Part shown: piece after piece, positions 1 through 64,000 of the stretch
Layout of the letters: every line of letters starts with the position of its first letter
Position numbering within the stretch: the first letter of the stretch is position 1
NCBI GenBank assembly: GCA_942490825.1
Contig: CALNYG010000005.1
Location: 198,240 to 262,239 of the forward strand
DNA length: 64,000 nt
Direction of reading: 5' to 3'
DNA from: Candidatus Moraniibacteriota bacterium
GTDB lineage: Bacteria; Patescibacteriota; Minisyncoccia; Moranbacterales; GCA-2747515
Notes under the pieces: model-generated
Seen by the model: the letters and a program-made list of their open reading frames with translations, nothing else
What the model was told of the DNA's origin: nothing
Databases searched by the model: none
Translations under genes and position numbers: made by a program

Positions 1-260
1 CAACTCCTGTTGCTCGAGCGACAATAGCCGGTGAAAAAATTTCTCGAGGGTGGGTGATGGTTTGGCTGATTGTTCCAATCCCGACGACTTCTGCACCCAT
101 ACACCTTCCTCTGGAATCGACGAATAAAACGATCAAATGTTCTTTTTTCCAGTCGGTTATTAAGTCTTTGGCGATTTCAACAGCGTCTTCTGGAGAATCT
201 ATTTTTTTCTGTTCGTTGTTGAATTCTTTTTTTAGGGGGTTGTTAGGTTTGATCTTCATG
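1..260 (-). CDS. radC: RadC-like JAB/MPN domain protein, N-terminal part (C-terminus lies beyond window start)
   Basis: Not in the ORF track (no stop inside window). Reverse-strand translation from ATG at 260 gives MKIKPNNPLKKEF..EDAVEIAKDLITDWKKEHLIVLFVDSRGRCMGAEVVGIGTISQTITHPREIFSPAIVARATGV. This fits the RadC core pattern just upstream of the expected HNHPSG motif. Confidence 0.6.
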
Positions 261-345
261 CTTTTGCATTTTAGGTTTAAATAAACTTGCTTATTTGGCA
301 AATTTATTATATTATTATACTTTAATTTAATTATACAACAAATTG

Positions 346-1389
346 ATGAAAAAAACATCTTCTACTAATGAATCAGATTATAATCATGAAATAGAATACA
401 CTGAGGTTGAGCCTTGCGATGAATTTTATGAGACTTTTTCTGATGAGGAGATTTTGGATATTATTCGAAATCTAGAATCTTCGAGGGTAATTGATTTAAA
501 ATATACTTACTATGGTATTGGAGCTAAATATTGGAATTCTTTTGTAAATGATATAACTACTGCCTCTGCCGAGAGAGAATTGCTAGAGCATGTTTTTGAT
601 TTAATCTTACAACACATCAAAAAATTTGATATTGATCAAGTTAATTTAGTTGATATTGGAGTAGGTAATGCCTTACCTGTAAAGAAGCTTATACAAAAAC
701 TTCATAACAAAGAAATTTTGAATAAATACATAGGCTTGGATATTAGTCAAGAAATGTTTAAATATGCTGAAGAAAATATAAAAAAAATTATTCCAAAAAG
801 TAAGCTAATAATGTATAAATGTGATATTGAGAAGGATAATATTTATTCAAAACTTTATAAAAATAAAAAAAATTCTAAGAAAAAAGTGTGCAATATATTA
901 GTTGAGTTGGGTAAAACAATTGGTAATCATGGAAATGTACTCACTGTATTGGAGAATATTCATAATAGTTTAGATAAAGAAGATTTGTTTTTTGTTTCTG
1001 ATAAAATTTTACAAAAGCAAAACATTATTAATAGTTCTCAATTGTTTACTCCTGGAATTTTACAAATGTTTACTTGGATTTTACAATATACAGGAGTTGA
1101 AACAACCTCTTTAGATTTTTCTTATCATTATGATGAAGAAAAAAGTTTGCGTTATATAATAGCATCTTTAGATAAAAGCTATTCAATTTGTTTTAAGGTT
1201 TTTGGAACAACTCGAAAATTAGTTTTGCCCAAAGGAACTGAAATTAGAATTTTTAATCACTCCCCCCTTGATTATGCGGAGGTAATTAAATGGTATGAAA
1301 AAACAGGTCTTTTTTTGTCTTCCCTTAACACTACTTCAGATAAAAGAGAGGCTTTAGTAGGATTTTCTTTGGAAGTGAATGATGAGTAA
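346..1389 (+). CDS. SAM-dependent methyltransferase, EgtD/Methyltransf_33-like
   Basis: Track ORF 343..1389; first ATG at 346. Motif I-like LVDIGVGNALPVKKL, YIGLDISQEM, and ELGKTIGN resembling the FLGSTIGN block of histidine-specific methyltransferases. Confidence 0.5.
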   Translation: MKKTSSTNESDYNHEIEYTEVEPCDEFYETFSDEEILDIIRNLESSRVIDLKYTYYGIGAKYWNSFVNDITTASAERELLEHVFDLILQHIKKFDIDQVNLVDIGVGNALPVKKLIQKLHNKEILNKYIGLDISQEMFKYAEENIKKIIPKSKLIMYKCDIEKDNIYSKLYKNKKNSKKKVCNILVELGKTIGNHGNVLTVLENIHNSLDKEDLFFVSDKILQKQNIINSSQLFTPGILQMFTWILQYTGVETTSLDFSYHYDEEKSLRYIIASLDKSYSICFKVFGTTRKLVLPKGTEIRIFNHSPLDYAEVIKWYEKTGLFLSSLNTTSDKREALVGFSLEVNDE

Positions 1390-1413
1390 AAATTTTTAAA
1401 CTTTCTTGAATTT

Positions 1414-1445
1414 AAAAACCACCAAATATTTTTGGTGGTTTTTTT
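1414..1445. terminator. Bidirectional intrinsic terminator between convergent genes
   Basis: AAAAACCACCAAATATTTTTGGTGGTTTTTT: perfect stem flanked by an A-run and a T-run. Confidence 0.8.
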
Positions 1446-1468
1446 GTTTTTTGCAGATTTTTAAATTT

Positions 1469-4400
1469 CTATAAATCAGTAACCCGCCCAATCTCATTAA
1501 AACTCGTAGCCCCTTCCAAAACCTTCAAAACACCATCTTGCGTCATCGTCAACATACCATTCTCAATCGCCTTCTTTTTAATTACAGAAGCCATTTCATG
1601 ATGAGAAATCATTATTCGTAACTCATCATCCATTACAAAAATCTCACTAATAACAGTACGACCTTTATAACCAATTCCATTACATTTTTCACAGCCAACA
1701 GGTTCATATAAATAACTCATTTCAGGAATCGGAAAATCAATTTTTGGACTTAAAGTTTCAATAACTTTTTTTATAGCATTTTTTTGCTCATCAGTAATTG
1801 CAACTTTCTTTTTACAATCGCAAAGTTTTCGTATTAACCTTTGAGCGATGAACGCATTAACAGAAGTAGTAATATCATCGGTGCCAATTCCCAAATTTAA
1901 TAATCTTTGAATGGCTCCAACAGCGTCATTTGTATGTAGTGAAGAAATCAACAAATGCCCAGTTAAGGCGGCATTCACTGCAGTTTTAGCAGTTTCATCA
2001 TCACGAATCTCACCAACCAACATTATATCTGGATCTTGACGAAGAAGTGATCGCAAAGCGGACGCAAAAGTATAATCATTTTTCTTATCAATTTGAGTTT
2101 GTAAAATCCCGTCTAACTGATACTCAATTGGATCTTCAATCGTTATAATTTTAACTTCAGAATTTTGAATTTCTTTTAGCACACTGTAAAGAGTAGTGGT
2201 TTTACCAGAGCCAGTTGGTCCAGTATTTAAAATTATTCCATAAGGTTTTTTAGCTTCATTAATAATTTTTTTCAAATTATAATCTCTAATTCCAAGTTTG
2301 CGAATATTTAAATCCACAGTCTCTCTATTCAACAAACGCAATACAACTGTTTCACCAAATCCGCCAGCAATAATTGAAACACGAATGTCCATTTTAAAAT
2401 CATCTTCATCGATAGGTGTTTCATAAACAACTCGGAAACGACTGTCAGAAACTCCTTGCCGAACAGTAGTTGGAATATTACTTAATTCCTTAATCTTTCC
2501 AATTAGTGAAGGGTAGTTAATCAAAGGAATTTCTGCCATATCTTGCAAAACTCCATCAATCCTCATTCTAATAAAAACTTTTTCTTCTTGAGGCTCAATG
2601 TGAATATCACTAGCTCGTAAAAATTTTCCATAAGCGAAGATTAAGGGGAGCATGTCTTGATCGGTGGCACCATTAATTTTTTCATTAACAAAATCTTTTT
2701 TGTGAGATGGCTCTTGCGATATATTCTGTTTTTCAATATCAACAAAAACACCACGAGAAAGTGTTTGAAACATTAAGTCGTCATAAAGTTTTTTAATCAA
2801 ATCACTTTCAGAAGCTACTCGGAAAATTTCTTCCATCGAGGTTACTCCGTTAATAGCTTTTAAAATACCGTCTTGAGTCATGGTAATAAAACCTTCTTCG
2901 ATAGCAGCTCTCATAATTTCGGTTTCACTATCCATGTTTAAAATTAATTGTTCAATTTTTTCGCTAATTGTCAAAACTTCGAAAATACCAATTCGTCCTT
3001 TGTAGCCAGTGTTGTTACATTTTTTGCAACCTTTTGGTTTATACAAATTATAAACTGTTTTTGGAATAGCAACTTTAGCCTTTGGGGATATCAAAGTTAA
3101 CATTTGTAGTATGGTTTCAATAGTTTCTTGAGCAGGTTCATATTTTTCTTTGCAATCACATAGACGTCGAACTAGTCTTTGTGCCATAAAGATATTTGTA
3201 GCTGGTGGAATTAGGGTTGGTTTTACGCCTAACTCTAGTAGGCGGGAAACAGTTGCTGGTGCATTATTTGTATGCAAAGTGGAGAGTACTAAGTGCCCAG
3301 TTAAAGCAGCATTAATGGCTGTATCAGCGGTTTCATCATCACGAATCTCACCAACTAAAATTACATCAGGGTCTTGACGAACGATAGCACGAAGACCTTT
3401 GGAAAAAGTATAATTTTTATTTTTAGAAACTTCAGTTTGGGAAATTCCCTCTATTTCATACTCGATTGGATCTTCAATTGTTATAATTTTCAGATCAGGG
3501 GTTTTAATATAATTTACTAAAGTATAAAGGGTGGTAGTTTTACCAGATCCAGTTGGTCCAGTGGTTAGAATCATTCCAGTATTTTTAGTAGTAGCGTTTT
3601 GGACATCTTCAGCAGCTTTTCCAGTTAATCCTAATTCTGACATGTGAACGTTAACTGATGCATTATCTAAAAGACGCATCACAATTCCTTCAAATTTTTT
3701 TCCAGGAATTGTGCTCACACGAACATCAATGTTACGATGATTATTTATACTAAAAGAAAAGTGACCATCCTGAGCTTCTTTTTTAATATTAATTTTCATT
3801 TTGCTCATGAGTTTAATACGAGAAAGAGCAAGTTTGTAAGTTTTGTGGGGGAAGTTAACAATGTCTTGTAAAACACCATCAATTCTGTAGCGTAAACGCA
3901 CATCTTTTTTTTGTGGCTCAAGATGGATATCACTGACATTTAGTTTTATTGCAGCAGAAAAAAGGATATGTAAGAGTTCAGTGGTCGGCATTGAGTCAAT
4001 TTTATTTTTTAAATCAATCAACTTTCCGATTCCTTCATTAAAATTTTCTAATTCTTCACCAGTAAGCATTAAGCGCATCACATCAATTGAGTCGATAAAA
4101 TAAGCGCCACGGTATTGTCTCAGGGACTGTTCTAAAGATGAGGGAGAGATTACATATAATCTAATGTCCCAGTTGTTTGTTTCTTTTAGTTCATTTAAAA
4201 ATATTAGAGCCTCTTTATTCAATGGATCAGTTGTTCCAACTCGAATTAAACTTCCAGCTCTATAAAAAATTACCAAATTGTGTTTTTCAGAAAGTTCTTG
4301 TTTGATTAAAGATACATCATCACTGTTGATAGGTAATAAGTTTAAATCAGCATAGCCCAGTCCTAATTTTCTAGCAATTCGAGAAGCGTATTCTTCAGAG

Positions 4401-4489
4401 CCTTTGTCTTTTAGACGTTCTATTTCTCGTCGGGTCTCTTCTTCATGCAGCGGTTGCATTTTTTGAATTGGTTGTGTTACTTTTACCAT
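1469..4489 (-). CDS. pilB: Tandem-duplicated type II/IV secretion (PilB/GspE-family) ATPase, two complete ATPase modules in one 1006-aa chain
   Basis: N-terminal T2SSE_N-like region. Walker A GPTGSGKTTT occurs twice, Walker B/Asp box (ILVGEIRD / MLVGEIRD) twice, His box (TGHLVLSTLHTN / TGHLLISSLHTN) twice, and tetracysteine clusters (CDCK..CKKC / CDCK..CEKC) twice. Confidence 0.9.
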   Translation of the reverse strand: MVKVTQPIQKMQPLHEEETRREIERLKDKGSEEYASRIARKLGLGYADLNLLPINSDDVSLIKQELSEKHNLVIFYRAGSLIRVGTTDPLNKEALIFLNELKETNNWDIRLYVISPSSLEQSLRQYRGAYFIDSIDVMRLMLTGEELENFNEGIGKLIDLKNKIDSMPTTELLHILFSAAIKLNVSDIHLEPQKKDVRLRYRIDGVLQDIVNFPHKTYKLALSRIKLMSKMKINIKKEAQDGHFSFSINNHRNIDVRVSTIPGKKFEGIVMRLLDNASVNVHMSELGLTGKAAEDVQNATTKNTGMILTTGPTGSGKTTTLYTLVNYIKTPDLKIITIEDPIEYEIEGISQTEVSKNKNYTFSKGLRAIVRQDPDVILVGEIRDDETADTAINAALTGHLVLSTLHTNNAPATVSRLLELGVKPTLIPPATNIFMAQRLVRRLCDCKEKYEPAQETIETILQMLTLISPKAKVAIPKTVYNLYKPKGCKKCNNTGYKGRIGIFEVLTISEKIEQLILNMDSETEIMRAAIEEGFITMTQDGILKAINGVTSMEEIFRVASESDLIKKLYDDLMFQTLSRGVFVDIEKQNISQEPSHKKDFVNEKINGATDQDMLPLIFAYGKFLRASDIHIEPQEEKVFIRMRIDGVLQDMAEIPLINYPSLIGKIKELSNIPTTVRQGVSDSRFRVVYETPIDEDDFKMDIRVSIIAGGFGETVVLRLLNRETVDLNIRKLGIRDYNLKKIINEAKKPYGIILNTGPTGSGKTTTLYSVLKEIQNSEVKIITIEDPIEYQLDGILQTQIDKKNDYTFASALRSLLRQDPDIMLVGEIRDDETAKTAVNAALTGHLLISSLHTNDAVGAIQRLLNLGIGTDDITTSVNAFIAQRLIRKLCDCKKKVAITDEQKNAIKKVIETLSPKIDFPIPEMSYLYEPVGCEKCNGIGYKGRTVISEIFVMDDELRIMISHHEMASVIKKKAIENGMLTMTQDGVLKVLEGATSFNEIGRVTDL

Positions 4490-4668
4490 AGTTTTTTTTA
4501 TTTATTTTCTTTTAGTTTAACAGTTTTTAGGTTTAAATAAAAGGGAGGTTGATCTTTAATTAGACATTCTGTGATTGACTCGAGTCATTTTTAAAGCTAC
4601 AATTATATTCATAAAATTAAAATAGTTTACTTGTATATTTTTGCAAGTTTTAAAATTGACAAAAAATT

Positions 4669-5835
4669 ATGAAAAAAGAAATTATAGAAAAAATAGCTAT
4701 TGGAACAGGTGTAGTTTTTTTGACGGCTGTTGTTATGATCTTTTTGATATTGAAAAAAGAGAAAAATGATCTTCAGAATGAATTGGTTATTGATGAAATA
4801 AAGAGCGTTGAAATTGAAGAAGAAAATGATATTAATGAGACAGTAAATGTTGAAGAAGAAAGTGTTGATTCTAAAAAAGTTGGAGATAAAAAAGAATTTT
4901 TTGAAGAAGTTGAAAATTTAGCTAGTTTAGAAAAAGATATTGAACTCAGAGAAATTGAAGAATATGAAGATGAAAAGGAAGAGATAGAGAAAGAGAAAAA
5001 AACAGATAAAAAAGAGGAAAAAATAATAACAGATAATGTTTTAAAAGAAATTGTTAAAGATAAAGAAGGAAAAAGTGAAAAGATTTTGTTTTTCAAGACT
5101 TACTGTCAGACTTTTTATGGTGATAAGTGTACAAAATATCATACAGCCATTCATTCGTTTGACATTAGCGATGAAAGCGTGAAAGAAATATATGATTTTG
5201 GAGATATAGGAGACAAAGGCGGAGGTTTTTTGTTAGAGCCAGATGATAAAAAGGTATTTTTTCAAACCAAAAGTGGTGGAATAACAGAGTTGAATTTATC
5301 TAATAATAGTTTACGATCAATAATACAAATGAATTATCGGAGTAAAGTTACTGATATGCTAATTGAGGATGATAAATTTTTCTATTTATCAGGAAGCTGT
5401 GGGGAAACTGATAAGTCTGATTGCATTTTGCAATATATGGATATGTCTAATAATTTTTTTAATAAATTTATTGCTAGTGATATTAAAAGTAAAGAGCTGA
5501 GACTTAATACAACGGGTTCTATTACTTTAGGAAGTTATAATAAATCTAAAAAATCCTTATATTTTTTAAAGAGTAAAGTAAGGAATTCGATGGACGGTAG
5601 TTTATATAAAGTTAATATTGATAATGGTGATATAAAATTAGTAGGTAAATTTGGTGATGATGGATATGAAAAATCATTTAAGAAGCGTTATTCAATGGAA
5701 GCAGATGATGAACGTGAACATTGTGAAGATTTAGGTATTTCAATTGACTTAGATAAAATAGTTGATGTAAGTTCAAAGGGACGGGATGAGGGGCGGTATA
5801 CTTTCTATAATGTTCTTGGATGTGTTGAAGATTAG
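4669..5835 (+). CDS. Hypothetical membrane-anchored protein with E/K-rich low-complexity linker
   Basis: One N-terminal TM helix (IAIGTGVVFLTAVVMIFLIL), an acidic repeat-like linker, and a C-terminal globular part with no recognised motif. Confidence 0.5.
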   Translation: MKKEIIEKIAIGTGVVFLTAVVMIFLILKKEKNDLQNELVIDEIKSVEIEEENDINETVNVEEESVDSKKVGDKKEFFEEVENLASLEKDIELREIEEYEDEKEEIEKEKKTDKKEEKIITDNVLKEIVKDKEGKSEKILFFKTYCQTFYGDKCTKYHTAIHSFDISDESVKEIYDFGDIGDKGGGFLLEPDDKKVFFQTKSGGITELNLSNNSLRSIIQMNYRSKVTDMLIEDDKFFYLSGSCGETDKSDCILQYMDMSNNFFNKFIASDIKSKELRLNTTGSITLGSYNKSKKSLYFLKSKVRNSMDGSLYKVNIDNGDIKLVGKFGDDGYEKSFKKRYSMEADDEREHCEDLGISIDLDKIVDVSSKGRDEGRYTFYNVLGCVED

Positions 5836-5995
5836 ATTTTTAAAGAGCTTTTGATTTTGTGGGATTTTTTTATTTACGATTTTTAGTTTAATATACTTAA
5901 CGGTGATTGAAAAAATTGTTTTTATGACTTATAATTATTGGTTAGTTGTTGTTTAAAAATCTGATAAAAATAACCTAAAAAAAGAGGACTATCTA

Positions 5996-6736
5996 ATGAA
6001 AAAGACAGTTTTGGTTGTTGGTGCAAGTAAAGGTTTGGGTTTGGCAATAGTTAATTTTTTGAGAAAAGAATATGGAGAGGAGTTTCAAATTATTGGTGTT
6101 TCTCGAACAAGAGGAGATTTGCCAAAAGAGGTGATTCATCTGCCTTGTGATATTTGTGATGAAGAACAACAAAAAAAGACAATCGATTTAATCAAAAGTG
6201 CTTATCAGCAGATTGACTATTTTATTATGTCGGTTGGCGGAATTAGAGATGACGTTGATAAGGAGTATAAGTTAAATTATATAGCTCCTAAAAATTTCAT
6301 CAATGAGCTGCTAGGCATAGTTGATCATTACTTGGTGATTTCCTCTTTTTCTGCAAAAGATCCAAATAATTACCGTTTTAAGCAAGGTGGTTATAGTTGG
6401 GCGAAAGGCTGTTTATCTAGCTGGGTTTTTTATTTAGAAAAAGCAGGTATTGTCTCTGTGACTTTAGTTGAGCCAGCATTTTTTTATACTGAGCTTATGA
6501 AAAAAGTCAAGGATCCCTTTTTCCCAGCTCGTGTTGAGGTAGTTGCAAAAAGGTCAGTAAAGGCTATGTTAGACAAAAAGAAACATAGTTACCTTTCTTA
6601 TTTTACAGTAATTTTAGGAGTATCATCTTCTATATTGCCAAGATTTATGATGCGACCAACAGATTTTTTGTTAGTTCAAATTTATCGTTTGTCGGTAAAG
6701 ATAGTCAATTGGAAACTGAAAAATTTCAAGTTTTGA
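5996..6736 (+). CDS. Short-chain dehydrogenase/reductase (SDR) family protein
   Basis: N-terminal Rossmann motif VLVVGASKGLGLAI and a YxxxK-like YSWAK. Confidence 0.7.
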   Translation: MKKTVLVVGASKGLGLAIVNFLRKEYGEEFQIIGVSRTRGDLPKEVIHLPCDICDEEQQKKTIDLIKSAYQQIDYFIMSVGGIRDDVDKEYKLNYIAPKNFINELLGIVDHYLVISSFSAKDPNNYRFKQGGYSWAKGCLSSWVFYLEKAGIVSVTLVEPAFFYTELMKKVKDPFFPARVEVVAKRSVKAMLDKKKHSYLSYFTVILGVSSSILPRFMMRPTDFLLVQIYRLSVKIVNWKLKNFKF

Positions 6737-6761
6737 CTTTTAGGTTGAATGATGTTATAAT
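6733..6761 (+). promoter_or_regulatory. Sigma70-type promoter TTGACT-17-TATAAT overlapping the SDR stop codon
   Basis: TTGACT at 6733-6738, a 17-nt spacer, TATAAT at 6756-6761. Confidence 0.55.
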
Positions 6762-6773
6762 ATTAACATCGGG

Positions 6774-6810
6774 TGAGTAAATAGCTTTTAAAGCTGTTTA
6801 CTCATTTTTT
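6774..6810 (+). terminator. Intrinsic terminator-like hairpin plus T-tract, downstream of the 6733 promoter and upstream of the L,D-transpeptidase gene
   Basis: TGAGTAAATAGCTTTTAAAGCTGTTTACTCATTTTTT. Confidence 0.6.
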
Positions 6811-6834
6811 ATTGATAAAAATCATCTATCTCGT

Positions 6835-8124
6835 TTGTCGACAAAAAAGATAGAACAAAACAAAAACAAAATGTCTCAAATCCTTACTTTTCCAACAGAC
6901 AAAAATACCATTGAACAAGCTTTAAGCAGTGAATCCAATGGCTTTAAAGAAATAAAAAAAATAGTAACTTCTTTTTTTCGTAAAAAAGTGGTTTTGTTTG
7001 GTTTAATAATGTTACCAGTTGGCTCAGCTGGGGCAGGAATTACTTTGTATGTGGATGAAAATTCCAGTTCTGAATTTTCAAAGCCAGTTGTAATGAATGA
7101 GACTGTAGTAAATTTAGAAGAAGAAATAAACTTAGAGTTTTCAAATCCAATTTCTAAAGTTGAAGAATATGAAAAAAAGATTGCTGTTTATCCAAGTGAA
7201 AATTTGGTGTTTACTTGGGATCTTGAAAAAACTCATTTAAAAATTACTCCTGTAAATATTTGGCAACCTGAAACTGAATATACATTGTCAGTGCCTAAAG
7301 TTAGTCTTGAGGATAATACACCATCTTATTTATTTACTTTTAACACATTAGCTTATCCTAAAATTATAAAAACAACCCCAGCTGAAGGTGAACAAGGATT
7401 TGTTTTTGATCAAGATAATAAAGTTTCAATTCAGTTTGATAAAAATACTGATGATTTTGATATTCAAGTAGTTTCACGACCATTTATTGAAACAGAACAA
7501 AGCTATGATCCTGAAAACAAAACGTTGATTATTACGCCGTTAGAGGAAGTGAAAAATTTTGGTTCTCATACAATTACAGTATTTGTTAAACATAAGAAAC
7601 AAGAACAGCGTGATTTTTTTCCAATAGGAGCTTTGACATTCAGTACTCTTTTGCCAATGCCTGAGGAGTGGCCTGAACAGTATAAAGAAAGATTAGAAAT
7701 TGCACGTAAATCTACTGTGGCTAAAGTTAAAAAGGGTAAATATATTGATGTAAATTTAAATGCTCAAATAACTACTTTGTTCGAAGATGGAAAATTTGTT
7801 GAAAATTTCGTGTCTTCAACTGGTGCCACTGATACTCCAACTCCCACAGGAGAATTTCAGATCTACAATAAACATCCTTATGCTTTGTCTAATATGTTTC
7901 AAGTTTATATGCCTTATTGGATGGCTTTTACTCCGGATGGTTTGTATGGATTTCATGATCTACCTGTTTGGCCAGAGGGGCATCCTGATATGCCTGAGGG
8001 AGGCAAGGAGAGTATAAATAGTATTGGTTCTCCGGTTGGTCCTGGTTGTGTTCGGCACAATGCTCATGATTCTCAGGAGATGTACGAGTGGGCGGAAGTT
8101 GGAACCAAGGTTGTTATTTATTAA
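6835..8124 (+). CDS. L,D-transpeptidase (YkuD domain) with N-terminal Ig-like region
   Basis: C-terminal YkuD signature: TPTPTGEFQIYNK .. GFHDLP .. GSPVGPGCVRHNAHD (catalytic His/Cys context). TTG at 6835; the first ATG is at 6871, so the start is uncertain. Confidence 0.8.
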   Translation: MSTKKIEQNKNKMSQILTFPTDKNTIEQALSSESNGFKEIKKIVTSFFRKKVVLFGLIMLPVGSAGAGITLYVDENSSSEFSKPVVMNETVVNLEEEINLEFSNPISKVEEYEKKIAVYPSENLVFTWDLEKTHLKITPVNIWQPETEYTLSVPKVSLEDNTPSYLFTFNTLAYPKIIKTTPAEGEQGFVFDQDNKVSIQFDKNTDDFDIQVVSRPFIETEQSYDPENKTLIITPLEEVKNFGSHTITVFVKHKKQEQRDFFPIGALTFSTLLPMPEEWPEQYKERLEIARKSTVAKVKKGKYIDVNLNAQITTLFEDGKFVENFVSSTGATDTPTPTGEFQIYNKHPYALSNMFQVYMPYWMAFTPDGLYGFHDLPVWPEGHPDMPEGGKESINSIGSPVGPGCVRHNAHDSQEMYEWAEVGTKVVIY

Positions 8125-8563
8125 AATATTAAATAGAATATTTATGATTTATTGAGATTGTTAAGTTTATCTTTTGTGTAAAAAATGTATTATTTATTAT
8201 GCCATTCCTAATAAAATACTCCACACCTTAAATAAGAGATAATTTGTTTTTCTCTTCTTTTAAATAAAATAAAGATTGTGGAGAGATTTGTTGATTCTGA
8301 TATAACTAATTGTTTTTTTGCAGACAGGACTTCAAACCCTGTTTTTACAGGGGACGAATCCCTGTCTGCTAAGTTTTTCAATTCATCTCTAATACTTCTG
8401 ATACCATCTTTAATAAATTATTTTATACCTTAAATAAAGTATTGTTTGTTTGTTTTTTATTTTAAATAATAAAATTAAATCAGGATTATAGAAGATTTTG
8501 TTGGTTTTGGTGTTATAACTCCTAATTTAAAAACCACCAGTTAAACTGGTGGTCTTTTACTTC

Positions 8564-9685
8564 CTAAATAATTTTTTTAACAACGTTTTTATAATCATCC
8601 ATTTCCATGAGAAAAGAAATTGTTTTTGCTAATCTATTGCTATCATGTCGGATAAATGAGCGATTATCAGCAATTTCATCATTCTTTCTTTTTTTAGCGG
8701 CGGACGTTTTTAAAATATTTGCTAGGACAACTTGATAATTTCTTTTTTTTCTATCTTCTTTATTAAATTCAACAATCGATTTTTTGCCTTCACGTTTCTC
8801 ATATTTTTCAATTAAATTTTTTCGAGGTTTTTTATCGCTACAGATAACAAAGTCAATCCGTTTTTTTCCGAGATAACTATTAATGGAATCAACATAATCA
8901 TCTACGCTAAATTTTTCTGTTTGACCTTTTTTATTTGTTAAATTGCAATTGTAAATAACTTTGGCTTTTGATTTTTGGATTGCTTTTGAGATTCCTTCAA
9001 CTAATAAATTTGGGACTATTGATCCGTAATGATCACCAGGTCCGATGATGATTGCGTCTGCTTTTTGAATGGCTTGTAAAGCTTTTTTGTGAGTTTTTGC
9101 TTTTGGTTTTAAATAGACTTTGCTTACACTATACTTTCGGACATCTTTATTGTGATCGAGCCATTTTTCGCCAACTAAAACTTCTTTGTTTTTTAGTTTG
9201 ATACATAAATTCATTTCTTCTTCTGATACAGGTATTACTTTTCCTTTGATATTTAAGATGTCAGAGATATGTTCTACACCATTTAAAAATCCACCTTCTG
9301 TTTTTTCTAAAGCACTTAAAAATAAATTTCCGAAATTGTGTCCTTCTAGCTCGCCTTTTTCAAATCTGTAATTCATTAAATTTCTTAAAGTCTCAGAAGA
9401 ATTGGAAAGTGCGACTAAACATTGGCGGACATCTCCTGGGGGAAGTACACCTAATTCATCTCTTAATCTTCCGGTTGATCCGCCGTCGTCTGCCATGGAA
9501 ACGATTGCGGAAATGTTTAGGGGGTATTTTTTTAATCCTGAAAGTAAAGTAAAGCTTCCTGTTCCGCCTCCAATTGTGACTATGTTTTTCATTTTTTTAA
9601 ATTTAAAATTTAATGTTTCTAGTCTTTGATAAATTATAGTTTTTATGTGAGGATTTTGCAAGGGTTTAAGTTTCTTGTTTGACAT
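8564..9685 (-). CDS. yvcK: YvcK/GlmR-like UPF0052 (CofD-family) protein
   Basis: IVTIGGGTGSFTLLSGLK .. SAIVSMADDGGSTGRLRDELGVLPPGDVRQCLVALS. The likely true start is the internal MKNIVTIGGG (about 9592). Confidence 0.8.
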   Translation of the reverse strand: MSNKKLKPLQNPHIKTIIYQRLETLNFKFKKMKNIVTIGGGTGSFTLLSGLKKYPLNISAIVSMADDGGSTGRLRDELGVLPPGDVRQCLVALSNSSETLRNLMNYRFEKGELEGHNFGNLFLSALEKTEGGFLNGVEHISDILNIKGKVIPVSEEEMNLCIKLKNKEVLVGEKWLDHNKDVRKYSVSKVYLKPKAKTHKKALQAIQKADAIIIGPGDHYGSIVPNLLVEGISKAIQKSKAKVIYNCNLTNKKGQTEKFSVDDYVDSINSYLGKKRIDFVICSDKKPRKNLIEKYEKREGKKSIVEFNKEDRKKRNYQVVLANILKTSAAKKRKNDEIADNRSFIRHDSNRLAKTISFLMEMDDYKNVVKKII

Positions 9686-9993
9686 TATAATTTTTTGAAG
9701 TGATGTATTTATGGTTTTGTGATTTTTTGTGGGGGATTCTTCACTGCATAAATTTTTTTTATAAAAAATTTATTGCGTTCAGAATGACAGTAAATTTTTT
9801 AGAATTTAGAAAAAGGTTAAATGGTGAAAAGCCCGTGCGGCGAGCACTTTATTTATTTTATGAAATTTTAATGGAGGGGCTTGCGTAAATTTTAAAAATA
9901 GTTTACTATATAGAGAGTATTAATTAACTAATTCTCGCGTAGGGTGGTAGGGTGGTAATTTAGTTTACGACTTTATTGCAGGATTAAATATAT

Positions 9994-10266
9994 ATGTTAA
10001 CCAAAAGGCAAAAGGTAAATGCAACAAAAGAAGTAATTAGACATAAGACGGATACTGGGTCTCCAGAATATCAAATCGCTCTTTTTACGACACGGATTAA
10101 GAAATTAACGGCACACTTGAAGAAAAACATTCATGATTTTCATTCTCGACGTGGTTTGTTGAAGATGGTAGCTAAAAGGAAAAAACTTTTGGATTACTTG
10201 TCAAAAAATGAGCCTAAAACTTACAAGACAATTATCAAGAAGTTTGAGTTAAGAGAGCGCAAATAA
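9994..10266 (+). CDS. rpsO: 30S ribosomal protein S15
   Basis: 90 aa; TGSPEYQIALFTTRIKKLTAHLKKNIHDFHSRRGLLKMVAKRKKLLDYL is typical S15. Confidence 0.95.
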   Translation: MLTKRQKVNATKEVIRHKTDTGSPEYQIALFTTRIKKLTAHLKKNIHDFHSRRGLLKMVAKRKKLLDYLSKNEPKTYKTIIKKFELRERK

Positions 10267-10350
10267 TGCGCTTTTTTAATTGGTTTTGAAATTTGATATT
10301 ATTTTAATGAGGAGTTAAAAATTATTAAGTTGAGACAATTAGAAACGTTT

Positions 10351-10383
10351 CGGAATCAGTGGTCTTCGACACACTAATTCCGG
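10351..10383 (+). repeat. Palindromic intergenic element, CGGAAT(C/T)AGTGGTCTTCGACACACTAATTCCGG family
   Basis: 13-bp stem hairpin. A second copy lies at 12349-12382 and a third inside murE (41044-41136). All share the 5' flank (A/G)GAAA(C/T)GTT. Confidence 0.85.
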
Positions 10384-10413
10384 CAAATTAATTAAATTTA
10401 AAATAAAAAGTTT

Positions 10414-10911
10414 ATGAAACATAAGGATCAGCGAGTGGCGGTTTTGGTGGATATTCAAAATTTGTATTATAGTGCTCGTGTTTTGTATAAGAAAAAGGTG
10501 AATTTTAAGAACTTGCTTATGGAGTCTGTGGGTGATCGGAAATTGATTCGTTCGATTGGTTATGGGATTGCGACTGAAGAGGCGTCGGAGGATAAGTTTT
10601 TTGATGCTTTGGAAAAGGCGGGCTATGAGGTGAAGACTAAGGATTTGCAGATTTTTCCTGGTGGGCAGAAAAAGGGTGATTGGGATGTTGGGGTGGCGGT
10701 GGATGCGATTAAATTATCAAAGCATGTGGATGTGATTATTTTAGCTTCTGGTGATGGTGATTATATTCCTTTGGTGGAGTATTTGCAGGCGACGACTGGT
10801 TGTCGGGTTGAGGGGGTTAGCTTTGGGGAATCGACTAGCATGCGCTTGATTGAATCTTTGGATGATTTTTTGAATTTATCGGAGGATAAGAAAAAGTTTT
10901 TGATTCGGTAG
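10414..10911 (+). CDS. NYN/LabA-like (PIN-fold) domain protein
   Basis: RVAVLVDIQNLYYSA .. ILASGDGDYIPLVEYLQ pattern of PF01936-type proteins. Confidence 0.75.
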   Translation: MKHKDQRVAVLVDIQNLYYSARVLYKKKVNFKNLLMESVGDRKLIRSIGYGIATEEASEDKFFDALEKAGYEVKTKDLQIFPGGQKKGDWDVGVAVDAIKLSKHVDVIILASGDGDYIPLVEYLQATTGCRVEGVSFGESTSMRLIESLDDFLNLSEDKKKFLIR

Positions 10912-10935
10912 GAATTTTGTGAAATTTGGGCAAAT

Positions 10936-10967
10936 AAAAAACACCTCTTTTGTGGAGGTGTTTTTTT
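10936..10967. terminator. Bidirectional intrinsic terminator
   Basis: AAAAAACACCTCTTTTGTGGAGGTGTTTTTTT between convergent ORFs. Confidence 0.8.
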
Positions 10968-10970
10968 AAA

Positions 10971-11132
10971 TTAAGCGTTATCCATTTTTACAGCATGTTT
11001 GATATTCTCTTTTATTTCTCTTAACTCTTCCTTGATGGAAGTTAAGACTTCCAACTTTCTAGCAATTTCTTCTAGTGCTTCAGCAGTTCTTCGTCTCGTA
11101 TTTTCTTCATTATTTAAATCAAATGCTCCCAT
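10971..11132 (-). CDS. Small hypothetical coiled-coil protein (53 aa)
   Basis: Below the track size cutoff. MGAFDLNNEENTRRRTAEALEEIARKLEVLTSIKEELREIKENIKHAVKMDNA; ends at the bidirectional terminator. Confidence 0.35.
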   Translation of the reverse strand: MGAFDLNNEENTRRRTAEALEEIARKLEVLTSIKEELREIKENIKHAVKMDNA

Positions 11133-11142
11133 AATTATTTTG

Positions 11143-11505
11143 TTAGTTTTTTAAAAAAGGAATTTTTTCAAGATCATATTTACGTTGTCTTTCGAGCGGG
11201 GAAATTTTTTCTTTAAAAAATAATTCTTCTCGCCTACTTAGACCATCTATTACTCCTTGTGAAACACATTGTGATTCTATTTTTGTTATTTCGACATCTC
11301 TTTCTTCATATAGAGAAATAATTTTTTTCTCATTTTTATGAATTCTAATAAAAAGGTATGAAAAGTATATGAATCCAAAAAATAACATTATTTTCCATAA
11401 AGCATTCCAAGTATCAGTAAGGTTAGAAGATAATTGGAAAATAAAAACTCCTAAGAAAGCAATTTCTACAATCATTAAAATGTTTCCTATTTTGGTACAT
11501 TTCAT
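11143..11505 (-). CDS. Hypothetical membrane protein
   Basis: Two predicted TM helices. Its start codon lies 17 nt after the tRNA-Ser(GCU) 3' end. Confidence 0.5.
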   Translation of the reverse strand: MKCTKIGNILMIVEIAFLGVFIFQLSSNLTDTWNALWKIMLFFGFIYFSYLFIRIHKNEKKIISLYEERDVEITKIESQCVSQGVIDGLSRREELFFKEKISPLERQRKYDLEKIPFLKN

Positions 11506-11522
11506 AAAAGTTTTTTTAAATG

Positions 11523-11609
11523 CGGAGAGTGAGGGATTCGAACCCTCGAGACCCGTTAAGGTCTAACACCTTAGCAGGGTGCCCTATTCAACCACTCTAG
11601 CAACTCTCC
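11523..11609 (-). tRNA. tRNA-Ser (anticodon GCU)
   Basis: Reverse complement GGAGAGTTGCTAGAGTGGTTGAATAGGGCACCCTGCTAAGGTGTTAGACCTTAACGGGTCTCGAGGGTTCGAATCCCTCACTCTCCG. It has a 7-bp acceptor stem, anticodon loop CTGCTAA, a long variable arm and a GGTTCGAATCC T-loop. Confidence 0.9.
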
Positions 11610-11777
11610 AGTGTTTCTATATATTATTTCATTTTTTAAGAACGTTCACTTTTAGCAGTATATCATTTAATTTTATTCAAATCAATAGCGTGACACATGC
11701 GTAGAAACAAGGCAATGCCTTGTTTCTACAATAAGGCAGGGTTTGAAAAAAGCATTGAGTGTGTTAAATTTAAAGAT

Positions 11778-12209
11778 ATGAAAATGAAAATTGTTACAAT
11801 TGGAAAGCCGAAGCGGGAATTTGAAGGTTTGTTTAATGAATATTTAAAAAGACTTTCGGGTTTTTGTTCAGCTCAGGTTGTGCATATTAAAGAAGGGAAA
11901 AATAATGATGCTCAGATTTTGAGTGAGATTGAGGGTTTTTATTCTGTTTTTTTGGATGAAAAAGGTAAGCAATTTTCGTCGGTTAAATTTTCGGATTTTT
12001 TAGAGAAAAAAAAGAATGAGGGGAATTCTAATTTTGTGTTTGTGATTGGTGGTCCGGATGGTCATTCTGAGGAAGTTAAGAAAAAGGCGGATTTGATTTG
12101 GTCGTTGAGTGAAATGACGTTTCCGCATGATTTGGCGATGGTGATGTTGGCGGAGGGTCTTTATCGGGTGGTTACGATTGGGGCGGGACATCCTTATCAT
12201 CGGGAATAG
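11778..12209 (+). CDS. rlmH: 23S rRNA (pseudouridine1915-N3)-methyltransferase RlmH
   Basis: MKIVTIGKPK .. FVIGGPDGHSEEV .. LSEMTFPHDLAMVMLAEGLYRVVTIGAGHPYHRE. Track start 11697 runs through an intergenic hairpin and was trimmed to ATG 11778. Confidence 0.9.
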   Translation: MKMKIVTIGKPKREFEGLFNEYLKRLSGFCSAQVVHIKEGKNNDAQILSEIEGFYSVFLDEKGKQFSSVKFSDFLEKKKNEGNSNFVFVIGGPDGHSEEVKKKADLIWSLSEMTFPHDLAMVMLAEGLYRVVTIGAGHPYHRE

Positions 12210-12348
12210 ATTGGTAGACTTGTAGAATGTTAGATGGTTAGATTTGTAGAGATATTGTTCTGTAATGTTTTAGGTTGAGTGAAAATTTTTAATTTACGTT
12301 TTTCTGATGTTTTAGTAGTTTAAATAATTTTTCAGTTTGGAAACGTTA

Positions 12349-12382
12349 CGGAATTAGTGGTCTTCGACACACTAATTCCGGC
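12349..12382 (+). repeat. Second copy of the CGGAATTAGTGGTCTTCGACACACTAATTCCGG palindromic element
   Basis: Near-identical to 10351-10383. Confidence 0.85.
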
Positions 12383-12419
12383 GACAAAAACTTTAAGTTT
12401 TCTTAAATCTTAAAGTATA

Positions 12420-12487
12420 GATACCGGATAGACGAATTTAAATCAATCACTTCGTTCTTGAATAAATTCTGTCTTCCGGCATGACAT
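12420..12487 (+). repeat. Half-copy (right arm) of the ~195-bp MITE
   Basis: GATACCGGATAGACGAATTTAAATCAATCACTTCGTTCTTGAATAAATTCTGTCTTCCGGCATGACAT matches 47741-47808. Confidence 0.8.
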
Positions 12488-12543
12488 GTCTGGGAATGTT
12501 GTGAAATTTGTAGAATTTAAAAATTCTAAATTTATGTATCATA

Positions 12544-12560
12544 GCCCGTGCGGCGAGCAC
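12544..12560 (+). repeat. GCCCGTGCGGCGAGCAC box (dispersed 17-mer, 14 copies in window)
   Basis: Copies on + at 9831, 12544, 15864, 21404, 26817, 31395, 40359 (GCCTG variant), 47864, 58490 and 60616 (..CAGGCAC variants) and 63099. Copies on - at 29516, 48533, 62249. A degenerate copy sits near 56237. Confidence 0.9.
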
Positions 12561-12587
12561 TTTATTTATTTTTAAATTTAAAATTAT

Positions 12588-13334
12588 ATGAAAGATCAAG
12601 ATATTATTGAGCAGTTTCGGATTGGTCGGTATGGGAAGAGTGATGTTGTCGTAGTTGAGGGGATTCATGCTTTTAAACATGCTTATCGTTTTGGCGGGGA
12701 ATTTGTGGCGGTTTATAGTTCGAATAAAAGTAAAGTTGTTGCTTTGACGGAAAAAATTGCTAGTCCTGAGGAGGCGAAAATTTTAAGTGAAATGATTATT
12801 GAGGTTGATAAGGAATTGTTGGCGGAGTTTTCACCGCATCCGATTCGGACAGAATTAATTTCTTTGGTACGAAAACCTGAGCAGAAAAAAATTGAAGATT
12901 TGGATAATAATAAACCAATTGTTTTTTTGGAGGAGCCGCATGATACGAAAAATGTGGGAGCGACTGTGCGAGTGGCGGCGGCTTATGGTGTTGCGGCTTT
13001 GTGTGTGAGTGGAGAGATTAATCCTTGGCATGCTGGATGTATTAAGTCTGGTTCGGGTTTGCATTTTGCGATTCCGATTTTTAAGGTTGAGAATCTTGAG
13101 GAAATTTCTGAAGGACGGATGATGGTGGCTTGTGATGCGGATGGTGAGAATATGTATGAAACGGTTTTGCCGAAGGGTTCGGTTTTGGTTTTTGGGACGG
13201 AGCGGTATGGGATTACGGATGGGGTTAAAAAATTGGTTGATAAGACTATTTCGATTCCGATGATGGAGAATGTTTCGAGTTTGAATTTGGCGACTTCGGT
13301 TTCGGCGGTTTTGTTTGGTGGGAGGTTTAAGTAG
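12588..13334 (+). CDS. TrmH/SpoU-family RNA 2'-O-methyltransferase
   Basis: SPOUT motifs: EEPHDTKNVGATVRVAAAYG, LVFGTERYGI, IPMMENVSSLNLATSVSAVLF. Confidence 0.85.
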   Translation: MKDQDIIEQFRIGRYGKSDVVVVEGIHAFKHAYRFGGEFVAVYSSNKSKVVALTEKIASPEEAKILSEMIIEVDKELLAEFSPHPIRTELISLVRKPEQKKIEDLDNNKPIVFLEEPHDTKNVGATVRVAAAYGVAALCVSGEINPWHAGCIKSGSGLHFAIPIFKVENLEEISEGRMMVACDADGENMYETVLPKGSVLVFGTERYGITDGVKKLVDKTISIPMMENVSSLNLATSVSAVLFGGRFK

Positions 13335-13336
13335 AA

Positions 13337-13999
13337 TTATTTTATATAATGATAACCAATTATAGGATCTTTAGGGGCTAATCCTTTTAAGACTTTAATT
13401 CTTTTTAGCATTATTTTTTTAAATCCTTCTGCCGTTTCAGATGGTTTGAGTTTTGTGCCTACTCTATTTATCTCTTTATCGAAAATATTTTTTAAATCAG
13501 AATTATTTATATATAAATAATCAAATAGTAAAAAAGTTTTTTGTATAAACTCATCAGTTTCTTTAACTCCTAAATCAAAATATATATTTCCATGAATGCT
13601 TTCTGAATCTGAATGTGCCGAATATTTTTTTCTGGCTAATTCTATTTTTTGCCTTATTTTTCTATTTTCTTTTTTCCATTTATAAAAATTTTTTGACTCC
13701 TTTGAATTTTTATCTGAGAAGTGTTCCTTTATAAATGAAAATAAAGTAATGCTTTGTTGAAAGCTATCAGGATTAATTATTTTATGTATTTCAGTTATGG
13801 CATAGCTTATAAAAATATTTTTTGAAAATAGTAAAAAATTATCAAATTCATCTTTATAAGAAGGCATTATACATTTTTCATATAATTCTTGACTAGTTTC
13901 ATTTCCTGCTTCTTTTGTTGCAAAAATAAAACCGCTTATTTCATACATATCTAAAAGAGATCGATTTAAGTGTATCCATTCAACTTCTTTTTTATTCAT
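13337..13999 (-). CDS. Hypothetical protein with HEPN-like R-x5-H (RKKYSAHSD) motif; possible Abi-type RNase
   Basis: AT-rich orphan on the opposite strand to its neighbours. ELARKKYSAHSDSE resembles the R(N/K)KxxAHxD signature of Abi-associated HEPN domains. This is a motif-only call. Confidence 0.3.
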   Translation of the reverse strand: MNKKEVEWIHLNRSLLDMYEISGFIFATKEAGNETSQELYEKCIMPSYKDEFDNFLLFSKNIFISYAITEIHKIINPDSFQQSITLFSFIKEHFSDKNSKESKNFYKWKKENRKIRQKIELARKKYSAHSDSESIHGNIYFDLGVKETDEFIQKTFLLFDYLYINNSDLKNIFDKEINRVGTKLKPSETAEGFKKIMLKRIKVLKGLAPKDPIIGYHYIK

Positions 14000-14047
14000 A
14001 TTTTATATTTTTAAAAACAAAAAACCGTTTTTTCAATGACGGTTTTT

Positions 14048-14344
14048 TTAGTAGATGTTTTCGTAAGTTTCTTTACAGATATTTAATTGTAAATTAGTGT
14101 CATATCTGCAATTTTTTCCACATTCGCCATCAGTCATGTCAGGTTTTGTGGAATTATCTCTAAAAGAAGAAACGGTTTTTTGACATTCTTCAAGTGTTTT
14201 AAATTTTCCTACTTCTTTAAAAGAATCTAAGTTTTCATAGTTAGGATAATAAAAACCAGTATATTCATCTTTTGATTTTTTATTACATCCAATTAAGATA
14301 AAAGCAAAAAATATTATTGAACTTATAGCAAATATATTTTTCAT
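14048..14344 (-). CDS. Small lipoprotein, hypothetical
   Basis: Signal peptide with lipobox FILIGC. Start codon lies 16 nt after the tRNA-Ser(UGA) 3' end. Confidence 0.55.
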   Translation of the reverse strand: MKNIFAISSIIFFAFILIGCNKKSKDEYTGFYYPNYENLDSFKEVGKFKTLEECQKTVSSFRDNSTKPDMTDGECGKNCRYDTNLQLNICKETYENIY

Positions 14345-14360
14345 AAAATTTTTTTAAATG

Positions 14361-14447
14361 CGGAGGCGGAGGGATTCGAACCCCCGGGACCCGTGAAGGT
14401 CCTTTAGTTTTCAAGACTAATGCATTCGACCACTCTGCCACGCCTCC
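14361..14447 (-). tRNA. tRNA-Ser (anticodon UGA)
   Basis: Reverse complement GGAGGCGTGGCAGAGTGGTCGAATGCATTAGTCTTGAAAACTAAAGGACCTTCACGGGTCCCGGGGGTTCGAATCCCTCCGCCTCCG. Anticodon loop CTTGAAA and a long variable arm. Confidence 0.9.
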
Positions 14448-14601
14448 TTTCTAACACAATGCAATAAAACTATAATAACAGTTAGTAACAATTTTGTAAA
14501 TATGTTAAAATTGGAATAGATTGATAGATCTTTAGACGTATAGATTATCAGAGATAAAACTTGTAATGACCATTGTTAATTTAAAGCTTGGTGATTTTCT
14601 G

Positions 14602-14681
14602 TGGGGGATTCTTCACTGCATAAATTTATCTGCGATAAATTTATTACGCCTGTCTGCCGACAAAGGCAGGTTCAGAATGAC
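14602..14681 (+). repeat. GGGGATTCTTCAC / hairpin / TTCAGAATGACA intergenic module
   Basis: Core copies at 9731-9789, 14602-14681, 15773-15829, 21476-21531, 26677-26776, 31252-31330 and 60510-60590 (+), and at 29560-29640 and 60405-60462 (-). The central hairpin is ATAAATTTATC-TGC-GATAAATTTAT or ATAAATTTTTT-TTAT-AAAAAATTTAT, with pairing kept by compensatory changes. Confidence 0.85.
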
Positions 14682-14716
14682 AGGAAATTTTTAGAGAATT
14701 ACATAAAAACAAAAAT

Positions 14717-15589
14717 ATGAAAATAGATCTTAGAAACAATATGTTAGATGAGGCTCAGCAAAAAAAGAGTCAAAAAGTTGGAATGTTCAACGGTCTTTTT
14801 GGTAACAAAAAAAAGATAAAAAAATTAGAAACACATGTAGAGCCTCTTAAAAAAATAGAAGCACCTAAAAAAATAAAAAAACTTTTAGAGCCAGAAGATT
14901 CTTTTCAGTTAAGCGAAGATCCAGGGATCGGACAATCAGATTTTCAATCTAAAAAAGAAGTTCAACAAGAAGAACAATTGCAAGAGCAAGAGCAAACACA
15001 AGATCAAAATCAGGAAGAAGCTATTGGAGAAAAAAATTTTAATCAGACAAAAGGAACTATTGAGCAGGATTATCAGCGAGATGTTGAATATCCTTATCAG
15101 AAAAGTGATTATATAGAAGAGTCACCTGAAAAGATTTTGATTAAGTGGCAAGGACCAGATCATGAAAGTTATCCAAAGAGTAAGAGATGGTATACAATTG
15201 CGGGGTTTGTTTTGGCGAGTTTAGTGACTTATGCAGTACTTACTAACAGCCCACTAACGGCGATTGTTTTTATTTTGATTGGTATTGTTGGGTATATGTA
15301 TTTGGAGAGGGATCCACAACTGACTGATTTTGCAGTTAGTTATGATGGTGTTGTGATTGGTAATGAAGTTTATGAATGGGATGATATGGTTTCTTTTTGG
15401 ATTTTTTATGATCCGCCTCATACTCGAGTTATTAGTTTACATATGAAAGGGAAGTTGATGCCTTATATTCATATTCCTTTGCATCAGATTGATCCAGTTG
15501 ATGTTCGTGAAAAAATGATGGAGTTTGTGCCAGAGATTAAACAGGAGCAGGGAATGGTGGATGTTTTGGAGCGGTTGTTGCATATGTAG
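14717..15589 (+). CDS. Hypothetical membrane protein with Q/E-rich N-terminus
   Basis: Two adjacent TM helices (YTIAGFVLASLVTYAVL / LTAIVFILIGIVGYMYL). No recognised catalytic motif. Confidence 0.5.
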   Translation: MKIDLRNNMLDEAQQKKSQKVGMFNGLFGNKKKIKKLETHVEPLKKIEAPKKIKKLLEPEDSFQLSEDPGIGQSDFQSKKEVQQEEQLQEQEQTQDQNQEEAIGEKNFNQTKGTIEQDYQRDVEYPYQKSDYIEESPEKILIKWQGPDHESYPKSKRWYTIAGFVLASLVTYAVLTNSPLTAIVFILIGIVGYMYLERDPQLTDFAVSYDGVVIGNEVYEWDDMVSFWIFYDPPHTRVISLHMKGKLMPYIHIPLHQIDPVDVREKMMEFVPEIKQEQGMVDVLERLLHM

Positions 15590-15896
15590 GAAATAGATGA
15601 TTAGATTTGTAGAGACATTGCACTGCAATCTCTCTGAACGAGTGAAATTTTTTTAATATGTTTATGTTGGCAGATAGACTTTCAAAAAGTGCAACATGTT
15701 ATTGCGAGGGAAGTGGGGTAATCTTAGTAAGTTTTTTTGATATTTTATTTTTGAAGCTTTGTGAATTTTTGTGGGAGATTCTTCACTGCGTAAATTTTTT
15801 TACAAAAAATTGACTTCGTTCAGAATAACGGGAAACTTTCATAAAAAATTGAATCTTTAAAAAGCCCGTGCGGCGAGCACATTTATTTTTTTAATA

Positions 15897-15925
15897 TTGA
15901 CCAAATTGTTTTTTAGCGATATTAT
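15897..15925 (+). promoter_or_regulatory. Sigma70-type promoter for tRNA-Arg (TTGACC-17-TATTAT)
   Basis: TTGACC 15897-15902 and TATTAT 15920-15925, about 24 nt upstream of the tRNA 5' end and 17 nt downstream of a GCCCGTGCGGCGAGCAC box. Confidence 0.6.
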
Positions 15926-15948
15926 ATTTTTAGTTATGTAAATAAAAA

Positions 15949-16021
15949 GTCCTTGTAGCTCAGTGGATAGAGCGTTTGGTTGCGGTCCAAAAGGTCGTAG
16001 GTTCGACTCCTACCAAGGACA
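15949..16021 (+). tRNA. tRNA-Arg (anticodon GCG)
   Basis: GTCCTTGTAGCTCAGTGGATAGAGCGTTTGGTTGCGGTCCAAAAGGTCGTAGGTTCGACTCCTACCAAGGACA folds as a canonical 73-nt cloverleaf. Anticodon loop TTGCGGT. Confidence 0.9.
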
Positions 16022-16241
16022 CAAATGTTAGACTTTTAGAATGTAGACAGTTAGATAGTTATTAATTTTGAATTTTAAATTTCAATTGAATGTAATAATT
16101 CTAAAATTTTCAAAACTTGTAGAGACGTCGATTTATCGCGTCTCTAAATGATTATCGATTGCTGATGACTTTTTAAATTAAATCTAAATAACTTAAAGGT
16201 ATCAAAAAAACCGCTAGTAACATAGCGGTTTTTTTAAGGCT

Positions 16242-16967
16242 CTATTTTTCACACTCGTTACCTCTGCACATTTGTTTTTCGTGCTCTAGTTTTTCATCAG
16301 CTTCTTGAACAGATTTTTCGGCGAAAGTTCTTTTGGTGTATAAATTCATTAATGAGAACATAACCATTGCGGATAAAACGATTCCAGCGATATTTATTAA
16401 GAGCATGGTTAATGCACTGGAGATTAAACTCATTTTAAAATGAGCGAGACCGATTCCAATGGTGGCTAGTGGTGGTACTAAAGTTATAGCGATGGCGGTT
16501 CCTGGTAGGGCTTCGTTTAAATCTGGTTTTACTCGGGCGAAGGCGGTAGTTGCTCCAGCGATGACGGCGATTAGTAGATAAGCTATAGATGGACTGGTTA
16601 GGAAATCTATTTGGGAATTGACGACATATTCTTTTCCTCCGCTAGCCCAGAGTAGCCAAGTTAGGACGAAAGATATTCCAATACTAAAAGCGATTGATTT
16701 TAGTAATACGTAAAATGATCGGGATATTAGTTTTCCATCGTTCATGATTATTCCTAAGGCAAGGGAAAGGATGGGGGATAATAATGGTGCGATTAGCATT
16801 GAGGCGATTAGTACGGCGGTGTTGTTGATTATTAATCCACAGGTTGCCATGGATACGGACATGATTACGAGAAAGAAGAACGATGGTCGTGGGGTTGAAT
16901 CTTCGATTAGGTCTTTTATTGCATCAACTTTATTTTCTTCGTGGATGTTTTCGAATAGTAGGCTCAT
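16242..16967 (-). CDS. DUF389/TIGR00341-like hydrophobic membrane protein
   Basis: FFFLVIMSVSMATCGLIINNTAVLIASMLIAPLLSPILSLALGI pattern; multiple TM helices. Confidence 0.65.
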   Translation of the reverse strand: MSLLFENIHEENKVDAIKDLIEDSTPRPSFFFLVIMSVSMATCGLIINNTAVLIASMLIAPLLSPILSLALGIIMNDGKLISRSFYVLLKSIAFSIGISFVLTWLLWASGGKEYVVNSQIDFLTSPSIAYLLIAVIAGATTAFARVKPDLNEALPGTAIAITLVPPLATIGIGLAHFKMSLISSALTMLLINIAGIVLSAMVMFSLMNLYTKRTFAEKSVQEADEKLEHEKQMCRGNECEK

Positions 16968-16999
16968 TTTATTTTTTATAAATATTATTTAAGTTATTC

Positions 17000-17371
17000 T
17001 TAAGGTTTTAATTTAAAAATAGAGGCAGCTGATAATAAACATAATATTAATATTGGAGTAAAATTGTTTTGCCAAAGTCCTAGGGTTAAACCAAAAATAC
17101 TTATACTTGAAAGTGACATAATCTGAAAGTATTTTATTTGACTTATTTCATTATTCTTCATAATTTCTGGAATATATGAGTATGAAATAAAAATTATTAT
17201 TAAGGATAGGGTGAAAACTATGGCAAAGGGTATGTTGAATAAACTGTTAAAGTTTAAGGAAATGGGTATATTTTGTTGACTTATTGTAGAATATCCAACA
17301 ATGATATACATTATTGGAGCTATTATAGAGGCAAACCATAAGTGTTTAATTGGCATTTTTTGTTTATTCAC
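17000..17371 (-). CDS. Hypothetical small membrane protein
   Basis: Four predicted TM segments; AT-rich. Confidence 0.45.
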   Translation of the reverse strand: MNKQKMPIKHLWFASIIAPIMYIIVGYSTISQQNIPISLNFNSLFNIPFAIVFTLSLIIIFISYSYIPEIMKNNEISQIKYFQIMSLSSISIFGLTLGLWQNNFTPILILCLLSAASIFKLKP

Positions 17372-17482
17372 TTTTTTATTTTTAAATTGGTTACTTTTTT
17401 ATTATATCATAATTAGTTAAAAAAAATGTAATTAAATAATTTTTTAAGAATATCCAAGGGGTGGTCATTTAGTTAAAGAATG

Positions 17483-17510
17483 TTGACAAAACCTCATTTG
17501 TGCGTATAAT
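17483..17510 (+). promoter_or_regulatory. Sigma70-type promoter TTGACA-16-TATAAT
   Basis: TTGACA 17483-17488 and TATAAT 17505-17510, upstream of the surface-protein/sortase pair. Confidence 0.6.
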
Positions 17511-17560
17511 TTAACTTAATCTCTTTTATGGGATTTTTAATTTAGTTAATGATAGTTATC

Positions 17561-18562
17561 ATGAAAAAGGTTTTATTTTCAGGAATGATGTGTGCGGTAA
17601 TGATTGTTTTTTCGTTTGTGATTTCTCAGAAAGATGCTCAAGCTGGAGGTGGTTGGTCTGTTGAAAGTCGTTGCACTGTAGATGGTTGGCAGATGACTCA
17701 GTGTCCAAACCCAATTACAGATATTTTTTCAGATTGTTTTATTTTTTCTGGAGATGTTTTTAATCGAGGGGATCTAGTTTTAATTGTGGATACTATAAAT
17801 GGTGAGTGTCCTGTCTGCAGTAATAAAGTTATTGAAGAGTCAGAGGAGTGTGACGATGGAAATTTGCTAGATGACGACGGTTGTGATTCTGAATGTCAGT
17901 TGGAGCCTTTTTGTGGAGATGGTTATCTTGACGATAATGAAAAATGTGACGATGGAAATATAAATGACGGAGATGGATGTAATTCAACTTGTGAGATTGA
18001 AGAAGTCCTAGAAATTCCAGAAATTCCAGAAATTCCAGAAACTTTAGAAACTCTAGAAATTCCAGAAACTTTAGAAACTCTAGAAATTCCAGAAACTTCA
18101 GAAGATAATGATAAAAACAAGGACAAGGACAAAGACAAGGACAAGGACAAAGACAAGGACAAAAATAAAGAAGGCGACTTTCGAGTAAAAATCAAAACTT
18201 ATGATTGTAATGGAAATGAAGAAAGTAAAAAGATCCAAGGTTCAAAAGTAAAACTATATAAAAGTAGTGGAAAAAAAGCAGATGAAGATAAAACTAATTT
18301 TAAAGGAGAATCTAATTTTTACGATGTCAAAGAAGGGAAATACGAAGTAAAATGTGAAGTTCCTGGATACGTTAGTTTAAAAGATCGAAGTAAAGATTAT
18401 TACAAATCTGGATCAGAAAAAGTTAAAGATGGAAAAAGAGCTCATGAAACTTGTCATCTTATTAAGGCGAGTTGTGATGCAAATGTAAAAGTTGAAAAAT
18501 TAGCACAAACAGGTGGAAGCGTTAAAGATTTAATTCTAAGTATGTTTAATTTTATATTCTAA
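17561..18562 (+). CDS. Secreted Cys-rich-repeat surface protein with C-terminal LAQTG sortase signal
   Basis: Signal peptide MKKVLFSGMMCAVMIVFSFVISQKDAQA. Two CDDGN..DGC..C repeats of the Myxococcus cysteine-rich repeat type, then PEIPE/TLETLEIPE and DKDK tandem repeats. C-terminal LAQTG is followed by a hydrophobic tail. Track start 17549; the second ATG at 17561 is preferred. Confidence 0.7.
   Translation: MKKVLFSGMMCAVMIVFSFVISQKDAQAGGGWSVESRCTVDGWQMTQCPNPITDIFSDCFIFSGDVFNRGDLVLIVDTINGECPVCSNKVIEESEECDDGNLLDDDGCDSECQLEPFCGDGYLDDNEKCDDGNINDGDGCNSTCEIEEVLEIPEIPEIPETLETLEIPETLETLEIPETSEDNDKNKDKDKDKDKDKDKDKNKEGDFRVKIKTYDCNGNEESKKIQGSKVKLYKSSGKKADEDKTNFKGESNFYDVKEGKYEVKCEVPGYVSLKDRSKDYYKSGSEKVKDGKRAHETCHLIKASCDANVKVEKLAQTGGSVKDLILSMFNFIF
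18011..18165 (+). repeat. In-frame tandem repeats (GAAATTCCA / GAAACTTTAGAAACTCTAGAAATTCCA units, then AAGGACAAGGACAAAGAC units)
   Basis: Direct reading. They encode the EIPEIPEIPETLETLEIPETLETLEIPE and DKDKDK.. tracts. Confidence 0.9.
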
Positions 18563-18590
18563 ATAAAATTTTATATATACAAAATGCCCC

Positions 18591-19367
18591 GTGAATTTTT
18601 TTAAGTTTGCGGGGCGTTTGTTTAAAAGTATTAATATTAAAAATATGTTTAAAATTTTAAATATTAAAAAAATTAATCTAAAAAGTTTTAAAAATAATAA
18701 ATTTATTTTTGCTTTATTTTCAATTTTTATTATAACTATTTCTTTTTTGTTATGGAAAAACATTGATGATAAAAGATTTGAAGAAGAAAAAACGGATAAT
18801 ATTAAACAGGAAAGAATTTTATTAGAAGAAGAATTGAAAAAAGCGGAAGAAATAGAAATAAAAAAAGAAGAATTAAAAAGAGAAGAAATAGAAGTTAGAG
18901 GTGAAGAAGAAACAGTTTATGGGGAATTGGGAGATTTTTGGATAGAAATTGATACGGATGATTTGAAAATTAAAGCTCCAATATTTGAAGGGATAAGTGG
19001 GACAAATAAAAATAAGGACAATAATATTTTAGATAAGGGCGTTGGTCATCATACTACAACTGCTTTTCCAAATGGGGAAAGCGGAAATGTGGTTCTCTCG
19101 GGTCATCGTTGGTTTCCGGGTGATCTTCCGGCGAGAACGGTTTTTATAGATTTGGATAAGTTGAAAGTTAATGATCGAGTTAGATTGTATTTTGATGGGG
19201 AGGAATTTGTGTATAGAATTACTGGTCAAAAAGTGATTAAGGATACTGAAACGTATATTTTGGATCAAACGGAAAAGGCTACGATTACTATTTATACTTG
19301 TACGCCGAAATATCCTTTGGTTACGCCGACTGATAGATTGGTTTATTTTGGGGAATTGGTTAAGTAG
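18591..19367 (+). CDS. Sortase (transpeptidase) with N-terminal membrane anchor
   Basis: Catalytic triad context: VVLSGHRW (His), ITIYTCTP (TLxTC-like Cys), TDRLVY (Arg). Lies immediately downstream of the LAQTG protein. Confidence 0.8.
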   Translation: MNFFKFAGRLFKSINIKNMFKILNIKKINLKSFKNNKFIFALFSIFIITISFLLWKNIDDKRFEEEKTDNIKQERILLEEELKKAEEIEIKKEELKREEIEVRGEEETVYGELGDFWIEIDTDDLKIKAPIFEGISGTNKNKDNNILDKGVGHHTTTAFPNGESGNVVLSGHRWFPGDLPARTVFIDLDKLKVNDRVRLYFDGEEFVYRITGQKVIKDTETYILDQTEKATITIYTCTPKYPLVTPTDRLVYFGELVK

Positions 19368-19473
19368 GTTATTTTAGTTTTCTTGAAGTTTTTGTGTGGG
19401 GAATATTTCTGGGTTTGGGAATTTGTGGAAATAAAAAGCTATCATTAATTCGATAGTTTTTTGTTTTATGGGC

Positions 19474-19622
19474 TTGACAAGGTTTTTATTCTGTGCTATT
19501 ATTTGGTGTTACGGTATGAGATTGATTAATTTCTATTGGGATGGAAATATGGTTTTTTCTTAATTTTGCAAACTGTCAGATATTATTTAGAGCTTGACAA
19601 AATTAATAAGATATGCTATAAT
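19474..19622 (+). promoter_or_regulatory. Cassette 1 tandem promoters P1 (TTGACA-17-TATTAT) and P2 (TTGACA-17-TATAAT with TGC extended -10)
   Basis: P1 19474-19502; P2 19594-19622. A near-identical copy is at 20386-20534 and a diverged copy at 30939-31086 (-). Confidence 0.75.
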
Positions 19623-19815
19623 ATTTTTATACGATAAGAAATTAAATGTGATTTGTAATTGTAATGTTGTTCTTTGAGATATTTTCATTTTTTCTTCTAT
19701 TTTATTGATTTTTTTGTTCTATATTCAGAAAGTTAAGTTTTAGTTTTTTGAGTTATAGGACAGAAAACAATGATAAATGCAGTGAGATAATATCAATATA
19801 CTGCGGAGAGAAAAG

Positions 19816-20130
19816 ATGAAAGATATTATTATCGATCAACATCTAGGAAAAACAGATTTAAATGAACTTTTGGTTGATTTTATGACCAAAGTTCATGAAA
19901 AGATGTTTAAGGACAATGGCAGGCCAGATGATCTGCGATTTCAGCTTCCCGTTGATGAGACGGGATGCACGGCTGAGCATATTTTAGGGATGCTTCAGTC
20001 CCTTGTAAATCAAGGGCATATCGCTCTTGTTGAGGACGGTGATGACCAGGAAAAAATGCAGAAATTGGCTATAGAAATGGCAACATTTGCGGCTGTTCTG
20101 TATGATCGAGCAGCTGCGAATTTTGAATGA
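19816..20130 (+). CDS. Cassette 1 cargo: hypothetical acidic 104-aa protein
   Basis: RBS GGAGAG 7 nt upstream of ATG. No family recognised. Confidence 0.6.
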   Translation: MKDIIIDQHLGKTDLNELLVDFMTKVHEKMFKDNGRPDDLRFQLPVDETGCTAEHILGMLQSLVNQGHIALVEDGDDQEKMQKLAIEMATFAAVLYDRAAANFE

Positions 20131-20385
20131 GCCGTTTTTAACCTTGTCGTAGGGAACACAATACAAGGAAAGTTCTTTTTGAAAAAAAATAGTTATGGAG
20201 ACCTACGCCATGACTACTCACTTTTTTACTAATCTTAAAAAAATTAGTAAAAAAGTTAAACTTTAAGGTTGAATCAATGTCAATGTACGATTCAACCTTA
20301 GTAATTAAGCATTTCAAATTAAATTTTGGAATATTTATAATAATAAAAAACTATCATTTATTTGGTAGTTTTTTGTTTTATGGGC

Positions 20386-20534
20386 TTGACAAGGTTTTTA
20401 TTCTGTGCTATTATTTGGTGTTACGGTATGAGATTGATTAATTTCTATTGGGATGGAAATATGGTTTTTTGTTAATTTTGCAAACTGTCAGATATTATTT
20501 AGAGCTTGACAAAATTAATAAGATATGCTATAAT
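20386..20534 (+). promoter_or_regulatory. Cassette 2 tandem promoters P1 and P2
   Basis: P1 TTGACA 20386-20391 / TATTAT 20409-20414. P2 TTGACA 20506-20511 / TGC-TATAAT 20526-20534. Confidence 0.75.
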
Positions 20535-20723
20535 ATTTTTATACGATAAGAAATTAAATGTGATTTGTAATCGTAATATTGTTCTTTGAGATATTTTCAT
20601 TTTTTCTCTGGTTTATTGATTTTTTTGTTCTATATTCAGAAAGTTAAGCTTTAGTTTTTTGAATAATAGGACAGAAAAATAAACAATAAAAAGTGCGGTT
20701 GAAATACACTGCGGAGAGAAAAA

Positions 20724-21131
20724 ATGGGACGTTGGTGTCATAGTGGTGGAAACTCGGATGGATACGATGAGATTTCTTTCAAAGAGCTTGGAAATGGGGT
20801 TTCTATTTCCATTGACTCTTTTGAGGGTGCTGTTTCTCCCAATTACGGGTGCAGAGAAGATGTTACGCAACAAATGTTGCATATAGTAAATTCTCTGGGA
20901 AAAAATCGGTTGAGAGCAGAGGATTGGCCTTCTCGTATGGAATGTATGATGAAGGCTGTCATGAAATATTGGTTTTTGCCTACGGTAGATCGGGCGTTGT
21001 ATCAAGCTACTGGATGTGGCTACGACACCGGAATGGGTAGAAGCATAAAAAGATGTCCAAAATGTCGATCTCTTTGGAAAAATAGGGATCGAAAAATATT
21101 TGAGCATCAGCGAAAGACATATGTAGGATAA
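20724..21131 (+). CDS. Cassette 2 cargo: hypothetical 135-aa Cys/Trp-rich protein with C-terminal CPKC motif and basic tail
   Basis: Same RBS block ACTGCGGAGAGAAAA as cassette 1. Preferred over the overlapping ORFs on both strands because of the RBS and promoter orientation. Confidence 0.55.
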   Translation: MGRWCHSGGNSDGYDEISFKELGNGVSISIDSFEGAVSPNYGCREDVTQQMLHIVNSLGKNRLRAEDWPSRMECMMKAVMKYWFLPTVDRALYQATGCGYDTGMGRSIKRCPKCRSLWKNRDRKIFEHQRKTYVG

Positions 21132-21743
21132 CCCTACTTAACAGGAGGACGGAACTCAACGAAGTATCGTTCCTCCTCCTCACTTTCTTACTAATCCTAA
21201 AAAGATTGGTCAAAAAGTTGAGAATAAAAAACTATCATTTATTTGGTAGTTTTTTGTTTTGGTTGGGATTGTATTTATAGTTTTCTTAAAATTTCAAAGT
21301 GAAGATTTCGGATAAATTAATTTCTATCTATAAAACGCGATAAATCGACGTTTCTACAAAAAAATATATTTTCCGGAATGACAGGGATGAGAGATGATGA
21401 AAAGCCCGTGCGGCGAGCACTTTTTAAAATATTAGAAAAATTTATACTGTATTTGTAGTATCAGAAAAACTTACTGGGATTCTTCACTTCATAAATTTAT
21501 CTGCGATAAATTTATTACGTTCAGAATGACGTGGTGGGAGAAATTGACTTTTCTGCTTTAAAATGCGAAAATTAAAATAGTAATTTATTAATTAGAGAAA
21601 TTAGTTTTTTGGCTATGAAGATACATATGCGTTTCATTTAATTTTATTAGAAAATGTATATGTAGATTTATAGCGATTCGTTTAATTTAGAAACGCGATG
21701 AATCGCGTTTCTACAGAAATAAAAATTATTTTTCTTAACAAAT

Positions 21744-23873
21744 ATGGTAGAACAAAAAAAATGGTCACTTGAGGTGGCGGGGCGAGAACTTATTGTGGAA
21801 ACAGGTAAGTTGGCAAAGCAAGCGGGTGGAGCAGTAACAGTACGTTACGGTGACACGCAGATTTTAGCAACAGCAGTGATGAGTAAACGTAAAGGTTTTA
21901 CAATGGGATATTTTCCATTGATGGTTGATTACGAAGAGCGATATTATGCAGCAGGGAAAATTAAAGGTTCACGTTTTATTAAAAGAGAAGGACGACCAAG
22001 TGACGAGGCAGTTTTAACTGGACGAGCAGTTGACCGAACAATTCGTCCACTTTTCGATATGCGAATGCGAAATGAAGTTCAGGTTGTTATTTCTGTGCAA
22101 TCAATTGATGGAGAAAATGATCCGGATATTATTTCAATTATTGCGGCTTCACTGGCGCTTTCTATTTCTGATGTGCCGTGGAATGGTCCTGTGGCAGCGG
22201 TAAAGGTTGCATTGATTGATGGTGAATTGGTTATTAATCCTACAAGAGAGCAGGGAGAAGAAACTTCATTGAGTCTTACTTTAGCAGGAACAGAAGGGAA
22301 AGTTAATATGATTGAGGCTGATGCAAAGGAATCTTTGGAAGAAGATGTTGTTCGAGCGTTTGAGGCTGGTCATGCTGAGATTGCGAAAATGGCTAAATTT
22401 ATTAGTGATATTAAAGCTGAGGTTGGTAAAGAAAAACGAGAGCCGATTTTATTGGTGGGAAGTGAGGAGACTGAAAATGCGATTAAAGAATCTTTGATTG
22501 AAAATGGTTTAGAAAAAGCTTTGTACGGAAATAAGGAAGAGATTGAAAGTCAGACTTCTGAGGTTAAGGAAAAAGCGAAAGAACAACTTTTGGAAAAATT
22601 AGCTGAAGAGGATTTATCAAATTTTGATGATGTTTTAGGATTAATTTTCGATGAGGTTTGTGATGGAATTGTTCATAAAAATATTTTGGACAGTGATAAG
22701 CGTCCGGATGATCGGAAGCCAGAAGAGATTCGACAAATTACTTGTGAAACTGGTCTTTTGCCTCGAACACATGGTTCAGGTTTATTTACTCGGGGAGAGA
22801 CTCAGGCTTTGACTGTTACGACTTTGGGAGCTCCTGGTGATCACCAGATTATTGATACGATGGAAGTTGATGAAAAGAAAAGTTATATTCATCATTATAA
22901 TTTTCCTCCTTTTTCAGTGGGTGAAGTTAAATTTATGCGTGGGCCGGGACGACGAGAGATTGGACATGGTGCTTTGGCTGAAAAAGCTTTGGTTCCGGTT
23001 CTTCCTCCAACGGAAAAATTCCCGTACACTATTTTGTTAGTTTCTGAAATTTTGGAATCAAATGGTTCCTCTTCAATGGCGGCAACTTGTGGCTCTACTT
23101 TGTCTTTGATGCATGCTGGTGTTCCGATTATTCGACCAGTTAGTGGTATTGCGATGGGTATGATGAGTGATGATTCTGGAAAGTATAAGGTTCTTTCTGA
23201 TATTCAGGGTGCTGAGGATCATTATGGTGACATGGATTTGAAAGTGGCTGGAACTGAAAAGGGTATTACTGCTTTGCAAATGGATGTGAAAATGGAAGGT
23301 ATTGATGTGGAAATGTTTAAGGCGACTTTGAGTCAGGCGAAAGAGGGACGTGCTCATATTCTTGGTAAAATGTTAGAGACTATTGCTGAGCCGAGTAAGG
23401 AAATGTCTCCTTATGCTCCACGGATTATTACGATGAAGATTGATCCGGAAAAGATTCGAACTGTGATTGGACCCGGCGGTAAGATGATTAATGAAATTAT
23501 TGAAAAGACTGGTGTGAACATTGATATTGAGGATGATGGTTCTGTATTTATTACTGCGGTTGAGGCTAAGGGAGGTGATGAGGCTCAGAGGATTATTCAT
23601 GATCTTACTCGTGAGATTGAGGCTGGGGAAATTTTTGATGGGACTGTTGTTCGTTTGATGGACTTTGGTGCTTTTGTCGAGGTTTTGCCTGGTAAGGATG
23701 GTCTTGTTCATATTAGTGAAATGGCACATGAGCGTGTTGCTAAGGTTGAGGATGTGGTGAAGATTGGTGATAAGGTTAAGGTGAAAGTTAAGGAGATTGA
23801 TAGTCAGGGTAGGATTAATCTTTCTATGAAGGCTCTGATTGAGAGGAAAGCGGTTGTTGAAAAAGAGGCTTAA
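21744..23873 (+). CDS. pnp: Polyribonucleotide nucleotidyltransferase (PNPase)
   Basis: 709 aa with two RNase PH domains, a KH domain (IRTVIGPGGKMINEI) and an S1 domain (GEIFDGTVVRLMDFGAFVEVLPGKDGLVHISE). Confidence 0.97.
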   Translation: MVEQKKWSLEVAGRELIVETGKLAKQAGGAVTVRYGDTQILATAVMSKRKGFTMGYFPLMVDYEERYYAAGKIKGSRFIKREGRPSDEAVLTGRAVDRTIRPLFDMRMRNEVQVVISVQSIDGENDPDIISIIAASLALSISDVPWNGPVAAVKVALIDGELVINPTREQGEETSLSLTLAGTEGKVNMIEADAKESLEEDVVRAFEAGHAEIAKMAKFISDIKAEVGKEKREPILLVGSEETENAIKESLIENGLEKALYGNKEEIESQTSEVKEKAKEQLLEKLAEEDLSNFDDVLGLIFDEVCDGIVHKNILDSDKRPDDRKPEEIRQITCETGLLPRTHGSGLFTRGETQALTVTTLGAPGDHQIIDTMEVDEKKSYIHHYNFPPFSVGEVKFMRGPGRREIGHGALAEKALVPVLPPTEKFPYTILLVSEILESNGSSSMAATCGSTLSLMHAGVPIIRPVSGIAMGMMSDDSGKYKVLSDIQGAEDHYGDMDLKVAGTEKGITALQMDVKMEGIDVEMFKATLSQAKEGRAHILGKMLETIAEPSKEMSPYAPRIITMKIDPEKIRTVIGPGGKMINEIIEKTGVNIDIEDDGSVFITAVEAKGGDEAQRIIHDLTREIEAGEIFDGTVVRLMDFGAFVEVLPGKDGLVHISEMAHERVAKVEDVVKIGDKVKVKVKEIDSQGRINLSMKALIERKAVVEKEA

Positions 23874-23906
23874 GATTTTTTGTGAATTTTGGGTTTTAGG
23901 GAAAAT

Positions 23907-23941
23907 TAAAAACACCTTGGCGGGAGCTGAGGTGTTTTTTT
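23907..23941 (+). terminator. pnp intrinsic terminator
   Basis: AAAAACACCTTGGCGGGAGCTGAGGTGTTTTTTT. Its T-tract is part of the IS target duplication. Confidence 0.75.
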
Positions 23942-23948
23942 GATTGAC

Positions 23949-25401
23949 TGTCACTTACCAATGATAATGTCATACCAGGTTACCAATAGAAATGTCATAC
24001 CTATTAAAATTATGTTAGTTTTACATGTTAACATTTAAAAAACATGAAAAACTATGCAAGATACAATAATCATGACAAATAAGGAATCTCAAAGGTATGA
24101 AATCATAAATAATTTAATAAACAATAAGATAAACGGAACACAAGCATTCAGACAATTAAATTTATCAGTCAGACAAACTAAAAGGTTAAAAGCTAAAGTA
24201 AACAGAAAAGGAATACAAGGAATAATTCATAAAAGCAGGGGGAAAGAAAGTAATAGAAAATTAGATGAAAAATTAAAAAAGAAAATCATAAAAACAATCA
24301 AAGAAAACTATTCAGATTTTTCATCACAATTAACTTATGAAAAATTAAATGAAGTTCATGAAATTAAAATAAGTTACACTTCGACGAGAAGAATTAGAAT
24401 AAACGAAGGTTTAAGTACAGTCAAAAAAAGAAAACAAAATAAAAAATACTTCTCACAAAGAGAAAGAAAAGAACATTATGGAGAATTAGTTCAATTCGAT
24501 GGTTCATATCATGATTGGCTTGAAAATGAAGAAGAGCAATGCCTGTTACTTGCAGTAGACGATGCTACTAGCGAGATAACTCCAGAACTTGATAAAAATG
24601 AAGGTATACAAGCAGTATTTAATTTTTGGAAAGAATACGTACAAGAAAAAGGAAGACCATTAGCTATTTATCTAGATAAATTCAGTACTTACAAAGTAAA
24701 TCACAAAAATGCAACGGACAATCAAGAATTCAAGACACAATTTCAAAGAGCTATGAAAGAATTAGATATACAAGTAATTTTTGCTAATACGCCTCAAGCC
24801 AAGGGAAGAGTAGAAAGAATGAACGAAACTTTACAAGACAGAATGATCAAAGAAATGCGACTAGCTAAAATAAATAGTATCGAACAAGCCGATGAATTTA
24901 TTAAAGAAAAATTTACTCCAGAATTTAATAAAAAATTCAATGTTCCCGCAAAGAAAAAAGGAGACCTACACAGAAAACTAACTAAGCAAGAAAAAGATAA
25001 ATTAAATAATATTTTCTCAATTAAAAGCACTAGAAAAATAAGGAATGATTTTGTAGTTCAATATAAAAATAGATATTTTCAATTAAATGAAATACAACCA
25101 ACTACAGTTTACAAAAAGGATGAAGTAATTATAGAAGAACATTTAGATGATTCAATTCATATTTCTAAAAAAGATAAATATTTAAGTTTTAAAGAATTAC
25201 CACATAAACCCAAAAAAGAAAATGAACTAAAATTACCAGCTATCACTAAAAGAAAATCAGATTACACTCCACCAGCAGATCATCCTTGGAGAAGCTACCA
25301 ATTTAAAAAAGAAAAATTAAAAGCTCAAAAATTAATTAAATTCTAAAGGTATGACATTTCTAAAGAAAACAAAGGTATGACATTTCTATTGGTAGTTGAC
25401 A
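23949..25401 (+). mobile_element. Intact insertion sequence, ISNCY/IS1202-like (rve-type DDE transposase), 1453 bp
   Basis: Terminal IRs TGTCACTTACCAAT / TGTCAACTACCAAT (12/14). Subterminal repeats AATGTCATACC occur twice at each end. A perfect 15-bp direct repeat GTTTTTTTGATTGAC flanks it at 23934-23948 and 25402-25416. Confidence 0.85.
24054..25346 (+). CDS. DDE (rve/integrase-core) transposase with N-terminal HTH
   Basis: LVQFDGSYHDW (D), IYLDKFSTY (D), AKGRVERMNETLQDR (E). Confidence 0.85.
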   Translation: MQDTIIMTNKESQRYEIINNLINNKINGTQAFRQLNLSVRQTKRLKAKVNRKGIQGIIHKSRGKESNRKLDEKLKKKIIKTIKENYSDFSSQLTYEKLNEVHEIKISYTSTRRIRINEGLSTVKKRKQNKKYFSQRERKEHYGELVQFDGSYHDWLENEEEQCLLLAVDDATSEITPELDKNEGIQAVFNFWKEYVQEKGRPLAIYLDKFSTYKVNHKNATDNQEFKTQFQRAMKELDIQVIFANTPQAKGRVERMNETLQDRMIKEMRLAKINSIEQADEFIKEKFTPEFNKKFNVPAKKKGDLHRKLTKQEKDKLNNIFSIKSTRKIRNDFVVQYKNRYFQLNEIQPTTVYKKDEVIIEEHLDDSIHISKKDKYLSFKELPHKPKKENELKLPAITKRKSDYTPPADHPWRSYQFKKEKLKAQKLIKF

Positions 25402-25514
25402 GTTTTTTTGATTGACTTTAAGTGAGTTGTTTGATAAGTTTAAATATCTGGCAATCTGGTCAGATATGGTTAAGGACGTTATTTAAATTTAAATATGTTT
25501 GTGAGAGGATAATT

Positions 25515-25730
25515 ATGAAGATAAGTCTCAATAATTATGTTTTTGTTCAACTTACTGATTATGGTAAATCAGTTTGTAGGGATTATTATAATAAGTATGG
25601 GCAAAAAGCGCCCAGTCTTGAAGGAAAAGTTAAGTTTCTTTTATGGGAGCTTATGAAAATTTTTGGTGAAAAATGTTATCAAGGCAATACTAATGTGTTT
25701 AAAGACTGTTTAATTGAAATTGAAAATTGA
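25515..25730 (+). CDS. Small hypothetical protein (71 aa)
   Basis: ATG at 25515 preceded by GAGAGGA. The track's longer 25422 start lacks support. Followed by terminator hairpin ATTCCGCAA..TTGCGGAATTTTTT (about 25755-25800). Confidence 0.45.
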   Translation: MKISLNNYVFVQLTDYGKSVCRDYYNKYGQKAPSLEGKVKFLLWELMKIFGEKCYQGNTNVFKDCLIEIEN

Positions 25731-25843
25731 GATTGGCAGTTTCAAAGAATGTAAGATTCCGCAATTTTTAGTTAAGAATTTGCGGAATTTTTTGTTTTTT
25801 AGAAATGAAATTTTATAACAAACCATGCTATAATTAAAAGATT

Positions 25844-26524
25844 ATGGAAAAAACTACACAACAATTAAAGAAAGAATATCCACCAAAAGTCTATAAAATA
25901 AAAGACAAAATAAATTTTGTTATAACTGCAATATTATTATTAGAAATAGTATTCGCACTTTTTCGAACTGAATGGATGGTATTATTTATCACAACAATAA
26001 CTCTAATCCTAACTCTGTCAGTTCAACTGGTTACCAAAAAAACCAGTAGTTTTATCTATATTCCCGAAGAACTTCAAATAGCAACTGTTCTTTTTATTTT
26101 CGCAACTTTATTTCTCGGAGAAATTCACGGATATTACGAATCATTTTGGTGGTGGGATTTAGTTTTACATGCAGGTTCGGCAATTGTTTTTGGATTTATT
26201 GGGTTTATAATTTTACTAGTTTTACAAAGAGGAGGGCGAGTCGAAGCAAAAGCATTTTGGTTGGCAATTTTTTCTTTTAGTTTTGCGATGGCAATTGGTG
26301 TTGTGTGGGAGATTTTTGAATTTACTGCTGATCAACTCTTTGATTTCAACATGCAAAAGTCAGGCTTAGTTGATACGATGTGGGATTTGATTGTTAATTC
26401 ATTGGGCGCTTTATTTGCGTCATTTTTTGGATTCTTATATTTAAAAGGAGAGGATAAGTTTTCTTTTGCTGTATTGATGAGCGAGTTTATTAAAAAGAAT
26501 CCACGATTTTTTCGAGATAGATGA
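25844..26524 (+). CDS. Hypothetical polytopic membrane protein
   Basis: About six TM helices; WWWDLVLHAGSA and WEIFEFTADQ motifs. Family not confidently recognised. Confidence 0.5.
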   Translation: MEKTTQQLKKEYPPKVYKIKDKINFVITAILLLEIVFALFRTEWMVLFITTITLILTLSVQLVTKKTSSFIYIPEELQIATVLFIFATLFLGEIHGYYESFWWWDLVLHAGSAIVFGFIGFIILLVLQRGGRVEAKAFWLAIFSFSFAMAIGVVWEIFEFTADQLFDFNMQKSGLVDTMWDLIVNSLGALFASFFGFLYLKGEDKFSFAVLMSEFIKKNPRFFRDR

Positions 26525-26596
26525 ATAGATCGGTAGACTTTTAGAATATAGACAGTTAGATTGTGTAGAGACATTGCACTGCAATGTCTTGGAAAT
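26521..26596 (+). repeat. 3'-end module: TAGA-rich tract plus GTAGA-flanked palindrome (GTAGAGACATTGCACTGCAATGTCT)
   Basis: Starts at the stop codon of the upstream gene. Related copies begin at about 12207, 15587, 16024, 31100, 39795, 53815, 56072, 57681, 59314 and 60299. Confidence 0.85.
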
Positions 26597-26722
26597 AGGC
26601 AAAAAATTTTCAATCTCCGATGGGACTCGAAGACATGTTTACGAATTTATAATTTTAAAGTTTTATGATTTTCTGTGGGGGATTCTTCACTTCATAAATT
26701 TATCTGTGATAAATTTATTACG

Positions 26723-26764
26723 CCTGTCTGCCCTGTCTGCCGACAGGCAGGCGACAAAGGCAGG
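26723..26764 (+). repeat. Self-nested mini-hairpin CCTGTCTGC[CCTGTCTGCCGACAGGCAGG]CGACAAAGGCAGG
   Basis: Single copies lie at 14648-14669, 29571-29595 (-) and about 60556-60580. It is inserted at other positions at 31261-31280 and 62367-62387. A larger relative is at about 8324-8374. Confidence 0.8.
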
Positions 26765-26925
26765 TTCAGAATGACATGATACTTATAGAGTTTCAAAAAA
26801 TGTTGAATGGTGAAAAGCCCGTGCGGCGAGCACTTTTTATCTTTCTGACTAATTTTATATTTTTTAAGAAAGAATATGCTATAATAATAATATTAAAAAA
26901 TATTCTTAAAAACTAAAATAAAAAT

Positions 26926-28203
26926 ATGCCAAAGCCAAACGAATTTGAAGTCCATACTATGGGAGGTAACATGTCTGGAGGTAACCAGGTTTCAGATAAG
27001 TCTCAAGGTATATCAAATGATCCAATGCAAGCGTCACAAGATGCACCATCACAACAAGCACCTTTTTCGTCACAGTTATCTAAATCTAGTTCTATGGGTG
27101 GTGGTATCAGCGGAGGGCAATCGCAGGGTGGACCAAGTCAACCGTTTACAGGAGCGCCAACTTCTTCAAACTTAGGTAATTCAAACGGGAATATCGGAAA
27201 GGCAGGAAATGGCTCAGGTATACAAACTATGGGTGGAATAATGCAAGAAGATGACCTATCTGGAGGTTCATCTAAAAAATTATTAAAAATATTTATAGGA
27301 GTTTTTGTAGTTATTGTTTTGGTGGGGGGAGCTATTTTCGGTGTATCTATGTTAAAAGATAAAGAAGATTTAGCGTCTGGCGACTTAACTGAAGAAGTTG
27401 TTGAAGAAGACTTAGGTTTAAACACTGAAGTAGCTGACTCTTCTACAACTGAAGTATTAGTTGAAACTGAACCTAAAACGACAACTACGAAGGTTCGATA
27501 TTCTGATGAGTTACTTAATTATTTATCAATAGATGTTGAAAGTGAGAGTGTTTTCACAGATATTGAAAATGAGTTAGATATCATAAGAAAAAATTTGCCA
27601 TCGCAGAATTTTTCGGAGCCAATTACTTTTATTATAACCAATAAACAAAATAAACCTATTTCTTTTAGCGATTTTTCTGTGAAGGCTAATATGAATATTC
27701 CAGGGGATGTTTTGTTAGCTTTGGATGATAGATTTGAACTATATGCTTTTAATGATTTTAGTGCTGGAGTACGTTTTGGTTTTCGAGTTGATGTTAAAAA
27801 TGAAACAGCTTTACTAACAGCTTTAGAAGCTGAATCTTCAGCTATTCCTGCAACTACTATGGTTTTCTTTAAAGATTTTAAATTAGACGATGCTTCAGAA
27901 ATGACTTTTAAGGACGGTACTTATAAAGAATATTCTGTTAAATATTTAAATTTAAATGCGACGGAGACTAATTCAGTTGATTATGTGATTGATGGTGATC
28001 AGTGGGTTTTGGGAACAAGTCAGAAGACTTTAAGATCTATCCTAGATAAGTTAGATAAAAATAAAGAATCTTCCACTGCAGTTGATGGCGAAGAAATTGT
28101 TGATGCTGAAGCAGATAAGGATGTGGCTTCTTCTACAAAATCAGAAAGTTCAAGTGATGAAGACTTAACTACTCAAAGCGATGAGTCCAAAATGATTAAT
28201 TAG
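26926..28203 (+). CDS. Hypothetical single-pass membrane protein with G/S/Q-rich N-terminus
   Basis: Low-complexity N-terminus, TM helix LLKIFIGVFVVIVLVGGAIFGV, extracytoplasmic domain of unknown family. An extended -10 promoter (TGCTATAAT, 26877-26885) lies upstream. Confidence 0.5.
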   Translation: MPKPNEFEVHTMGGNMSGGNQVSDKSQGISNDPMQASQDAPSQQAPFSSQLSKSSSMGGGISGGQSQGGPSQPFTGAPTSSNLGNSNGNIGKAGNGSGIQTMGGIMQEDDLSGGSSKKLLKIFIGVFVVIVLVGGAIFGVSMLKDKEDLASGDLTEEVVEEDLGLNTEVADSSTTEVLVETEPKTTTTKVRYSDELLNYLSIDVESESVFTDIENELDIIRKNLPSQNFSEPITFIITNKQNKPISFSDFSVKANMNIPGDVLLALDDRFELYAFNDFSAGVRFGFRVDVKNETALLTALEAESSAIPATTMVFFKDFKLDDASEMTFKDGTYKEYSVKYLNLNATETNSVDYVIDGDQWVLGTSQKTLRSILDKLDKNKESSTAVDGEEIVDAEADKDVASSTKSESSSDEDLTTQSDESKMIN

Positions 28204-28301
28204 AAATCTTATTACACAAAATAAAAAAGAGTTAGTTTTAATGACTAGCTCTTTTTATTTTTTTAAATTCTAACTAAAACGGATTGTAGTTTTTGAAAAA
28301 A

Positions 28302-29435
28302 TTAAATATTATCTTTAATTTTTTCTTGAATAAGACTGTAGGCGTTTTTCTTTGCTTTGGTGTCTAAAGTTGTTTTGTAGATTCCATCTGAAATTGGTTC
28401 TCCAAATTCTTTTTCAGAAAGACCGCCAATTTTTTCAGCGTCAATAATGGCGGTGTAATTATTCTCTAAATCTTCGTAAAGTATAATGTAAATTTTTCCG
28501 TCGGAATAATTTTGTTTTATTTTCTTTAAAACTGTGTAAAGATCGTTTGTTTGTGAATTGGTTGATTTAATTTCTTCTTGACTTAAAATTGTCCAGATCA
28601 AATCATTTTTATCATCATTATTTAAATTTGCCATTGCTTTTCCCCATAACTTAATTAAAGAAAGAGGTTGGGTTTTATAAAGATGTTGAACAATTTTTTG
28701 TTGATCAGCTCCTTTTTCTATTAAATAACTGGCTAGGTTCATTGAATTTGGTGTGGTGTTTTGTTTTTGAAAACTGTGAGTGGCACTAATTATTCCTGTC
28801 AGCAAACAGTCGGCACAAGGTTTTGAAATACTTTTTTCGTCAACAGATTGGACTAATTCTCCGATCATTTCGGAAATTGAGGAAGCGGTTATTTTTACGA
28901 TATTTAATTGTCCATATTGGGAATTGTCGTTTTTATTGTCGATATTAATTATGGGAATTTCGTAAAATAGATCAGGGGCTTCGTCATGTATTTTTCCTGC
29001 GGATTCTCGTTCTGACATTCCTAAGGTTATGATTAAGTCATAAGGTGATTTTGCAGGCATGAAAGAGAAGTCTCGTGAATCCACCATTCCTTTTTCAGGA
29101 GTGATATAGACGCGAAATTCGTCTTCAACTCGTTCTGTTCGTGTTTCTAAAATGTCATTGTATTTTGTTTTGAAAGCTAAGATTAATTCTCGGGAGCCTG
29201 CAATGGAATGGGTTATTTTTGTGTTTTGTGGTTCTTCGAGAAAACTGATGGATTTTTGGTTTTCTTGTAGGTCGATATAGGCAAGGGTGGCCTGGATGTT
29301 TTTGTTGTTGCAGAAGTGGGATAATCCTAAGCCTGAACTTAGGGTGTCAAAGTTTGGGTTTTCGGGGAGGATTATTATGACATGTGTGCTTTTGAGTAGG
29401 AGTTTGCTGAATTGTTCGGTGTGGTTTTTTTTCAT
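28302..29435 (-). CDS. NrnA/DHH-DHHA1-like protein with degenerate catalytic motifs
   Basis: Colinear with NrnA-type DHH phosphoesterases, but the motifs are replaced: ILPENPNFDTLSSGLGL for DxD/DGD, IDNKNDN for DHH, GIISATHSF for GxxTDTGxF. The track start 29543 runs through the repeat box and was trimmed to ATG 29435. Confidence 0.45.
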   Translation of the reverse strand: MKKNHTEQFSKLLLKSTHVIIILPENPNFDTLSSGLGLSHFCNNKNIQATLAYIDLQENQKSISFLEEPQNTKITHSIAGSRELILAFKTKYNDILETRTERVEDEFRVYITPEKGMVDSRDFSFMPAKSPYDLIITLGMSERESAGKIHDEAPDLFYEIPIINIDNKNDNSQYGQLNIVKITASSISEMIGELVQSVDEKSISKPCADCLLTGIISATHSFQKQNTTPNSMNLASYLIEKGADQQKIVQHLYKTQPLSLIKLWGKAMANLNNDDKNDLIWTILSQEEIKSTNSQTNDLYTVLKKIKQNYSDGKIYIILYEDLENNYTAIIDAEKIGGLSEKEFGEPISDGIYKTTLDTKAKKNAYSLIQEKIKDNI

Positions 29436-30004
29436 TCGGTTGTTTGTAAAGGGTAATAGGTAATGGTAACACTGGGTTTTTTTTGTGTCAAATTTTTTTA
29501 TTTTTAATGTTTTTTGTGCTCGCCGCACGGGCTTATGATACATAATTTTAAAAACTTCCTGTCATTCTGAACCTGCCTTTGTCGGCAGACAGGCGGATTT
29601 ATTTTTTTGTTAGAAAAAATAAAGAAGTGAAGAATCCCCTACGGATTATCATAAATCTTTAAAATTAAAATATCAGAAAAACTTATTGAGATTGCCACGT
29701 CTCTCCTTATAGTCGTTCCTCGCAATGACGTGTATAAAAACAAAAAACCACTGACTTTATGTTAGTGGTTTTTTATACTCTATTAAAATTCAAATTAGTT
29801 TAAATTTTAAATTGAGTGGCTTTATCTATATCGTGTTAGATAAAGCCGTGATGAATCTTTGTTCATCGTTGATTTTTTGCGTTTACACGTAACGCTTTTC
29901 TCTCTAATTTTTTTAAGAATTAGAGAGTGGGTGAGAGGAGAACATATAACAAATAATTATCATCCTCTTCCTCTCCTTTGTTTTTTGAAAAGAGTTTAAG
30001 AGAT

Positions 30005-30733
30005 TTAAACTTGGAACTTTCTAGTCCGTTTATCGCGTCGCAGTCTTTTACAACATGTAGCACAAGAGCCTTTTTTCCCGCCAGCATTTTCTTTCTTACA
30101 AGTAGGACAAAAAGTTCTGGGAATTATCCGAGTTATTTTGTAGCCTCCTTCAGAATATAAAATTTCAGCTGTTCCTCTGGTGGATTTCCCCGTCGCCCTC
30201 CAGATACTGCCGTTAGGTAGTGAAAAAGTTTTATTTCCTTCATACCTCGTAACCCACCCATACCTGACGGTACTATAGGAAGTGTCTTCCAGTCCGTGTG
30301 CGAGAGCGACCTCTAATGTTGGCTTGTTCATTGAATCGAGTGACTCGATGAACTTGATACTGTTCTCCACAACCTGCCTTGGTAGGGTGGAATACCAGTT
30401 TCCGCAAGCTGCAGCTAACATGATGATAGTTCGCCCTTTCTCTGCGTCCTTTTCGGTTATCTCTCCGGAGGCTATTTTTCTTTCAGCCACTGCTTTGGCG
30501 ACTTTGTTCACATTAATGCTGAAGCAAAGTCCAACGACTGAGCCTTTTTCGTTTTGGTATTTTTTCCTTATTTCTCTTTCTTCTTGAGGAGGAAAAATTT
30601 CTAAGGCAAATCTCAGAAGCGGAATAATCTTTTTGTGTGGTCTCAGGGAGACTGCACAAAAATAATTTCCAGACATATCGTTGTGGGCTCTACAGCTTTT
30701 TTTCAAAAAATTTGATACGATGGTTCCTCTCAT
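30005..30733 (-). CDS. Cassette 3 cargo: hypothetical 242-aa protein with C-terminal CPTC..CATCC zinc-ribbon-like motif and basic tail
   Basis: RBS GGAGGA upstream of ATG 30733. No family recognised. Confidence 0.6.
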   Translation of the reverse strand: MRGTIVSNFLKKSCRAHNDMSGNYFCAVSLRPHKKIIPLLRFALEIFPPQEEREIRKKYQNEKGSVVGLCFSINVNKVAKAVAERKIASGEITEKDAEKGRTIIMLAAACGNWYSTLPRQVVENSIKFIESLDSMNKPTLEVALAHGLEDTSYSTVRYGWVTRYEGNKTFSLPNGSIWRATGKSTRGTAEILYSEGGYKITRIIPRTFCPTCKKENAGGKKGSCATCCKRLRRDKRTRKFQV

Positions 30734-30938
30734 TGTTGTTCCTCCTGCGGAATTTTAACATATTTTATTGACAAGGATTTGCTTGATTTTCATCTAAAAA
30801 ACCAACAAAGTTAGTTACTTAAAGAAAACCAAGTCATAAATTCATCAATAAAACAAAAGAAAAACTCTCTTAATCTCTCTAATTTTTAAGAAACAATTAC
30901 GATTACAAATCTCAATGAATTTCTTATCGTATGAACAT

Positions 30939-31086
30939 ATTATAGCATATCTTATTAATCTTGTCAAGTCTTGAAAATAATCCTCAAAACTTATAAAAAT
31001 TAACAAATAACTATAATTGCTACAATTCAGTTTTGAATAACTTCATTGCAACACCAAATAATAGCACGAAATAAAAATCTTGTCAA
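30939..31086 (-). promoter_or_regulatory. Cassette 3 tandem promoters P1 and P2 (minus strand)
   Basis: P2 is TTGACA (rc 30962-30967), a 17-nt spacer and TGC-TATAAT (rc 30939-30947). P1 is TTGACA (rc 31081-31086), a 17-nt spacer and TATTAT (rc 31058-31063). The 5' leader block ATACGATAAGAAATT..GATTTGTAATCGTAAT is conserved with cassettes 1 and 2. Confidence 0.7.
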
Positions 31087-31542
31087 GCTTTGAAAATAGA
31101 CGTTTAGTATTTTAGATGGGTAGACTTTTAGACAATTAGATTTGTAGAGACATTGCACTGCAATGTTTTTGGGTAGATTGATAATTTTATGTAACGAAGA
31201 ATTTCAGTGAGTTTTTCTAATATTTAATTTTCAAGTTTTGTGATTCTCTGTGGGGGATTCCTGTCTGCCGACAGGCAGGCTTCACTGCGTAAATTTTTTT
31301 TATAAAAAATTTACTTCGTTCAGAATGACAGAAAATTTTTTAGGGGTTCGCAGTAGAAATGAATTGCAATTCATTTCTATAGATGTGTATCATAGCCCGT
31401 GCGGCGAGCACTTTATTAATTTTTAAAATTTTCATTTATCATACGGATAGGCACGAGACATTATTTTAAAATTTATTTTGAAAGTTTTGATTAAATGTTA
31501 TACTTTTAAAGTAACTATAATTTTTTCAATTTTAATAAAATC

Positions 31543-34191
31543 ATGACAAAAAATAAACCAAAAAAATTACTTCTTCTTGATGGTAACGCAATTATTCATC
31601 GGGCTTTTCACGGAATTCCACCGCTCACTAATCAGGCGGGAATACAATTAAATGCCGTTTACGGATTTGCGGCTACTTTTCTTAATGTTTTAGAAAAATT
31701 TCAACCGGATTATATTGTGGCTACTTTTGATTTGCCGGGAAAAACATTTCGGCATGAAAAATTTTCTGATTATAAGGGAAATCGAAAAGAAACGGCTGAT
31801 GATTTGATTCCGCAATTTTCTTTAGTGAAAGACGTGATGAAAGCTTTTAATATCCCGATTTTAGAAAAAGCGGGATTTGAGGCTGATGATATTATTGGGA
31901 CATTATCTGTTCAGGCGAGCGAGAAAAATTTGGAAACTATTATTGTTACCGGAGATAAAGATACTTTTCAGCTTGTTGATGATAAGGTGAAAGTTTTTAC
32001 CATGTCGCGTGGGTTGAATGATATGTTACTTTACGATCGAGAAATGGTGAAAGACAAAATGGGAGTTTTGCCAGAGCAAGTGATTGAATATAAGGGTTTG
32101 CGTGGTGATGCGAGTGATAATATTCCTGGGGTAAAAGGTGTGGGTGATAAAACGGCTTTGACTTTGTTGCAAGAATATCCGACGTTGGAAAAAATTTACG
32201 AAAATTTAGACAATATTAAAGAGAGTGTTCGGAAGAAATTAATTGCTGATGAGAAAAAAGCTTTTTTGTCTCGGGAGTTGGGAATTATTTTAACGAATGT
32301 TTCAGTGAAACTTGATTTGAAAAAAGCGGATATTGAGCAGATTTCATTTGATGGTGCACGGAAAATTTTTCAAGAATTTGAATTCAAGCGATTATTAAAG
32401 AGATTACCTGACAATGTTGAGTTTGAAGAAAAAAATAAAAATGCTAATCAGTTTGCTGTTTTGGATTCTTCTAATTATAAACAAGGGGTCATGACCCCTT
32501 GTTCAATGGGTGTTTTTCCAGATGTGGAAGATTCTATTTTTTACGGTTTAGGTTTGGCGACGGAAAAAGAAAATTTTTATTTACCTTTCGATAAAAAAAA
32601 TAAAGAAATTTTTCAGGAATTTTTGTTTGATGAAAAAATTAAAAAAACTTTTTTTGATGTGAAAAATTTATTGCACATTCTTGATAAAAATGATTTAACT
32701 TTAGAAAAAATTGATGCGGATGTTTTGTTGGAAGCTTACGTTTGTCGTACGGGGAAGAAAATTATGTTGGATGATTTGATCTTTGAAGTTACGGGGCGAG
32801 TGGTTAGTCCTGAAAAGAAAAATAATCAGATGGCTTTGAATTTGCGAGATGAGAAAAAAGCACAGCAGGAAACTTCTCAGAAAGCGAAAGATATTTTATT
32901 GATTCACAATTTTTTTACGCAAGAAATCGAGTCTATTATTGCAAAACAAGACAAAAAAAATAATGTTAAAACTTTATTGGAAAAACTGGAAATGCCATTG
33001 GTGCAAATTTTATTTAACATGGAAAAAAATGGGGTGGCTTTTGATAAAAATATTTTTGAAGAAATTGCAAAAGATTTCAATAAAAAAATTAGCGGATTGG
33101 AAAAGGATATTTATGAAATGGCGGGCGAGGAGTTTAATATTAATTCGACAAAACAGTTGCGAGTGATTCTTTTTGAAAAATTGAAAATTGATACGACTAA
33201 TATTAAAAAAACAAAAACGGGTTTTTCTACGGCTTCAAATGAGTTGGAAAAAATTAAATTGATGCACCCGATTGCTCAAAAGATTGAGGAGTATCGGGAA
33301 TTGTTTAAATTGAAAACGACTTATGTTGACGCGTTACCAAAATTAGCTGATGAAAATAATCGGATTCACACGACTTTTAATCAGGCGATTACAGCAACGG
33401 GTCGACTTTCATCTTCTGAACCGAATTTACAAAATATTCCGATTCGAACTGAGACTGGGCGACGTTTGCGAAAAGGTTTTGTGGCGGAAAAGGGTTATAA
33501 ATTGGTGAGTGCTGATTATTCTCAAATTGATTTACGATGTATTGCACATGTTAGTCAGGACAAAAATTTGATAGAGGCTTTTCAAAATAACATGGACATT
33601 CATACTTTTACAGCGGCGACGGTGAGGGGAAAGGATGTTTCTGAAGTTAGTAAAACTGAGCGAAGTGCGGCGAAGGAGTTGAATTTTGGTTTGATTTACG
33701 GAATGGGTTCTTTTGGTTTTGCGCGGGCGGCGGATATTAGTGTTGAAGAGGCGAAAAATTTTATTAAAAAATATTTTGAGAAATTTCCTGAGGTGAAAAA
33801 TTATATTGAGGAGACTAAAAGGGAAGTTGAGGAGAATGGTTTTGTGGAAACTGAATTGGGACGGCGACGAAATGTTCCGGAAATTAAATCGAAGAATTTT
33901 CAGTTGCGGGCGATGGGGGAACGGATGGCGGTGAATATGCCGATTCAGGGTTTGGCGGCGGATATTATGAAGTTGGCGATGATTGGTGTTGCTGATTATT
34001 TACGAGATAATTTTAAATCAGCTGAAGCGAGGATGATTTTGCAGATTCATGATGAGGTTATTTTGGAGGTTCAGGATGATTTGGTTGAAGTGGTTTCGGA
34101 AGAGATTAGAAAGATTATGGAGGGGGTTTATGTTTTTTCTGTTCCTTTGGTGGTTGATGTTGCGGTGGGGGTTGATTGGGGAGAGTTGTAA
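31543..34191 (+). CDS. polA: DNA polymerase I
   Basis: 882 aa. 5'-3' exonuclease N-terminus (LLLLDGNAIIHRAFH, GDKDTFQL); polymerase motifs A (LVSADYSQIDLRC), B (RSAAKELNFGLIYG) and C (LQIHDEV). Confidence 0.97.
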   Translation: MTKNKPKKLLLLDGNAIIHRAFHGIPPLTNQAGIQLNAVYGFAATFLNVLEKFQPDYIVATFDLPGKTFRHEKFSDYKGNRKETADDLIPQFSLVKDVMKAFNIPILEKAGFEADDIIGTLSVQASEKNLETIIVTGDKDTFQLVDDKVKVFTMSRGLNDMLLYDREMVKDKMGVLPEQVIEYKGLRGDASDNIPGVKGVGDKTALTLLQEYPTLEKIYENLDNIKESVRKKLIADEKKAFLSRELGIILTNVSVKLDLKKADIEQISFDGARKIFQEFEFKRLLKRLPDNVEFEEKNKNANQFAVLDSSNYKQGVMTPCSMGVFPDVEDSIFYGLGLATEKENFYLPFDKKNKEIFQEFLFDEKIKKTFFDVKNLLHILDKNDLTLEKIDADVLLEAYVCRTGKKIMLDDLIFEVTGRVVSPEKKNNQMALNLRDEKKAQQETSQKAKDILLIHNFFTQEIESIIAKQDKKNNVKTLLEKLEMPLVQILFNMEKNGVAFDKNIFEEIAKDFNKKISGLEKDIYEMAGEEFNINSTKQLRVILFEKLKIDTTNIKKTKTGFSTASNELEKIKLMHPIAQKIEEYRELFKLKTTYVDALPKLADENNRIHTTFNQAITATGRLSSSEPNLQNIPIRTETGRRLRKGFVAEKGYKLVSADYSQIDLRCIAHVSQDKNLIEAFQNNMDIHTFTAATVRGKDVSEVSKTERSAAKELNFGLIYGMGSFGFARAADISVEEAKNFIKKYFEKFPEVKNYIEETKREVEENGFVETELGRRRNVPEIKSKNFQLRAMGERMAVNMPIQGLAADIMKLAMIGVADYLRDNFKSAEARMILQIHDEVILEVQDDLVEVVSEEIRKIMEGVYVFSVPLVVDVAVGVDWGEL

Positions 34192-34192
34192 T

Positions 34193-34921
34193 ATGTCATT
34201 ATTTTTTAAAAACAAAAATGAACAACGAGATTATATATCTAAAAAATTAAAATTACATTATCCTAATTTTAATTCAGGTTGTTATTTTTTAAAATATTTT
34301 TTAGATAAAAGTATTAATATAAATTGTATAATTTTAGATGCTGGTTGTGGAGAAAATGGAATTGTTTCGAAAATGAAACATAAAGTTAAATTAATTATAG
34401 GTGTAGATTTAGATAAAAAATCTTTGTTAAATAACAAAATTGTTGATAAAAAAATATTATCTAATTTAGAGCTTTTACCCTTAGAAAATAATTCGATTGA
34501 TGTTATAGTTTGTGAATTTGTATTAGAACATTTGAAAAATCCAGAATCTGTTTTAAAAGAGTTTTTTAGAGTTTTAAAACCAGGAGGATCTTTTATTTTT
34601 ATAACTTCAAATATTTTAAATCCAGTAATGTTTTTTAGCAAAATTTTACCTTATTTTTTTCATGAATTTTTAAGAGAGAAATTTTTAAAAAATCTAGATA
34701 AATCTTATCCTACCTATTATAAAATTAATACATATAAAAAAATATTACATCTATTTGATAAAGCAGGTTTTTATAAAATTAATTTGAAAAGAGCTGGAAA
34801 TCCTGAATACATAGGATTTTGTAGAGTATTTGTTCCAATTTCAATTTTGTTTGAAAAATTTATTGATAACAGATTTTTAAGTTTTTTAAAGATGTATTTA
34901 ATTGGTTTTTTTAAAAAATAG
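34193..34921 (+). CDS. Class I SAM-dependent methyltransferase (Methyltransf_11-like), AT-rich
   Basis: ILDAGCGENG (motif I), LKPGGSFIF. ATG lies 1 nt after the polA stop. The track start 34049 overlaps polA and was trimmed. Confidence 0.7.
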   Translation: MSLFFKNKNEQRDYISKKLKLHYPNFNSGCYFLKYFLDKSININCIILDAGCGENGIVSKMKHKVKLIIGVDLDKKSLLNNKIVDKKILSNLELLPLENNSIDVIVCEFVLEHLKNPESVLKEFFRVLKPGGSFIFITSNILNPVMFFSKILPYFFHEFLREKFLKNLDKSYPTYYKINTYKKILHLFDKAGFYKINLKRAGNPEYIGFCRVFVPISILFEKFIDNRFLSFLKMYLIGFFKK

Positions 34922-34986
34922 ACTTTCTTGCATTTATTCTTTTCTATGCTAGAATTAAAAAAGTTAATTAAATTATAAAATAAATT

Positions 34987-36261
34987 ATGCAACTATCGAA
35001 AAATTATATAAAGCTAGCAATAATAGCTTTGATTTTTATAGTAGTTATAACAGTTGTCGGATGTAGTCGCGGATGTCAAAAGAAAGAAGAAATAGTTAAA
35101 GATGAAGTTGAAGAAGAGATGGAAAAGATGGAATTCATTCCATATGAAGCACCAGAAAATGCCAGTTCGATAACAGGATTATCATGTGATAATTACCAAA
35201 AAAGATCTTTCGGAGTGATGTATAGTGGAAATGTTTCTACTAGCGGAAATAAAGAAGCGAGAGATTATTGGAAAAACTTAGACAAAGCAGATTTCATTTT
35301 AGAAATGCCACATCGACCTATGCATAATGAACCACGTTTATTAGCAGTTTTTCAATGTAATGTTCCTGATGAAGCTGGGCCAATGAGAAGTGGTCGTGTA
35401 GATCATATGGGAGTAGCTGACGCATTGGGAGCAGTATTTGTTACTTGGGGAAAATCAGCAGTTGCAGGAGCGGCTATGAGAAAAGGACTTGTAGATAATT
35501 TAGAAATTGGAAATGGTAGCTCTTCTTCAGATGGAACTCGCGCAGGATTTATTGATCCAAAAATTCATTTTGCGAGTGCAAATTCTGCTTATTCTGATTT
35601 AAATGGTGTAATTAAGATGTCTCAAGAAAAAGATTATAGTAGTGATAATCTTTTTGAAGGATTTAAACATCAAGGAGAAATAGCGATGGAGGAGCGACCA
35701 GATCATGGGATGGTTGATGTAAAATTTGACAGTTCTACATATCGACTTAAATATCAATATGATAAAGAAACTAATACTTATAAAAGATTTAACAGTAAAG
35801 GTGAGCCGAGTATAGATTATATAAGCGGTGAGCAATATGCACCAAAAAATATTATTGGTATAGTGACAAAAAGAGATGGTTGGTTGATAGATAGAGATTA
35901 TACAGGAGAAGGTTTGTTAGATCCATGGGATGGAGTTGATGAAGAAGAGAAAAAAACTCTTAATAATCAGTATCCAAATATGCAGTTAGGAGATCCTTGG
36001 TTCGATACAAAGTTTGAAGGTGATGCAGAATTTTATATGAATGGTCAGGAAATTAAGGGAACATGGAAGAGAGAAAAGGGAGAAGGAAATCCATTTAAAT
36101 TCTATTATGAAAATGGTGAAGAAGTAAGATTTGTTCCAGGTCAGATTTGGATGCATGTTTTGCCTCACGGACAAAAAGTTGGTTATGAAGATGAAGAAGA
36201 ATATCAAGATCGATTGAAGGATGAGGCAGAGGCAGCAGCGACTGGAACGATACAACAATAA
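34987..36261 (+). CDS. DUF3048 (YerB-like) lipoprotein
   Basis: Lipobox VVGC. LDKADFILEMPHRP..RLLAVFQ..GPMRSGR resembles the DUF3048 core (KADIVYE..GITRFLAIF..GPVRSAR). Confidence 0.55.
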   Translation: MQLSKNYIKLAIIALIFIVVITVVGCSRGCQKKEEIVKDEVEEEMEKMEFIPYEAPENASSITGLSCDNYQKRSFGVMYSGNVSTSGNKEARDYWKNLDKADFILEMPHRPMHNEPRLLAVFQCNVPDEAGPMRSGRVDHMGVADALGAVFVTWGKSAVAGAAMRKGLVDNLEIGNGSSSSDGTRAGFIDPKIHFASANSAYSDLNGVIKMSQEKDYSSDNLFEGFKHQGEIAMEERPDHGMVDVKFDSSTYRLKYQYDKETNTYKRFNSKGEPSIDYISGEQYAPKNIIGIVTKRDGWLIDRDYTGEGLLDPWDGVDEEEKKTLNNQYPNMQLGDPWFDTKFEGDAEFYMNGQEIKGTWKREKGEGNPFKFYYENGEEVRFVPGQIWMHVLPHGQKVGYEDEEEYQDRLKDEAEAAATGTIQQ

Positions 36262-36283
36262 AGTTGTAATTTCTAGAGATTTT

Positions 36284-36314
36284 AAAAGACAGGTTTTGTA
36301 AGCCTGTCTTTTTT
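36284..36314 (+). terminator. Intrinsic terminator
   Basis: AAAAGACAGGTTTTGTAAGCCTGTCTTTTTT. Confidence 0.8.
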
Positions 36315-36482
36315 GTGGCTTAGTACATGATTTTTAATTACTTTTTACATTTATATTTAATTTGTTATAGTCTTTTAGTTTTTGTAGATACAAGATAATG
36401 TCTTGTTTTTGTAATGTTTAGGAGAAAATTATAATTTTAATTATGTTATAATGTCAGTAGTTTTAATACTTATTGAAAAATA

Positions 36483-37439
36483 ATGATTATATTTTTTTAC
36501 GGAGAAGAAGACTTTTTAGCTGAGCAGGAAGTTAAAAAATTAAAAGATAAATTTTTATTAAAAAATCCAACAGGTAGTGGATTACATGTTTTTGAATTTG
36601 AAGAAGAGATAAAACTTCAGGAGTTAACTGATAATTTTTCTGAGCAAAATTTATTTTCTGAAAATAAATTAATTATTGTAAAAGATTTTTTTGCTAATAC
36701 AAAAGCTGATGATCAAAATGATTTACTGGATGTTTTGAAAAAAACAGAATTAAGTGATATTTTGGTTTTTTCTGAAAAAATTCAGCCACGGAAAAATGGA
36801 CGTCTTTTCAAATGGCTAAATAAAAATGCAAAAATTTCTAAAGAATTTGCTAAATTGCAAGGCACGCAACTTTCAAATTGGATTAAGAAACAGCTTAATG
36901 AAATTGATAAAAATGTTTCTATTGAGAACAAGGCTTTGCAGGAAATTATTTTTTTGACAAGTGGGGATTTGTGGAAGATCGATATTGAGCTTAATAAGTT
37001 GGCGAATTATGTTGGTGATGGTGAAATAAGTTTGGAAGATGTTCATAAATTGACAGCGGTGAAAGTTGAGGCGGATATTTTTCAAACGATTGAATTGGTT
37101 TTTCGAAATGATAAAAAGAGGGCGATTCTTTTACTTAAACAACAGTTGGCGAAGGGTGACGATCCTTTCTATATTTTTTCGATGTATGTTTATCAGATTC
37201 GAGTTCTTCTTAAGATTGTTGGTTGTGTGGAACAACAAAATAATGCGAATGAATATTCTATTGCGAAAGAGGCAAAACTTCACCCTTTTGTGGTTAAGAA
37301 GTCTTTGATGTTGGTTAGAAATTTGTCGTCTAAAAAATTGTTAAAAGTGCATAAACTTTTGTTGAAATTGGATGGGGAAGTTAAATTGGGAAAAAGGAAG
37401 ATTGAAAGTGCTTTGGATAGTTTTGTGATGGGAGTTTAA
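36483..37439 (+). CDS. holA: DNA polymerase III subunit delta
   Basis: N-terminal IIFFYGEEDFLAEQEVKKLKDKF and LFSENKLIIVKDF pattern; size about 318 aa. Confidence 0.75.
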   Translation: MIIFFYGEEDFLAEQEVKKLKDKFLLKNPTGSGLHVFEFEEEIKLQELTDNFSEQNLFSENKLIIVKDFFANTKADDQNDLLDVLKKTELSDILVFSEKIQPRKNGRLFKWLNKNAKISKEFAKLQGTQLSNWIKKQLNEIDKNVSIENKALQEIIFLTSGDLWKIDIELNKLANYVGDGEISLEDVHKLTAVKVEADIFQTIELVFRNDKKRAILLLKQQLAKGDDPFYIFSMYVYQIRVLLKIVGCVEQQNNANEYSIAKEAKLHPFVVKKSLMLVRNLSSKKLLKVHKLLLKLDGEVKLGKRKIESALDSFVMGV

Positions 37440-37507
37440 TTTAATTTAAAATTTTGTCATTCTTGTAGATAACGCACATGTGCGTTCTCTACAGAGTAAT
37501 ATAAAAC

Positions 37508-37539
37508 AAAAAACTTCCGAGTTAATCGGAAGTTTTTTT
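37508..37539. terminator. Bidirectional intrinsic terminator between holA and rpsT
   Basis: AAAAAACTTCCGAGTTAATCGGAAGTTTTTTT. Confidence 0.8.
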
Positions 37540-37554
37540 GTAAAGTTTTTAGTT

Positions 37555-37827
37555 TTAAGCTTCTTGCTTTGTTTTTTTAACTAATTTGTTCAATCTTGAT
37601 TTTTTTCTTGCACAAGTATTTTTCTTAAGTGCGTTTTTCTGTACGGCTTTATCTAAGGCTTTTTGTGATTGGCTTAGTAATTCGTCCATTGCTTTTGTGT
37701 CTTTTTCTGCAACGGCAACCATTAGGTTTTTGATTGCACTTCGGAAAGCTCCTCGTGTTTTTCGGTTTTCTTCAGTCTTTTTGCTTGTGACTTTGATGTA
37801 TTTCTTTGCTGAATCTTTGATTGGCAT
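37555..37827 (-). CDS. rpsT: 30S ribosomal protein S20
   Basis: MPIKDSAKKYIKVTSKKTEENRKTRGAFRSAIKNL.. is a typical S20 N-terminus; 90 aa, basic. Confidence 0.9.
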   Translation of the reverse strand: MPIKDSAKKYIKVTSKKTEENRKTRGAFRSAIKNLMVAVAEKDTKAMDELLSQSQKALDKAVQKNALKKNTCARKKSRLNKLVKKTKQEA

Positions 37828-37945
37828 ATTATTGTTTACTTATTTATTGATAATTTACGAGCATGTATTTTATCAGACTAGTTTCTTATTTATATCATGG
37901 GCGGGGGATTTTGTAAAGGAAGAGGATTTTTAAAGTGATATGAAT

Positions 37946-38764
37946 TTAATATCTCATTTTTAAATATTTAGTTACTTCAAAGTATAAAGAAGGCTCTTTA
38001 TGGCAACAATCCATTAAATTAAAATAACATTCTTTTGCAAATTTATTTTTTATTTCTTTTGGATATTTAAATTTATGAGCTTGGAGTCCGAGTTGTTTGT
38101 TATAATAGTGGGTTATTGATTTTTTATGCTCAGATTGTAAATAATAAAATAAGCCCCATCTTATGTTATTTAAAAATTCTGCAATAGTACTACTATGATA
38201 TACTATTATATCATTATGAAACCAATCATAAAAACTATTTAAAGATAGCAATATTTTCTCATTACTGGCATCAATATTATTTTCTAAAAGAATAGATTTC
38301 ATTTCTTCAACTACTCCAGAAAGTCTTGTAAAATTGTGTTTTGAGATATTTCCACAAATTTTAATAAAATCAATCCTTTTTAGGATTAAATTTTTTTCTA
38401 TATTTATTGGATATAAATTTATATCTTTTATTAAAACTTTTTTAGTTAACCATTTTCTAAAATCAGAAGTGGTATTTTTTAAACTTTTTACGGAGTTGTT
38501 TGTATTAAAATTAGGACTATTACATATTTTACTTAGAGCTTGTAAATAAGGAACTTGTTCTCCGGTAATTTTATTATCAGAACAAGATAAAAAATCTACT
38601 AATATTATACTAAAAAATTTTTGATGAGTTATTGAATTAAAACTAATGTTGGTATCTGGATTATCTCCCCATATTTTCATTACTTCCATATTTACCATTT
38701 CATCAATAAAATTTTTTATTGCAAATAGATAAATTACCTCTTTTTCAATATTGTTTAAATTCAT
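37946..38764 (-). CDS. Hypothetical AT-rich orphan protein
   Basis: 272 aa, no recognised family. CGNISKHNFTRL loosely resembles xNxxKH HEPN-type motifs but lacks the Arg. Confidence 0.4.
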   Translation of the reverse strand: MNLNNIEKEVIYLFAIKNFIDEMVNMEVMKIWGDNPDTNISFNSITHQKFFSIILVDFLSCSDNKITGEQVPYLQALSKICNSPNFNTNNSVKSLKNTTSDFRKWLTKKVLIKDINLYPINIEKNLILKRIDFIKICGNISKHNFTRLSGVVEEMKSILLENNIDASNEKILLSLNSFYDWFHNDIIVYHSSTIAEFLNNIRWGLFYYLQSEHKKSITHYYNKQLGLQAHKFKYPKEIKNKFAKECYFNLMDCCHKEPSLYFEVTKYLKMRY

Positions 38765-38843
38765 TTAATTATTATTTGTAGTTATTTTTACATTATAACA
38801 AAAAACCTTTGAAAAAACACGAAATTCCTTTATAATACAGGAT

Positions 38844-39806
38844 ATGAATAAACAAAACATTAAACAACCAGAAGGCGGATTGCTCCAGTCAAAAAATTGG
38901 GCAGATTTTTTACGTGCTGAAAAAAAAGAAGTTGTTGAAATTGGAGAAGAAGAAAAACTTTTTGGTGTGGCGAATAAATTGCCTGTAGCAGGAGAATATT
39001 TATACATTCCACGATTAACTTTCCAAAATAATTCAAATCCTGAAAAAACTTTGCGAGAAATTGAGAAAAAAGTTTTAGAAAAAAAATTTGGTTGGTTGCG
39101 AACGGATCTTTTGAATAAGAATGATTTGAAAAGAGTTAAAGAAAATTTAAATTATAAAGTTATCAAAGCACCACATGATATGCAGCCGAAGGATCATTTT
39201 ATTATTGATGTTTCTTTTTTGGGTGAAGAGGAATTGTTAAAAAACATGAAATCGAAAACTCGTTATAATATTAGATTGGCGGAGAAAAAAGGTGTAAAGA
39301 TTTTTGCTAGTCGAGATAAGAATCATTTGCGAGATTTTTTTAATTTAGTGAATAAAACAGCTAAAAGAAAAAATGTTAATTTTCATGATTTTAAACATTA
39401 TGAAAAAATGTTTGATGAATTACCTGAAGATTGTATTGAGCTTTATTTAGCGGAGTATGAGGGAAAAATTATTGTGGCAAATATTGCGACTTTTTATAAT
39501 GGTGTGGCGACTTATTTGCATGGCGGGATGGATGGGGAATATCGTAAATTGATGGCACCGTTTTTGTTGCAATGGAGAATGATTCGGGATGCGAAAGAAG
39601 AGGGTTGTGTGTGGTATGATTTTGGTGGTGTTTTTCCTGATTCTGATGACAGTGGAAAGAGTGGAATCACTAGATTTAAAATGAGTTTTTCTCCGAAGAT
39701 GGAAGTTTTTGAAACGATGGGGACTTATGATGTTGTTTTTTCTCCGGTTAAATATTGGATTTATAAGTTTTTGCAGAGAGTTAAGGGATTAATTGGTAGA
39801 TTGTAG
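38844..39806 (+). CDS. FemAB-family peptidoglycan interpeptide-bridge aminoacyltransferase
   Basis: KSKTRYNIRLAEKKGV, YLAEYEGKIIVANIATFYNGVATYLHGG, LLQWRMIRDAKEEGCVWYDFGGV. Confidence 0.8.
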   Translation: MNKQNIKQPEGGLLQSKNWADFLRAEKKEVVEIGEEEKLFGVANKLPVAGEYLYIPRLTFQNNSNPEKTLREIEKKVLEKKFGWLRTDLLNKNDLKRVKENLNYKVIKAPHDMQPKDHFIIDVSFLGEEELLKNMKSKTRYNIRLAEKKGVKIFASRDKNHLRDFFNLVNKTAKRKNVNFHDFKHYEKMFDELPEDCIELYLAEYEGKIIVANIATFYNGVATYLHGGMDGEYRKLMAPFLLQWRMIRDAKEEGCVWYDFGGVFPDSDDSGKSGITRFKMSFSPKMEVFETMGTYDVVFSPVKYWIYKFLQRVKGLIGRL

Positions 39807-39902
39807 ATACATTGCATTGCAATGTCTTAGGTTGGGTAAAAAATTTTCAATTTACGAATTTACAATTTTCAAACAATTTTTAATGATTTATTTAATAAAG
39901 AT

Positions 39903-40349
39903 ATGAATAATTTAAAACCAGGAAAAGATTATATTGGGATGGGAGCAGGAGTGATGATTTTAGATGAAAAAAATGAAAAAATATTATTGATGAAAAGAGG
40001 TAATAAATGTAAAAATGAAGCTGGGTATTGGTCAGAGCCTGGCGGAGAAGTTGAATTTGGTGAAACAATTGTTGAATCTATGAAGAGAGAAATGAAAGAA
40101 GAACTTAATGTTGAAGTTAAAATCTGGGGATGCTCGGTTTATGTGGATCATATCATTGAAGTGGAAAGTCAACATTGGGTTTCAGTAAGTCTTATTGGTA
40201 ATATTTCAAGGGGAGAGCCAGAAATTATGGAAGTAACCAAATGTTCAGAAATTAAGTGGTTTGAATTAGAAAAATTACCAGAAAAAATTACGCAAGCTAC
40301 TAAGGAACCAATAGAAAATTATTTAGCTGGAAGATTCGTAAAGTTGTAA
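39903..40349 (+). CDS. NUDIX hydrolase
   Basis: Nudix box GGEVEFGETIVESMKREMKEELNV. Confidence 0.9.
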   Translation: MNNLKPGKDYIGMGAGVMILDEKNEKILLMKRGNKCKNEAGYWSEPGGEVEFGETIVESMKREMKEELNVEVKIWGCSVYVDHIIEVESQHWVSVSLIGNISRGEPEIMEVTKCSEIKWFELEKLPEKITQATKEPIENYLAGRFVKL

Positions 40350-40404
40350 TTTTAAAAAGCCTGTGCGGCGAGCACTTTTATTTTTTAAATTAAAATTAAT
40401 CATC

Positions 40405-41817
40405 ATGGAAATTATTTTGGCTTATGTTAAAAAATTGATTCCGAAGAAGTTGTTTAAAAAATTACAACCGATTTATCATTATGTTTTTAACTTTTTGGCA
40501 GCGGTGGTTTATGGTTTTCCGTCTAATAAATTGATTGTGGTTGGGGTTACGGGGACGACGGGGAAGACGACGACGACTTTTATGATTGCGGAAATGTTGA
40601 AAAATGCTGGGGTGAAGGTGGGGTATACTTCGACGGCGATGTTTGGTGATGGGGAGACGGAGCGATTGAATGATAAGAAAATGACGATGTTGGGGCGGAT
40701 GTTTACGCAGAATATGATTTCGCGGATGGTGCGGAATGGTTGCGAGGTGGCGATTATTGAGACGACTTCGGAGGGGGCGGTGCAGTTTCGGCATCGGTTT
40801 ATTAATTATGACATGATGGTTTTCACGGGGATTTATCCTGAGCATATTGAATCGCACGGAAGTTTTGAGAATTATAAAAAAGCGAAAATTGAAATTTTTA
40901 AGCACTTGAAGATTTGCGGAAAGAAGGACTTGAATTTGTTAAATGGTAGTGAAGAGAAAATTAAAAAGACTTCTATCATTGATGGTGATGATGAATTTGC
41001 TGGGGAATTTTTGGAACCTTGGGCGGAGGAGAAAATTGTTTTTAGAAATGTTGCGGAAGCAGTGGTCTGTCGACACACTACTTCCGGCGAAAATTCCCGG
41101 GTTGAAAATTTCCAACCCCTACAGGATAATGACGTGTCTTTTGTGAATTATAAATTTAGGGAAATTAATAATGTTGGGGTTAAATTTGATTTTGATGGTG
41201 AGGAGATTCAGATGAAAATTTTGGGTGATTTTAATTCTAAAAATGCGACGATTGCTGGTGCGGTTGGTTTGGCTTTAGGATTGAATAAAAGGCAAATTAG
41301 GTCTGGATTGGAAAAAGTTGTGGGGATTCCTGGGCGTTTGGAACGGATTGATGAGGGTCAGGATTTTACGGTGATTGTGGATTATGCGTTTGAACCGGTG
41401 GCGGTTGGTAAGCTTTATGATATGGTTGGGAATTTGGATCATGAAAAAATTATTCATGTTTTGGGTAGTGCGGGTGGGGGTCGTGATATGGCTCGGCGGG
41501 AGATATTGGGTAAGTTGGCTGGTGAAAAAGCGGATTTTGTGATTGTTACGAATGAGGATCCGTATGATGAGGATCCGATGGAAATTATTAAAATGGTAGC
41601 GGATGGTGCGAGAAACGTTGGTAAGGTTGAAGATGATAATTTATTTTTAATTGAGGATCGTGGAGAGGCGATTGAAAAGGCGATTGGTTTGGCGAGGGAA
41701 GGTGATGTGGTTTTGATTACGGGGAAGGGTTCGGAACAGGCGATTGTGGTTGGGAATGGGAGGAAGGTTATGTGGGATGATCGGGATGTTGTTAGGGAAG
41801 TTTTGAGAAAGATGTAA
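40405..41817 (+). CDS. murE: Mur ligase, MurE-type (UDP-MurNAc-L-Ala-D-Glu : diamino acid ligase)
   Basis: P-loop VGVTGTTGKTTT, FNSKNATIA, DYAFEP (DYAHTP equivalent), NEDPYDEDP (DNPRxEDP equivalent). The track start 40363 runs through the repeat box and was trimmed to ATG 40405. Confidence 0.85.
   Translation: MEIILAYVKKLIPKKLFKKLQPIYHYVFNFLAAVVYGFPSNKLIVVGVTGTTGKTTTTFMIAEMLKNAGVKVGYTSTAMFGDGETERLNDKKMTMLGRMFTQNMISRMVRNGCEVAIIETTSEGAVQFRHRFINYDMMVFTGIYPEHIESHGSFENYKKAKIEIFKHLKICGKKDLNLLNGSEEKIKKTSIIDGDDEFAGEFLEPWAEEKIVFRNVAEAVVCRHTTSGENSRVENFQPLQDNDVSFVNYKFREINNVGVKFDFDGEEIQMKILGDFNSKNATIAGAVGLALGLNKRQIRSGLEKVVGIPGRLERIDEGQDFTVIVDYAFEPVAVGKLYDMVGNLDHEKIIHVLGSAGGGRDMARREILGKLAGEKADFVIVTNEDPYDEDPMEIIKMVADGARNVGKVEDDNLFLIEDRGEAIEKAIGLAREGDVVLITGKGSEQAIVVGNGRKVMWDDRDVVREVLRKM
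41044..41136 (+). repeat. Intergenic-type palindromic repeat inserted in frame inside murE
   Basis: AGAAATGTTGCGGAAGCAGTGGTCTGTCGACACACTACTTCCGGCGAAAA.. aligns with the intergenic copies AGAAACGTTTCGGAATCAGTGGTCTTCGACACACTAATTCCGGC (10341-10384) and 12340-12384. It encodes RNVAEAVVCRHTTSGENSRVENFQPLQDNDV. Confidence 0.8.
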
Positions 41818-41883
41818 ATTTTTTTATATAAAATAAACGCCTAATCCGATGAATTAATCGATTTAGGCGTTAAGGTAGTATGA

Positions 41884-42339
41884 CTATTCAGATAGAAGCA
41901 AGCCGGACTCTTCAAATGCCGTTATTAAATTTCCGATAAAATGGTGATAGTTTTGAATAAATGGATCATATTCACATATTGCTATATTTAGCCATTTAAA
42001 CTTTCGCGACAACCATGTTCTTTTGCAATATACTTTAATTTCAGAGGGTTTGGAAATTTCTGTTTTGATGTGTATTTCTACAATCATTCCCATAAATCTG
42101 AAATTTAAATCATCATTATTTGTAGGCTCTATATTTTCGTTGGGAAAATATTTTTTCATCACCCTAATGATAATTTCCTCTATTTCTTCTCTACCCGTTT
42201 GATTTAACTTTAATTCATATTTTTCCACGGTTATTTCTCCTATTTTCACATTTAAAGAACGAACTACCCAACTAGGATAAGGGTAATTTAAAACTTTATT
42301 AAAGTCAAGTAATTTAGGCTCTTTAACATCTTTGGGCAA
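41884..42339 (-). CDS. Hypothetical protein; 5' end uncertain because of the ISL3 insertion
   Basis: The track ORF starts with TTG inside the IS terminal repeat (42317-42339). Its native promoter-like sequence TTGACT..TACCCT abuts the insertion point. Confidence 0.4.
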   Translation of the reverse strand: MPKDVKEPKLLDFNKVLNYPYPSWVVRSLNVKIGEITVEKYELKLNQTGREEIEEIIIRVMKKYFPNENIEPTNNDDLNFRFMGMIVEIHIKTEISKPSEIKVYCKRTWLSRKFKWLNIAICEYDPFIQNYHHFIGNLITAFEESGLLLSE

Positions 42340-43612
42340 AGCTAAGTATTGAAATTTGTTAAATTCTATGCTTAAATATTAAGTTATTTTAATAATTTAA
42401 TATTTTAAAAATGCAAAAAAAAGAGATTAAAAAAATATTCAATTTAGAAGGATATATTTTAGATAAATTTGAAGAAAAAAATGATAAAATAATTTTACAT
42501 TGTCATTTACAAAAAGAATTCATTTAAATTAATAAAAGAGCTAAGTCAAATAATTAATAATAACAGATATAGAATAATTGCTCATTCTATGTTTGAAAAT
42601 ATAATAGTTTTTATAGCTATGACTCAAAGAAGATTTTATTTTTCTAAACATAAAAAGAAACTTCGGGAATCTTTACCTCAAGTTAAAAAAGGGCAACAAA
42701 TGAGCACAGCTTTTAAAAAACTCTGTCATAGAATTAAGAGAAACCACATATAGCGGACTAGCTAGATCTAGACAGATAAGCATTATGTCGGCTCTGAGAA
42801 TGATTGATGAAATGGTAAATACTTCATTAATTTGAGATAAATCTATTCAAAGAATTGGAATGGATGGCAAAGGAGTTAGCAAAAGAAAACAAGTTTTTAA
42901 CATTACTAATTTAATTGATAATGAGGTGATAGGTGTTCTACCAAATTTATCACAAAAAGAATTGCTGAAAGAATTATTAAAAATTGATTTAAAATTTAGA
43001 TTAGCAGTTAAAGAAGTATGTATTGATATGGACTCTTTTTTTCCAGCTATTATTAAAGAATGTTTTCCTAATGCGGTTATTGTGATTGATCATTTTCATA
43101 TAATTCAGTGGGCTGTCTTTTTATTAAAAGAACAAAAGAAAGTTTTTCAAGACATCAACAATGAATCTTATAAAATAAATAAATTACTGATGATACCTAC
43201 ACACAAATTAACAATTGAAGAATTTAATAAATTAGAAAAAGTTTTTGTTAAAGTTCCTAAGTTAAAACAAAGTTGGAAAATAATTCATCAACTCAGAAAA
43301 GTATATTGGAAAAATAACAGAAAAGAAGCTCAAAAACAATTAAAATATGTCATCAGTCTTTGTAAAACTTCAGAATCAAAATATATGAAAGATTTGGCTA
43401 ATACATTAACAAGATGGTTTGATGAAATATTAAATTATTATTTATCTAAAACAACTAATGCTTATACTGAAGGAATTCATAATCATTTTGAAAGAATTAA
43501 AAGGAATCATTTTGGGATTAGAAATGTTGAACGTTTTTGTAAAAGATTATTATTTTGTGTTCTTCCGATGACAATTTTCTTAAATTTAGTTGCCCAAAGA
43601 TGTTAAAGAGCC
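42317..43612 (+). mobile_element. ISL3-family insertion sequence, copy A (decayed), 1296 bp
   Basis: 23-bp perfect terminal IR GGCTCTTTAACATCTTTGGGCAA. 8-bp target duplication GTAATTTA at 42309-42316 and 43613-43620. Confidence 0.9.
42412..43606 (+). pseudogene. ISL3 transposase pseudogene (copy A)
   Basis: The N-terminal part is broken by stops and frameshifts (MQKKEIKKIFNLEGY..QKEFI*). The C-terminal 248 aa are intact (42860-43606) with VIVIDHFHIIQ and TNAYTEGIHNHFERIKRNHFGIRNVERF motifs. Confidence 0.85.
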
Positions 43613-43617
43613 GTAAT

Positions 43618-44502
43618 TTATCTCAATTCCAAAACATCAATCACAGGCGGAACACCAAGTCGCATCGGTAAACCAACTTCACCAATTCCAGTGGAAATAA
43701 AAAGTTTACCAAAAATATTTTCAGATAATCCACGATCAAAATTACCATCGCAGGGAATCGCTTTTTTATAAAAATAAGGCAACCGAATTTGTCCGCCGTG
43801 GGTGTGTCCAGAGATGGTTAAATCAGGAATTGAATTTTTATAATTTAAAGTGGTATCTGGATTATGAGTGATGACAATTAAATTATCACTTTCCGAAAAA
43901 TTATTTATTTGGGTTATGTCATCTTCTCTTGCCCAATTATCGCCAAGTCCTAAAATATTAATATTTTTCTCTTTCAAAACACTGCTTTCATTATCGAGAA
44001 AAATAACATTATTATTTTCTAAAGCTTTTTTTAATTCTTCTTGAATGGGTGGTCCAGGTTTTTCATCATCATGATTTCCTAAAATTCCATAAACTGGAAC
44101 TTTTAGATCTTTCAACGGATAAAATAAATTTTCTAAATTTTCGTTTGGATAATAGGTGAAGTCTCCTGGAATTAAAACTGCATCAACATTTTCAATTTTA
44201 TTTATTTTTTCGACAACTCTTTTTAAGAATTTATCATTTTTATAAACGCCTAAATGTATATCAGAAATTACAACTATTTTTGCATTGAAACCAACTTCAA
44301 TTTCGGTTGTTTCTGTTTTAATAATATTTCTTTCTATGAATCGGGAATAGATGAAAGATAGGGTTAATAGAAATAGAAAGATGATTACTATTAAGGATCT
44401 TTTACTTTTTTTAACAGACCTTTTTCTTTTTATCGAAATTATTATTAATAAAATTAAAAAAGGAAAAGATAGGTGTGAAAAATAGAAAATTAAACTATGC
44501 AT
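43618..44502 (-). CDS. Membrane-anchored calcineurin-like metallophosphoesterase (COG1408/YkuE-like)
   Basis: VVISDIHLG, IPGDFTY, ILGNHDD, ITHNPD, SGHTHGGQ; two N-terminal TM helices. Confidence 0.85.
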   Translation of the reverse strand: MHSLIFYFSHLSFPFLILLIIISIKRKRSVKKSKRSLIVIIFLFLLTLSFIYSRFIERNIIKTETTEIEVGFNAKIVVISDIHLGVYKNDKFLKRVVEKINKIENVDAVLIPGDFTYYPNENLENLFYPLKDLKVPVYGILGNHDDEKPGPPIQEELKKALENNNVIFLDNESSVLKEKNINILGLGDNWAREDDITQINNFSESDNLIVITHNPDTTLNYKNSIPDLTISGHTHGGQIRLPYFYKKAIPCDGNFDRGLSENIFGKLFISTGIGEVGLPMRLGVPPVIDVLELR

Positions 44503-44579
44503 GAAATTATACGTGAATTATTACAGATAAATTATCAGAGTAAGAATAATTTAAGATTTTATTTAAGTCAAGTGAATTG

Positions 44580-45871
44580 GGCTCTTTAACATCTTTGGGC
44601 AACTAAATTTAAGAAAATTGTCATCGGAAGAACACAAAATAATAATCTTTTACAAAAACGTTCAACATTTCTAATCCCAAAATGATTCCTTTTAATTCTT
44701 TCAAAATGATTATGAATTCCTTCAGTATAAGCATTAGTTGTTTTAGATAAATAATAATTTAATATTTCATCAAACCATCTTGTTAATGTATTAGCCAAAT
44801 CTTTCATATATTTTGATTCTGAAGTTTTACAAAGACTGATGACATATTTTAATTGTTTTTGAGCTTCTTTTCTGTTATTTTTCCAATATACTTTTCTGAG
44901 TTGATGAATTATTTTCCAACTTTGTTTTAACTTAGAACTTTAACAAAAACTTTTTCTAATTTATTAAATTCTTCAATTGTTAATTTGTGTGTAGGTATCA
45001 TCAGTAATTTATTTATTTTATAAGATTCATTGTTGATGTCTTGAAAAACTTTCTTTTGTTCTTTTAATAAAAAGACAGCCCACTGAATTATATGAAAATG
45101 ATCAATCACAATAACCGCATTAGGAAAACATTCTTTAATAATAGCTGGAAAAAAAGAGTCCATATCAATACATACTTCTTTAACTGCTAATCTAAATTTT
45201 AAATCAATTTTTAATAATTCTTTCAGCAATTCTTTTTGTGATAAATTTGGTAGAACACCTATCACCTCATTATCAATTAAATTAGTAATGTTAAAAACTT
45301 GTTTTCTTTTGCTAACTCCTTTGCCATCCATTCCAATTCTTTGAATAGATTTATCCCAAATTAATGAAGTATTTACCATTTCATCAATCATTCTCAGAGC
45401 CGACATAATGCTTATCTGTCTAGATCTAGCTAGTCCGCTATATGTGGTTTCTCTTAATTCTATGACAGAGTTTTTTTAAAAGCTGTGCTCATTTGTTGCC
45501 CTTTTTTAACTTGAGGTAAAGATTCTAAAGTTTCTTTTTATGTTTAGAAAATAAAATCTTCTTTGAGTAATAGCTATAAAAACTTTTTATTTTCAAACAT
45601 AGAATGAGCAATTATTCTATTTCTTTTTTGATTAATTTTTTTACTTACCTCATTTTTTAATTTAAATGAATTCTTTTGTAAATGACAATGTAAAATTATT
45701 TTATCATTTTTTTCTTCAAATTTATCTAAAATATATCCTTCTAAATTGAATATTTTTTTAATCTCTTTTTTTTGCATTTTTAAAATATTAAATTATTAAA
45801 ATAACTTAATATTTAAGCATAGAATTTAACAAATTTCAATACTTAGCTTTGCCCAAAGATGTTAAAGAGCC
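44580..45871 (-). mobile_element. ISL3-family insertion sequence, copy B (decayed, inverted relative to A), 1292 bp
   Basis: Same terminal IRs as copy A. Own 8-bp target duplication GTGAATTG at 44572-44579 and 45872-45879. Confidence 0.9.
44586..45777 (-). pseudogene. ISL3 transposase pseudogene (copy B)
   Basis: Split into three ORFs: 45777-45574, 45406-44927 and 44807-44586. Confidence 0.85.
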
Positions 45872-45944
45872 GTGAATTGTCATAATTTTATCTAAATTCC
45901 AAAACATCAATTACAGGTAAAACGCTGAATTTCAAAGAAAAAAA

Positions 45945-46913
45945 TTAAACCTCACTTATAACATCAAAACCTTTTACACTTCCAGTCAAAGCATAACCAT
46001 AAACTTTTTTAGCAATTTTAACCTTCTTTATTTTACAAGAGACCTGATTAAGTGTCGCCCCTGATCCTAAAGCATCATCTATTAACAAAACATTTTTATA
46101 AATATTATTTTCATCTACAAAGATAGTATTATCAGCATTTTCTATACGATCTTGTAATTTGTTTAAAGTTTTTTGTGGTGTCATAATTTCTGTTTGCACT
46201 TTCACTATTTTTATTTTTGGTAATGAAAGTTTTAAATTTTGCTCTAAAATTTTCATAAATTGCACTTGTCGTTTGACTGTAGGAGGGATAAAGCCTATGG
46301 CATCAACTTTGTTTTTTTTAATTAAATTTTTGACATCTGATTCAATATTTTCTATGACTTCTTTCATTATTTTTTTGTTTTGACTTTGTTTTGCGTACAA
46401 GAGTAATTGACCTAATTTTGTTTTACCAAAAATTTCCCAAGCATAAAAATCGGAAATAAAAACATCATCTAGACAAGTATTTTTTTTAAAAGTTTCTTCC
46501 AGCTTGTGTTTTGCTGAAATTATATTATTTTTTTTAAAAGCTAAATATTTATCATGTGTTTTTTTATATTCTTTGGATTTATTAATTGGTTCAAAATTTC
46601 TTTTTTCACACCATAAAACAAAGCCTTCTATTCCATTAAACCTTTTTCCTTGTGGAGAAATATATATAAAGTTATTTTCTATAATTTTTTCTATTTTTTT
46701 ATCAAAGGTAAAATCTTTTTTTCTATTTTTTTTAGATAAAGTGTAAAAAACTATCGGAGCAGAACCTATTTTTTGAATTTGTTTTTCTGCTAGTAAATTT
46801 TTTAAATGTCTATGCGTCATTTGAGATGAAATCCCTATTTTTTCGGAAATCTCTTTTACGGTTTGTTGCTCGCTTTTTTTGATAAGTGCAATTATTCTAT
46901 CTTTAGTGTTCAT
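45945..46913 (-). CDS. Winged-HTH / ComF-like phosphoribosyltransferase fusion protein
   Basis: N-terminal wHTH (TVKEISEKIGISSQMTHRHLKNLLAEKQIQKIG). ComF-like core with PRTase motif VLLIDDALGSGATL. It lacks the usual ComF N-terminal CxxC finger. Confidence 0.6.
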   Translation of the reverse strand: MNTKDRIIALIKKSEQQTVKEISEKIGISSQMTHRHLKNLLAEKQIQKIGSAPIVFYTLSKKNRKKDFTFDKKIEKIIENNFIYISPQGKRFNGIEGFVLWCEKRNFEPINKSKEYKKTHDKYLAFKKNNIISAKHKLEETFKKNTCLDDVFISDFYAWEIFGKTKLGQLLLYAKQSQNKKIMKEVIENIESDVKNLIKKNKVDAIGFIPPTVKRQVQFMKILEQNLKLSLPKIKIVKVQTEIMTPQKTLNKLQDRIENADNTIFVDENNIYKNVLLIDDALGSGATLNQVSCKIKKVKIAKKVYGYALTGSVKGFDVISEV

Positions 46914-47088
46914 AAATTTATAAATAATATAGATTATACTATTTGTAGTTTACTATAAACTATAAACTATGTCAATATTATTTTTTTATTTTATAAATTT
47001 TTTAGAAACGTTTCAAATAGTTTATAAAGCTCGTTCGTGAAAAATGTCCGTTCGTGCAAAGATTGTAATTTATAAATTTAAAAATATT

Positions 47089-47547
47089 TTAACTAATCAA
47101 TTCAACTAATTTAATTAAACTAAAGCTCAAAATAGCTCCAATTATAATTCCACCTGCCACTTCGTTAGTATAATGACCAACATGTTCTTTTAGGTGAGGA
47201 AATTTCTTTTTATCAACTCCTAATTCTTTTATTAAGTTATTTAAGGTTTTTCCTTGAATACCGATTTGCATTCTGATTCGCATTGCATCGTAAATAGTGA
47301 TAAAAGCAAAACACATTGCAATGGCAAATTCACTGGAATGAGAATTGTCACCAGAATAAACGCCAACGCAAATTACTAGGGAAGTTACGAAGGCACTGTG
47401 GGCACTTGGGAAATGTCCTGGTTCGAAGATGTTGTTCCAATTGAATCCGTATTTTATTGCTAGTCGAGTGAATTTTATTAGTTGAGTTGCTAATATTATA
47501 ATAACTGGAATTATGAATATTTTGTGTTCGAGGATTAGTTCTAACAT
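47089..47547 (-). CDS. Divergent PAP2 family (YuiD/DUF212-like) membrane protein
   Basis: GHFPSAHSAFVTSL and YDAMRIRMQIG motifs. Confidence 0.75.
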   Translation of the reverse strand: MLELILEHKIFIIPVIIILATQLIKFTRLAIKYGFNWNNIFEPGHFPSAHSAFVTSLVICVGVYSGDNSHSSEFAIAMCFAFITIYDAMRIRMQIGIQGKTLNNLIKELGVDKKKFPHLKEHVGHYTNEVAGGIIIGAILSFSLIKLVELIS

Positions 47548-47613
47548 ATTTTTATTGGGAAGAATTATTTTTTTAGTGATTTTATTATAGCATAAGCAAA
47601 AAAGTCTAAATGT

Positions 47614-47808
47614 ATGTCATCTCGGAAAATATATTTTCTTTTCGAGTGTGGCGAGAAATTAGAAAATAATTTATCCGTGATCCAGAAATTTTAAAATCAT
47701 AATTAAATTTTGGAGTTTAGTTTTTTGCTGGTAGTTTCTGGATACCGGATAGACGAATTTAAATCAATCGCTACGCTCTTGAATAAATTCTGTCTTCCGG
47801 CATGACAT
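47614..47808 (+). mobile_element. ~195-bp MITE, copy 1 (termini ATGTCAT..ATGACAT)
   Basis: Aligns over its full length with 48803-48999 (+) and 62316-62530 (-). Imperfect terminal IRs ATGTCATCTCGGAA / ATGTCATGCCGGAA. Confidence 0.8.
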
Positions 47809-47942
47809 GTCTGGGAGTTGACTATGAATTATTGTAGGAATTCAAAATGCTGAATGGTGAAAAGCCCGTGCGGCGAGCACTATTTTTTTATTTAATTTTT
47901 TAAACATGTTATAATTTAACTGTAATTTAATAAAATAAAACT

Positions 47943-48524
47943 ATGGGTATTTTTGGTTTATTGATCGGAGGAATCGTTTTATTGGCGGTTTTTGTGGCGG
48001 TGATTTATAATGGTTTGGTGAAATTGCGGATGCGGGTGAATGAGGGGTGGAGTGATATTGAGGTGCAATTGAAACGGCGGTATGATTTGATTCCGAATTT
48101 GGTGGAGACGGTGAAGGGCTATGCGAAACATGAGTCGGAGACTTTGAAGGGTGTGATGGAGGCGCGATCGAAGGCGACGCAGATTTCGATTGATCCGAGT
48201 AAGGCGACGGCTGAGGATATGGCGGCTTTTTCTTCTGCTCAGGAGGGTTTGTCTGGGGTTTTGGGACGGCTTTTTGCGGTTTCGGAGAATTATCCGGATT
48301 TGAAGGCTAATCAGAATTTTATGCAATTGCAGAATGATTTGACTGATACGGAGGATAAGATCCAGGCGTCTCGGCGGTTTTATAATGGGACGGTGAAGGA
48401 TTTTAATACGAAGGTTGAGTTGTTTCCGAGTAATGTTATTGCGGGGATGTTTAGTTTTGGGAAGCGGGAGTTTTTTGAGATTAGTGATGAAAAGGAAAGG
48501 GAGAATGTTAAGGTTAGTTTTTAG
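47943..48524 (+). CDS. lemA: LemA family protein
   Basis: N-terminal TM helix, YNGLVKLRMRVNEGWSDIEVQLKRRYDLIPNLVETVKGYA, ENYPDLKANQNF, RRFYNGTVKDFN. Confidence 0.92.
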   Translation: MGIFGLLIGGIVLLAVFVAVIYNGLVKLRMRVNEGWSDIEVQLKRRYDLIPNLVETVKGYAKHESETLKGVMEARSKATQISIDPSKATAEDMAAFSSAQEGLSGVLGRLFAVSENYPDLKANQNFMQLQNDLTDTEDKIQASRRFYNGTVKDFNTKVELFPSNVIAGMFSFGKREFFEISDEKERENVKVSF

Positions 48525-48591
48525 TTATTTTTGTGCTCGCCGCACGGGCTTTTTGGGAGGGGAGTTTTAAGCAATAATTTAAAAAATATTT

Positions 48592-48759
48592 ATGGAATCA
48601 TCGTATGTAATAATTTTTTGTTTGGTTATTATAGCTGGATTTTTATTTGATATTAAAAAAATCATTAAAGAATATTGTGATAAAATGGAAGGAAATTTAG
48701 AATACAATATTGAACAAGCTATTAGAAAAAGTAGAAAAAATGATGAATATGATTTGTAA
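48592..48759 (+). CDS. Small hypothetical membrane protein (55 aa)
   Basis: Below the track cutoff. MESSYVIIFCLVIIAGFLFDIKKIIKEYCDKMEGNLEYNIEQAIRKSRKNDEYDL; lies between lemA and htpX. Confidence 0.3.
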   Translation: MESSYVIIFCLVIIAGFLFDIKKIIKEYCDKMEGNLEYNIEQAIRKSRKNDEYDL

Positions 48760-48802
48760 TTTTTAAATAAAAAATTCAGTTATTTTCTGAAGTCTTTTAA
48801 AT

Positions 48803-48999
48803 ATGTCATCTCGGAAAATATATTTTCTTTTCGAACGGAGTGAGAAACTAGAAAATAATTTATCCGTGATCCAGAAACTTTAAAATTATAATTAAATTTT
48901 GGAGTTTAGTTTTTTTCTTGTAATTTCTGGATACCAGATAGACTAATTTGTATTCAATCGCTGTCGCTCTTGAACAAATTATGTCTTCTGGTATGACAT
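48803..48999 (+). mobile_element. ~195-bp MITE, copy 2
   Basis: See copy 1. Its right end reads AATGTCATACCAG on the opposite strand. Confidence 0.8.
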
Positions 49000-49056
49000 T
49001 ACGGGAGATTTTTTAAAATAAAAACATTCTAATTTCTCAATTCTAAATTCACCAAA

Positions 49057-49941
49057 ATGGCAACACTATATACTCAAAGCACAAAAAATATACGAAACAC
49101 TTGGATATTACTAACATCCTTTTTTGCTTTAATAATTGCATTAGGGTATGTCTTTTCAATTGTTCTGGAGCGACCAGATATTATAATTATTGCAGTGGTT
49201 GTCGCAGTATTTTCCAGTGTTGGAACATATTGGTTTTCCGATAAAATGGTTTTATCCATGACAGGAGCAAAAGAGGTAACTCGAGAAAATGCTCAAGAAA
49301 TTTATAATATTGTGGATAATTTAACAATTGCGGCTGGATTGCCGACACCGAAAATTTATGTTATTGATGATCAAGCGATGAATGCTTTTGCCACAGGACG
49401 AGATCCGAAACATAGCGTTATCGCTTTTACTCGTGGATTATTAGAAAGATTAGATAAGGAAGAAATTCGTGGAGTGGCGGCACATGAACTTTCTCACATT
49501 GGAAATCGGGATATGTTGATTGGAACAATGGCGGTGGTTCTGGCGGGCGTGGTGGCGATTGCTTCTCGATTTATGTTTAATTCGATGCTTTTTGGCGGAG
49601 GTTCTCGAGAGAAAAAAGATAATCCTGCGATTTTGATTTTATCTTTACTTTTAATTTTGGTGGCTCCGCTTTTTGCGACTCTTTTGCGGTTGGCGGTTTC
49701 TCGGAAACGTGAATTTTTAGCGGATTCTTCGGCGGCTTTATTGACTCGTTATCCTGAAGGTTTGGCGTCGGCTTTGGAAAAGATCAGCGGTGATAATTTG
49801 GTTTTGGAAAAAAATAATCGATCGGTGGCTCATTTATTTATTAGTAATCCGTTGAAAGGTAAAAAAGTTTCTAAGTTATTTTCTACTCATCCGCCAGTTG
49901 AAGAGAGGATTGCAAAGTTGCGGGAGGCAGACAAAGGGTAA
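49057..49941 (+). CDS. htpX: Zinc metalloprotease HtpX (M48)
   Basis: HELSHIGNRD (HExxH), four TM segments, EFLADSSAA, STHPPVEERI. Confidence 0.93.
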   Translation: MATLYTQSTKNIRNTWILLTSFFALIIALGYVFSIVLERPDIIIIAVVVAVFSSVGTYWFSDKMVLSMTGAKEVTRENAQEIYNIVDNLTIAAGLPTPKIYVIDDQAMNAFATGRDPKHSVIAFTRGLLERLDKEEIRGVAAHELSHIGNRDMLIGTMAVVLAGVVAIASRFMFNSMLFGGGSREKKDNPAILILSLLLILVAPLFATLLRLAVSRKREFLADSSAALLTRYPEGLASALEKISGDNLVLEKNNRSVAHLFISNPLKGKKVSKLFSTHPPVEERIAKLREADKG

Positions 49942-50393
49942 TTTACAATTTTCAATTTAAAATTTTCAAACAATGCTTAATTAAATAATGTTTTAAATTT
50001 AGAATGTATGCAGTATGATTTGCAGGAGAGAACTACACAATTTAGTAAGGATATGATTGCTTTAATTAAGAGTTTAAAAATTAATTTTTTGAATCGTAAT
50101 ATTTTGGATCAATTAATACGTTCGGCGACGAGTGTGGGCGCGAATTATTGTGAGGCAAATGGAGCGAGTTCAAAAAAAGATTTTCGTAATAAGATTCATA
50201 TTTGTAAAAAAGAAATTCAGGAAACTAAATATTGGCTTGAATTACTGGGTGAGGTGGTTGATGAAAAACAAAAGAATGATGTTAGAATTTCATGGAAAGA
50301 GGCACATGAATTAACATTAATTTTTAATAAGATATCAGGATCATTAAAGAATTAGAAATTGTTTGAAAATTTTAAATTGAAAATTGTAAATTA
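49939..50393. repeat. 36-bp perfect inverted repeat pair bracketing the four-helix-bundle gene
   Basis: TAATTTACAATTTTCAATTTAAAATTTTCAAACAAT at 49939-49974; its exact reverse complement at 50358-50393. Confidence 0.9.
50008..50355 (+). CDS. Four-helix-bundle protein (23S rRNA intervening-sequence protein family, TIGR02436-like)
   Basis: QLIRSATSVGANYCEANGASSKKDFRNKIHICKKEIQETKYWLELL. Confidence 0.85.
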   Translation: MQYDLQERTTQFSKDMIALIKSLKINFLNRNILDQLIRSATSVGANYCEANGASSKKDFRNKIHICKKEIQETKYWLELLGEVVDEKQKNDVRISWKEAHELTLIFNKISGSLKN

Positions 50394-50402
50394 TATTATA
50401 TT

Positions 50403-50825
50403 ATGCAGTGGAAATTTCCGGAGAATACGGATAAATATTATTGGACGGGGCATGCGAAGTTAAAAATGCGGCATTATGGTTTGTCAGCTCAGCGGATTAA
50501 GCGGGTGCTTTTGCGACCGATGAGGACTGAGGAGGGGATTGCGGAAAAGACTATTGCAGTGATGCAGCCACAGTCGACTCGGCGAGGTGAAAATGGTGAG
50601 AAGGATTGGAAGAGCGAGATTTGGGTGATGTATCGGATGAAGTCGAAAAATTCTAAAAAGGATTTTGGTGGTGTGAAAGTTGATAATGATTTTTCAAAAA
50701 TGTCGAGTGGTTTTAAAAGTGGGCAAACTGTGATTATTAGTGCTTGGCGGTATCCTGGAAAGACGAAAGAAGGCGAAGGTTTGCCTGATGGGATTTTGAA
50801 TGAGATTGGGGAATGTGAGGTTTGA
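50403..50825 (+). CDS. Hypothetical protein, DUF4258-like N-terminus (possible toxin-fold)
   Basis: YYWTGHAKLKMRHYGLSAQRIKRVL resembles the HAxxRMxxRGI..V pattern of DUF4258. Motif-level only. Confidence 0.35.
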   Translation: MQWKFPENTDKYYWTGHAKLKMRHYGLSAQRIKRVLLRPMRTEEGIAEKTIAVMQPQSTRRGENGEKDWKSEIWVMYRMKSKNSKKDFGGVKVDNDFSKMSSGFKSGQTVIISAWRYPGKTKEGEGLPDGILNEIGECEV

Positions 50826-50856
50826 ACTTTTGACGGATTTAATTTAAAAAATAATT

Positions 50857-51165
50857 ATGAGTGAAAATATGCAACAAGAAAATGAAATATTTGAAAAATT
50901 TAAAGAAATTAAAAGAAAACAATACATTGTAACCGCCCCAATAATATTAGTTTTTATTTTATTGATGATTTTATATGAAAATCCAGATTTTGAAATATTT
51001 GGTTTAGGTGAAAATATTTTGCTGCCGATTGCGATAGTTGGTGTAGTTGCAGGTCTTATTTTTTCTTTAATAAATTGGAGGTGCCCAGCTTGTAATGGTT
51101 ATTTTAGAAAAGAAATTAATCCTAAATTTTGTGCGAAGTGCGGGGTTAAATTGCGAGAAAATTAA
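50857..51165 (+). CDS. Small membrane protein with C-terminal zinc ribbon
   Basis: Two TM helices, then CPACNG..CAKCG. Confidence 0.5.
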   Translation: MSENMQQENEIFEKFKEIKRKQYIVTAPIILVFILLMILYENPDFEIFGLGENILLPIAIVGVVAGLIFSLINWRCPACNGYFRKEINPKFCAKCGVKLREN

Positions 51166-51275
51166 AAATTTTACAATAAATATTATTTATAAAATTTTCC
51201 CAAAAATAAAAAATACTGTTATAATTAAATTGTAGCGGTATTTTTTAAACTTTATAATTAATTAAAAGTAAAACC

Positions 51276-51674
51276 ATGGAAGAAAACAAAACACAAGGTG
51301 AAGAAGTTGAAGCAGAAAAAGTTGTTTCTGAAGAACAACAAAATTCATCTTCATCAGAAAATGCAGAACAAAGTGATGCAGAAAAAAATAAAGGGATGGC
51401 TATAGTATCTTATTTTATATTTTTTTTACCGTTATTAACAGATGCGAAAGATAGTCCATTTGCAAAATTTCATGCAAATCAAAGTTTAGTGTTATTTTTA
51501 TTTATGATTATAGTTAATTTTCTTGGAGCATTTATTCCGTTATTGGGATGGTTTTTAATATGGCCAATTGGTTTAGTTATGGGAATGGTATTTTTTATTT
51601 TAGGAATAATTAATGCGAGCAATGAAGAAATGAAAAAATTACCATTGATTGGTGGAATTAATATTATTACTTAA
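51276..51674 (+). CDS. DUF4870-like membrane protein, paralog 1
   Basis: KNKGMAIVSYFIFFLPLLTDAKDSPFAKFHANQSLVLFL. Confidence 0.65.
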   Translation: MEENKTQGEEVEAEKVVSEEQQNSSSSENAEQSDAEKNKGMAIVSYFIFFLPLLTDAKDSPFAKFHANQSLVLFLFMIIVNFLGAFIPLLGWFLIWPIGLVMGMVFFILGIINASNEEMKKLPLIGGINIIT

Positions 51675-51794
51675 TTTAAATTTATTATTATAAAATAGTC
51701 TATGCAGATGGACTGTTTGTGTTTTTTAATGTATAATCCAAAGTATATTTTTTAAAATGAATATATAATAAAATTAGAAAAGGAGGTGAAAAAT

Positions 51795-52118
51795 ATGGAA
51801 GAACAAAATGTAAATATGGAAGATGTAAAGAAAAATAAAATGATGGCAATTGTTGCCTATTTTTTGTTTTTTGTGCCGTTATTAACAGATGCAAAAACAA
51901 GTCCATTTGCTAGGTTTCATGCAAATCAGGGATTGAATTTGTTGATTTTTTCTGTTGTAGTTAATATTGTCGCTGGCTTTTTGGCTTTTATTCCTTTTAT
52001 CGGATTAATTGTCTATGTAGCAACATTGGCACTTTTAGTTATAGGAGTGATGAATGCTAATAAAGGTGAAATGAAAAAATTACCAGTAATTGGTGGAGTA
52101 TTTAATTTTATCAAATAA
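51795..52118 (+). CDS. DUF4870-like membrane protein, paralog 2
   Basis: KNKMMAIVAYFLFFVPLLTDAKTSPFARFHANQGLNLLI. ATG 51795 is preceded by AAGGAGG; the track GTG start 51786 overlaps the RBS. Confidence 0.65.
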   Translation: MEEQNVNMEDVKKNKMMAIVAYFLFFVPLLTDAKTSPFARFHANQGLNLLIFSVVVNIVAGFLAFIPFIGLIVYVATLALLVIGVMNANKGEMKKLPVIGGVFNFIK

Positions 52119-52347
52119 TTTTTTATTTGATAATTTGCAATTTAGGCAGGTTGTTCTTTTGAACAATCTGTTTTTTTGTTCTATAATAAAAATAAGTGAA
52201 TATAATAATATAAAAAGATTTGCAAAAAATATATTTGCAGAATTGATTTAAATTTATTGTAATTTAAAAGCTTTGTGATTTTCTATAAATTATTTTATTT
52301 ATAATAATAGGAAGTTTGAAAGTTGTTAATTTGCTAAAAATAATAAA

Positions 52348-53793
52348 ATGAATATAGATATAAAGAGAACAAAAATTGTAGCAACTATTGGACCAGCTTC
52401 GGAGGATACAGATACATTAAAACATATGATTGAGAGTGGGATGAATGTGGCTCGATTTAATTTTTCTCATGGAGAACATGAATGGCATAAGCGAGTAATG
52501 AAAAATGTACGAAAAGTTTCTCGGAAATTAAATAAACCGATAGCAATTGTTGCGGATTTGCAAGGGCCTCGGGTGAGAACTTTAGTTAAGGACTCAATTA
52601 AAATTAAAAAGGGTGATGTAGTTAGGGTTTTTGATGTTAGTACTATATCGAAAGAAAAATCTATTAATGAAGAGGAAGATAAAGTTGTTACTTTGGACTG
52701 TCCAGGGATTTTAAAATTTTTGTCAGTTGGAAGTGAAATTTTAATTGAAGATGGAATTATAAAAATCAAAGTTATAGATGTGGTGGATACGCATATTTTA
52801 GCGGAAGTAATTAATGGTGATGAAATAAAAAATCATAAAGGTGTTAATATTCCAGACGTTGATATTCCATTGCCGACTTTGACTAGAAAAGATTATCAGG
52901 ATTTGGAGTTTGCTCTGGGGCAAGACGTTGATTATATTGCTATGTCATTTGTTAGGAACGCGGAAAGTTTGATAGAAGCCCGAAAGTATATGAAAAAAAT
53001 TTTGGGAGAGTTTTATAAAATTCCGAAAATTATTTCTAAAATTGAAGCAAAGCAAGCGATAAAAAATTTAGATGAAATTATTAAAGTATCAGATGCGATC
53101 ATGGTGGCTCGAGGTGATTTGGGTATTGAAGTAAGTCAGCATCGAGTTTCTTTGCTATCAAAGGAGATTATTAAAAAATCAAGGAGCTATTTAAAACCGG
53201 TTATTGTGGCAACTCAAATGTTAGCTAGTATGGAGAAGAATGCACGGCCAACTCGAGCAGAGATATCGGATGTTACTAATGCAGTAGTTGATCATGCTGA
53301 TGCGGTTATGTTATCAGCAGAATCAAGTGTTGGTGATTATCCAATTGAGTCAGTGGGGACAATGGCGGAGATTGCAATGGAGACAGAAGTTTCTACTTTT
53401 GATGATTTAAAGAATTTTGCCCCGATTGGTTTTGTATCAGATGAGGTAAAAATTTCGCAAAGTGCCTATTTATTTGCTAGAGAAATGGATGCAAAGGCTA
53501 TAGTTCTTTTTTCTGAGACAGGTTATACTGCAAGGTTAATTTCTCATTTTCGTCCAGATTTTTTAATTTTATCGGCCACAGATAACATGAAAACTTATCA
53601 GCAACTTTCTCTAGCATGGGGTATTCGTCCGTATCTTTGTGATAATTTTGAGAGTCGTAAAGATGCAATTAAAGATTTAATTAGTAAAACTAAAGATTCT
53701 CGTTTGCTAAGTAAAAATGATTTAGTTATTTCAGTTGCAGGTTCGACTAAAAGCGGTAAAGAATTAAAATTGACAGGTTCTAGAATTATTTAA
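52348..53793 (+). CDS. pyk: Pyruvate kinase
   Basis: KRTKIVATIGPAS, MNVARFNFSHG, DLQGPRVR, MVARGDLGIEV, VATQMLASM. Confidence 0.95.
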   Translation: MNIDIKRTKIVATIGPASEDTDTLKHMIESGMNVARFNFSHGEHEWHKRVMKNVRKVSRKLNKPIAIVADLQGPRVRTLVKDSIKIKKGDVVRVFDVSTISKEKSINEEEDKVVTLDCPGILKFLSVGSEILIEDGIIKIKVIDVVDTHILAEVINGDEIKNHKGVNIPDVDIPLPTLTRKDYQDLEFALGQDVDYIAMSFVRNAESLIEARKYMKKILGEFYKIPKIISKIEAKQAIKNLDEIIKVSDAIMVARGDLGIEVSQHRVSLLSKEIIKKSRSYLKPVIVATQMLASMEKNARPTRAEISDVTNAVVDHADAVMLSAESSVGDYPIESVGTMAEIAMETEVSTFDDLKNFAPIGFVSDEVKISQSAYLFAREMDAKAIVLFSETGYTARLISHFRPDFLILSATDNMKTYQQLSLAWGIRPYLCDNFESRKDAIKDLISKTKDSRLLSKNDLVISVAGSTKSGKELKLTGSRII

Positions 53794-53925
53794 AAATAAA
53801 TTTTCAAATCTTCAAACATTTAGACTTTGTAGAGACATTACATGGTAATGTCTCTTGGTGAATAATAATTCTAAATTTTCAAATATTTTATTTTTGACAA
53901 GAAAATTACTAGTTATTAATTTTTC

Positions 53926-53954
53926 TTGATATTTTCTTGATGAATTGTTAATAT
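53926..53954 (+). promoter_or_regulatory. Sigma70-type promoter for tRNA-Ser(GGA): TTGATA-17-TAATAT
   Basis: TTGATA 53926-53931 and TAATAT 53949-53954, 9 nt upstream of the tRNA 5' end. Confidence 0.55.
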
Positions 53955-53963
53955 GATTGAGAC

Positions 53964-54050
53964 GGAAGCGTGCCTGAGTGGTTTAAAGGGCTTGCTTGGA
54001 AAGCAAGTGTGTCGTTTTCGGCACCGAAGGTTCGAATCCTTTCGCTTCCG
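53964..54050 (+). tRNA. tRNA-Ser (anticodon GGA)
   Basis: GGAAGCGTGCCTGAGTGGTTTAAAGGGCTTGCTTGGAAAGCAAGTGTGTCGTTTTCGGCACCGAAGGTTCGAATCCTTTCGCTTCCG. Anticodon loop TTGGAAA and a long variable arm. Confidence 0.9.
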
Positions 54051-54076
54051 CATAAATCTTTCTAAGCTATAAAATA

Positions 54077-54538
54077 ATGGAAAATATTTTATCAATTGTA
54101 GTAGAAAATAAAAATTTATTTTTATTTGGAGCATCAATTTTAATATTGAAATTAGTTTCTTATTTTATTTATAATATTTTGAAAGTAGGTGTTGTTTTTC
54201 CAGAAGATAAACTTATTGAATCAGAAAAGATATTAGTTAATTCCTCCTTAAGAAAAATGATAAGTTCTGGAGGTTTTAGATTTTCTATTTCAAAAACATA
54301 TTTATTAATTACAAATAAAAGAATAATTTTGGCATTTAATATCTTCAGTTTTTGGACTTATAAATTTTTTATGAGCATCTGGTTTGATAAAAATGATTCA
54401 TTAAACGAAAAAAGTCGCTTTGCTGAAAATGTTAGACTAGGTAAAAATAATGATTCTTTACTATTTAATTGGAAGAATGAAAAAGTGAAAATTTTTATAA
54501 AAAATTCTTCTGAAATTTTAGAAAAAATTGGTAAATAA
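54077..54538 (+). CDS. Hypothetical membrane protein, AT-rich
   Basis: One N-terminal TM helix; no recognised motif. Confidence 0.4.
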   Translation: MENILSIVVENKNLFLFGASILILKLVSYFIYNILKVGVVFPEDKLIESEKILVNSSLRKMISSGGFRFSISKTYLLITNKRIILAFNIFSFWTYKFFMSIWFDKNDSLNEKSRFAENVRLGKNNDSLLFNWKNEKVKIFIKNSSEILEKIGK

Positions 54539-54671
54539 TAGATTGACTTTAAAGAACTCTTGTAATGAGCCCTATTTATTTTTTAAAAGTTAAATTTAGA
54601 GTTTGTGAAAACTTTGTTTAACTTATTCAAAATGCTATAATAAAAACAATAAACAAAAATAAAATAAACTT

Positions 54672-56069
54672 ATGAAAAAAATTATTTCAATTTTTTTAAT
54701 TTTTACCTTCATTGTCTTTTCAGGTTTTGGCTGTAAAGAAAAACCAATTCAGTATAGTACCAACTTAGAAATTTGGGGAATGTTTGATGATTCTCATGAG
54801 TATGCTAATATTTTTAAATCTTATAAAGAAACACATCCTTATGTAACAGGTATTAATTATCGTAAAATATCAGGTGAAGAAAATTATAAGAGAGAATTGT
54901 TAAATTATTTGGCAGAAGGACGAGGTCCAGATATTTTTATGATTCATAATACTTGGTTGCCAGAGTTTAAAAATAAAATAGCTCCAGTGCCATATGGTTT
55001 GATTAGCGAGATTGAGTTTAAAGACAATTTTGTTGATGTGGTAGCAGATGATTTTTATGTGGATGGAGATATTTATGGCGTACCGCTTTCTGTAGATTCT
55101 TTGGCTTTATATTATAATAAAGATATTTTTAATGCAGCGGGAATTATTGATCCGCCAAAAACTTGGGCAGAAATTGATGATATTACCCAGAGATTAACGT
55201 CTATAGATCAATATGGAAATATAGATCAAAGTGCGATTGCTTTAGGAACTTATGAAAATATTAATCGTTCAACAGATATTTTGTCTTTAATGATGATGCA
55301 GTTAGGATCAGAGATGTCGAATAGGGAAGCAGGGATGGCAACTTTCGATGAGCCAGTTTCTATCAATGGGGTAGTTCGCTCACCAGCTAAAGATGCTTTG
55401 GAGTATTATACAGCTTTTGCACAGGGTGATCAGCCAATTTATACTTGGAATGCGGATATGGATTATTCCATTGATGATTTTTATGAGGGGGATACAGCAA
55501 TGATGTTGAATTATGCTTATAATTATGATTTGATTGAAGCTAAAAATGCAAAATTAAATTTTGGTGTTTCGGAGGTTCCGCAATTTTCATTAAATCAAAT
55601 TGGTGGTCAGGTAAATTATGCAAATTATTGGGTTTTTGTGGTTGCTAAAAATAAAGAAGGACAAATCACTAAAGAAGGTTTGAATATTACAAAGGACATG
55701 CGAATTTCAGAGTCTTGGCAATTTTTAAAAGCTTTGACTTTTCCTACAGCGGAACAACCAATGACTTTTTATAATGTGGTAAATGATCAACCTTTTTCTT
55801 TGATCTTTGAAAATGATTTAAGTGAAATGTATTTAAATGTAAAGAATAAACCAGCAGCTCGAAAAGATTTGATCAAGATGCAACAAACTGATATTAAATT
55901 GCGACCATTTGTTTTGGGTAATTTGATTGCGCACAGTTGGTATCAAGTTGATTCTAAGGATGTTGAAAAGCATTTGGGTGAGATGATCGAGAGCGTGCAA
56001 TTAGGACGTTCATCAGTTAGCGATGCTATTGAGTTGGCAGCGAATCGGATAACACAGTTAATGAAGTAA
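54672..56069 (+). CDS. ABC transporter substrate-binding lipoprotein (family 1, sugar-type), orphan
   Basis: Lipobox SGFGC. LEIWGMFDD..YKRELLNYLAEGRGPDIFMIHNTWLPEF is typical of the SBP_bac_1 N-lobe. No permease or ATPase genes are adjacent. Confidence 0.65.
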   Translation: MKKIISIFLIFTFIVFSGFGCKEKPIQYSTNLEIWGMFDDSHEYANIFKSYKETHPYVTGINYRKISGEENYKRELLNYLAEGRGPDIFMIHNTWLPEFKNKIAPVPYGLISEIEFKDNFVDVVADDFYVDGDIYGVPLSVDSLALYYNKDIFNAAGIIDPPKTWAEIDDITQRLTSIDQYGNIDQSAIALGTYENINRSTDILSLMMMQLGSEMSNREAGMATFDEPVSINGVVRSPAKDALEYYTAFAQGDQPIYTWNADMDYSIDDFYEGDTAMMLNYAYNYDLIEAKNAKLNFGVSEVPQFSLNQIGGQVNYANYWVFVVAKNKEGQITKEGLNITKDMRISESWQFLKALTFPTAEQPMTFYNVVNDQPFSLIFENDLSEMYLNVKNKPAARKDLIKMQQTDIKLRPFVLGNLIAHSWYQVDSKDVEKHLGEMIESVQLGRSSVSDAIELAANRITQLMK

Positions 56070-56306
56070 ACAGGTAGATTTTTAGAGTAGTAGATAATTA
56101 GACCTGTAGAGACATTGCACTGTAATGTTTTGAGATGGGAGAATAATTTACAAATTTGCAATCTTCAAATAGTGTGACTTGCTATTTTAAAATGACAGTA
56201 GATTTTTTAGGATTTCAAAAAATGTTAAATGGTGGAAAGCTTATGCGACGAACACGTTTATTTTTATAAATTTAATTTTTTATTTTTAAATAAATCCTGC
56301 TAGTGA

Positions 56307-57404
56307 ATGATTGCTAGTTATGGATTACTGATTTTTATGCTCAAGAAAATATTATTTAGTTTAGTTGCGGGGTTTTTGATTTTTATTATTCAGGCACAGA
56401 GTGTTGATGCATCAGGGCTTGTTCCTTGTGGAGGTACCGGTGAGGACCCATGTACCTTTTGTCATCTGATTGTTGGAATAAAGGGTTTGATCGACATTAT
56501 AACAGGGACTTTATTGGTTGTGGCTGCTTTGTTTGTTATTACTGTGGCTGGGGTTATGTGGATAACTGGCGATAGTTTTGGTTTGATAAATCAGGCTAAA
56601 AGTGCAATTAAAAATGCTTTGGCGGGGATTGTGGTTGTGTTGACGGCTTGGTTGATGGTTATTGGGATTTTGAATTTATTGTCAGCTAAGGATTTTGTAA
56701 GTACAGAAACAGGTGATGTTATTTTGAGTAAAACAGGTGTATTTGGTTTTGAGTGTTCGACAAAGTCTTTTGTTGGGGGTGAGGTTGAGGGTTCTAGTGG
56801 TTCAAGCAGTAACCCAAGCAGTAACCCAAGCAGTAACCCAAGCAGTAACCCAAGCAGTAACCCAAGCAGTAACCCAAGTTCTTCTACAACGAGTGGATAT
56901 AAAACAGCGGAGGAAGAAAAAAAAGAAAAGGAGGTTAGGGATAGAGTGGAGGAACAAGGGATGGAAATTAATAAACCAGCTTGTAAATATTATGGACAAA
57001 CAGATTGTACAGATATGGGAGGATTGACAGAAAATTCTATTTCTGGATTAGAGAGATTTAATAGTGATTATCAAAAATGGGCAAAAGAAAATAATAAATC
57101 TACTAAAGTTACTGTGAATGGAGGATCAGAATCTAATAAAATACATCAAGGTAGTAGTAATCCCAATTCAGAATCTCATGCTAATGGACGAAAAGTTGAT
57201 ATAGATGATGGTAATTCTGATTTAAATGATTTTCTTTATGGAAATAAAAAAAAAGGAATTGATCCTTATCTTACTGATACTGGGAAAATTTGGACAAAAA
57301 GTAAAACAAAACTTTATAAGGATCCATATGGAAAAATTTGGGCTAAAGAGAGTAGTCATTCAGATGTGTGTCTTGATTGTCCAACAACAAATGCAAGATA
57401 TTAA
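56307..57404 (+). CDS. Pilin-like (TrbC/VirB2-type, CPR T4SS-pilin-like) N-terminal domain fused to a LAS/peptidase-M15-like C-terminal domain
   Basis: Signal peptide (probable start MLKKILF at 56337), then LVPCGG..DPCTFCHL and two TM helices as in the downstream pilin paralogs, then an (SSNP)x6 linker. The C-terminus has VTVNGGSES..SESHANGRKVDIDD (SxHxxGxxxD) and SSHSDV (HxD), resembling hedgehog/DD-peptidase-fold wall hydrolases. Confidence 0.55.
   Translation: MIASYGLLIFMLKKILFSLVAGFLIFIIQAQSVDASGLVPCGGTGEDPCTFCHLIVGIKGLIDIITGTLLVVAALFVITVAGVMWITGDSFGLINQAKSAIKNALAGIVVVLTAWLMVIGILNLLSAKDFVSTETGDVILSKTGVFGFECSTKSFVGGEVEGSSGSSSNPSSNPSSNPSSNPSSNPSSNPSSSTTSGYKTAEEEKKEKEVRDRVEEQGMEINKPACKYYGQTDCTDMGGLTENSISGLERFNSDYQKWAKENNKSTKVTVNGGSESNKIHQGSSNPNSESHANGRKVDIDDGNSDLNDFLYGNKKKGIDPYLTDTGKIWTKSKTKLYKDPYGKIWAKESSHSDVCLDCPTTNARY
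56805..56876 (+). repeat. Six perfect 12-nt tandem repeats AGCAGTAACCCA (SSNP linker)
   Basis: Direct reading. Confidence 0.95.
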
Positions 57405-57413
57405 AATAATTTT

Positions 57414-57683
57414 ATGTTAATAGAAATAGTACAAGCAGGGATAATTGATGATGCGCCGACCATTTATGAGTTGTTAGTTATAACGATACAAAAGGTATTA
57501 ACTTTTGTAAGTAGTGTAGCAATTTTGGGAGTTGTTGGTTCAGGGATAATTTATATGGTGTCCTCAGGAAATAGAGAACAACAAGAATATGCAAAAACTG
57601 TTTTGAAAGGAAGTGTGATTGGTTTGATTATTGCGTTAACTTCTTTAGTTTTAGTAGGTGCAATTACAGGGATTTTTGAATAG
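57414..57683 (+). CDS. Pilin-like two-TM protein (TrbC/VirB2-type)
   Basis: 89 aa; VAILGVVGSGIIYMVSSGNREQQEYAKTVLKGSVIGLIIALTSLVLVGAITGIF. Confidence 0.65.
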   Translation: MLIEIVQAGIIDDAPTIYELLVITIQKVLTFVSSVAILGVVGSGIIYMVSSGNREQQEYAKTVLKGSVIGLIIALTSLVLVGAITGIFE

Positions 57684-57953
57684 ATGGGGAGATCATTAGA
57701 TTTTTAGAGGAGTAGAATTTTTTAAATTAAATAAAGATTTAATTTTTGTGTAGAAAGAATTGATTGCTTATGGTAGAGTATTAGAAATACGAGGTAGGTG
57801 ATCTTTAATATGTTGATTCCGATGTATAATTTAGTTACTAGTTACAGATTATTGATTACTAGTTACTAACTTACTATTTACCAAAGTTTTAAAATATGAG
57901 ATAATAAAAAGGTAAAAAAGAAAAATAAAAATTATGAAAGGAGGTGTTTATAA

Positions 57954-58355
57954 ATGACGATAAAAATTCAAAAATTCGTGATGATGTTTGTTTTAGGTAT
58001 GATGGTTGTTTCACCAATGGTTGTTGATGCTGCGGATACAAAAAAAGTTAGCACAAAAAAGGCAGAAGATTCAAGTGAAGGTTTAGTGAAGCCTGATACA
58101 CCTAAAGGGATTAAGGACAATACAGATTTGAAAGCGATGTTGAAGATTGTAATTGAAGCAATTCTATATATTATAGGAACTCTTTCATTATTGATGATTG
58201 TAATTGGTGGTGTAATTTATGTTACTGCTGGTGATTCAGGAAGAGCTGATATGGCAAAGGCTTATATTACCTATGCTATTATTGGTTTAGTGGTTGCTCT
58301 AGTTGGATTATCTATAATTAACTTAGTAATTGATAAATTAGGAGCTACTACTTAG
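57954..58355 (+). CDS. Pilin-like two-TM protein with signal peptide
   Basis: GTLSLLMIVIGGVIYVTAGDSGRADMAKAYITYAIIGLVVALVGLSIINLV; strong RBS AAAGGAGG. Confidence 0.65.
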   Translation: MTIKIQKFVMMFVLGMMVVSPMVVDAADTKKVSTKKAEDSSEGLVKPDTPKGIKDNTDLKAMLKIVIEAILYIIGTLSLLMIVIGGVIYVTAGDSGRADMAKAYITYAIIGLVVALVGLSIINLVIDKLGATT

Positions 58356-58546
58356 GAGCTTAAGTTATTTTTAGGTTTTTTATAAAAAAGCACTTTTTAT
58401 AAGGTGCTTTTTTATTTTTTATTTTTTAGTGCTATAATAGTTATATAAATTTATTAACTTATATTTGAATTTTAAAATTGTGTATCATAGCCCGTGCGGC
58501 AGGCACCTTCATTTTTTAATCTAATAATTACTAAACTAAAACAAAT

Positions 58547-59026
58547 ATGAAATTTTTTTTAAAAACTTTTTTAGCAGTATTTATGCTATTTTTTATTTTT
58601 TCAAATAATAATGTTTTAGCTCAACCTGCTGAAAATACTGGAACATCTTCAATCAAGACTATTACTCCAGGTGAAAATAGAAAAACTAAACCTCCAACTA
58701 AAAAAGTTGCTCCAAATTCAGCTCAAGCTTCATCAACTACCACTACTAAAGGTGGCGTGAAAGTTCCAACAAGCGACGACTTGGGAGGTCTTTCTGACAA
58801 AGATATAAAAGGAACACTTGAAACAGTAATAGATACAATATTGGCTATCGTTGGAACTCTTTCATTGTTGATGATTGTTGTGGGTGCGGTGATATTTATT
58901 GTTGCGGGAGATAATAGAGATTTAGCAGAGACAGCACAGAGTATGATTACTTATGCTATTGTAGGATTAGTAGTTTCATTGCTTAGTTATGCTGTGGTGA
59001 TATGGGTATTTGATGCTTTGAGTTAA
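58547..59026 (+). CDS. Pilin-like two-TM protein with signal peptide and T/S/P-rich variable region
   Basis: GTLSLLMIVVGAVIFIVAGDNRDLAETAQSMITYAIVGLVVSLLSYAVV. Confidence 0.65.
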   Translation: MKFFLKTFLAVFMLFFIFSNNNVLAQPAENTGTSSIKTITPGENRKTKPPTKKVAPNSAQASSTTTTKGGVKVPTSDDLGGLSDKDIKGTLETVIDTILAIVGTLSLLMIVVGAVIFIVAGDNRDLAETAQSMITYAIVGLVVSLLSYAVVIWVFDALS

Positions 59027-59037
59027 AAGTAAAATTT

Positions 59038-59316
59038 ATGAATAATTTTGGAACAAAAAATTTAGGATTAGAAAAAGAGGTGATCGCTCAAGAAATTTTT
59101 TTGAAATTTGCGGCAGGGGCTTTGAGTTTTGTTTTTATTGGAGCGTTTTTGATGGGAGTGGTTGGAGCGGTGATCTGGGTAACTTCAGGAGGAAATGAGG
59201 ATAGAAATGATAGTTCTTCTATGATGATAAAGTCATCATTGGTTGGGATGATCGGATCGTTTATTGGTTACGTGGCATTGAGAATTTATGCAAATGTGAT
59301 TGGGGTAGATTTTTAG
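59038..59316 (+). CDS. Pilin-like two-TM protein (short form)
   Basis: FIGAFLMGVVGAVIWVTSGGNEDRNDSSSMMIKSSLVGMIGSFIGYVAL. Confidence 0.6.
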   Translation: MNNFGTKNLGLEKEVIAQEIFLKFAAGALSFVFIGAFLMGVVGAVIWVTSGGNEDRNDSSSMMIKSSLVGMIGSFIGYVALRIYANVIGVDF

Positions 59317-59512
59317 AAGAATAGATTTGTAGACAGGTAGATAAGTAGACTTTTAGATGTTGTTAGTTCAATCTTGTAGATTGAATCTAGTGTTTGTGCC
59401 AATTTAAAGTTTTTATAAAACTTGAAAAATTGAGTGATTTTTAAAGTTTGATATAAACGAATGGTTCAATCAGAATGATTGAACCAACAGTAATTACTAA
59501 ATTAAAACAAAT

Positions 59513-60301
59513 ATGAAATTTTTTTTTAAAACTTTTTTAGCAGTATTCATGCTATTTTTTATTTTTTCAAATAATAATGTTTTAGCTGAACCAGCTCAAC
59601 CAGCTGGAGCAGGTTCTAATCCAAGTTCAGTTAGTGTTCCAAGGACAGGTCCAGCGACTGGAAATGCTGGAGGAGCTTCAACTAAATTTCCAGATCCAGC
59701 TTCAGCTTCAACTAAAAAAGTTGCTCCAAAACCATTAGATAAACCCACAACAAACACTTCTACGAAACCAAATTTAACTGCTAATTCTTCAGGAAATAAA
59801 TCAATTGAGTTTAAAAATCCAATAAGTAAAAATACCGTTGAGGATCTTTTGATAAGTGCAATGGCGGTTATTCGAAATGTAGTGGCGGCTTTGGCGATTT
59901 TGATGATAGTGATTGGGGCGGTGATGTGGATTTTGTCAGGAACAACAGGACAGACAGAAAAAGCAAAAACTGTTATTCAGTCGGCAGTAATTGGATTGGC
60001 GATTGCGTTGGCGGCACCGACATTTATTGGTGAAATTTATGGTGTTTTAGGTAAAGATACGCCAGAAGTTGAAGGTGCTGACTTTAGTTTGAGTGTTTAT
60101 GATATTGCTGTAAATATAACTAATTTAATTTTAGGATTTATTGGGGTATTATCGATTTTGATGATTATTGTAGGCGGAGTAATGTGGATGACAAATCAAA
60201 GTGATGTAGCTAAGAAGATGGTTAAGGCAGCAGTTATTGGTTTGGTTATTGCGTTGACTTCTTTGGTTATTGTGAAAGCAATTGTAGGGATTTTTGGGTA
60301 A
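59513..60301 (+). CDS. Pilin-like protein with two tandem pilin domains
   Basis: The signal peptide is nearly identical to that of 58547. Domain 1: LAILMIVIGAVMWILSGTTGQTEKAKTVIQSAVIGLAIALA. Domain 2: LSILMIIVGGVMWMTNQSDVAKKMVKAAVIGLVIALTSLV. Confidence 0.65.
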   Translation: MKFFFKTFLAVFMLFFIFSNNNVLAEPAQPAGAGSNPSSVSVPRTGPATGNAGGASTKFPDPASASTKKVAPKPLDKPTTNTSTKPNLTANSSGNKSIEFKNPISKNTVEDLLISAMAVIRNVVAALAILMIVIGAVMWILSGTTGQTEKAKTVIQSAVIGLAIALAAPTFIGEIYGVLGKDTPEVEGADFSLSVYDIAVNITNLILGFIGVLSILMIIVGGVMWMTNQSDVAKKMVKAAVIGLVIALTSLVIVKAIVGIFG

Positions 60302-60641
60302 GATAGAAGAATAGATTTTTAGAGATGTAGACAATTAGATTTTGTAGAGATATTGCATTGCAATGTCTTGTGAATAAGTAATTTTTAATTTTCAAATAAT
60401 ACAGCCTGTCATTCTGAGTGGAATGAAATTTTTGTAAAAAATTTTATGTAACGAAGAATCCCAATAAGTTTTTCTGATATTTTAGTTTTTAAGTTTTGTG
60501 ATTCTCTTTGGGAGATTCTTCACTTCATAAATTTATCTGCGATAAATTTATTACGCTTGTCTGCTGACAAAGGCAGGTTCAGAATGACAGGAAAATTTTA
60601 AAATTATGTATCATAGCCCGTGCGGCAGGCACTTTATTTAT

Positions 60642-60671
60642 TTGACAGTTAGGGCTGAAAAATGGTATTAT
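60642..60671 (+). promoter_or_regulatory. Promoter TTGACA-18-(TGG)TATTAT upstream of nusA
   Basis: TTGACA 60642-60647 and extended -10 TGGTATTAT 60663-60671, 10 nt downstream of a GCCCGTGCGGCAGGCAC box. Confidence 0.6.
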
Positions 60672-60692
60672 GCTTATGTTGATGAATGAAAG

Positions 60693-60720
60693 ATTCGGGT
60701 CTGAGAGACGCGAATTTTTT
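60693..60720 (+). terminator. Terminator/attenuator hairpin in the nusA leader
   Basis: ATTCGGGTC-TGAGA-GACGCGAATTTTTT: 8 bp with one mismatch, then a T-run. About 20 nt after the predicted TSS and 95 nt before the nusA ATG. Confidence 0.55.
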
Positions 60721-60815
60721 AATTTTAGTAGCTATTTATAAGTAATCAGTTATTATTTTAAAAAAATAATTTCATTTAGAATTTTAAGTTTATAATCAAT
60801 AATTAAATTAAAAAT

Positions 60816-62246
60816 ATGAGTAAAAAAACAGAAAAAAATCCATTTAGTGATTTTGCTGGAGCGATGAGTGCAGTTGCTGATGAAAAAGGAATCGATAAAG
60901 ATAAGATTTTGGAAACTGTTGAGGCAGCGATTGCGGCGGCATATAAAAAGGAATATGGTAAACGTGGACAAAACATTCGAGCAGAATTGAATGTTGTTTC
61001 AGGTGATATGGATTTCTTTTTAGTTAAAGAAGTGGTGGATGATAGCGTTCGAGAATTTGTGGAATTTGATGAGGAGGAGGAAGGAAAGGTTGAGGAGAAA
61101 AAAACTGAAGAAGAATCAAAGAAATACAAAGAGGAAAAACGAGTTGATGAGAGTGAGGCTGGAGATGAAAATGAAGAAGATAGAAAATCTAGGTTTAATC
61201 CGGAAAGAGATATTATTTTAGAAGAGGCATTGGAACGAGATGTAGATGCTAAAGTTGGTGATTTTCTTGAGGAAGGATTGCCATCTTACAGTGATTTTGG
61301 TCGAGTGGCGGCACAGACTGCGAAACAAGTTATTATTCAGCGGATCCGAGAAGCAGAACGGGAGTCAATGTTTGAAGAATATAAAGAAAAAGAAGGTGAG
61401 GTAATTACTGGAACTGTACAAAGAGTTGAAGGTCGAGTGGTTTATGTTGATTTAGGCAAGTCTGTTGGTGTGCTTTTCCCACGAGAACAAGTTCGAGGTG
61501 AATTTTATAATGCTGGTCAAAGAATTAAGGTCTTTTTGGAGAGCGTAGAGTCTGATGTGAGAGGTCCTGGAATTAAACTTTCTCGTGTTCATCCTGAATT
61601 GGTGCGTTGTTTGTTTGAAAATGAAGTGCCAGAAATTTTTACAGGAACTGTTGAGATTAAGGCAATTGCTCGTGAGGCCGGTTCTCGAACTAAGATCGCA
61701 GTTTATACTGAAGATGAGAGCATTGATCCGATTGGTTCATGTGTTGGTCAGCGAGGTGCTCGTGTTACTACTATTATTGATGAGTTGGGTGGGGAAAAAA
61801 TTGATATTATTGAGTGGAATGAGGATTTGGAAGATTTTATTGCAGCAGCTTTGTCTCCAGCTCAAGTGTTAAAGGTTACGTTAAATGAAGAAGATAAGAA
61901 AGCCTCTGTTTTGGTGCCAGATGATCAATTGTCTTTGGCGATTGGTAAACAGGGTCAGAATGTTCGGTTGGCGGTTAAATTGACTGGATGGGATTTGGAT
62001 GTGGAGAGTGCGAGTAGCAAGAAGGAAGAAGGTGACAAAACTAAAGGTAAAAATGAAAAAGTTGAGAAAGATTTGAAAGAAGAAGGAGAAAAAATTTCTG
62101 AAACTGAGTCAAAAGAGGAAGTTAAAAAAGAAGTTGAAGAAAAAACTGAAAAAGTTGTTGAAGAAAAAGAAGAAAAAGTTTCAGAAGATAAAAAAGAGTC
62201 TAAAAAAGATGATAATAAAAAAGAAGAGACTTCAGAAGAAAAATAA
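60816..62246 (+). CDS. nusA: Transcription termination/antitermination factor NusA with acidic insertion and K/E-rich C-terminal tail
   Basis: NTD (ADEKGIDKDKILETVEAAIAAAYKK), S1 (GEVITGTVQRVEGRVVYVDLGK), KH1/KH2 (GSCVGQRGARVTTIIDELGGEKIDIIEW; LSLAIGKQGQNVRLAVKLTGWDLDV). Confidence 0.95.
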   Translation: MSKKTEKNPFSDFAGAMSAVADEKGIDKDKILETVEAAIAAAYKKEYGKRGQNIRAELNVVSGDMDFFLVKEVVDDSVREFVEFDEEEEGKVEEKKTEEESKKYKEEKRVDESEAGDENEEDRKSRFNPERDIILEEALERDVDAKVGDFLEEGLPSYSDFGRVAAQTAKQVIIQRIREAERESMFEEYKEKEGEVITGTVQRVEGRVVYVDLGKSVGVLFPREQVRGEFYNAGQRIKVFLESVESDVRGPGIKLSRVHPELVRCLFENEVPEIFTGTVEIKAIAREAGSRTKIAVYTEDESIDPIGSCVGQRGARVTTIIDELGGEKIDIIEWNEDLEDFIAAALSPAQVLKVTLNEEDKKASVLVPDDQLSLAIGKQGQNVRLAVKLTGWDLDVESASSKKEEGDKTKGKNEKVEKDLKEEGEKISETESKEEVKKEVEEKTEKVVEEKEEKVSEDKKESKKDDNKKEETSEEK

Positions 62247-62315
62247 AAGTGCTGCCGCACGGGCTTTTTGGGTTCAAGATTTTAAATTCTTACAAAATTG
62301 CACAAATTTTTAATC

Positions 62316-62530
62316 ATGTCATACCAGAAGACAGAATTTATTCAAGAGCGTAGCGATTGATTTAAACCTGCCTGTTCGGCAGACAGGTTCGTCTGTCTGG
62401 TATCCAGAAATTAACAGAGAAAAATAAACTTTAAAATTTAGTTATATTCTTAAAGTTTCTGGATCACGGATAAATTATTTTCTATTTCATCGCTACACTT
62501 TGAAAGAAAATATATTTTCCGAGATGACAT
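62316..62530 (-). mobile_element. ~195-bp MITE, copy 3 (inverted), carrying a nested 21-nt mini-hairpin insertion
   Basis: Colinear with copies 1 and 2 except for CCTGCCTGTTCGGCAGACAGG at 62367-62387. Confidence 0.8.
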
Positions 62531-62565
62531 ACGTGGGTTTATGAATATTTTTTTAAATTAATTTT

Positions 62566-63069
62566 ATGACTGAAAATAATCAATTGGAAAAACAGGAAAT
62601 TAAGAGACCTTGGCAGGGAAATATTTTGTTGGTTATAGAAACCTTTGTTACTTTCCTAATTTTATCAATTCCGCTTTCTCAACTGTCGAATTATTTTTAT
62701 ATTTTTGAAAATTTGTTTGATTTTATAATAGCAAGAACTTTTTCTGTTGGTATTTTTTTAAATTTTGTTCCTGATTTTCTTTTATATAATTACTTAAATT
62801 TTATTAGTGAATTATATATTGTTGTTTTTTCTATTTTTTTAAACTTACTTTTTATTGTCAGTTTTTTAAAAGGAAAAAAATGGTCAATTTATTTAATTTT
62901 TATTATAGAATTAATTACATTAATAGTTTTTATTTTTGATCTTTATTCTATTGAATATCCTATTAAAAATGAGTTAAGAATTATTTATTCACTGATTGAA
63001 TTTTTTATTTTATATCTTTCAATAATTTGTCTAAAACATCCATTTTATAATCAGAAAAAAGTTAAGTGA
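62566..63069 (+). CDS. Hypothetical polytopic membrane protein, AT-rich
   Basis: Four to five TM helices; no motif recognised. Confidence 0.45.
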   Translation: MTENNQLEKQEIKRPWQGNILLVIETFVTFLILSIPLSQLSNYFYIFENLFDFIIARTFSVGIFLNFVPDFLLYNYLNFISELYIVVFSIFLNLLFIVSFLKGKKWSIYLIFIIELITLIVFIFDLYSIEYPIKNELRIIYSLIEFFILYLSIICLKHPFYNQKKVK

Positions 63070-63143
63070 ACAATGGATTGCAACCCATTGTTCAAAAAGC
63101 CCGTGCGGCGAGCACAATTTTCTTAATCATTAAAACTAAAATT

Positions 63144-64000
63144 ATGAAACATATAATTGGACATCGAAATCCTGATACAGATACAATTTGTAGTGCGATG
63201 GGTTATCAGAATTTTTTAAAAAATAAAAAAATCGAAAGTAAAGCTTTTGCTTTAGGAGATCTTAACAATGAAACAAAATTTGTTTTGGATTATTTTGATA
63301 TGGAGTTGCCGGATCAAATTTCTGAGTTTCCGCATGGGACTGAAATTATTTTGATGGATCATAATGAAGAAGGACAAAGCATTGAAAATATAAATGATTT
63401 GGATGTTGTTGAGATTATTGATCATCATAAAGTTAAATTTCAAACGGATAAACCAATTCGGATTCACATTGAGCCGTTGGGGTCTTCTTGTTCTATTGTG
63501 GCGAAAAAGTTTTTTGCGAAAGGTTTTGAGATTCCGAAAGGAGTTGCTGGAATTTTAATGGCAGGAATTATTTCTGATACTTTATATTTTCGATCTCCAA
63601 CGACTACTGATAAGGATCGAGAATTGGTTAAAAAATTAAATGAAATTGTTGGCATTGAAAATCTTGAAGAATTTAGTATGAAAATGTTTGATGCTAAAAG
63701 TGATGTAAGTGAAATTTCTACTGAAGATTTGGTGAAATTGGATTATAAACTTTTTGATTTTGGTGGTGAGAATTATGGAATTGGTGTGATGGAAACTACG
63801 AATAAGGATTTTGGATTAGAGCGGAAAGATGAGATTTTGGAGAATTTGAAGAAGATTAAAAAAGAGGATAATTTGAAAGGCGTTTTTCTTTCAATCATTG
63901 ATATTTTGAAGAAAGAGAGTTATACTATTTGTTCAGGTGATGAGGAAACTGAATTGTTTAAAGAGATGTTTGATGTTGAGGATCGGGATGGTGTTTTGTT
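63144..64000 (+). CDS. ppaC: Manganese-dependent inorganic pyrophosphatase (family II, DHH), 3' end beyond window
   Basis: Not in the track (no stop inside window). MKHIIGHRNPDTDTICSAMGY, ILMDHNE, IIDHHK, GIISDTLYFRSPTTT, DYKLFDFGG. Confidence 0.9.
   Translation, partial: MKHIIGHRNPDTDTICSAMGYQNFLKNKKIESKAFALGDLNNETKFVLDYFDMELPDQISEFPHGTEIILMDHNEEGQSIENINDLDVVEIIDHHKVKFQTDKPIRIHIEPLGSSCSIVAKKFFAKGFEIPKGVAGILMAGIISDTLYFRSPTTTDKDRELVKKLNEIVGIENLEEFSMKMFDAKSDVSEISTEDLVKLDYKLFDFGGENYGIGVMETTNKDFGLERKDEILENLKKIKKEDNLKGVFLSIIDILKKESYTICSGDEETELFKEMFDVEDRDGVL

Follow-up and report, generated by a model that had tools for sequence, protein, structure and literature searches.

Gene organization and domain layout

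The window, the whole stretch of 64,000 nucleotides that was analysed, contained one complete gene for a fused double PilB/GspE ATPase at 1469..4489 on the minus strand, identified through Pfam, NCBIfam, half-versus-half alignment and homologues. The open reading frame (ORF) starts with ATG, has its stop codon at 1469-1471 and encodes 1006 aa, and its product is 100% identical to the homologue P0001. The protein is laid out as N1-[N2D-CTD]-linker-[N2D-CTD]. Pfam placed an MshEN/N1 domain at aa 42-128 and matched T2SSE over two further stretches (733 bits summed). As in the original prediction of one N-terminal domain followed by two N2D-plus-CTD units, Pfam and the alignment of the two halves agreed on this order.

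All parts of the protein are given here by their minus-strand positions. The single N1 domain (MshEN/GSPII; PF05157, 27.5 bits, cutoff 23.1) is located at 4106..4366, and is followed by a pre-N2D segment of unit 1 that is predicted to be helical (aa 129-165, 3995..4105). Motor unit 1, supported by its T2SSE match, NCBIfam scores and Foldseek, occupies 2810..3994, with N2D at aa 166-280 and CTD at aa 281-560. The inter-unit linker (aa 561-606) is located at 2672..2809 and motor unit 2 (N2D aa 607-726, CTD aa 727-1006; T2SSE match and NCBIfam scores) at 1472..2671.

The fused gene is monocistronic. Its 5′ intergenic region (4490..4668) is shared with a divergent gene at 4669-5835 and was presumed from the gene arrangement to hold the promoter; a promoter scan of the region gave matches at chance level only. 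On the other side, a terminator-like hairpin with a 13-bp stem, bordered by an A-run and, at its opposite end, by a T-run, was found at 1414..1443, between a convergent methyltransferase gene and the fused gene. This was the only such hairpin in the region, within the chance expectation of 1.9 ± 1.7, and is therefore suggestive only.

Conservation of the two motor units

The two halves (aa 163-558 and aa 603-1003) aligned with 44% identity (E = 1e-120), and every motif of the family was found twice. The Walker A sequence GPTGSGKTT is present at aa 311-319 (K317; 3533..3559) and at aa 757-765 (K763; 2195..2221), the Asp box at aa 339 and aa 785, and the His box at aa 398 and aa 844. Walker B (GEIRD at aa 380 and aa 826) with its catalytic Glu was located at aa 376-384 in unit 1 (E381; 3338..3364) and at aa 822-830 in unit 2 (E827; 2000..2026). 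The tetracysteine zinc motif CxC...CxxC comprises C444, C446, C488 and C491 (3017..3160) in unit 1 and C890, C892, C933 and C936 (1682..1822) in unit 2. The arginine fingers, R257/R272 and R703/R718, were mapped onto R271 and R286 of PilB from Geobacter metallireducens (GmPilB) through PDB alignment and PMC5424180.

Across 116 full-length homologues the Walker A, Asp box, Walker B, His box, arginine fingers and zinc cysteines were 100% conserved in both units; the residues invariant in both units of the family include the Walker A Lys, both Asp-box Glu, the catalytic Glu and both His-box His. The dN/dS ratio was 0.06-0.20 in every segment and similarly low for units 1 and 2. The N2D of unit 2 showed a mean pairwise identity of 0.62 and dN/dS of 0.07. 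The claims that each half carries an intact set of motifs and that the duplication has not decayed were therefore borne out, with no nucleotide-binding or catalytic residue lost in either half and strong purifying selection on both. Considering these motifs, both units probably bind and hydrolyse ATP.

The N1 domain, present in one copy per two motor units, was the fastest-evolving folded part (mean pairwise identity 0.41). MshE-type N domains bind c-di-GMP through a 24-residue motif RLGxx(L/V/I)(L/V/I)xxG..., and inspection of the N-terminus by eye revealed no obvious match to it.

Differences between unit 1 and unit 2

The motor units are inequivalent: unit 2 lost an N2D arginine, and in the Moranbacteria subfamily unit 1 carries H243. 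The region from alpha2 to beta4 of the N2D covers aa 215-247 in unit 1 (3749..3847), including R224 and H243, and aa 656-688 in unit 2 (2426..2524), where the conserved Arg is replaced by K665 and R684 is kept. The R224-equivalent was lost in unit 2 of every member of the old-duplication family, and it is present in 116 of 136 single-unit PilBs. H243 stands at the position of R257 in GmPilB, an Arg that forms a salt bridge with the Asp-box Glu in the open ATP-bound interface (PMC5424180).

This region was the densest cluster of unit-specific differences (8 of 33 positions versus a background of 9.4%), at a binomial p of about 0.01 for a region chosen partly post hoc. For the published alpha2 plus loop alone the count was 5 of 25. 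The enrichment as a whole depends on how we equated the helix numbers of the model with those of PulE. Unit 1 is up to 54% identical to single-unit PilBs and 45% identical to unit 2.

Inter-unit linker

The linker spans 71 residues between anchor columns in 114 of 116 proteins. It has the consensus FLEEIYEKLMxQSLSR, read as DLIKKLYDDLMFQTLSR in the 1006-aa protein, and is predicted to be helical with a hinge near aa 571-580 (dN/dS 0.20). The junction between the halves, placed at nt 2770-2830 in the original prediction (about aa 554-573), is in frame and inside this fixed-length linker. Comparing the pre-N2D region of unit 1 with the linker, hhalign gave a probability of 87% (E = 4e-6, 70 columns), suggesting that the segment aa 129-165 was probably part of the duplicated block.

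Family assignment

The full protein scored above the NCBIfam cutoffs of both PilB (TIGR02538, 843 against 676) and GspE (TIGR02533, 858 against 630), only because the scores of the two units add up. Taken alone, unit 1 (GspE 452, PilB 447, PilT 193 bits) and unit 2 (GspE 410, PilB 379, PilT 164 bits) both fell below the PilB and GspE cutoffs, and neither reached the PilT cutoff of 319 bits. Of the NCBIfam models, GspE ranked first both for the whole protein and for either unit alone. Foldseek gave TMt values of 0.85-0.90 to PilB core structures, with unit 1 reaching 0.90.

The protein shows the T2SSE fold, catalytic motifs, N2D arginine fingers, tetracysteine and N1 that mark the PilB/GspE clade, and differs from its members in having two motor units per polypeptide, where they have one and form rings of six chains. 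The zinc motif is present in PilB and GspE and absent from PilT, PilU and FlaI (PMC5424180). The low PilT scores, together with the zinc motif in both units, set the protein apart from the PilT/PilU retraction ATPases, which also have no N1 domain. A PilB-PilT fusion was also considered and rejected, because both units are of PilB/GspE type with zinc motifs. Judged by its sequence, the protein is a true PilB/GspE-clade ATPase for the assembly of type IV filaments, and a role as pilus or pseudopilus motor is likely.

Genomic neighbourhood

Among 30 ORFs scanned in the 64-kb window, we found no pilus genes (pilC/gspF, pilM/gspL, prepilin peptidase or pilins), no second T2SSE copy and no prepilin-like N-terminus. 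Pilus genes were also absent within ±10 kb of the loci of seven relatives (±8 kb for L009-L011). The original prediction that the gene stands without pilC, pilM, pilT or prepilin genes in its flanks thus holds for the 30 window ORFs and for these seven loci.

The fused gene is located among housekeeping genes and usually adjoins ruvB. This adjacency, with genes for a DHH phosphoesterase, yebC and ruvC nearby, was observed in Moranbacteria, the GWA2_47_8 group and the P0132 lineage, and the neighbours differ in Buchananbacteria (FtsH, trigger factor and TsaD). The upstream gene encodes the DHH phosphoesterase in several loci. A conserved adjacent partner was rejected, the upstream ORFs of 340-390 aa being unrelated between lineages.

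Distribution and origin

Searches revealed homologues that cover the full length, of about 1005 aa (1003-1009 aa), in more than 120 clusters, with Moranbacteria and Parcubacteria as named hosts, and separate searches added Buchananbacteria and Paceibacterota. The same fusion is thus found elsewhere in the ultrasmall CPR bacteria, and those of the Paceibacteria type have conserved its layout. Double-unit forms are nevertheless rare, about 14 of 14,791 PilB/GspE-like representatives. A Verrucomicrobia MAG (L007) was rejected as a further fusion and proved to be an ordinary cluster with two separate pilB genes.

Neighbour-joining bootstrap support for monophyly of the deep unit 1 and unit 2 clades was weak (8.5% and 47.5%), and the origin was judged instead by quartet tests and by the loss of R224 that unit 2 sequences have in common. 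Units were orthologous across proteins in 145 of 190 quartets, several pairs reaching at least 99% bootstrap. Most of the fusion family appears to derive from one old duplication; P0131 and P0132 may be either separate duplications or orthologues that were homogenised.

Some relatives depart from the common form. P0005 is a three-unit orthologue, and in P0124 two zinc cysteines were lost in unit 2. P0137, a single sequence cluster from outside CPR, contains two T2SSF (PilC-type) repeats fused to two ATPase units, of which unit 1 is degenerate and lost its Walker A Lys. The original prediction had left out both the inequivalence of the units and this conserved family with its three-unit and PilC-fused relatives.

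Comparison with known systems

Searches of PDB and Foldseek found no solved structure in which one chain spans two motor units, and in the openly accessible full-text literature we found no published description of a fused PilB/GspE.

The closest counterpart is PilB of G. metallireducens (PDB 5TSG/5TSH/6OLJ), which shares N1, N2D and CTD, the catalytic motifs, the arginine fingers and the zinc site; PilB structures matched the fused protein at E = 1e-106 with 43-44% identity and core TMt up to 0.89. In contrast to PilB, the fused protein has two N2D-CTD units but one N1 per chain, its gene is not clustered with pilC, pilM and pilT, unit 2 is without one conserved N2D arginine and unit 1 has a His at the GmPilB R257 position. 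GspE/EpsE (PDB 1P9R, 4KSR, 4PHT) has the same zinc motif and logic of N2D-CTD packing, but contains one unit per chain and is encoded in gsp operons with GspL and GspF; an outer-membrane T2SS is not known from CPR bacteria. Thermus thermophilus PilF (PDB 6F8L chain, 913 aa) is likewise a PilB-family ATPase enlarged by internal repetition, but there the N-terminal GSPII/N1 is repeated with a single ATPase core, whereas the fused protein repeats the ATPase core.

Several P-loop units in one polypeptide are also present in engineered linked ClpX, in p97, NSF and ClpB, and in EccC of the T7SS (three FtsK-like domains). These linked or tandem ring ATPases similarly fix unit order or stoichiometry in one chain, but belong to unrelated or distant families. 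The natural tandem examples stack their domains and do not place them side by side in one ring, and linked ClpX is artificial.

The platform protein PilC/GspF is itself the product of internal duplication, with two T2SSF repeats (PMC6668835). It was modelled as a trimer with each repeat on one ATPase N2D, at 6:3 (PMC10790770), and in this PulE6:PulF3 model every Cyto domain contacts a single N2D by way of alpha2 and the alpha2-beta4 loop. The fused ATPase follows the same rule of two repeats per chain, and P0137 contains both kinds of repeat in one chain. PilC/GspF/PulF is a membrane protein and not an ATPase, and so the parallel is one of stoichiometry and not of homology.

Ring assembly

Long ago, an internal duplication took in the entire motor block, N2D and CTD and probably also the pre-N2D helices. 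We suggest that three chains would form one six-unit pseudo-hexamer with only three N1 anchor domains. Such a ring would work as a normal PilB hexamer on a PilC/GspF platform, assumed to be encoded elsewhere in the genome. If the platform is, as modelled, a trimer with two cytoplasmic repeats per chain that each take one N2D, a trimer of the double ATPase would pair with PilC chain for chain, and each unit could become specialised for one of the PilC repeats.

The unit numbers two and three (in P0005) both divide six, which would be consistent with this arrangement, and the joining of two T2SSF repeats with two ATPase units in P0137 may point in the same direction. The enrichment of unit-specific differences in alpha2-beta4 may give modest further support. 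Against it, no pilC, pilM, pilT or pilin gene was found nearby in the loci examined. The symmetry also counts against it: every available PilB structure is in the C2 'CCOCCO' state, and the alternating C3 'OCOCOC' state was described for PilT, FlaI, DotB and archaeal GspE2 (PMC6858323). A C2 state cannot be shared symmetrically by three identical two-unit chains, and the premise of alternating subunit conformations, from which the original prediction started, was inaccurate for PilB.

A single six-unit ring of three chains, that is a trimer of dimers, is plausible, and we favour it slightly. The explanation taken together, a duplicated active PilB-type motor working as a three-chain ring on PilC/GspF, we consider evenly poised. 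We might speculate further on a linked-subunit PilB, whose ordered units in a three-chain ring have together adapted to the two differing cytoplasmic repeats of PilC, so that with PilC as a trimer a 3:3 complex of chains would result. P0005, with two chains per ring, and P0137 would then be independent natural variations on this arithmetic; this more specific proposal is tentative and rather doubtful.

Alternative explanations

A fusion created by assembly or gene calling, from adjacent pilB genes through a lost stop codon or frameshift or from a collapsed repeat, has next to no chance of being correct. The assembly that contains the window is of metagenome type, repeats of this kind can disrupt assembly and the family also includes several short fragments, but the units are only 44% identical and therefore cannot be misassembled copies. 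The two apparent split-gene versions, P0185 and P0140, were both on contigs of about 2.5 kb, and P0140 contained no unit 2 sequence downstream of its stop codon, so that they speak neither for nor against an artefact. More than 120 clusters independently show the uninterrupted architecture of 1003-1009 aa; they were drawn from NCBI, ENA, JGI and Logan assemblies, a complete genome of 1.29 Mb being among the sources, and the linker is conserved, constant in length and under purifying selection. The artefact against which the original prediction had warned is thereby ruled out, and we are nearly certain that the fused gene is real and conserved. It is also very unlikely that the protein is an orphan secretion-type ATPase recruited elsewhere, for example to DNA uptake or processing with the neighbouring recombination genes. 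The gene was never beside pilus genes in the loci examined, kept its position beside ruvB in the three lineages named above, and its product matched ComGA, the model of a competence ATPase, at a score below the threshold. However, this synteny consists of housekeeping genes and may lack functional meaning, the Buchananbacteria neighbours are different, and the N1, zinc motif and N2D surfaces typical of PilB/GspE are retained; good conservation of type IV pili in these bacteria is also reported (PMC12206443).

For the arrangement of the units, six chains might instead form a unit-1 ring stacked on a unit-2 ring with 12 ATPase units, like the two-ring AAA+ proteins p97, NSF and ClpB. The structured, fixed-length linker of 46 aa could bridge two rings as well as neighbours within a ring, and all six N1 anchors would be retained. 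The AlphaFold models of the full chain (pTM 0.54) and of CTD1-linker-N2D2 (pTM 0.64) reproduced the domains well but, at these values, do not fix the relative placement of the units, a point that also weighs against the single three-chain ring. We consider stacking quite unlikely, since ring contacts in the family are formed by N2D packed on the neighbouring CTD (PMC5424180), and stacked rings are absent from the conformational classes catalogued for it (PMC6858323). The N2D of a second ring could not reach the platform, yet that of unit 2 is highly conserved, and the two- and three-unit variants and the fusion of two T2SSF with two T2SSE fit an in-ring arithmetic better. A ring with divided labour is unlikely too, in which one unit, probably the more PilB-like unit 1, would be the working motor and the other mainly regulatory or structural, binding ATP with little hydrolysis or without engaging the platform. 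In favour of such a division are the R224-equivalent lost from all unit 2 sequences of the old-duplication family, the closer similarity of unit 1 to single-unit PilBs, H243 in place of the salt-bridging Arg, and the decay of one unit in P0137 (unit 1) and P0124 (unit 2). On the other hand, the catalytic residues and arginine fingers are invariant in both units of the family, and dN/dS is comparably low for both.

Significance

Open questions on PilB/GspE motors include the firing order of the ATP sites (C2 or C3), the number of platform chains per ring and the N2D surfaces that transmit force. Work on them to date has used homo-hexamers, whose sites are all alike. In a natural protein with two (or three) distinguishable, ordered units, a single class of sites can be mutated, an approach opened up for AAA+ unfoldases by constructs of linked ClpX subunits. 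The fused PilB may therefore be a natural tool for testing subunit coordination in six-unit ring motors; it could show whether a three-chain ring can still run a C2 cycle, and it offers a stoichiometric test of the proposed PilB6:PilC3 complex. If the 3:3 linked-subunit proposal were true, evolution would have repeatedly hard-wired the motor-to-platform stoichiometry, which is still debated for type IV filament machines. For the biology of CPR bacteria, the fused protein would represent a redesign, particular to this lineage, of machinery regarded as central to host attachment and possibly to DNA uptake.

Two motor units in one polypeptide

The gene at 1469-4489 (minus strand) encoded a 1006-aa ORF with GspE and PilB as its top NCBIfam models. 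Through Pfam comparison, we found one MshEN (N1) domain at aa 42-128 and two T2SSE stretches; aa 163-558 and aa 603-1003 aligned with each other at 44% identity (E = 1e-120). Every motif searched was present in duplicate, including Walker A (aa 311 and 757), Asp box (aa 339 and 785), Walker B (aa 380 and 826), His box (aa 398 and 844) and CxC...CxxC. The original prediction of two motor units in a single chain was thus borne out. Unit 1 alone scored 452 bits with GspE and 447 bits with PilB against 193 bits with PilT, and unit 2 alone 410, 379 and 164 bits, so that an extension-retraction fusion was ruled out. Among solved structures the protein matched Geobacter PilB (E = 1e-106). No PDB chain spanned both units, either by sequence or by fold comparison, in which single PilB cores reached TMt values up to 0.90 with TMq not above 0.36.

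Conservation and reality of the gene

A homologue search covering 5.8 billion proteins retrieved an identical protein. The other 119 matches listed were all homologous clusters; 115 of them were full-length, measuring about 1003-1047 aa and sharing 53-88% identity at 95-100% coverage, and the remaining four comprised the 1460-aa protein P0005 and three slightly shorter ones. These clusters were drawn from NCBI, ENA, JGI and Logan assemblies. The named homologues among the matches listed belonged to Moranbacteria or Parcubacteria and were annotated merely as 'GspE/PulE family protein', and one homologue was encoded on a 1.29-Mb complete genome. With so many full-length relatives from several assembly sources, the fused gene is real and not an assembly artefact.

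In all 116 full-length members, the Walker A Lys, both Asp-box Glu, the catalytic Glu, both His-box His, the four zinc cysteines and two arginine fingers were invariant in both units. The arginine fingers were located via R271 and R286 of GmPilB by PDB alignment and PMC5424180, with an inferred 20-residue tag offset between the PDB chain and native numbering. Against a relative sharing 86% identity, the folded domains had dN/dS values of 0.06-0.12 and the inter-unit linker one of 0.20. Together, the invariant residues and low dN/dS of the folded domains agree with the earlier claim that both halves are intact rather than decayed.

The linker was equally long in 114 of the 116 proteins and bore a conserved FLEEIYEKLMxQSLSR-like motif. 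It aligned with the helical segment N-terminal to the N2D of unit 1 (hhalign probability 87%, E = 4e-6, the first N2D helix contributing part of this signal); therefore, the duplicated block probably extends from about aa 117-130 to 560.

Frequency and age of the fusion

When 1.84 billion representatives were scanned exhaustively with HMMER (E <= 1e-30), 14,791 PilB/GspE-like proteins emerged, about 14 of which were full-length double-unit proteins. Named double-unit members included Parcubacteria GW2011_GWA2_47_8 (KKU82539.1), Paceibacterota and a Buchananbacteria MAG; together with the homologues above, the fusion sought in other CPR genomes was present in Moranbacteria, Parcubacteria, Paceibacterota and Buchananbacteria.

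In quartet tests on the per-unit alignment, 145 of 190 protein pairs supported the grouping of like units, unit 1 with unit 1 and unit 2 with unit 2. Bootstrap for this grouping was at least 99% between the window protein and P0121, P0122, P0124 and P0128 and about 70% against the Buchananbacteria lineage; the comparison with P0130 was undecided, and deep clades were weakly supported in whole-tree NJ bootstraps. At the R224-equivalent N2D position, every unit 1 had Arg, as did 116 of 136 single-unit PilBs, but in the main CPR double-unit family every unit 2 had another residue. This shared derived loss, as read from the alignment, independently supports one old duplication event. Unit 1 was up to 54% identical to single-unit PilBs, more than the 45% it shares with its own unit 2.

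In three further proteins, P0131, P0132 and P0137, the own two units were mutual closest relatives (bootstrap 94-100%), with unit-unit identities of 73%, 55% and 44%, respectively, which would reflect either independent duplications or gene conversion. P0132 (L009:8001-10985) has ruvB downstream like the main family and might therefore still be a homogenised orthologue of it.

Related architectures

P0005, from JGI metagenome 3300022698 (L008:10001-14383), contained three complete motor units and shared the syntenic position of the double-unit gene. The N-part (N2D) of its middle unit resembled unit 3 and was unit-2-like, and its C-part resembled unit 1, a chimera that suggests unequal crossing-over. 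Its divergence (to 57-74% identity) ruled out an assembly artefact. Two such chains would total six units. P0137, from the non-CPR assembly GCA_964384625.1 (L010:8001-11144), had two PilC-type cytoplasmic T2SSF repeats (84.5 bits) ahead of its two ATPase units; in its unit 1 the Walker A was degenerate (GSGTTT) with the Lys lost, and one Asp-box Glu was also lost. Its neighbours were ECF sigma factor, anti-sigma factor, sulfatase and BatA/VWA genes. P0166 was a 553-aa single-unit PilB with a unit-1-like N2D and a CTD grouping with unit 2, and may be a double protein collapsed to one unit by inter-repeat recombination. From these three architectures, unit number appears to change through recombination between repeats.

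Another single-unit relative, P0140 (L013:354-2159), kept a C-terminal remnant of the linker motif (...ESLHDFFKEILEAK...), and nothing unit-2-like was found in the 286 nt downstream of its gene. It may represent an ancestral form, with a helix at the C-terminus, or else a double protein that was cut short. By tblastn, two separate PilB-like ORFs of about 570 aa, with about 35% identity to the window protein, were found in Verrucomicrobia MAG JACRJY010000207.1 (L007:9839-14454); the paralogous motors there are unfused, an arrangement that can serve for comparison with the fused gene. A 365-aa ORF between them and a 431-aa ORF next downstream were guessed, from size only, to be pilT and pilC.

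Genomic context

The fused gene converges with a methyltransferase gene on one side and points away from its upstream neighbour on the other, an arrangement that makes it monocistronic. The hairpin at 1414-1443 is a possible terminator. The gene had been described as standing apart from pilC, pilM, pilT and prepilin genes; consistently, the 30 ORFs scanned across the 64-kb window included no pilus gene, no further T2SSE copy and no N-terminus resembling that of a prepilin. The divergent neighbour (4669-5835, plus strand) encoded a 388-aa protein that matched no Pfam family and had a transmembrane helix at its N-terminus, a long acidic stretch of low complexity and a C-terminal domain containing Cys; conservation was limited to the closest relative, where the L003 ORF was 49-51% identical.

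About 10 kb on each side of the fused gene was compared at four loci of relatives (L001, L003, L008 and L011), and the conserved housekeeping neighbourhood had the order DHH phosphoesterase, fused pilB, ruvB, bPH_2, a large LTD-PKD-LTD protein, yebC and ruvC, then 7TM_transglut and ATP-grasp. The neighbouring recombination genes raise the question of whether a functional tie, e.g., to DNA uptake, might exist. Buchananbacteria differed, with FtsH, trigger factor and TsaD around the double-unit gene.

Elsewhere in the window, a DUF4215/SdrD_B-domain protein with a sortase gene directly after it (17549-19367, plus strand) forms a probable sortase-substrate pair. Region 24001-26000 was the bin with the second-lowest G+C in the window (0.266) and, by a wide margin, the strongest AT skew (+0.23). 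Its 430-aa ORF (24054-25346) matched nothing but HTH_32, below threshold, and the region may be of foreign or mobile origin. Four tRNA genes, Ser-GCT (11522-11609), Ser-TGA (14360-14447), Arg-GCG (15949-16022) and Ser-GGA (53964-54051), were the only Rfam families above threshold in the window.

Proposed assembly and significance

In PilB hexamers, N2D packs rigidly on the CTD of the neighbouring chain and ATP is held between N2D and CTD of one chain (PMC5424180), and the ring cycles in a C2 pattern, CCOCCO (PMC6858323). PulF/PilC was modelled and cross-link-validated as a trimer, each of its two cytoplasmic repeats binding one N2D via alpha2 and the alpha2-beta4 loop (PMC10790770). In the simplest reading, three fused chains would form a single six-unit ring anchored by three N1 domains, pairing chain for chain with PilC. 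This fits because unit numbers two and three both divide six, because the fusion of two T2SSF and two T2SSE units exists (P0137), and because unit-specific conserved differences cluster in alpha2-beta4: 8 of the 33 positions there, with a background of 9.4% (p about 0.01), in a region partly chosen post hoc, or 5 of 25 when limited to the published alpha2 plus loop, for which we matched the helix numbering. A second cluster of such differences lay just after the His box, at aa 417-426 of unit 1 (...LELGVKPTL..., nt 3212-3241) and aa 863-872 of unit 2 (...LNLGIGTDD..., nt 1874-1903), minus strand.

In the three-chain ring each unit 1 would face a unit 2 across the ring, so that a C2 cycle would couple unlike units, which requires activity in both, as suggested by their conservation. 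The AlphaFold models of the full chain (pLDDT 78, pTM 0.54) and of CTD1-linker-N2D2 (pLDDT 83, pTM 0.64, hinge near aa 571-580) both left inter-unit packing unsettled; the arrangement might also be a stacked double ring, or the ring might be functionally split.

Neither full-text literature searches nor comparative surveys of type IV filament systems yielded a report of a PilB/GspE with an internal duplication; double-unit sequences have carried generic names in public databases for years. The chemistry is that of ordinary PilB, and the covalent double-unit architecture is unusual, conserved and experimentally useful.

Follow-up and report, generated by a model that had tools for sequence, protein, structure and literature searches.

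A GC-rich 17-mer, GCCCGTGCGGCGAGCAC (hereafter the box), recurs between the genes of a Candidatus Moranbacteria (Patescibacteria/CPR) genome, where it was analysed across a single 64-kb stretch of DNA (the window); this repeat is real and not a product of chance. It was also found in four related assemblies (L121; L122/L137; L124/L139/L141; L140), in many cases at orthologous sites. Our tentative reading is that the box acts as a clade-specific, sequence-recognised polar boundary (terminator/insulator) cassette between transcription units.

When the window was matched to the 17-mer with up to three mismatches, 13 copies were recovered (10 exact, one with one mismatch and two with two mismatches), whereas the expectation from 100 dinucleotide shuffles was 0. 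The single mismatch (C4T) lies in the copy at 40359, while the two-mismatch copies (58490 and 60616) share one variant, GGCAGGCAC, which has a GA-to-AG swap. A minus-strand copy at 62249–62264 is a 16-nt deletion variant, GCCCGTGCGGC-AGCAC, one loop base short; with it, all 14 copies listed in a preliminary description of this DNA were accounted for. The count now stands at 15, following the addition of a decayed copy at 56239–56255 (GCTTATGCGACGAACAC), whose five differences from the box are all GC-to-AT transitions. All 15 copies fall between genes; the window is 77% coding (with the start of the ppaC-like gene set at 29435) and 31.6% GC. The copies are split 12:3 between the two strands, at a density of 1 per 4.3 kb. 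A further 18 copies were found in ~104 kb of box-bearing relatives, and the overall density is once per 4–6 kb. Every position of the 17-mer is about equally conserved, and within the window the exact form is strongly over-represented relative to variant forms. The window copies, together with one example of a larger repeat that ends in a box, are as follows.

9831..9847, plus strand: exact box closing a type-A composite repeat at its 3' end, in a divergent spacer, 146 nt before rpsO.
12544..12560, plus strand: exact box, 27 nt before the ATG of a SpoU/TrmH-like gene (orthologous boxes in L140 and L141 lie 22–23 nt from the ATG).
15578..15880, plus strand: example of a composite repeat ending in a box, consisting of a TAGA array, a GTAG hairpin, a GGGGGATTCTTCAC...TTCAGAATGACA hairpin module, an extension and the box.
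15864..15880, plus strand: exact box; the tRNA-Arg promoter has its -35 hexamer (TTGACC) 16 nt further 3'.
21404..21420, plus strand: exact box upstream of pnp; conservation between the window and L140 begins exactly at the box.
26817..26833, plus strand: exact box closing a composite repeat at its 3' end; ORF 26926 follows after 92 nt.
29516..29532, minus strand: exact box, co-oriented with minus-strand genes, 24 nt before a conserved TTGACA-17-TACCAT promoter, with no downstream T tract; the next gene encodes a DHH-family protein (DHH2) and starts at 29435.
31395..31411, plus strand: exact box 5' of polA; the -35 hexamer follows after 66 nt.
40359..40375, plus strand: solo box with one mismatch (C4T), 9 nt after the stop codon of a NUDIX gene and 29 nt before the ATG of a Mur ligase gene (murE).
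47864..47880, plus strand: exact box closing a type-B composite repeat at its 3' end; lemA follows after 62 nt.
48533..48549, minus strand: exact inverted box, 8 nt after the lemA stop codon; the lemA strand reads GTGCTCGCCGCACGGGC and then TTTTT.
56239..56255, plus strand: decayed copy, orthologous to the copy at L122 5979 (one mismatch).
58490..58506, plus strand: solo variant, with a canonical terminator ~75 nt upstream and a T4SS-pilin-like gene 40 nt downstream.
60616..60632, plus strand: box with the GA-to-AG swap, 9 nt before the nusA -35 hexamer.
62249..62264, minus strand: 16-nt inverted variant, 2 nt after the nusA stop codon, with orthologous degenerate copies in L121 and L122.
63099..63115, plus strand: exact box between a membrane-protein gene, X, and a DHH gene, 29 nt after the X stop codon, directly 3' of a 26-nt palindrome and 28 nt before the DHH ATG; the X-DHH box is present in L124, and X and DHH are adjacent without a box in L121 and L122.

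Pfam scans of ~40 window ORFs confirmed most of the gene names given in the preliminary description, with S15, SpoU/TrmH, PNPase, PolA, Mur ligase, LemA, NusA and T4SS-type pilins all identified as neighbours of the box; the gene called ppaC encodes only a DHH-family protein, and the pilin is of the T4SS/VirB2 type. Ten of the 12 box-to-gene distances reported there were also right. The other two changed with the start codons: for the ppaC-like gene, the 29 nt first given becomes 81 nt, with the start at 29435 and the conserved TTGACA-17-TACCAT promoter in the gap, while for the DHH gene the 81 nt first given becomes 29 nt, with the start at 63144 and an N-terminus (MKHIIGHRNPDTD) common to four genomes.

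The conserved unit proved wider than 17 nt, consisting of AAAA, the box and ~12 T-rich bases. Every copy (100%) has an A at -1, as part of an A-rich run from -4 to -1. On the other side, positions +1 to +6 contain no G or C, and a T-rich stretch from +1 to +13 gives way to an A-rich one. At least five T were present in the first 8 nt after 12/14 window copies, versus 0.21 of intergenic octamers, and strong boxless promoters were without such a T block. Because the T block varies in sequence, it appears to be selected as composition and not inherited. These constant flanks, absent from the preliminary description, suggest a terminator-like unit. For AA/TT periodicity, the flanks gave a weak, uncontrolled 10–11 nt signal.

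The likeness to intrinsic terminators, including weak NusA/NusG-assisted ones, extends to the A tract, GC-rich core, U tract and bidirectional potential of the box, and to its position after stop codons and before the next promoter. The pairing potential, by contrast, is slight. The sense strand can form a 4-bp hairpin (GUGC-GGCGA-GCAC, -4.3 kcal/mol at 37 °C) and the antisense strand a 5-bp hairpin with one G-U pair (GCUCG-CCGCA-CGGGC, -4.8 kcal/mol) followed by U5, and these box hairpins were no better than those of shuffled sequences (z = -0.2). At about -4 to -6 kcal/mol, they are far weaker than the genome's own terminators at 1414, 28224, 37538 and 58382 (~-15 kcal/mol), reaching -7 to -8 kcal/mol at 15 °C, a plausible in-situ temperature. 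For both candidate helices, covariation counts across 13 distinct box sequences equalled those of shuffles, with very low variation in these sequences. A purely intrinsic terminator is contradicted by this weak stem together with the fixed sequence, and some copies are without a U tract. Since the hairpin is marginal yet all 17 positions are conserved, we infer that recognition would be sequence-specific and factor-aided.

With respect to genes, the preliminary description had proposed a strong bias of the box toward 5' ends. This bias is only partly supported. Most window genes are arranged in tandem on the plus strand, so the same boxes also lie downstream of the preceding gene; the spread of boxes over divergent, tandem and convergent spacers matches the share of each in intergenic DNA; and solo boxes are oriented only ~10:5. 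Solo boxes in short spacers (40359, 63099, L121 9570, L124 4112 and 7926, and L141 51) lie 9–29 nt after a stop codon and 22–35 nt before the next start. Inverted boxes were seen only behind gene 3' ends, at five loci (nusA, lemA, ClpP and iPGM in L122, and L137 7415), and were more degenerate than the rest (1/7 exact versus 16/26). Two of them follow the lemA and nusA stop codons and are succeeded by TTTTTGGG, as first described. The reverse complement of an inverted copy presents the GCUCG/CGGGC hairpin and U5, which a terminator scanner flagged as terminator-like. Overall, solo and inverted copies lie 2–29 nt after stop codons, the exceptions being 29516 and copies in divergent spacers. Where the spacer measures 250 nt or more, the box turns its 3' side to the nearer gene end (~13/14 independent loci), and other repeats gather on its 5' side. 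For several genes, the box is the sole terminator-like signal before the next promoter.

Promoters were identified by consensus together with cross-species conservation, and all five found in this way (nusA, DHH2, polA, pnp and tRNA-Arg) lie downstream of the box; the -35 positions placed earlier 3' of the tRNA-Arg and nusA boxes (15897 and 60642) were among those borne out. The distances from box to -35 hexamer were as follows.

nusA: 9 nt in the window, 21 nt in L122 and 32 nt in L121.
DHH2: 24 and 13 nt.
polA: 66 nt in the window and 7 nt in L139, where the orthologous box is solo and precedes its own -35 hexamer.
pnp: 123 and 112 nt.
tRNA-Arg: 16 nt.

This spacing is not fixed, ranging from 7 to 123 nt. 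The promoters downstream of boxes have near-consensus -35 and -10 elements; the nusA promoter, with its conserved leader hairpin, also occurs boxless in L124 and L128, and many strong window promoters are without a box. Together, the variable spacing, the near-consensus promoters and the boxless nusA promoter make an UP element or classical activator site unlikely. The earlier suggestion of a promoter-upstream element is supported only in part, by the consistent 3' position of the identified promoters, and is weakened by their variable spacing and by the boxless nusA promoter. The box does not behave as a pure promoter element, since its position varies, copies occur at gene 3' ends and a T block is present.

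A related possibility, which we consider unlikely, is that the box serves as an operator for a global DNA-binding regulator particular to this clade, which activates or represses the adjacent downstream promoter according to its position. An asymmetric site of 17–21 bp with every position conserved fits recognition by a protein, and the box is kept upstream of the orthologous nusA, DHH2, polA and pnp promoters and is co-oriented with the downstream gene at ~17 loci; the greater degeneracy of inverted copies would fit as well. Spacers of orthologous sites differ by 12, 11, 11 and 11 nt, or about one helical turn, in four of five independent comparisons, which may reflect a face-of-helix constraint or slippage in phased A/T tracts. 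The polA orthologs, however, differ by 59 nt, and both distance and phase relative to the -35 hexamer differ among genes. Also counting against a regulator are the near-consensus elements of the promoters concerned, the boxless nusA promoter and the many strong promoters without a box, as well as the copies behind gene 3' ends and those 22–29 nt from an ATG, and an inverted nusA-downstream copy that persists in three genomes. The T block would be left unaccounted for. The preliminary description had proposed a site for a global regulator or nucleoid/insulator factor; a discrete, apparently selected unit is consistent with that proposal, of which the insulator factor comes near to the reading we prefer. 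Sigma-54, ECF, CIRCE, LexA, DnaA and boxA-like sites gave no match by inspection. The membrane-protein family X, which adjoins several boxes, was considered as a binding factor and set aside as a multi-pass membrane protein. A TIGR-Tas-type RNA-guided target is remote, with no guide-like copy of either box half in the window.

Boxes that lie 22–29 nt from an ATG precede the TrmH-like gene (three genomes), the DHH gene (two genomes) and the Mur ligase gene, leaving no room for a -35 hexamer. Such start-proximal boxes involve either read-through or, as the preliminary description proposed, nearly leaderless transcripts, here from -10-only promoters; TAAAAT-like hexamers occur in some of these spacers at positions that are not conserved. 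Their proximity to AUG codons in three genes is one point in favour of an RNA element within mRNAs, whether a 5'-terminal or intercistronic stabiliser hairpin or an upstream mini-ORF (M-x-x-S-P-C-G-E-H-F...), an explanation that we regard as very improbable. An ATG does lie at exactly -10, in frame, in ~10/15 window copies, and copies of flank family 1 have a -10-like TATCAT just 5' of the box, from which transcripts might start at the GUGC hairpin. Against this, neither the ATG nor the TATCAT is conserved in orthologs (trmH-upstream boxes, L140 and L141), the helices show no covariation, and there is no Rfam match. In addition, the conserved promoter is downstream of the box at at least five loci, which places the box outside that mRNA. 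The mini-ORF or leader peptide was rejected on the non-conserved ATG, and a portable promoter in which the box supplies the -10, discriminator or 5'-terminal hairpin was rejected as well, with only flank family 1 fitting and conserved promoters lying downstream.

Eight orthologous box sites were found. Six of them precede a gene, namely nusA, DHH, the TrmH-like gene (three genomes), pnp, DHH2 (minus strand) and polA. The other two lie behind one, inverted after the nusA stop codon and downstream of a solute-binding protein gene (SBP). The orthologous boxes are 82–100% identical, and 100% in most pairs, the exceptions (both 67%) being the decaying site downstream of SBP and one nusA-downstream pair of degenerate inverted copies. 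Over the 40 nt upstream, by contrast, identity was 0.37–0.88 against a non-orthologous baseline of 0.53 ± 0.07, with all but two pairs at the random baseline, and the 40 nt downstream were only partly conserved. Similarity in the pnp and DHH2 alignments sets in exactly at the box. MAFFT left the two polA boxes unaligned, their distances to the conserved promoter being 66 and 7 nt. Sites are also lost or gained: L124 has none before nusA, L121 and L122 have none before DHH, and L137 has none before polA. A neutral GC-rich 17-mer would decay in a genome of 31% GC, as at 56239, which argues for selection or an equivalent drive; on these comparisons, the box appears to be under purifying selection or such a drive.

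Searches with NusA, PolA and TrmH assigned the window to Candidatus Moranbacteria; an exact look-up of LemA found no record. Box-bearing relatives share 80–85% (NusA), 77–90% (PolA) and 83–88% (TrmH) identity with the window. No copy was found, even at five mismatches, in 58.6 kb from L125, L126/L127, L128 and L129, more distant Moranbacteria with NusA identity of at most 78%. Its presence in close relatives and absence at that distance mark the box as a genus-level novelty, restricted to one genus-level clade of Moranbacteria. A scan of a genome collection with a degenerate box pattern without the AT flanks gave, among the matches listed, only chance ones in GC-rich genomes; two scans of a metagenome collection without this clade gave 0 and 7 matches, all chance, and a scan of viral contigs gave one chance match. 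With Rfam 15, only four tRNAs reached the gathering threshold, and nothing over the box or the composite repeat matched at E ≤ 1. Literature searches, including those on CPR intergenic repeats and CPR uptake sequences, found no description of the box. On the data as a whole, the box is neither a chance repeat, nor a member of a known RNA family, nor a neutral relic.

The same pattern of spread would also suit a genomic tag that has no role in transcription and is kept by molecular drive, either as an uptake sequence resembling Neisseria DUS and Pasteurellaceae USS or as a REP-like site for a nucleoid or topology protein; we judge this rather unlikely. Like DUS and USS, the box is exact, massively over-represented relative to variants, confined to a narrow clade in the manner of a dialect, and kept at orthologous positions, where it is now and then gained or lost. 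Its spread over spacer types in proportion to intergenic length, and the orientation of solo copies at only ~10:5, fit a tag too. Like the box, DUS and USS are often found just after genes and combined with T tracts; AT-rich flanks are shared with Haemophilus USS, and positions after stop codons with Neisseria DUS. USS also shares the hexamer GTGCGG with the box. Known uptake signals, however, have 9–12 nt cores, occur at ~1 per kb, are frequent inside genes and orientation-neutral, and often form inverted pairs, whereas the box is longer (17–21 nt), sparse, absent from coding DNA, single and oriented. A tag would further leave unexplained the 12:3 bias in strand and gene orientation, the strictly polar arrangement relative to other repeats and gene ends, and the one-sided T block.

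Nine window spacers carry a ~300-nt modular composite with a fixed module order: TAGAnnnn units arrayed from the upstream stop codon onwards; GTAGAGACATTGCACTGCAATGTCT, a hairpin headed by GTAG, with six plus-strand copies and none on the other strand; and a long hairpin of the GGGGGATTCTTCAC...GTTCAGAATGACAGG or CCGGA...TCCGGCATGACA type, followed by an extension and then the box. Among the window boxes, 11/15 either close a composite or come straight after one of its hairpin modules, so this oriented repeat accounts for part of the strand bias. The preliminary description had named, as an outcome that would undo its reading, a box always embedded in a larger mobile repeat whose insertion preference explains the bias. 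This proved partly true, with the 11 copies tied to the composite and other boxes standing without it in the window (40359, 48533, 58490 and 63099) and in L121, L124, L139 and L141. One composite (14505–14716) lacks a box. Relatives often have the box alone at the same sites (upstream of nusA in L121, of polA and DHH2 in L139 and of trmH in L141), so that the box is the part that stays constant, to which modules have been added 5'. A 20-nt GC palindrome was seen nested within other repeats, and a palindrome was found inserted in frame in polA.

On this evidence the box might be no more than the last module of a selfish miniature repeat, of MITE, BOX or SDR-like type and without host function, its bias reflecting tolerated insertion sites; this we hold to be distinctly improbable. 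Its association with the composite, the unusual richness of the genome in small repeats, the differing presence of sites among close relatives and the decay at 56239 are all as such an element would have it. However, most orthologous boxes remain highly identical amid randomised flanks in a low-GC genome under AT pressure, and a 17-nt match is too short for efficient gene conversion. The box also persists without the rest of the composite in relatives (L121 9570 and L139 9915). No terminal inverted repeats were found on the box or on the composite from TAGA array to box, no target-site duplication was seen at the filled-versus-empty site upstream of DHH, and no two window copies within 600 nt are arranged as an inverted doublet.

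Several families of short repeats resemble the box in part. REP/BIME of enterobacteria and REPINs of Pseudomonas are likewise short, GC-rich and extragenic, with hundreds of copies at transcription-unit ends and in 3' UTRs, where they are bound by host proteins, can affect termination and mRNA stability and form mosaics with other motifs. A REP, however, is an imperfect palindrome of 20–40 nt with a 5' GTAG, often in inverted doublets and mobilised by a RAYT transposase, whereas the box is essentially non-palindromic (4–5 bp of pairing), single, starts with GCCC and is without GTAG. Pfam scans of the ~40 window ORFs found no RAYT/Y1 transposase, the finds being an ISL3 fragment and an ORF with HTH and rve domains. 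The GTAG-headed element GTAGAGACATTGCACTGCAATGTCT in the same spacers fits the REP definition much better than the box does. Pneumococcal BOX (boxA-boxB-boxC) and Neisseria Correia elements are, like the box composite, modular, 100–300 nt long, fixed in module order, near gene starts and able to modulate neighbouring expression; the composite has no sequence similarity to them, is without terminal inverted repeats, and only its terminal 17-mer is strongly conserved and also found alone. Cyanobacterial SDR, as far as described where Elhai et al. 2008 is cited (PMC3116915), are units of ~20 nt that spread between genes and nest in one another without a recognisable transposase. SDR are mostly palindromic and are not known to be conserved at orthologous sites, unlike the box, and the CCTGTCTGCCGACAGGCAGG element of the window fits the description better. 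Thus the box is kin by behaviour to short dispersed intergenic repeats (REP/BIME, BOX, DUS/USS), and fails each family's defining tests run here.

In the boundary cassette that we favour, the box would form the core of a unit running from AAAA through GCCCGTGCGGCGAGCAC to ~12 T-rich bases. RNA polymerase arriving from the 5' side of the box, where the 3' end of the upstream gene and a repeat-laden spacer lie, would be stopped or attenuated at the box and U tract, and the control region of the next gene would begin immediately 3' of it. Recognition would be sequence-specific, aided by a putative clade-specific factor acting on DNA or on nascent RNA. The repetition, the clade restriction, the conservation at orthologous sites amid random flanks, the A and T flanks, the polarity and the 3' position of the promoters are observed; the blocking of transcription and the involvement of a factor are inferred. 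Such a boundary would account for the A/T flanks, the polarity and the positions after stop codons in both orientations, as well as for conservation setting in at the box and for selfish repeats being confined to its 5' side. Left unexplained are the T-less copy at 29516 and its ortholog at L139 8553 (likewise exact, and without a usable U tract), the copies in divergent spacers and the start-proximal copies. Counting against it, several copies in divergent spacers have no upstream gene to terminate, X and DHH stand next to each other boxless in L121 and L122, and a canonical terminator already precedes the boxes at 58490, 29516 and L122 16431.

The nearest functional parallels are the mTERF site, the Pol I Sal box with TTF-I/Reb1, and Tus-Ter, which are analogies and not families to which the box belongs. 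These sites are asymmetric, fixed sequences of ~17–23 bp that act in one orientation, have a T-rich stretch nearby, and stand where one unit ends, shortly before the promoter of the next; unlike the box, they are eukaryotic, organellar or replication-related. By this analogy, a dedicated clade-specific factor might enforce orientation-dependent termination or insulation at the 17-bp site, as a bacterial counterpart of mTERF or Reb1/TTF-I, although we regard so specific an arrangement as doubtful. Such a polar terminator may have evolved in a CPR lineage whose spacers were overrun by small repeats.

Almost nothing is known of how transcription is organised and regulated in the CPR, and an apparently selected cis element of 17–21 nt would provide a concrete, testable handle on it. 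If the density in the window holds genome-wide, there would be a few hundred copies per genome. The box could be used as bait for a factor, as a marker in the mapping of 3' ends and TSSs, and as a handle for phylogenetic profiling. Were it only a domesticated REP-like module, it would still document an unusually repeat-rich CPR genome (77% coding) and the way in which repeats are arranged around its genes. Should it turn out to be either an uptake signal or a polar terminator of the sequence-specific kind, Patescibacteria would have their first example.

The GTAGAGACATTGCACTGCAATGTCT hairpin, which is REP-like and combines GTAG at its 5' end with a 10-bp palindrome, was found in the window in six copies with no more than three mismatches, all of them on the plus strand. 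It is this hairpin, and not the box (the GC-rich 17-base intergenic sequence), that fits the REP/RAYT definition. Both belong to a modular composite repeat of about 300 nt, whose 5' module is a TAGAnnnn array. Such arrays, each of 4–6 units with an 8-nt period, are present in nine window spacers and start where the preceding gene ends, at its stop codon or directly after it. With a period of 8 nt, TAG triplets occur in each of the three reading frames. The arrays are alike in form to UAG-repeat protein-binding arrays, HutP or TRAP sites for example, but their spacing is different.

15609-15633, 26565-26589, 31144-31168, 39803-39827, 56106-56130, 60344-60368, plus strand: GTAGAGACATTGCACTGCAATGTCT hairpin
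12245, 53829: further positions of this hairpin
12207-12250, 14513-14552, 15585-15610, 26541-26565, 31104-31150: TAGAnnnn arrays
56063-56106, 57677-57716, 59305-59357, 60304-60343: remaining TAGAnnnn arrays

Within other repeat modules sits a GC-rich palindrome of 20 nt, CCTGTCTGCCGACAGGCAGG, which at 31260, for instance, interrupts the sequence GGGGGATT|CTTCAC. This palindrome has the appearance of a very small mobile element lodged inside larger repeats. A 26-nt palindrome family, GAACAAGGGGTCATGACCCCTTGTTC, is represented inside a gene: in polA, one member lies in frame in a variable linker and encodes YKQGVMTPCS, while the polA ortholog on L139, a contig of a box-bearing relative, carries another variant at the matching linker site (EQWVATHCL). 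The polA palindrome resembles Rickettsia palindromic elements, which insert into genes. In-frame tandem repeats, with periods of 9 nt and 12 nt, were seen within two further window genes.

26732-26751, 31260-31279: CCTGTCTGCCGACAGGCAGG palindrome, exact copies
near 29590, 60560, 62360: CCTGTCTGCCGACAGGCAGG palindrome, variants
32478-32503 (within polA), 63067-63094: GAACAAGGGGTCATGACCCCTTGTTC palindrome family
17977-18112: 9-nt-period repeat (AGAAATTCC-type) within a surface-protein-like ORF (17549-18562)
56791-56898: 12-nt-period repeat (CAAGCAGTAACC) within ORF 56307-57404

A cassette with three copies in the window combines two promoters, ..gggcTTGACAAGGTTTTTATTCTGTGCTATTAT.. and ..gagcTTGACAAAATTAATAAGATATGCTATAAT.., both close to consensus and separated by about 120 nt. 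Its two direct copies share 93% identity across 294 nt, and the cassette could be a double promoter that is portable. Directly after the nusA promoter (TTGACA-18-TATTAT) comes a conserved unit of leader hairpin and T run, GAAAGATTCGGGTCTGAGAGACGCGAATTTTTT, in an arrangement common to five genomes: those of the window, of the box-bearing relatives L121, L122 and L124, and of L128, a more distant relative without the box. The hairpin and T run look like an attenuator, possibly with a role in NusA autoregulation.

19421-19714, 20333-20626, direct; about 30930-31100, inverted: double-promoter cassette
60642-60712: nusA promoter and leader hairpin

The window contains a fragment of an ISL3-family transposase and, elsewhere, an ORF that matches HTH_32 and, weakly, rve_3 (integrase core), so this stretch of a CPR genome does carry mobile-element genes. 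On L124, stand-alone GIY-YIG ORFs of 94 aa fill spacers whose window counterparts carry repeat modules. The 'GATTC..stem..GAATGACA' hairpin modules of the window are shared with distant Moranbacteria (L126 12809).

42860-43606: ISL3-family transposase fragment
24054-25346: HTH_32/rve_3 ORF
L124 3252-3536, 5176-5460: GIY-YIG ORFs

Small multi-pass membrane proteins with a C-terminal ..CLKHPFYNQKKVK constitute a multi-copy family, X. Among the box-bearing Moranbacteria, its members alternate with housekeeping genes in the order nusA-X-DHH-X-tig-X-clpP, and several X copies have a palindrome and a box after them.

62566-63069; L121 11679; L122 11688; L124 3651, 5572, 7451; L141 upstream of trmH: family X members

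All copies of the box contain one MwoI-type site (GCN7GC) at positions 1-11, and on L137, from another box-bearing relative, a gene for an MwoI_N-domain protein adjoins a DNA methylase gene (16873-18819). A large share of the MwoI-type sites of this AT-rich genome would lie within boxes.

Follow-up and report, generated by a model that had tools for sequence, protein, structure and literature searches.

Two expression units lie head to tail on the plus strand, between the sortase gene and pnp, in the 64-kb window (the whole stretch of DNA analysed here). Each unit carries a terminator-like hairpin, two promoters, a leader, one small open reading frame and a conserved 3' block. The features of the array are as follows.

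19433–19463, plus: boundary hairpin T0, terminator-like, with an A-tract, a 12-bp stem and a U-tract; lies 3' of the sortase gene
19474–19502, plus: unit 1 promoter P1, TTGACA-17-TATTAT, TG-extended (100% identical to unit 2, 90% to unit 3)
19594–19622, plus: unit 1 promoter P2, TTGACA-17-TATAAT, TG-extended, 12/12 consensus
19629–19815, plus: unit 1 leader (folding z −4.5)
19816–20130, plus: ORF-A, 104 aa, pI 4.6, predicted helical, orphan (coding score 0.217)
20217–20255, plus: unit 1 3' block, CTCAC and an A/U hairpin, UUUUUUACUAAU / AUUAGUAAAAAA
20265–20299, plus: extra 3'-UTR hairpin of unit 1, AAGGTTGAATC..GATTCAACCTT, with none in unit 2
20345–20375, plus: boundary hairpin T1, predicted unit 1 terminator (fold and pattern)
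20386–20414, plus: unit 2 promoter P1, TTGACA-17-TATTAT, TG
20506–20534, plus: unit 2 promoter P2, 12/12 consensus, TG
20541–20723, plus: unit 2 leader, same architecture as unit 1 (folding z −6.5)
20724–21131, plus: ORF-B, 135 aa, pI 9.1, orphan (coding score 0.047, best of six frames)
21179–21217, plus: unit 2 3' block, CTCAC and a hairpin, ACUAAUC / GAUUGGU
21226–21256, plus: boundary hairpin T2, predicted unit 2 terminator (fold and pattern) and end of the array

The two units span 19433–20344 and 20345–21256 and form a tandem repeat with a period of 912 nt and a 294-nt core of 93% ungapped identity, which bears out the head-to-tail units that the first-pass annotation had placed at 19433 and 20345. 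About 380 nt of 5' flank (terminator hairpin, P1, the perfect P2 and the 190-nt leader) and the 3' block are common to both, with an identity over the ~380 nt of about 88–100%. Identity follows a gradient, being 97–100% distally and 100% at the promoters, and dropping to 83–93% beside the ATG; the 3' blocks are 86% identical. Homology of the flanks stops exactly at the ATG and restarts 47–86 nt past the stop codon, at a distance that differs per unit. SNPs and indels also set the units apart, their first hairpins differ, and unit 1 alone has a segment of ~90 nt, which includes the hairpin at 20265–20299.

Both promoters described in the first pass, P1 (TTGACA-17-TATTAT) and a consensus P2 with an extended −10, are present in each unit. 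They are offset by 120 nt in units 1 and 2, and by 119 nt in a third unit described below. Only four sites in the whole 64-kb window match the promoter consensus at 12/12 positions, against 0.07 expected. A generic "house" promoter was rejected as an explanation, as the window's other near-consensus promoters, at 17483 and 60642, have no flanking homology. The boundary hairpin, AAAAARCTATCATTNATTNGNTAGTTTTTTG, occurs in exactly three copies, at 19433, 20345 and 21226, with 0 expected, and this count confirms that a third hairpin closes the array. By its sequence, this hairpin looks like a plain intrinsic terminator of the A-tract/U-tract kind. The predicted terminator stems have just 2–3 G-C pairs and gave no call in a consensus scan.

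A third, diverged cassette

A third cassette, overlooked in the first pass, runs on the minus strand from 31086 to 29736 around an unrelated 242-aa ORF and lies between DHH and polA. Its features are given in the direction of transcription.

31058–31086, minus: unit 3 promoter P1, TTGACA-17-TATTAT, TG
30939–30967, minus: unit 3 promoter P2, 12/12 consensus, TG
30734–30932, minus: unit 3 leader, with a 5'-terminal hairpin as in units 1 and 2 (folding z −4.3)
30005–30733, minus: ORF-C, 242 aa, pI 9.8, 9 Cys, orphan
29893–29935, minus: unit 3 3' block, CTCAC(CCAC) and a hairpin, CUCUCUAAUU / AAUUAGAGAG
29736–29774, minus: predicted unit 3 terminator, AAAAAACCACTAAC..GTCAGTGGTTTTTTGTTTTT

The P1–P2 block of unit 3 matches units 1 and 2 in blastn at 77% over 198 nt (E 9e-35), and with nhmmer (E 5e-95) the three units are the only significant full-length matches in the 64 kb. 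Sequence conservation in unit 3 is limited to the two promoter cores (90–97%) and the 5'-terminal hairpin (89%). Compared with unit 1, identity is 90% at P1, 97% at P2 (with 16 of the 17 spacer bases the same) and 89% at the 5' hairpin, and falls to 35–60% elsewhere. The inner leader hairpin and the 3' hairpin are maintained via compensatory changes. What the third copy has kept shows that its promoters, its 5'-terminal hairpin and the stems of its RNA are under selection. The presence of a third unrelated ORF in a diverged copy strengthens the reading of common flanks around different cargo. The sequences directly upstream of the modules also differ, being the sortase gene, ORF-A and intergenic repeats on the polA side.

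Structured leader and 3' hairpins

The leaders of the three units fold separately into one architecture, with z-scores of −4.3 to −6.5. In unit 1, a 5'-terminal hairpin at 19630–19663 is followed by a CU tract (about 19683–19698), which is predicted to pair with the Shine-Dalgarno (SD) sequence and the AUG, and by an inner hairpin of roughly 35 bp (about 19702–19778). The predicted folds have energies of −49.5 kcal/mol for the sense strand versus −17.9 kcal/mol for the antisense strand in unit 1, and −54.0 versus −30.9 kcal/mol in unit 2. The leader had been described as near-identical between the tandem units up to a short diverged stretch. The near-identity is upheld; the stretch proves to form the loop of a small hairpin with a conserved stem. 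The re-conserved RBS block noted ahead of the start codon, ACTGCGGAGAGAAAARATG, is found at 19800 and 20708.

The inner hairpin of unit 3 carries five compensatory pairs. Across the three copies, 92.9% of cells in the leader structure are paired versus 46–56% when the partners are slid, and double-sided changes affect 8 pairs versus 1–4 in slid controls, with 0 of 500 shuffles reaching the observed value; these figures derive from three copies of which two are nearly identical, in effect one diverged sequence, and from a structure taken from the same alignment. The region from SD to AUG has a predicted unpaired probability of 0.09–0.10 in the units of ORF-A and ORF-B, compared with a mean of 0.475 (sd 0.16) for 50 other genes of the window. 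In unit 3 the CU tract is instead predicted to pair with codons 2–4, and the SD has an unpaired probability of 0.57–0.6, so SD occlusion is not kept there.

Several known leaders offer points of comparison. The 5' stem-loops of the E. coli ompA and B. subtilis aprE type are 5'-terminal stabilizer hairpins, and the fourU and ROSE thermometers are SD-sequestering leaders, in which the SD is bound by a U-rich tract and freed when the helix melts at physiological temperatures. The leaders described here resemble the first group in a hairpin that begins 1–2 nt from the predicted 5' end, and the second in a U/C-rich tract whose predicted partners in units 1 and 2 are the SD and AUG, but they share no sequence homology with any of these elements and have no Rfam match. 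An RNA thermometer is unsupported by the predicted melting: the SD/AUG helix of units 1 and 2 (SD and AUG with an unpaired probability of 0.09–0.16) should remain closed up to 50 °C, and in unit 3 the SD is predicted to be unpaired and the helix to cover codons 2–4. A reading of the leader hairpin as a MITE was also rejected, given that its stem needs G-U pairs and is much weaker on the opposite strand. When the window was searched with Rfam 15, tRNAs alone reached the gathering threshold; the leader and 3' block gave nothing, and at permissive thresholds all of their matches were far below the threshold. A riboswitch or phage element, raised in the first pass as a possible identity of the leader, finds no counterpart among Rfam, phage or viral matches.

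On the 3' side, the block CTCACTTTYTTACTAATCYTAAAAA occurs at 20217 and 21179 with the CTCAC motif and the compensated stem-loop that had been reported. A GGAGG/CCUCC hairpin (about 21143–21178) stands just before it in unit 2, and unit 3 has other hairpins at the place of the extra 3'-UTR hairpin of unit 1. Between units 3 and 1 the 3' hairpin differs by three compensatory pairs, and it is 86% paired versus 42–53% when slid. The predicted terminator of unit 3 matches the boundary hairpin in its flanks and differs from it in its stem.

Cargo proteins and searches for the module elsewhere

From their coding scores, SD sequences and GC content, the three ORFs look like real genes. The annotated frame is the only one with a positive coding score, and each ORF has a strong SD and a GC content close to that of host genes. 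Their GC3 is 0.34–0.40 versus a host mean of 0.25 (sd 0.09), a z of 1.1–1.7; the codon usage of ORF-A is host-like, and composition lies within the host range. ORF-B contains six Cys and four Trp and ends in RCPKC followed by a basic tail. ORF-C ends in a zinc-ribbon-like motif, CPTC-x11-CATCC, with a basic tail.

The coding sequences of the tandem pair were called unrelated in the first pass, and we found no similarity between ORF-A and ORF-B in any frame using BLASTP, tblastx, blastn and Smith-Waterman alignment against shuffles. For all pairs of ORF-A, ORF-B and ORF-C there is no protein or DNA similarity, with Smith-Waterman scores at or below the shuffle means. No shared N-terminus was seen among the three proteins, and frameshifted homology between the cargos was rejected by tblastx. 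At the sequence level the arrangement is unlike ordinary gene duplication, as had been argued, in that self-contained units with near-identical regulatory flanks surround unrelated coding sequences; the third copy adds weight to this point.

The cargos are also orphans. A word-indexed search among 5.8 billion proteins found nothing besides the query for any of ORF-A, ORF-B and ORF-C, and an exhaustive phmmer search of 1.84 billion representatives with ORF-A found itself alone, as did tblastn of ORF-A against the 64-kb window. There was nothing significant for ORF-A and ORF-B in Pfam, PHROGs, PADLOC, NCBIfam and PDB sequences, or for ORF-C in Pfam and PHROGs. The remark that the leader and the two proteins of the array belong to no described family agrees with these searches and with Rfam. 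Single-sequence AlphaFold2 gave poor models of ORF-A and ORF-B (pLDDT 50 and 37), and Foldseek with the low-confidence ORF-A model found no PDB match below E 0.9. A MazG-like guess for ORF-A was rejected. Type II toxin-antitoxin systems are bicistronic operons with one autoregulated promoter and homology to known toxin or antitoxin families. A pair of this type, formed by acidic ORF-A and basic ORF-B, was rejected, with a terminator and two promoters lying between the genes and no match in Pfam, NCBIfam or PADLOC.

Searches for the module beyond the window were also negative. An exact 22-mer of the module has no match in the viral, genome or metagenome collections scanned. A gapped promoter-to-RBS pattern gave 17 matches in metagenomes, all by chance, and three patterns that are invariant across the three copies have none in viral contigs (IMG/VR). 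No module match was found by blastn against INPHARED phages and PLSDB plasmids, and blastn and tblastn gave no match in 80 pnp loci of relatives. The best relative among these loci is a Moranbacteria genome with a PNPase 60–67% identical; the relatives are without the genes found here upstream of pnp. The covariance model R1, run over 35 of the 80 pnp loci, produced insignificant matches only, the best of which (locus L005, E 0.04) was an unrelated promoter region on inspection.

Probable reuse of a regulatory module

Overall, we favor, at somewhat better than even odds, the reading that this Moranbacteria-like (Patescibacteria) chromosome contains three or more self-contained monocistronic expression modules, forming a lineage-specific family in which a regulatory module was propagated onto unrelated genes. 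Four other explanations were weighed against it. The first-pass annotation had suggested an expression-site or cassette-exchange design. A dedicated system of this kind, in which the flanks are recombination handles that swap or stack cargo at a highly expressed locus, would account for the conservation of both 5' and 3' flanks around three unrelated cargos, for two head-to-tail units with one hairpin shared per junction, and for orphan cargos whose somewhat raised GC3 (z 1.1–1.7) is what imported genes would show. We nevertheless consider it very unlikely. No tyrosine or serine recombinase was found near either locus, a Pfam scan of 14 neighboring ORFs (12.6–30.7 kb) gave no Phage_integrase domain, and the sole transposase-like ORF near the loci (24054–25346) has a weak rve_3 match and lies beyond pnp. 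The cargo junctions have no consistent recombination-site signature or crossover motif: GTTAAAC follows the 3' hairpin in unit 1 only, unit 2 has GTTGAGA, and in unit 3 there is no GTTRRRY and the block continues ...GAAAAGCGTTAC. Homology that ends exactly at the ATG and resumes at varying distances past the stop also counts against it, and unit 3, at another locus, in the other orientation and ~25–50% diverged, fits old vertical copies and not ongoing exchange. The viral, genome, metagenome, phage and plasmid collections scanned yielded no other cargo within these flanks. In integron arrays a neighboring intI gene for a tyrosine recombinase comes with attI and Pc, and the 3' end of each cassette has an attC site of R''-L''/L'-R' architecture with GTTRRRY. 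The units resemble them as head-to-tail, unrelated small ORFs with a repeated imperfect palindrome in between, but there is no intI and no attC architecture here, the palindrome, with its U-tract, reads as a terminator, and each unit has two consensus promoters where integron cassettes are mostly promoterless. A looser form of the idea is a chromosomal "expression socket", with the UTR modules as homology arms that capture, stack and swap acquired or newborn genes in a reduced-genome episymbiont; it is a long shot in our estimation, and just as speculative is the corollary that a captured gene would gain strong promoters, a stabilized and gated mRNA and a terminator, making the socket an integrase-free functional analogue of an integron. 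Such a socket would explain the orphan status of all cargos.

Mobile-element remnants are an unlikely source of the units. They would be moron-like or phage early-gene modules from a virus or plasmid of this lineage, left in the chromosome. A phage moron is an autonomous promoter-gene-terminator unit (PMC3594210), and by sequence each unit fits this definition, with its own predicted strong promoters, one small orphan gene of GC and GC3 above the host mean, and a terminator, placed as a single-gene insertion between unrelated housekeeping genes (sortase/pnp; DHH/polA). On the other hand, the surroundings are free of phage and plasmid genes (PHROGs gave no match below E 0.1), the IMG/VR, INPHARED and PLSDB scans were empty, the promoters are of the ordinary host sigma-70 type, and composition differs only mildly from the host and stays within its range. 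Morons also normally share no common regulatory module, which these units do. Whole-cassette duplication of one ancestral gene, with coding sequences diverged past recognition and UTRs held by purifying selection and, in the tandem pair, by gene conversion, is a shade less probable still. It offers the simplest account of homologous flanks on both sides; the identity gradient away from the cargo resembles what gene conversion leaves at tract edges, a Cys-x2-Cys motif with a basic tail closes both ORF-B and ORF-C, and unconstrained parts of the unit 3 flanks are near saturation (35–60%). It must contend with cargos that differ in length (104, 135 and 242 aa) and pI (4.6, 9.1 and 9.8) and that show no similarity for any pair, and complete loss of coding similarity without replacement is implausible in a tandem pair whose leaders are 83–93% identical by the ATG and whose 3' blocks are 86% identical. 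An assembly artefact, joining in tandem two strain alleles with the same flanks and different cargo, is barely credible. The source is an assembly from an uncultured lineage, here one 374-kb NCBI contig, and near-identical flanks are the type of repeat that confuses assemblers. The copies are uncollapsed, however, differing by SNPs, indels, their first hairpin and the unit 1 segment; a simple bubble has no path from 3' flank to 5' flank; and the independent third cassette shows the design to be genuine.

In the propagated-module reading, each unit begins with P1 and the perfect extended −10 P2, a tandem of sigma-70-type promoters spaced 120 nt, and a leader of ~190 nt with its first hairpin 1–2 nt from the predicted 5' end. 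The CU-rich tract is predicted to close a long helix onto the purine-rich initiation region and to enclose the ~35-bp inner hairpin; a strong GGAG Shine-Dalgarno and one small orphan ORF follow, and then a 3' UTR with the conserved CTCAC and A/U hairpin and a putative intrinsic terminator. The anatomy, conservation pattern, covariation, coding potential and orphan status are shown by the analysis, and transcription starts, termination, mRNA stabilization, translational gating, how the module was propagated and whatever the proteins do are inferred. Shared promoters would drive strong, co-ordinate transcription of the three genes, and the 5'-terminal and 3' hairpins may stabilize their mRNAs. 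In A and B the closing helix would bury the SD and AUG, in C codons 2–4; it may limit or gate translation initiation, and to open it the long hairpin would probably have to be processed or a factor act in trans. Promoters, 5' UTR, 3' UTR and terminator may have spread by recombination or duplication, a process of "promoter propagation". The tandem pair would be a recent local copy or have been homogenized by gene conversion, either of which fits the gradient from 100% at the promoters to 83–88% near the cargo.

Promoter reuse before unrelated genes is documented, usually for 50–100 nt of upstream DNA. Here three unrelated, taxonomically unique genes retain a whole regulatory envelope, made up of tandem promoters, a structured leader of 190 nt supported by covariation, a hairpin in the 3' UTR and a terminator context. 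Gene regulation is almost unstudied in the candidate-phyla-radiation lineage of the host. If our inferences are true, the family provides a natural, portable, high-expression module for Patescibacteria and a new structured leader RNA to characterize, and suggests a route by which orphan genes are wired into expression in reduced genomes. Should the flanks also mediate cargo capture, this would be a new kind of gene-cassette system; otherwise, it is a well-resolved but modest case of regulatory-module propagation.

Sharing of one regulatory module by unrelated genes goes unusually far here, yet it has precedents. As in the Borrelia erp genes with their "upstream homology box" (PMC10016077), one promoter-operator-leader precedes diverse coding sequences and would allow co-expression of unrelated proteins. 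Conservation at erp enters the signal peptide, the lipobox and the first mature residues, whereas here it ends at the ATG; erp occupies allelic sites of multicopy cp32 prophages, whereas these cassettes are chromosomal and lie between housekeeping genes; and no operator-binding proteins are known for the present modules. Closest are the putative mobile promoters, defined as homologous upstream regions before non-homologous coding sequences (Matus-Garcia, Nijveen and van Passel 2012, PMC3488235). Published doublets average ~92% identity with greater variation near the start codon, and are selected by at least 50 nt of upstream sequence at 80% identity or more with non-aligning downstream and upstream coding sequences (PMC3488235). 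The modules share the small family within one genome, the highly similar upstream DNA before non-homologous genes, the near-identical doublet read as recent and the higher variation close to the start codon. They differ in a much longer conserved unit (~380 nt, spanning both promoters and an entire structured 5' UTR), in the tandem placement of two members, in cargos that are all orphans, and in a 3'-UTR hairpin and terminator context that are conserved too, where the published cases concern the 5' side only. The conserved 3' UTR, which simple promoter copying leaves unexplained, hints at whole-cassette ancestry. Neither the downstream nor the upstream coding sequences align here, and units 1 and 2 satisfy the identity rule; the older unit 3, at 77% over 198 nt, falls below the 80% limit and is a member of the "expanded family" only.

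Three copies of a putative expression cassette

The two units that the first-pass annotation described as tandem cassettes repeat head to tail with a period of 912 nt, as established by reading positions 18800-22000 and aligning unit 1 with unit 2. The ungapped core of this repeat (family D4) spans 294 nt at 93% identity. The boundary hairpin, an A-tract/stem/U-tract element bordering the tandem units, occurs in exactly 3 copies (at 19433, 20345, and 21226; 0 expected from shuffles), and the RBS block and the 3' block (CTCAC plus a hairpin) occur 2 times each with 0 expected. Both tandem units contain the reported dual promoters, including the consensus P2. Perfect 12/12 promoter sites number 4 in the whole 64-kb window, against 0.07 expected. 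The stretch before the RBS that had been called short and diverged forms the loop segment of a small hairpin with a conserved stem. Pairwise alignment and folding show an additional ~90-nt 3' segment in unit 1, with a hairpin at 20265-20299, that is absent from unit 2.

A window-wide scan for near-consensus promoters located the same promoter pair on the minus strand. Alignment identifies this third locus, unit 3, as a diverged copy of the entire 5' part of the module (the shared regulatory flanks). Its P1-P2 block aligns by blastn at 77% over 198 nt (E 9e-35), and in an nhmmer search with a three-sequence profile (E 5e-95) units 1-3 are the sole full-length significant matches in the window. 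The 3' side of unit 3 comprises, in order, a GGAG/CUCC hairpin, a homologue of the 3' block made up of CTCAC(CCAC) and an A/U hairpin, further hairpins, and a terminator that has the AAAAAAC...GTTTTTTGTTTT frame of the boundary hairpin and a different stem.

Features of the three cassettes
19433-20344, + strand: unit 1
19474, + strand: P1 of unit 1, TTGACA-17-TATTAT, TG-extended
19594, + strand: P2 of unit 1, 12/12 consensus, TG-extended
19816-20130, + strand: ORF-A, 104 aa, pI 4.6
20345-21256, + strand: unit 2
20386, + strand: P1 of unit 2, TTGACA-17-TATTAT, TG-extended
20506, + strand: P2 of unit 2, 12/12 consensus, TG-extended
20724-21131, + strand: ORF-B, 135 aa, pI 9.1, 6 Cys, 4 Trp
31086 to 29736, - strand: unit 3
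31086, - strand: P1 of unit 3, TTGACA-17-TATTAT, TG-extended
30967, - strand: P2 of unit 3, perfect TTGACA-17-TATAAT, TG-extended, 119 nt downstream of P1
30733 to 30005, - strand: ORF-C, 242 aa, pI 9.8, C-terminal CPTC-x11-CATCC followed by a basic tail

Sequence identity by segment (unit 1 vs 2; unit 1 vs 3)
P1 core: 100%; 90%
P2 core: 100%; 97% (16/17 spacer bases)
5'-terminal hairpin: 97%; 89%
CU tract: 83%; 46%
Inner hairpin: 88%; 52%
Remaining segments: mostly 87-100%, with the small-hairpin stem and loop at 53%; 35-67%

Identity between units 1 and 2 falls off toward the cargo (the ORF inside the module), a gradient that points to recent copying or to gene-conversion tracts ending short of the heterology. 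The pattern between units 1 and 3 is a footprint of purifying selection on both promoters and the 5'-terminal hairpin. This hairpin begins 1-2 nt past the predicted P2 start site (A19629). A short upstream ORF lies ~9 nt past the predicted P1 start in each unit (19518-19565, 20430-20477, and ~31042-31016 on the minus strand). Its ATG position is conserved, it has no SD, and its peptide is not conserved, reading MRLINFYWDGNMVFS in unit 1, ...C in unit 2, and MKLFKTEL in unit 3, each closed by a stop.

A structured leader and its proposed working

The leader, a ~190-nt 5' UTR that follows P2, has a consensus fold of 61 pairs in five helices in the three-sequence alignment. With this fold 92.9% of alignment cells are paired, compared with 46-56% for slid partners, and 0/500 shuffles reach the observed pairing statistic. 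Double-sided changes affect 8 pairs (5 in the inner hairpin) versus 1-4 in slid controls, a covariation signal drawn from n=3 sequences, two of them nearly identical, on a structure derived from the same alignment. The individual leaders each fold to the same architecture, with z values of -4.5, -6.5, and -4.3 for units 1, 2, and 3, respectively. Between units 1 and 2, 7/7 substitutions in paired columns preserve the pair, and leader indels and transversions are located in loops and bulges. Comparison of units 1 and 3 reveals three compensatory pairs in the 3' hairpin, which is 86% paired vs 42-53% when slid.

The sense leaders of units 1 and 2 (-49.5 and -54.0 kcal/mol) are far more stable than their antisense counterparts (-17.9 and -30.9 kcal/mol), and the structure is carried by G-U pairs, which together place the feature at the RNA level, in the sense transcript. 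The G-U reliance and weak antisense fold speak against identification of the leader as a DNA palindrome or MITE. The predicted unpaired probability from SD to AUG is 0.09-0.10 in A and B, against a mean of 0.475 (sd 0.16) for 50 other window genes, only 1-2 of which are equally low. A thermometer is a poor fit, since the closing helix is predicted to remain closed across 20 to 50 C. In C, the CU tract is predicted to pair with codons 2-4 and the SD to be accessible.

We propose that each unit would act as an autonomous monocistronic transcription unit, in which tandem strong promoters precede a stem-loop at the 5' terminus, a long helix closing the CU tract onto the purine-rich initiation region, a strong GGAG Shine-Dalgarno, the ORF, 3' hairpins, and a putative terminator of the A-tract/U-tract type. 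Transcription of the three genes would be strong and co-ordinated. The 5' and 3' hairpins may stabilise these mRNAs, a class of mechanism of which the ompA and aprE leaders are examples. The modelled fold suggests that translation initiation would be damped or gated, and that opening would require processing or a trans-acting factor.

Orphan cargos and the origin of the module

All three ORFs look coding. Codon-usage log-odds are positive in the annotated frame only; the coding score of ORF-A (0.217) is typical for host genes (range 0.09-0.40), and that of ORF-B (0.047) is low, yet the best of six frames. Cargo GC (0.40-0.42) resembles that of neighbouring genes, and GC3 (0.34-0.40 vs a host mean of 0.25; z 1.1-1.7) is above the mean and within range. 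Neither cargo of the tandem pair had been recognised as a described family, and in a search of 5.8 billion clustered proteins A, B, and C each match only themselves. ORF-A is again its own sole match when 1.84 billion representatives are searched exhaustively with HMMER. A and B have no significant match in Pfam, PHROGs, PADLOC, NCBIfam, or PDB sequences, and ORF-C has none in Pfam and PHROGs, the two collections searched with it. AlphaFold2 models of ORF-A and ORF-B were of too low quality for use. We conjecture that the C-terminal Cys motifs and basic tails of B and C would be compatible with zinc-dependent binding of nucleic acids.

The tandem pair is flanked by a sortase gene (Pfam Sortase, E 3.5e-23) and pnp, and unit 3 by a DHH-family gene and polA. 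Directly upstream of the sortase gene, 17549-18562 encodes a secreted protein of 337 aa. It combines Cys-rich DUF4215 repeats with (EIP/ETL)n and (DK)n tracts and a domain resembling SdrD/SpaA, and the gene carries a perfect 12/12 promoter of its own at 17483. Among 185,579 species representatives, the nearest PNPase relatives are Moranbacteria genomes at just 60-67% identity. Gene order upstream of pnp differs between the window and these relatives. Searches of the pnp loci of these relatives found neither the module nor the ORFs. Pattern scans of viral, genome, and metagenome collections found no homologous copies. On the other side of pnp, 24054-26524 holds two ORFs, one transposase-like (HTH_32, weak rve_3) and one of 226 aa, followed by a gene at 26926. 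That gene is directly 3' of pnp in Moranbacteria relatives (L001-L009), so the two intervening ORFs look like an insertion.

The proposal of expression cassettes with unrelated cargo is supported, and the third cassette extends it. We lean, a little beyond even, toward a lineage-specific regulatory module that spread onto unrelated orphan genes, with the tandem pair recently duplicated locally or homogenised. The main value of the locus lies in a new structured leader and in the tie, within a Patescibacteria genome, between orphan genes and an expression module that can be reused. A mobile-element origin of the units is unlikely; blastn against phages and plasmids returned nothing homologous to the module. 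It is quite unlikely that the cargos are extremely diverged paralogs. As had been claimed, ORF-A and ORF-B appear unrelated, giving no BLASTP alignment at E <100 and tblastx, blastn, and Smith-Waterman scores at or below shuffle means, and ORF-C shares nothing with either except a CPxC motif. The suggestion of cassette exchange is not supported; a true exchange system is improbable, as neither machinery nor a site signature was found, and no alternative cargos turned up in the collections scanned. No recombinase adjoins either locus, and the only transposase-like ORF (24054-25346) is across pnp from the tandem pair. An assembly artefact is very improbable indeed.

The closest described phenomenon is that of putative mobile promoters, homologous upstream regions of >=50 nt and >=80% identity before non-homologous CDSs (PMC3488235). 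Such doublets average ~92% identity with greater variation near the start codon, and local recombination is the proposed origin of species-specific pairs (PMC3488235). The tandem pair falls within this definition, and unit 3 would be an older member that lies below the threshold. A functional analogue is provided by the Borrelia erp loci, in which one promoter-operator-leader joined to diverse coding sequences gives co-expression (PMC10016077), although erp conservation enters the signal peptide and erp loci are on prophages. Morons have promoter-gene-terminator autonomy in common with the cassettes (PMC3594210) but differ in genomic context, and integron arrays differ in having intI, attC, and promoterless cassettes. 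Unusual here are the completeness of the conserved envelope, which extends to a structured 190-nt leader and a hairpin in the 3' UTR, the tandem arrangement of two members, and the orphan status of every cargo.

Other repeats in the window

A second instance of common upstream DNA before unrelated genes is a different, MITE-like element of ~200 nt (47613-47810 and 48802-49000; terminal inverted repeats ATGTCATCTCGGAA ... CCGGCATGACAT), whose two copies are 91% identical and lie upstream of lemA (47943) and htpX (49057). Tandem paralogous small membrane proteins at 57954-60301 (133, 159, 92, and 262 aa), two of which are almost the same in signal peptide and in upstream sequence (repeat D16, 90%), are ordinary paralogy, contrasting with the cassettes.

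A G+C-rich hairpin repeat, AGCCCGTGCGGCGAGCAC, with A/T runs on both sides (families D2, D6, D7), occurs at at least 11 intergenic sites (including 9830, 12543, 15863, 21403, 26816, 31394, 40358, 47863, 56238, 58488, and 60614) and may be a shared terminator or REP-like element. A dispersed intergenic repeat of ~100 nt, TGTGGGGGATTCTTCACTGCATAAATTTATCTGCGATAAATTTATTACGTTCAGAATGAC (families D3, D10, D11, D17), is found at 9678, 14550, 15720, 21476, 26624, 31213-31343, and 60457, with copies a short distance 3' of the tandem array and 5' of cassette 3. TAGAnnnn arrays with an 8-nt period and 5-6 repeats adjoin a palindrome, TGTAGAGACATTGCACTGCAATGTCTC, at 12207, 15578, 26564, 31105-31189, 39802, 53828, 56067, 59314, and 60304; one touches the -35 of cassette 3 P1, and they may be protein-binding arrays. 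A 46-nt hairpin-containing repeat, TTAGAAACGTTTCGGAATCAGTGGTCTTCGACACACTAATTCCGGC (family D20), has three copies (10339-10384, 12337-12382, and 41042-41087), with 93% and 61% identity to the reference copy.
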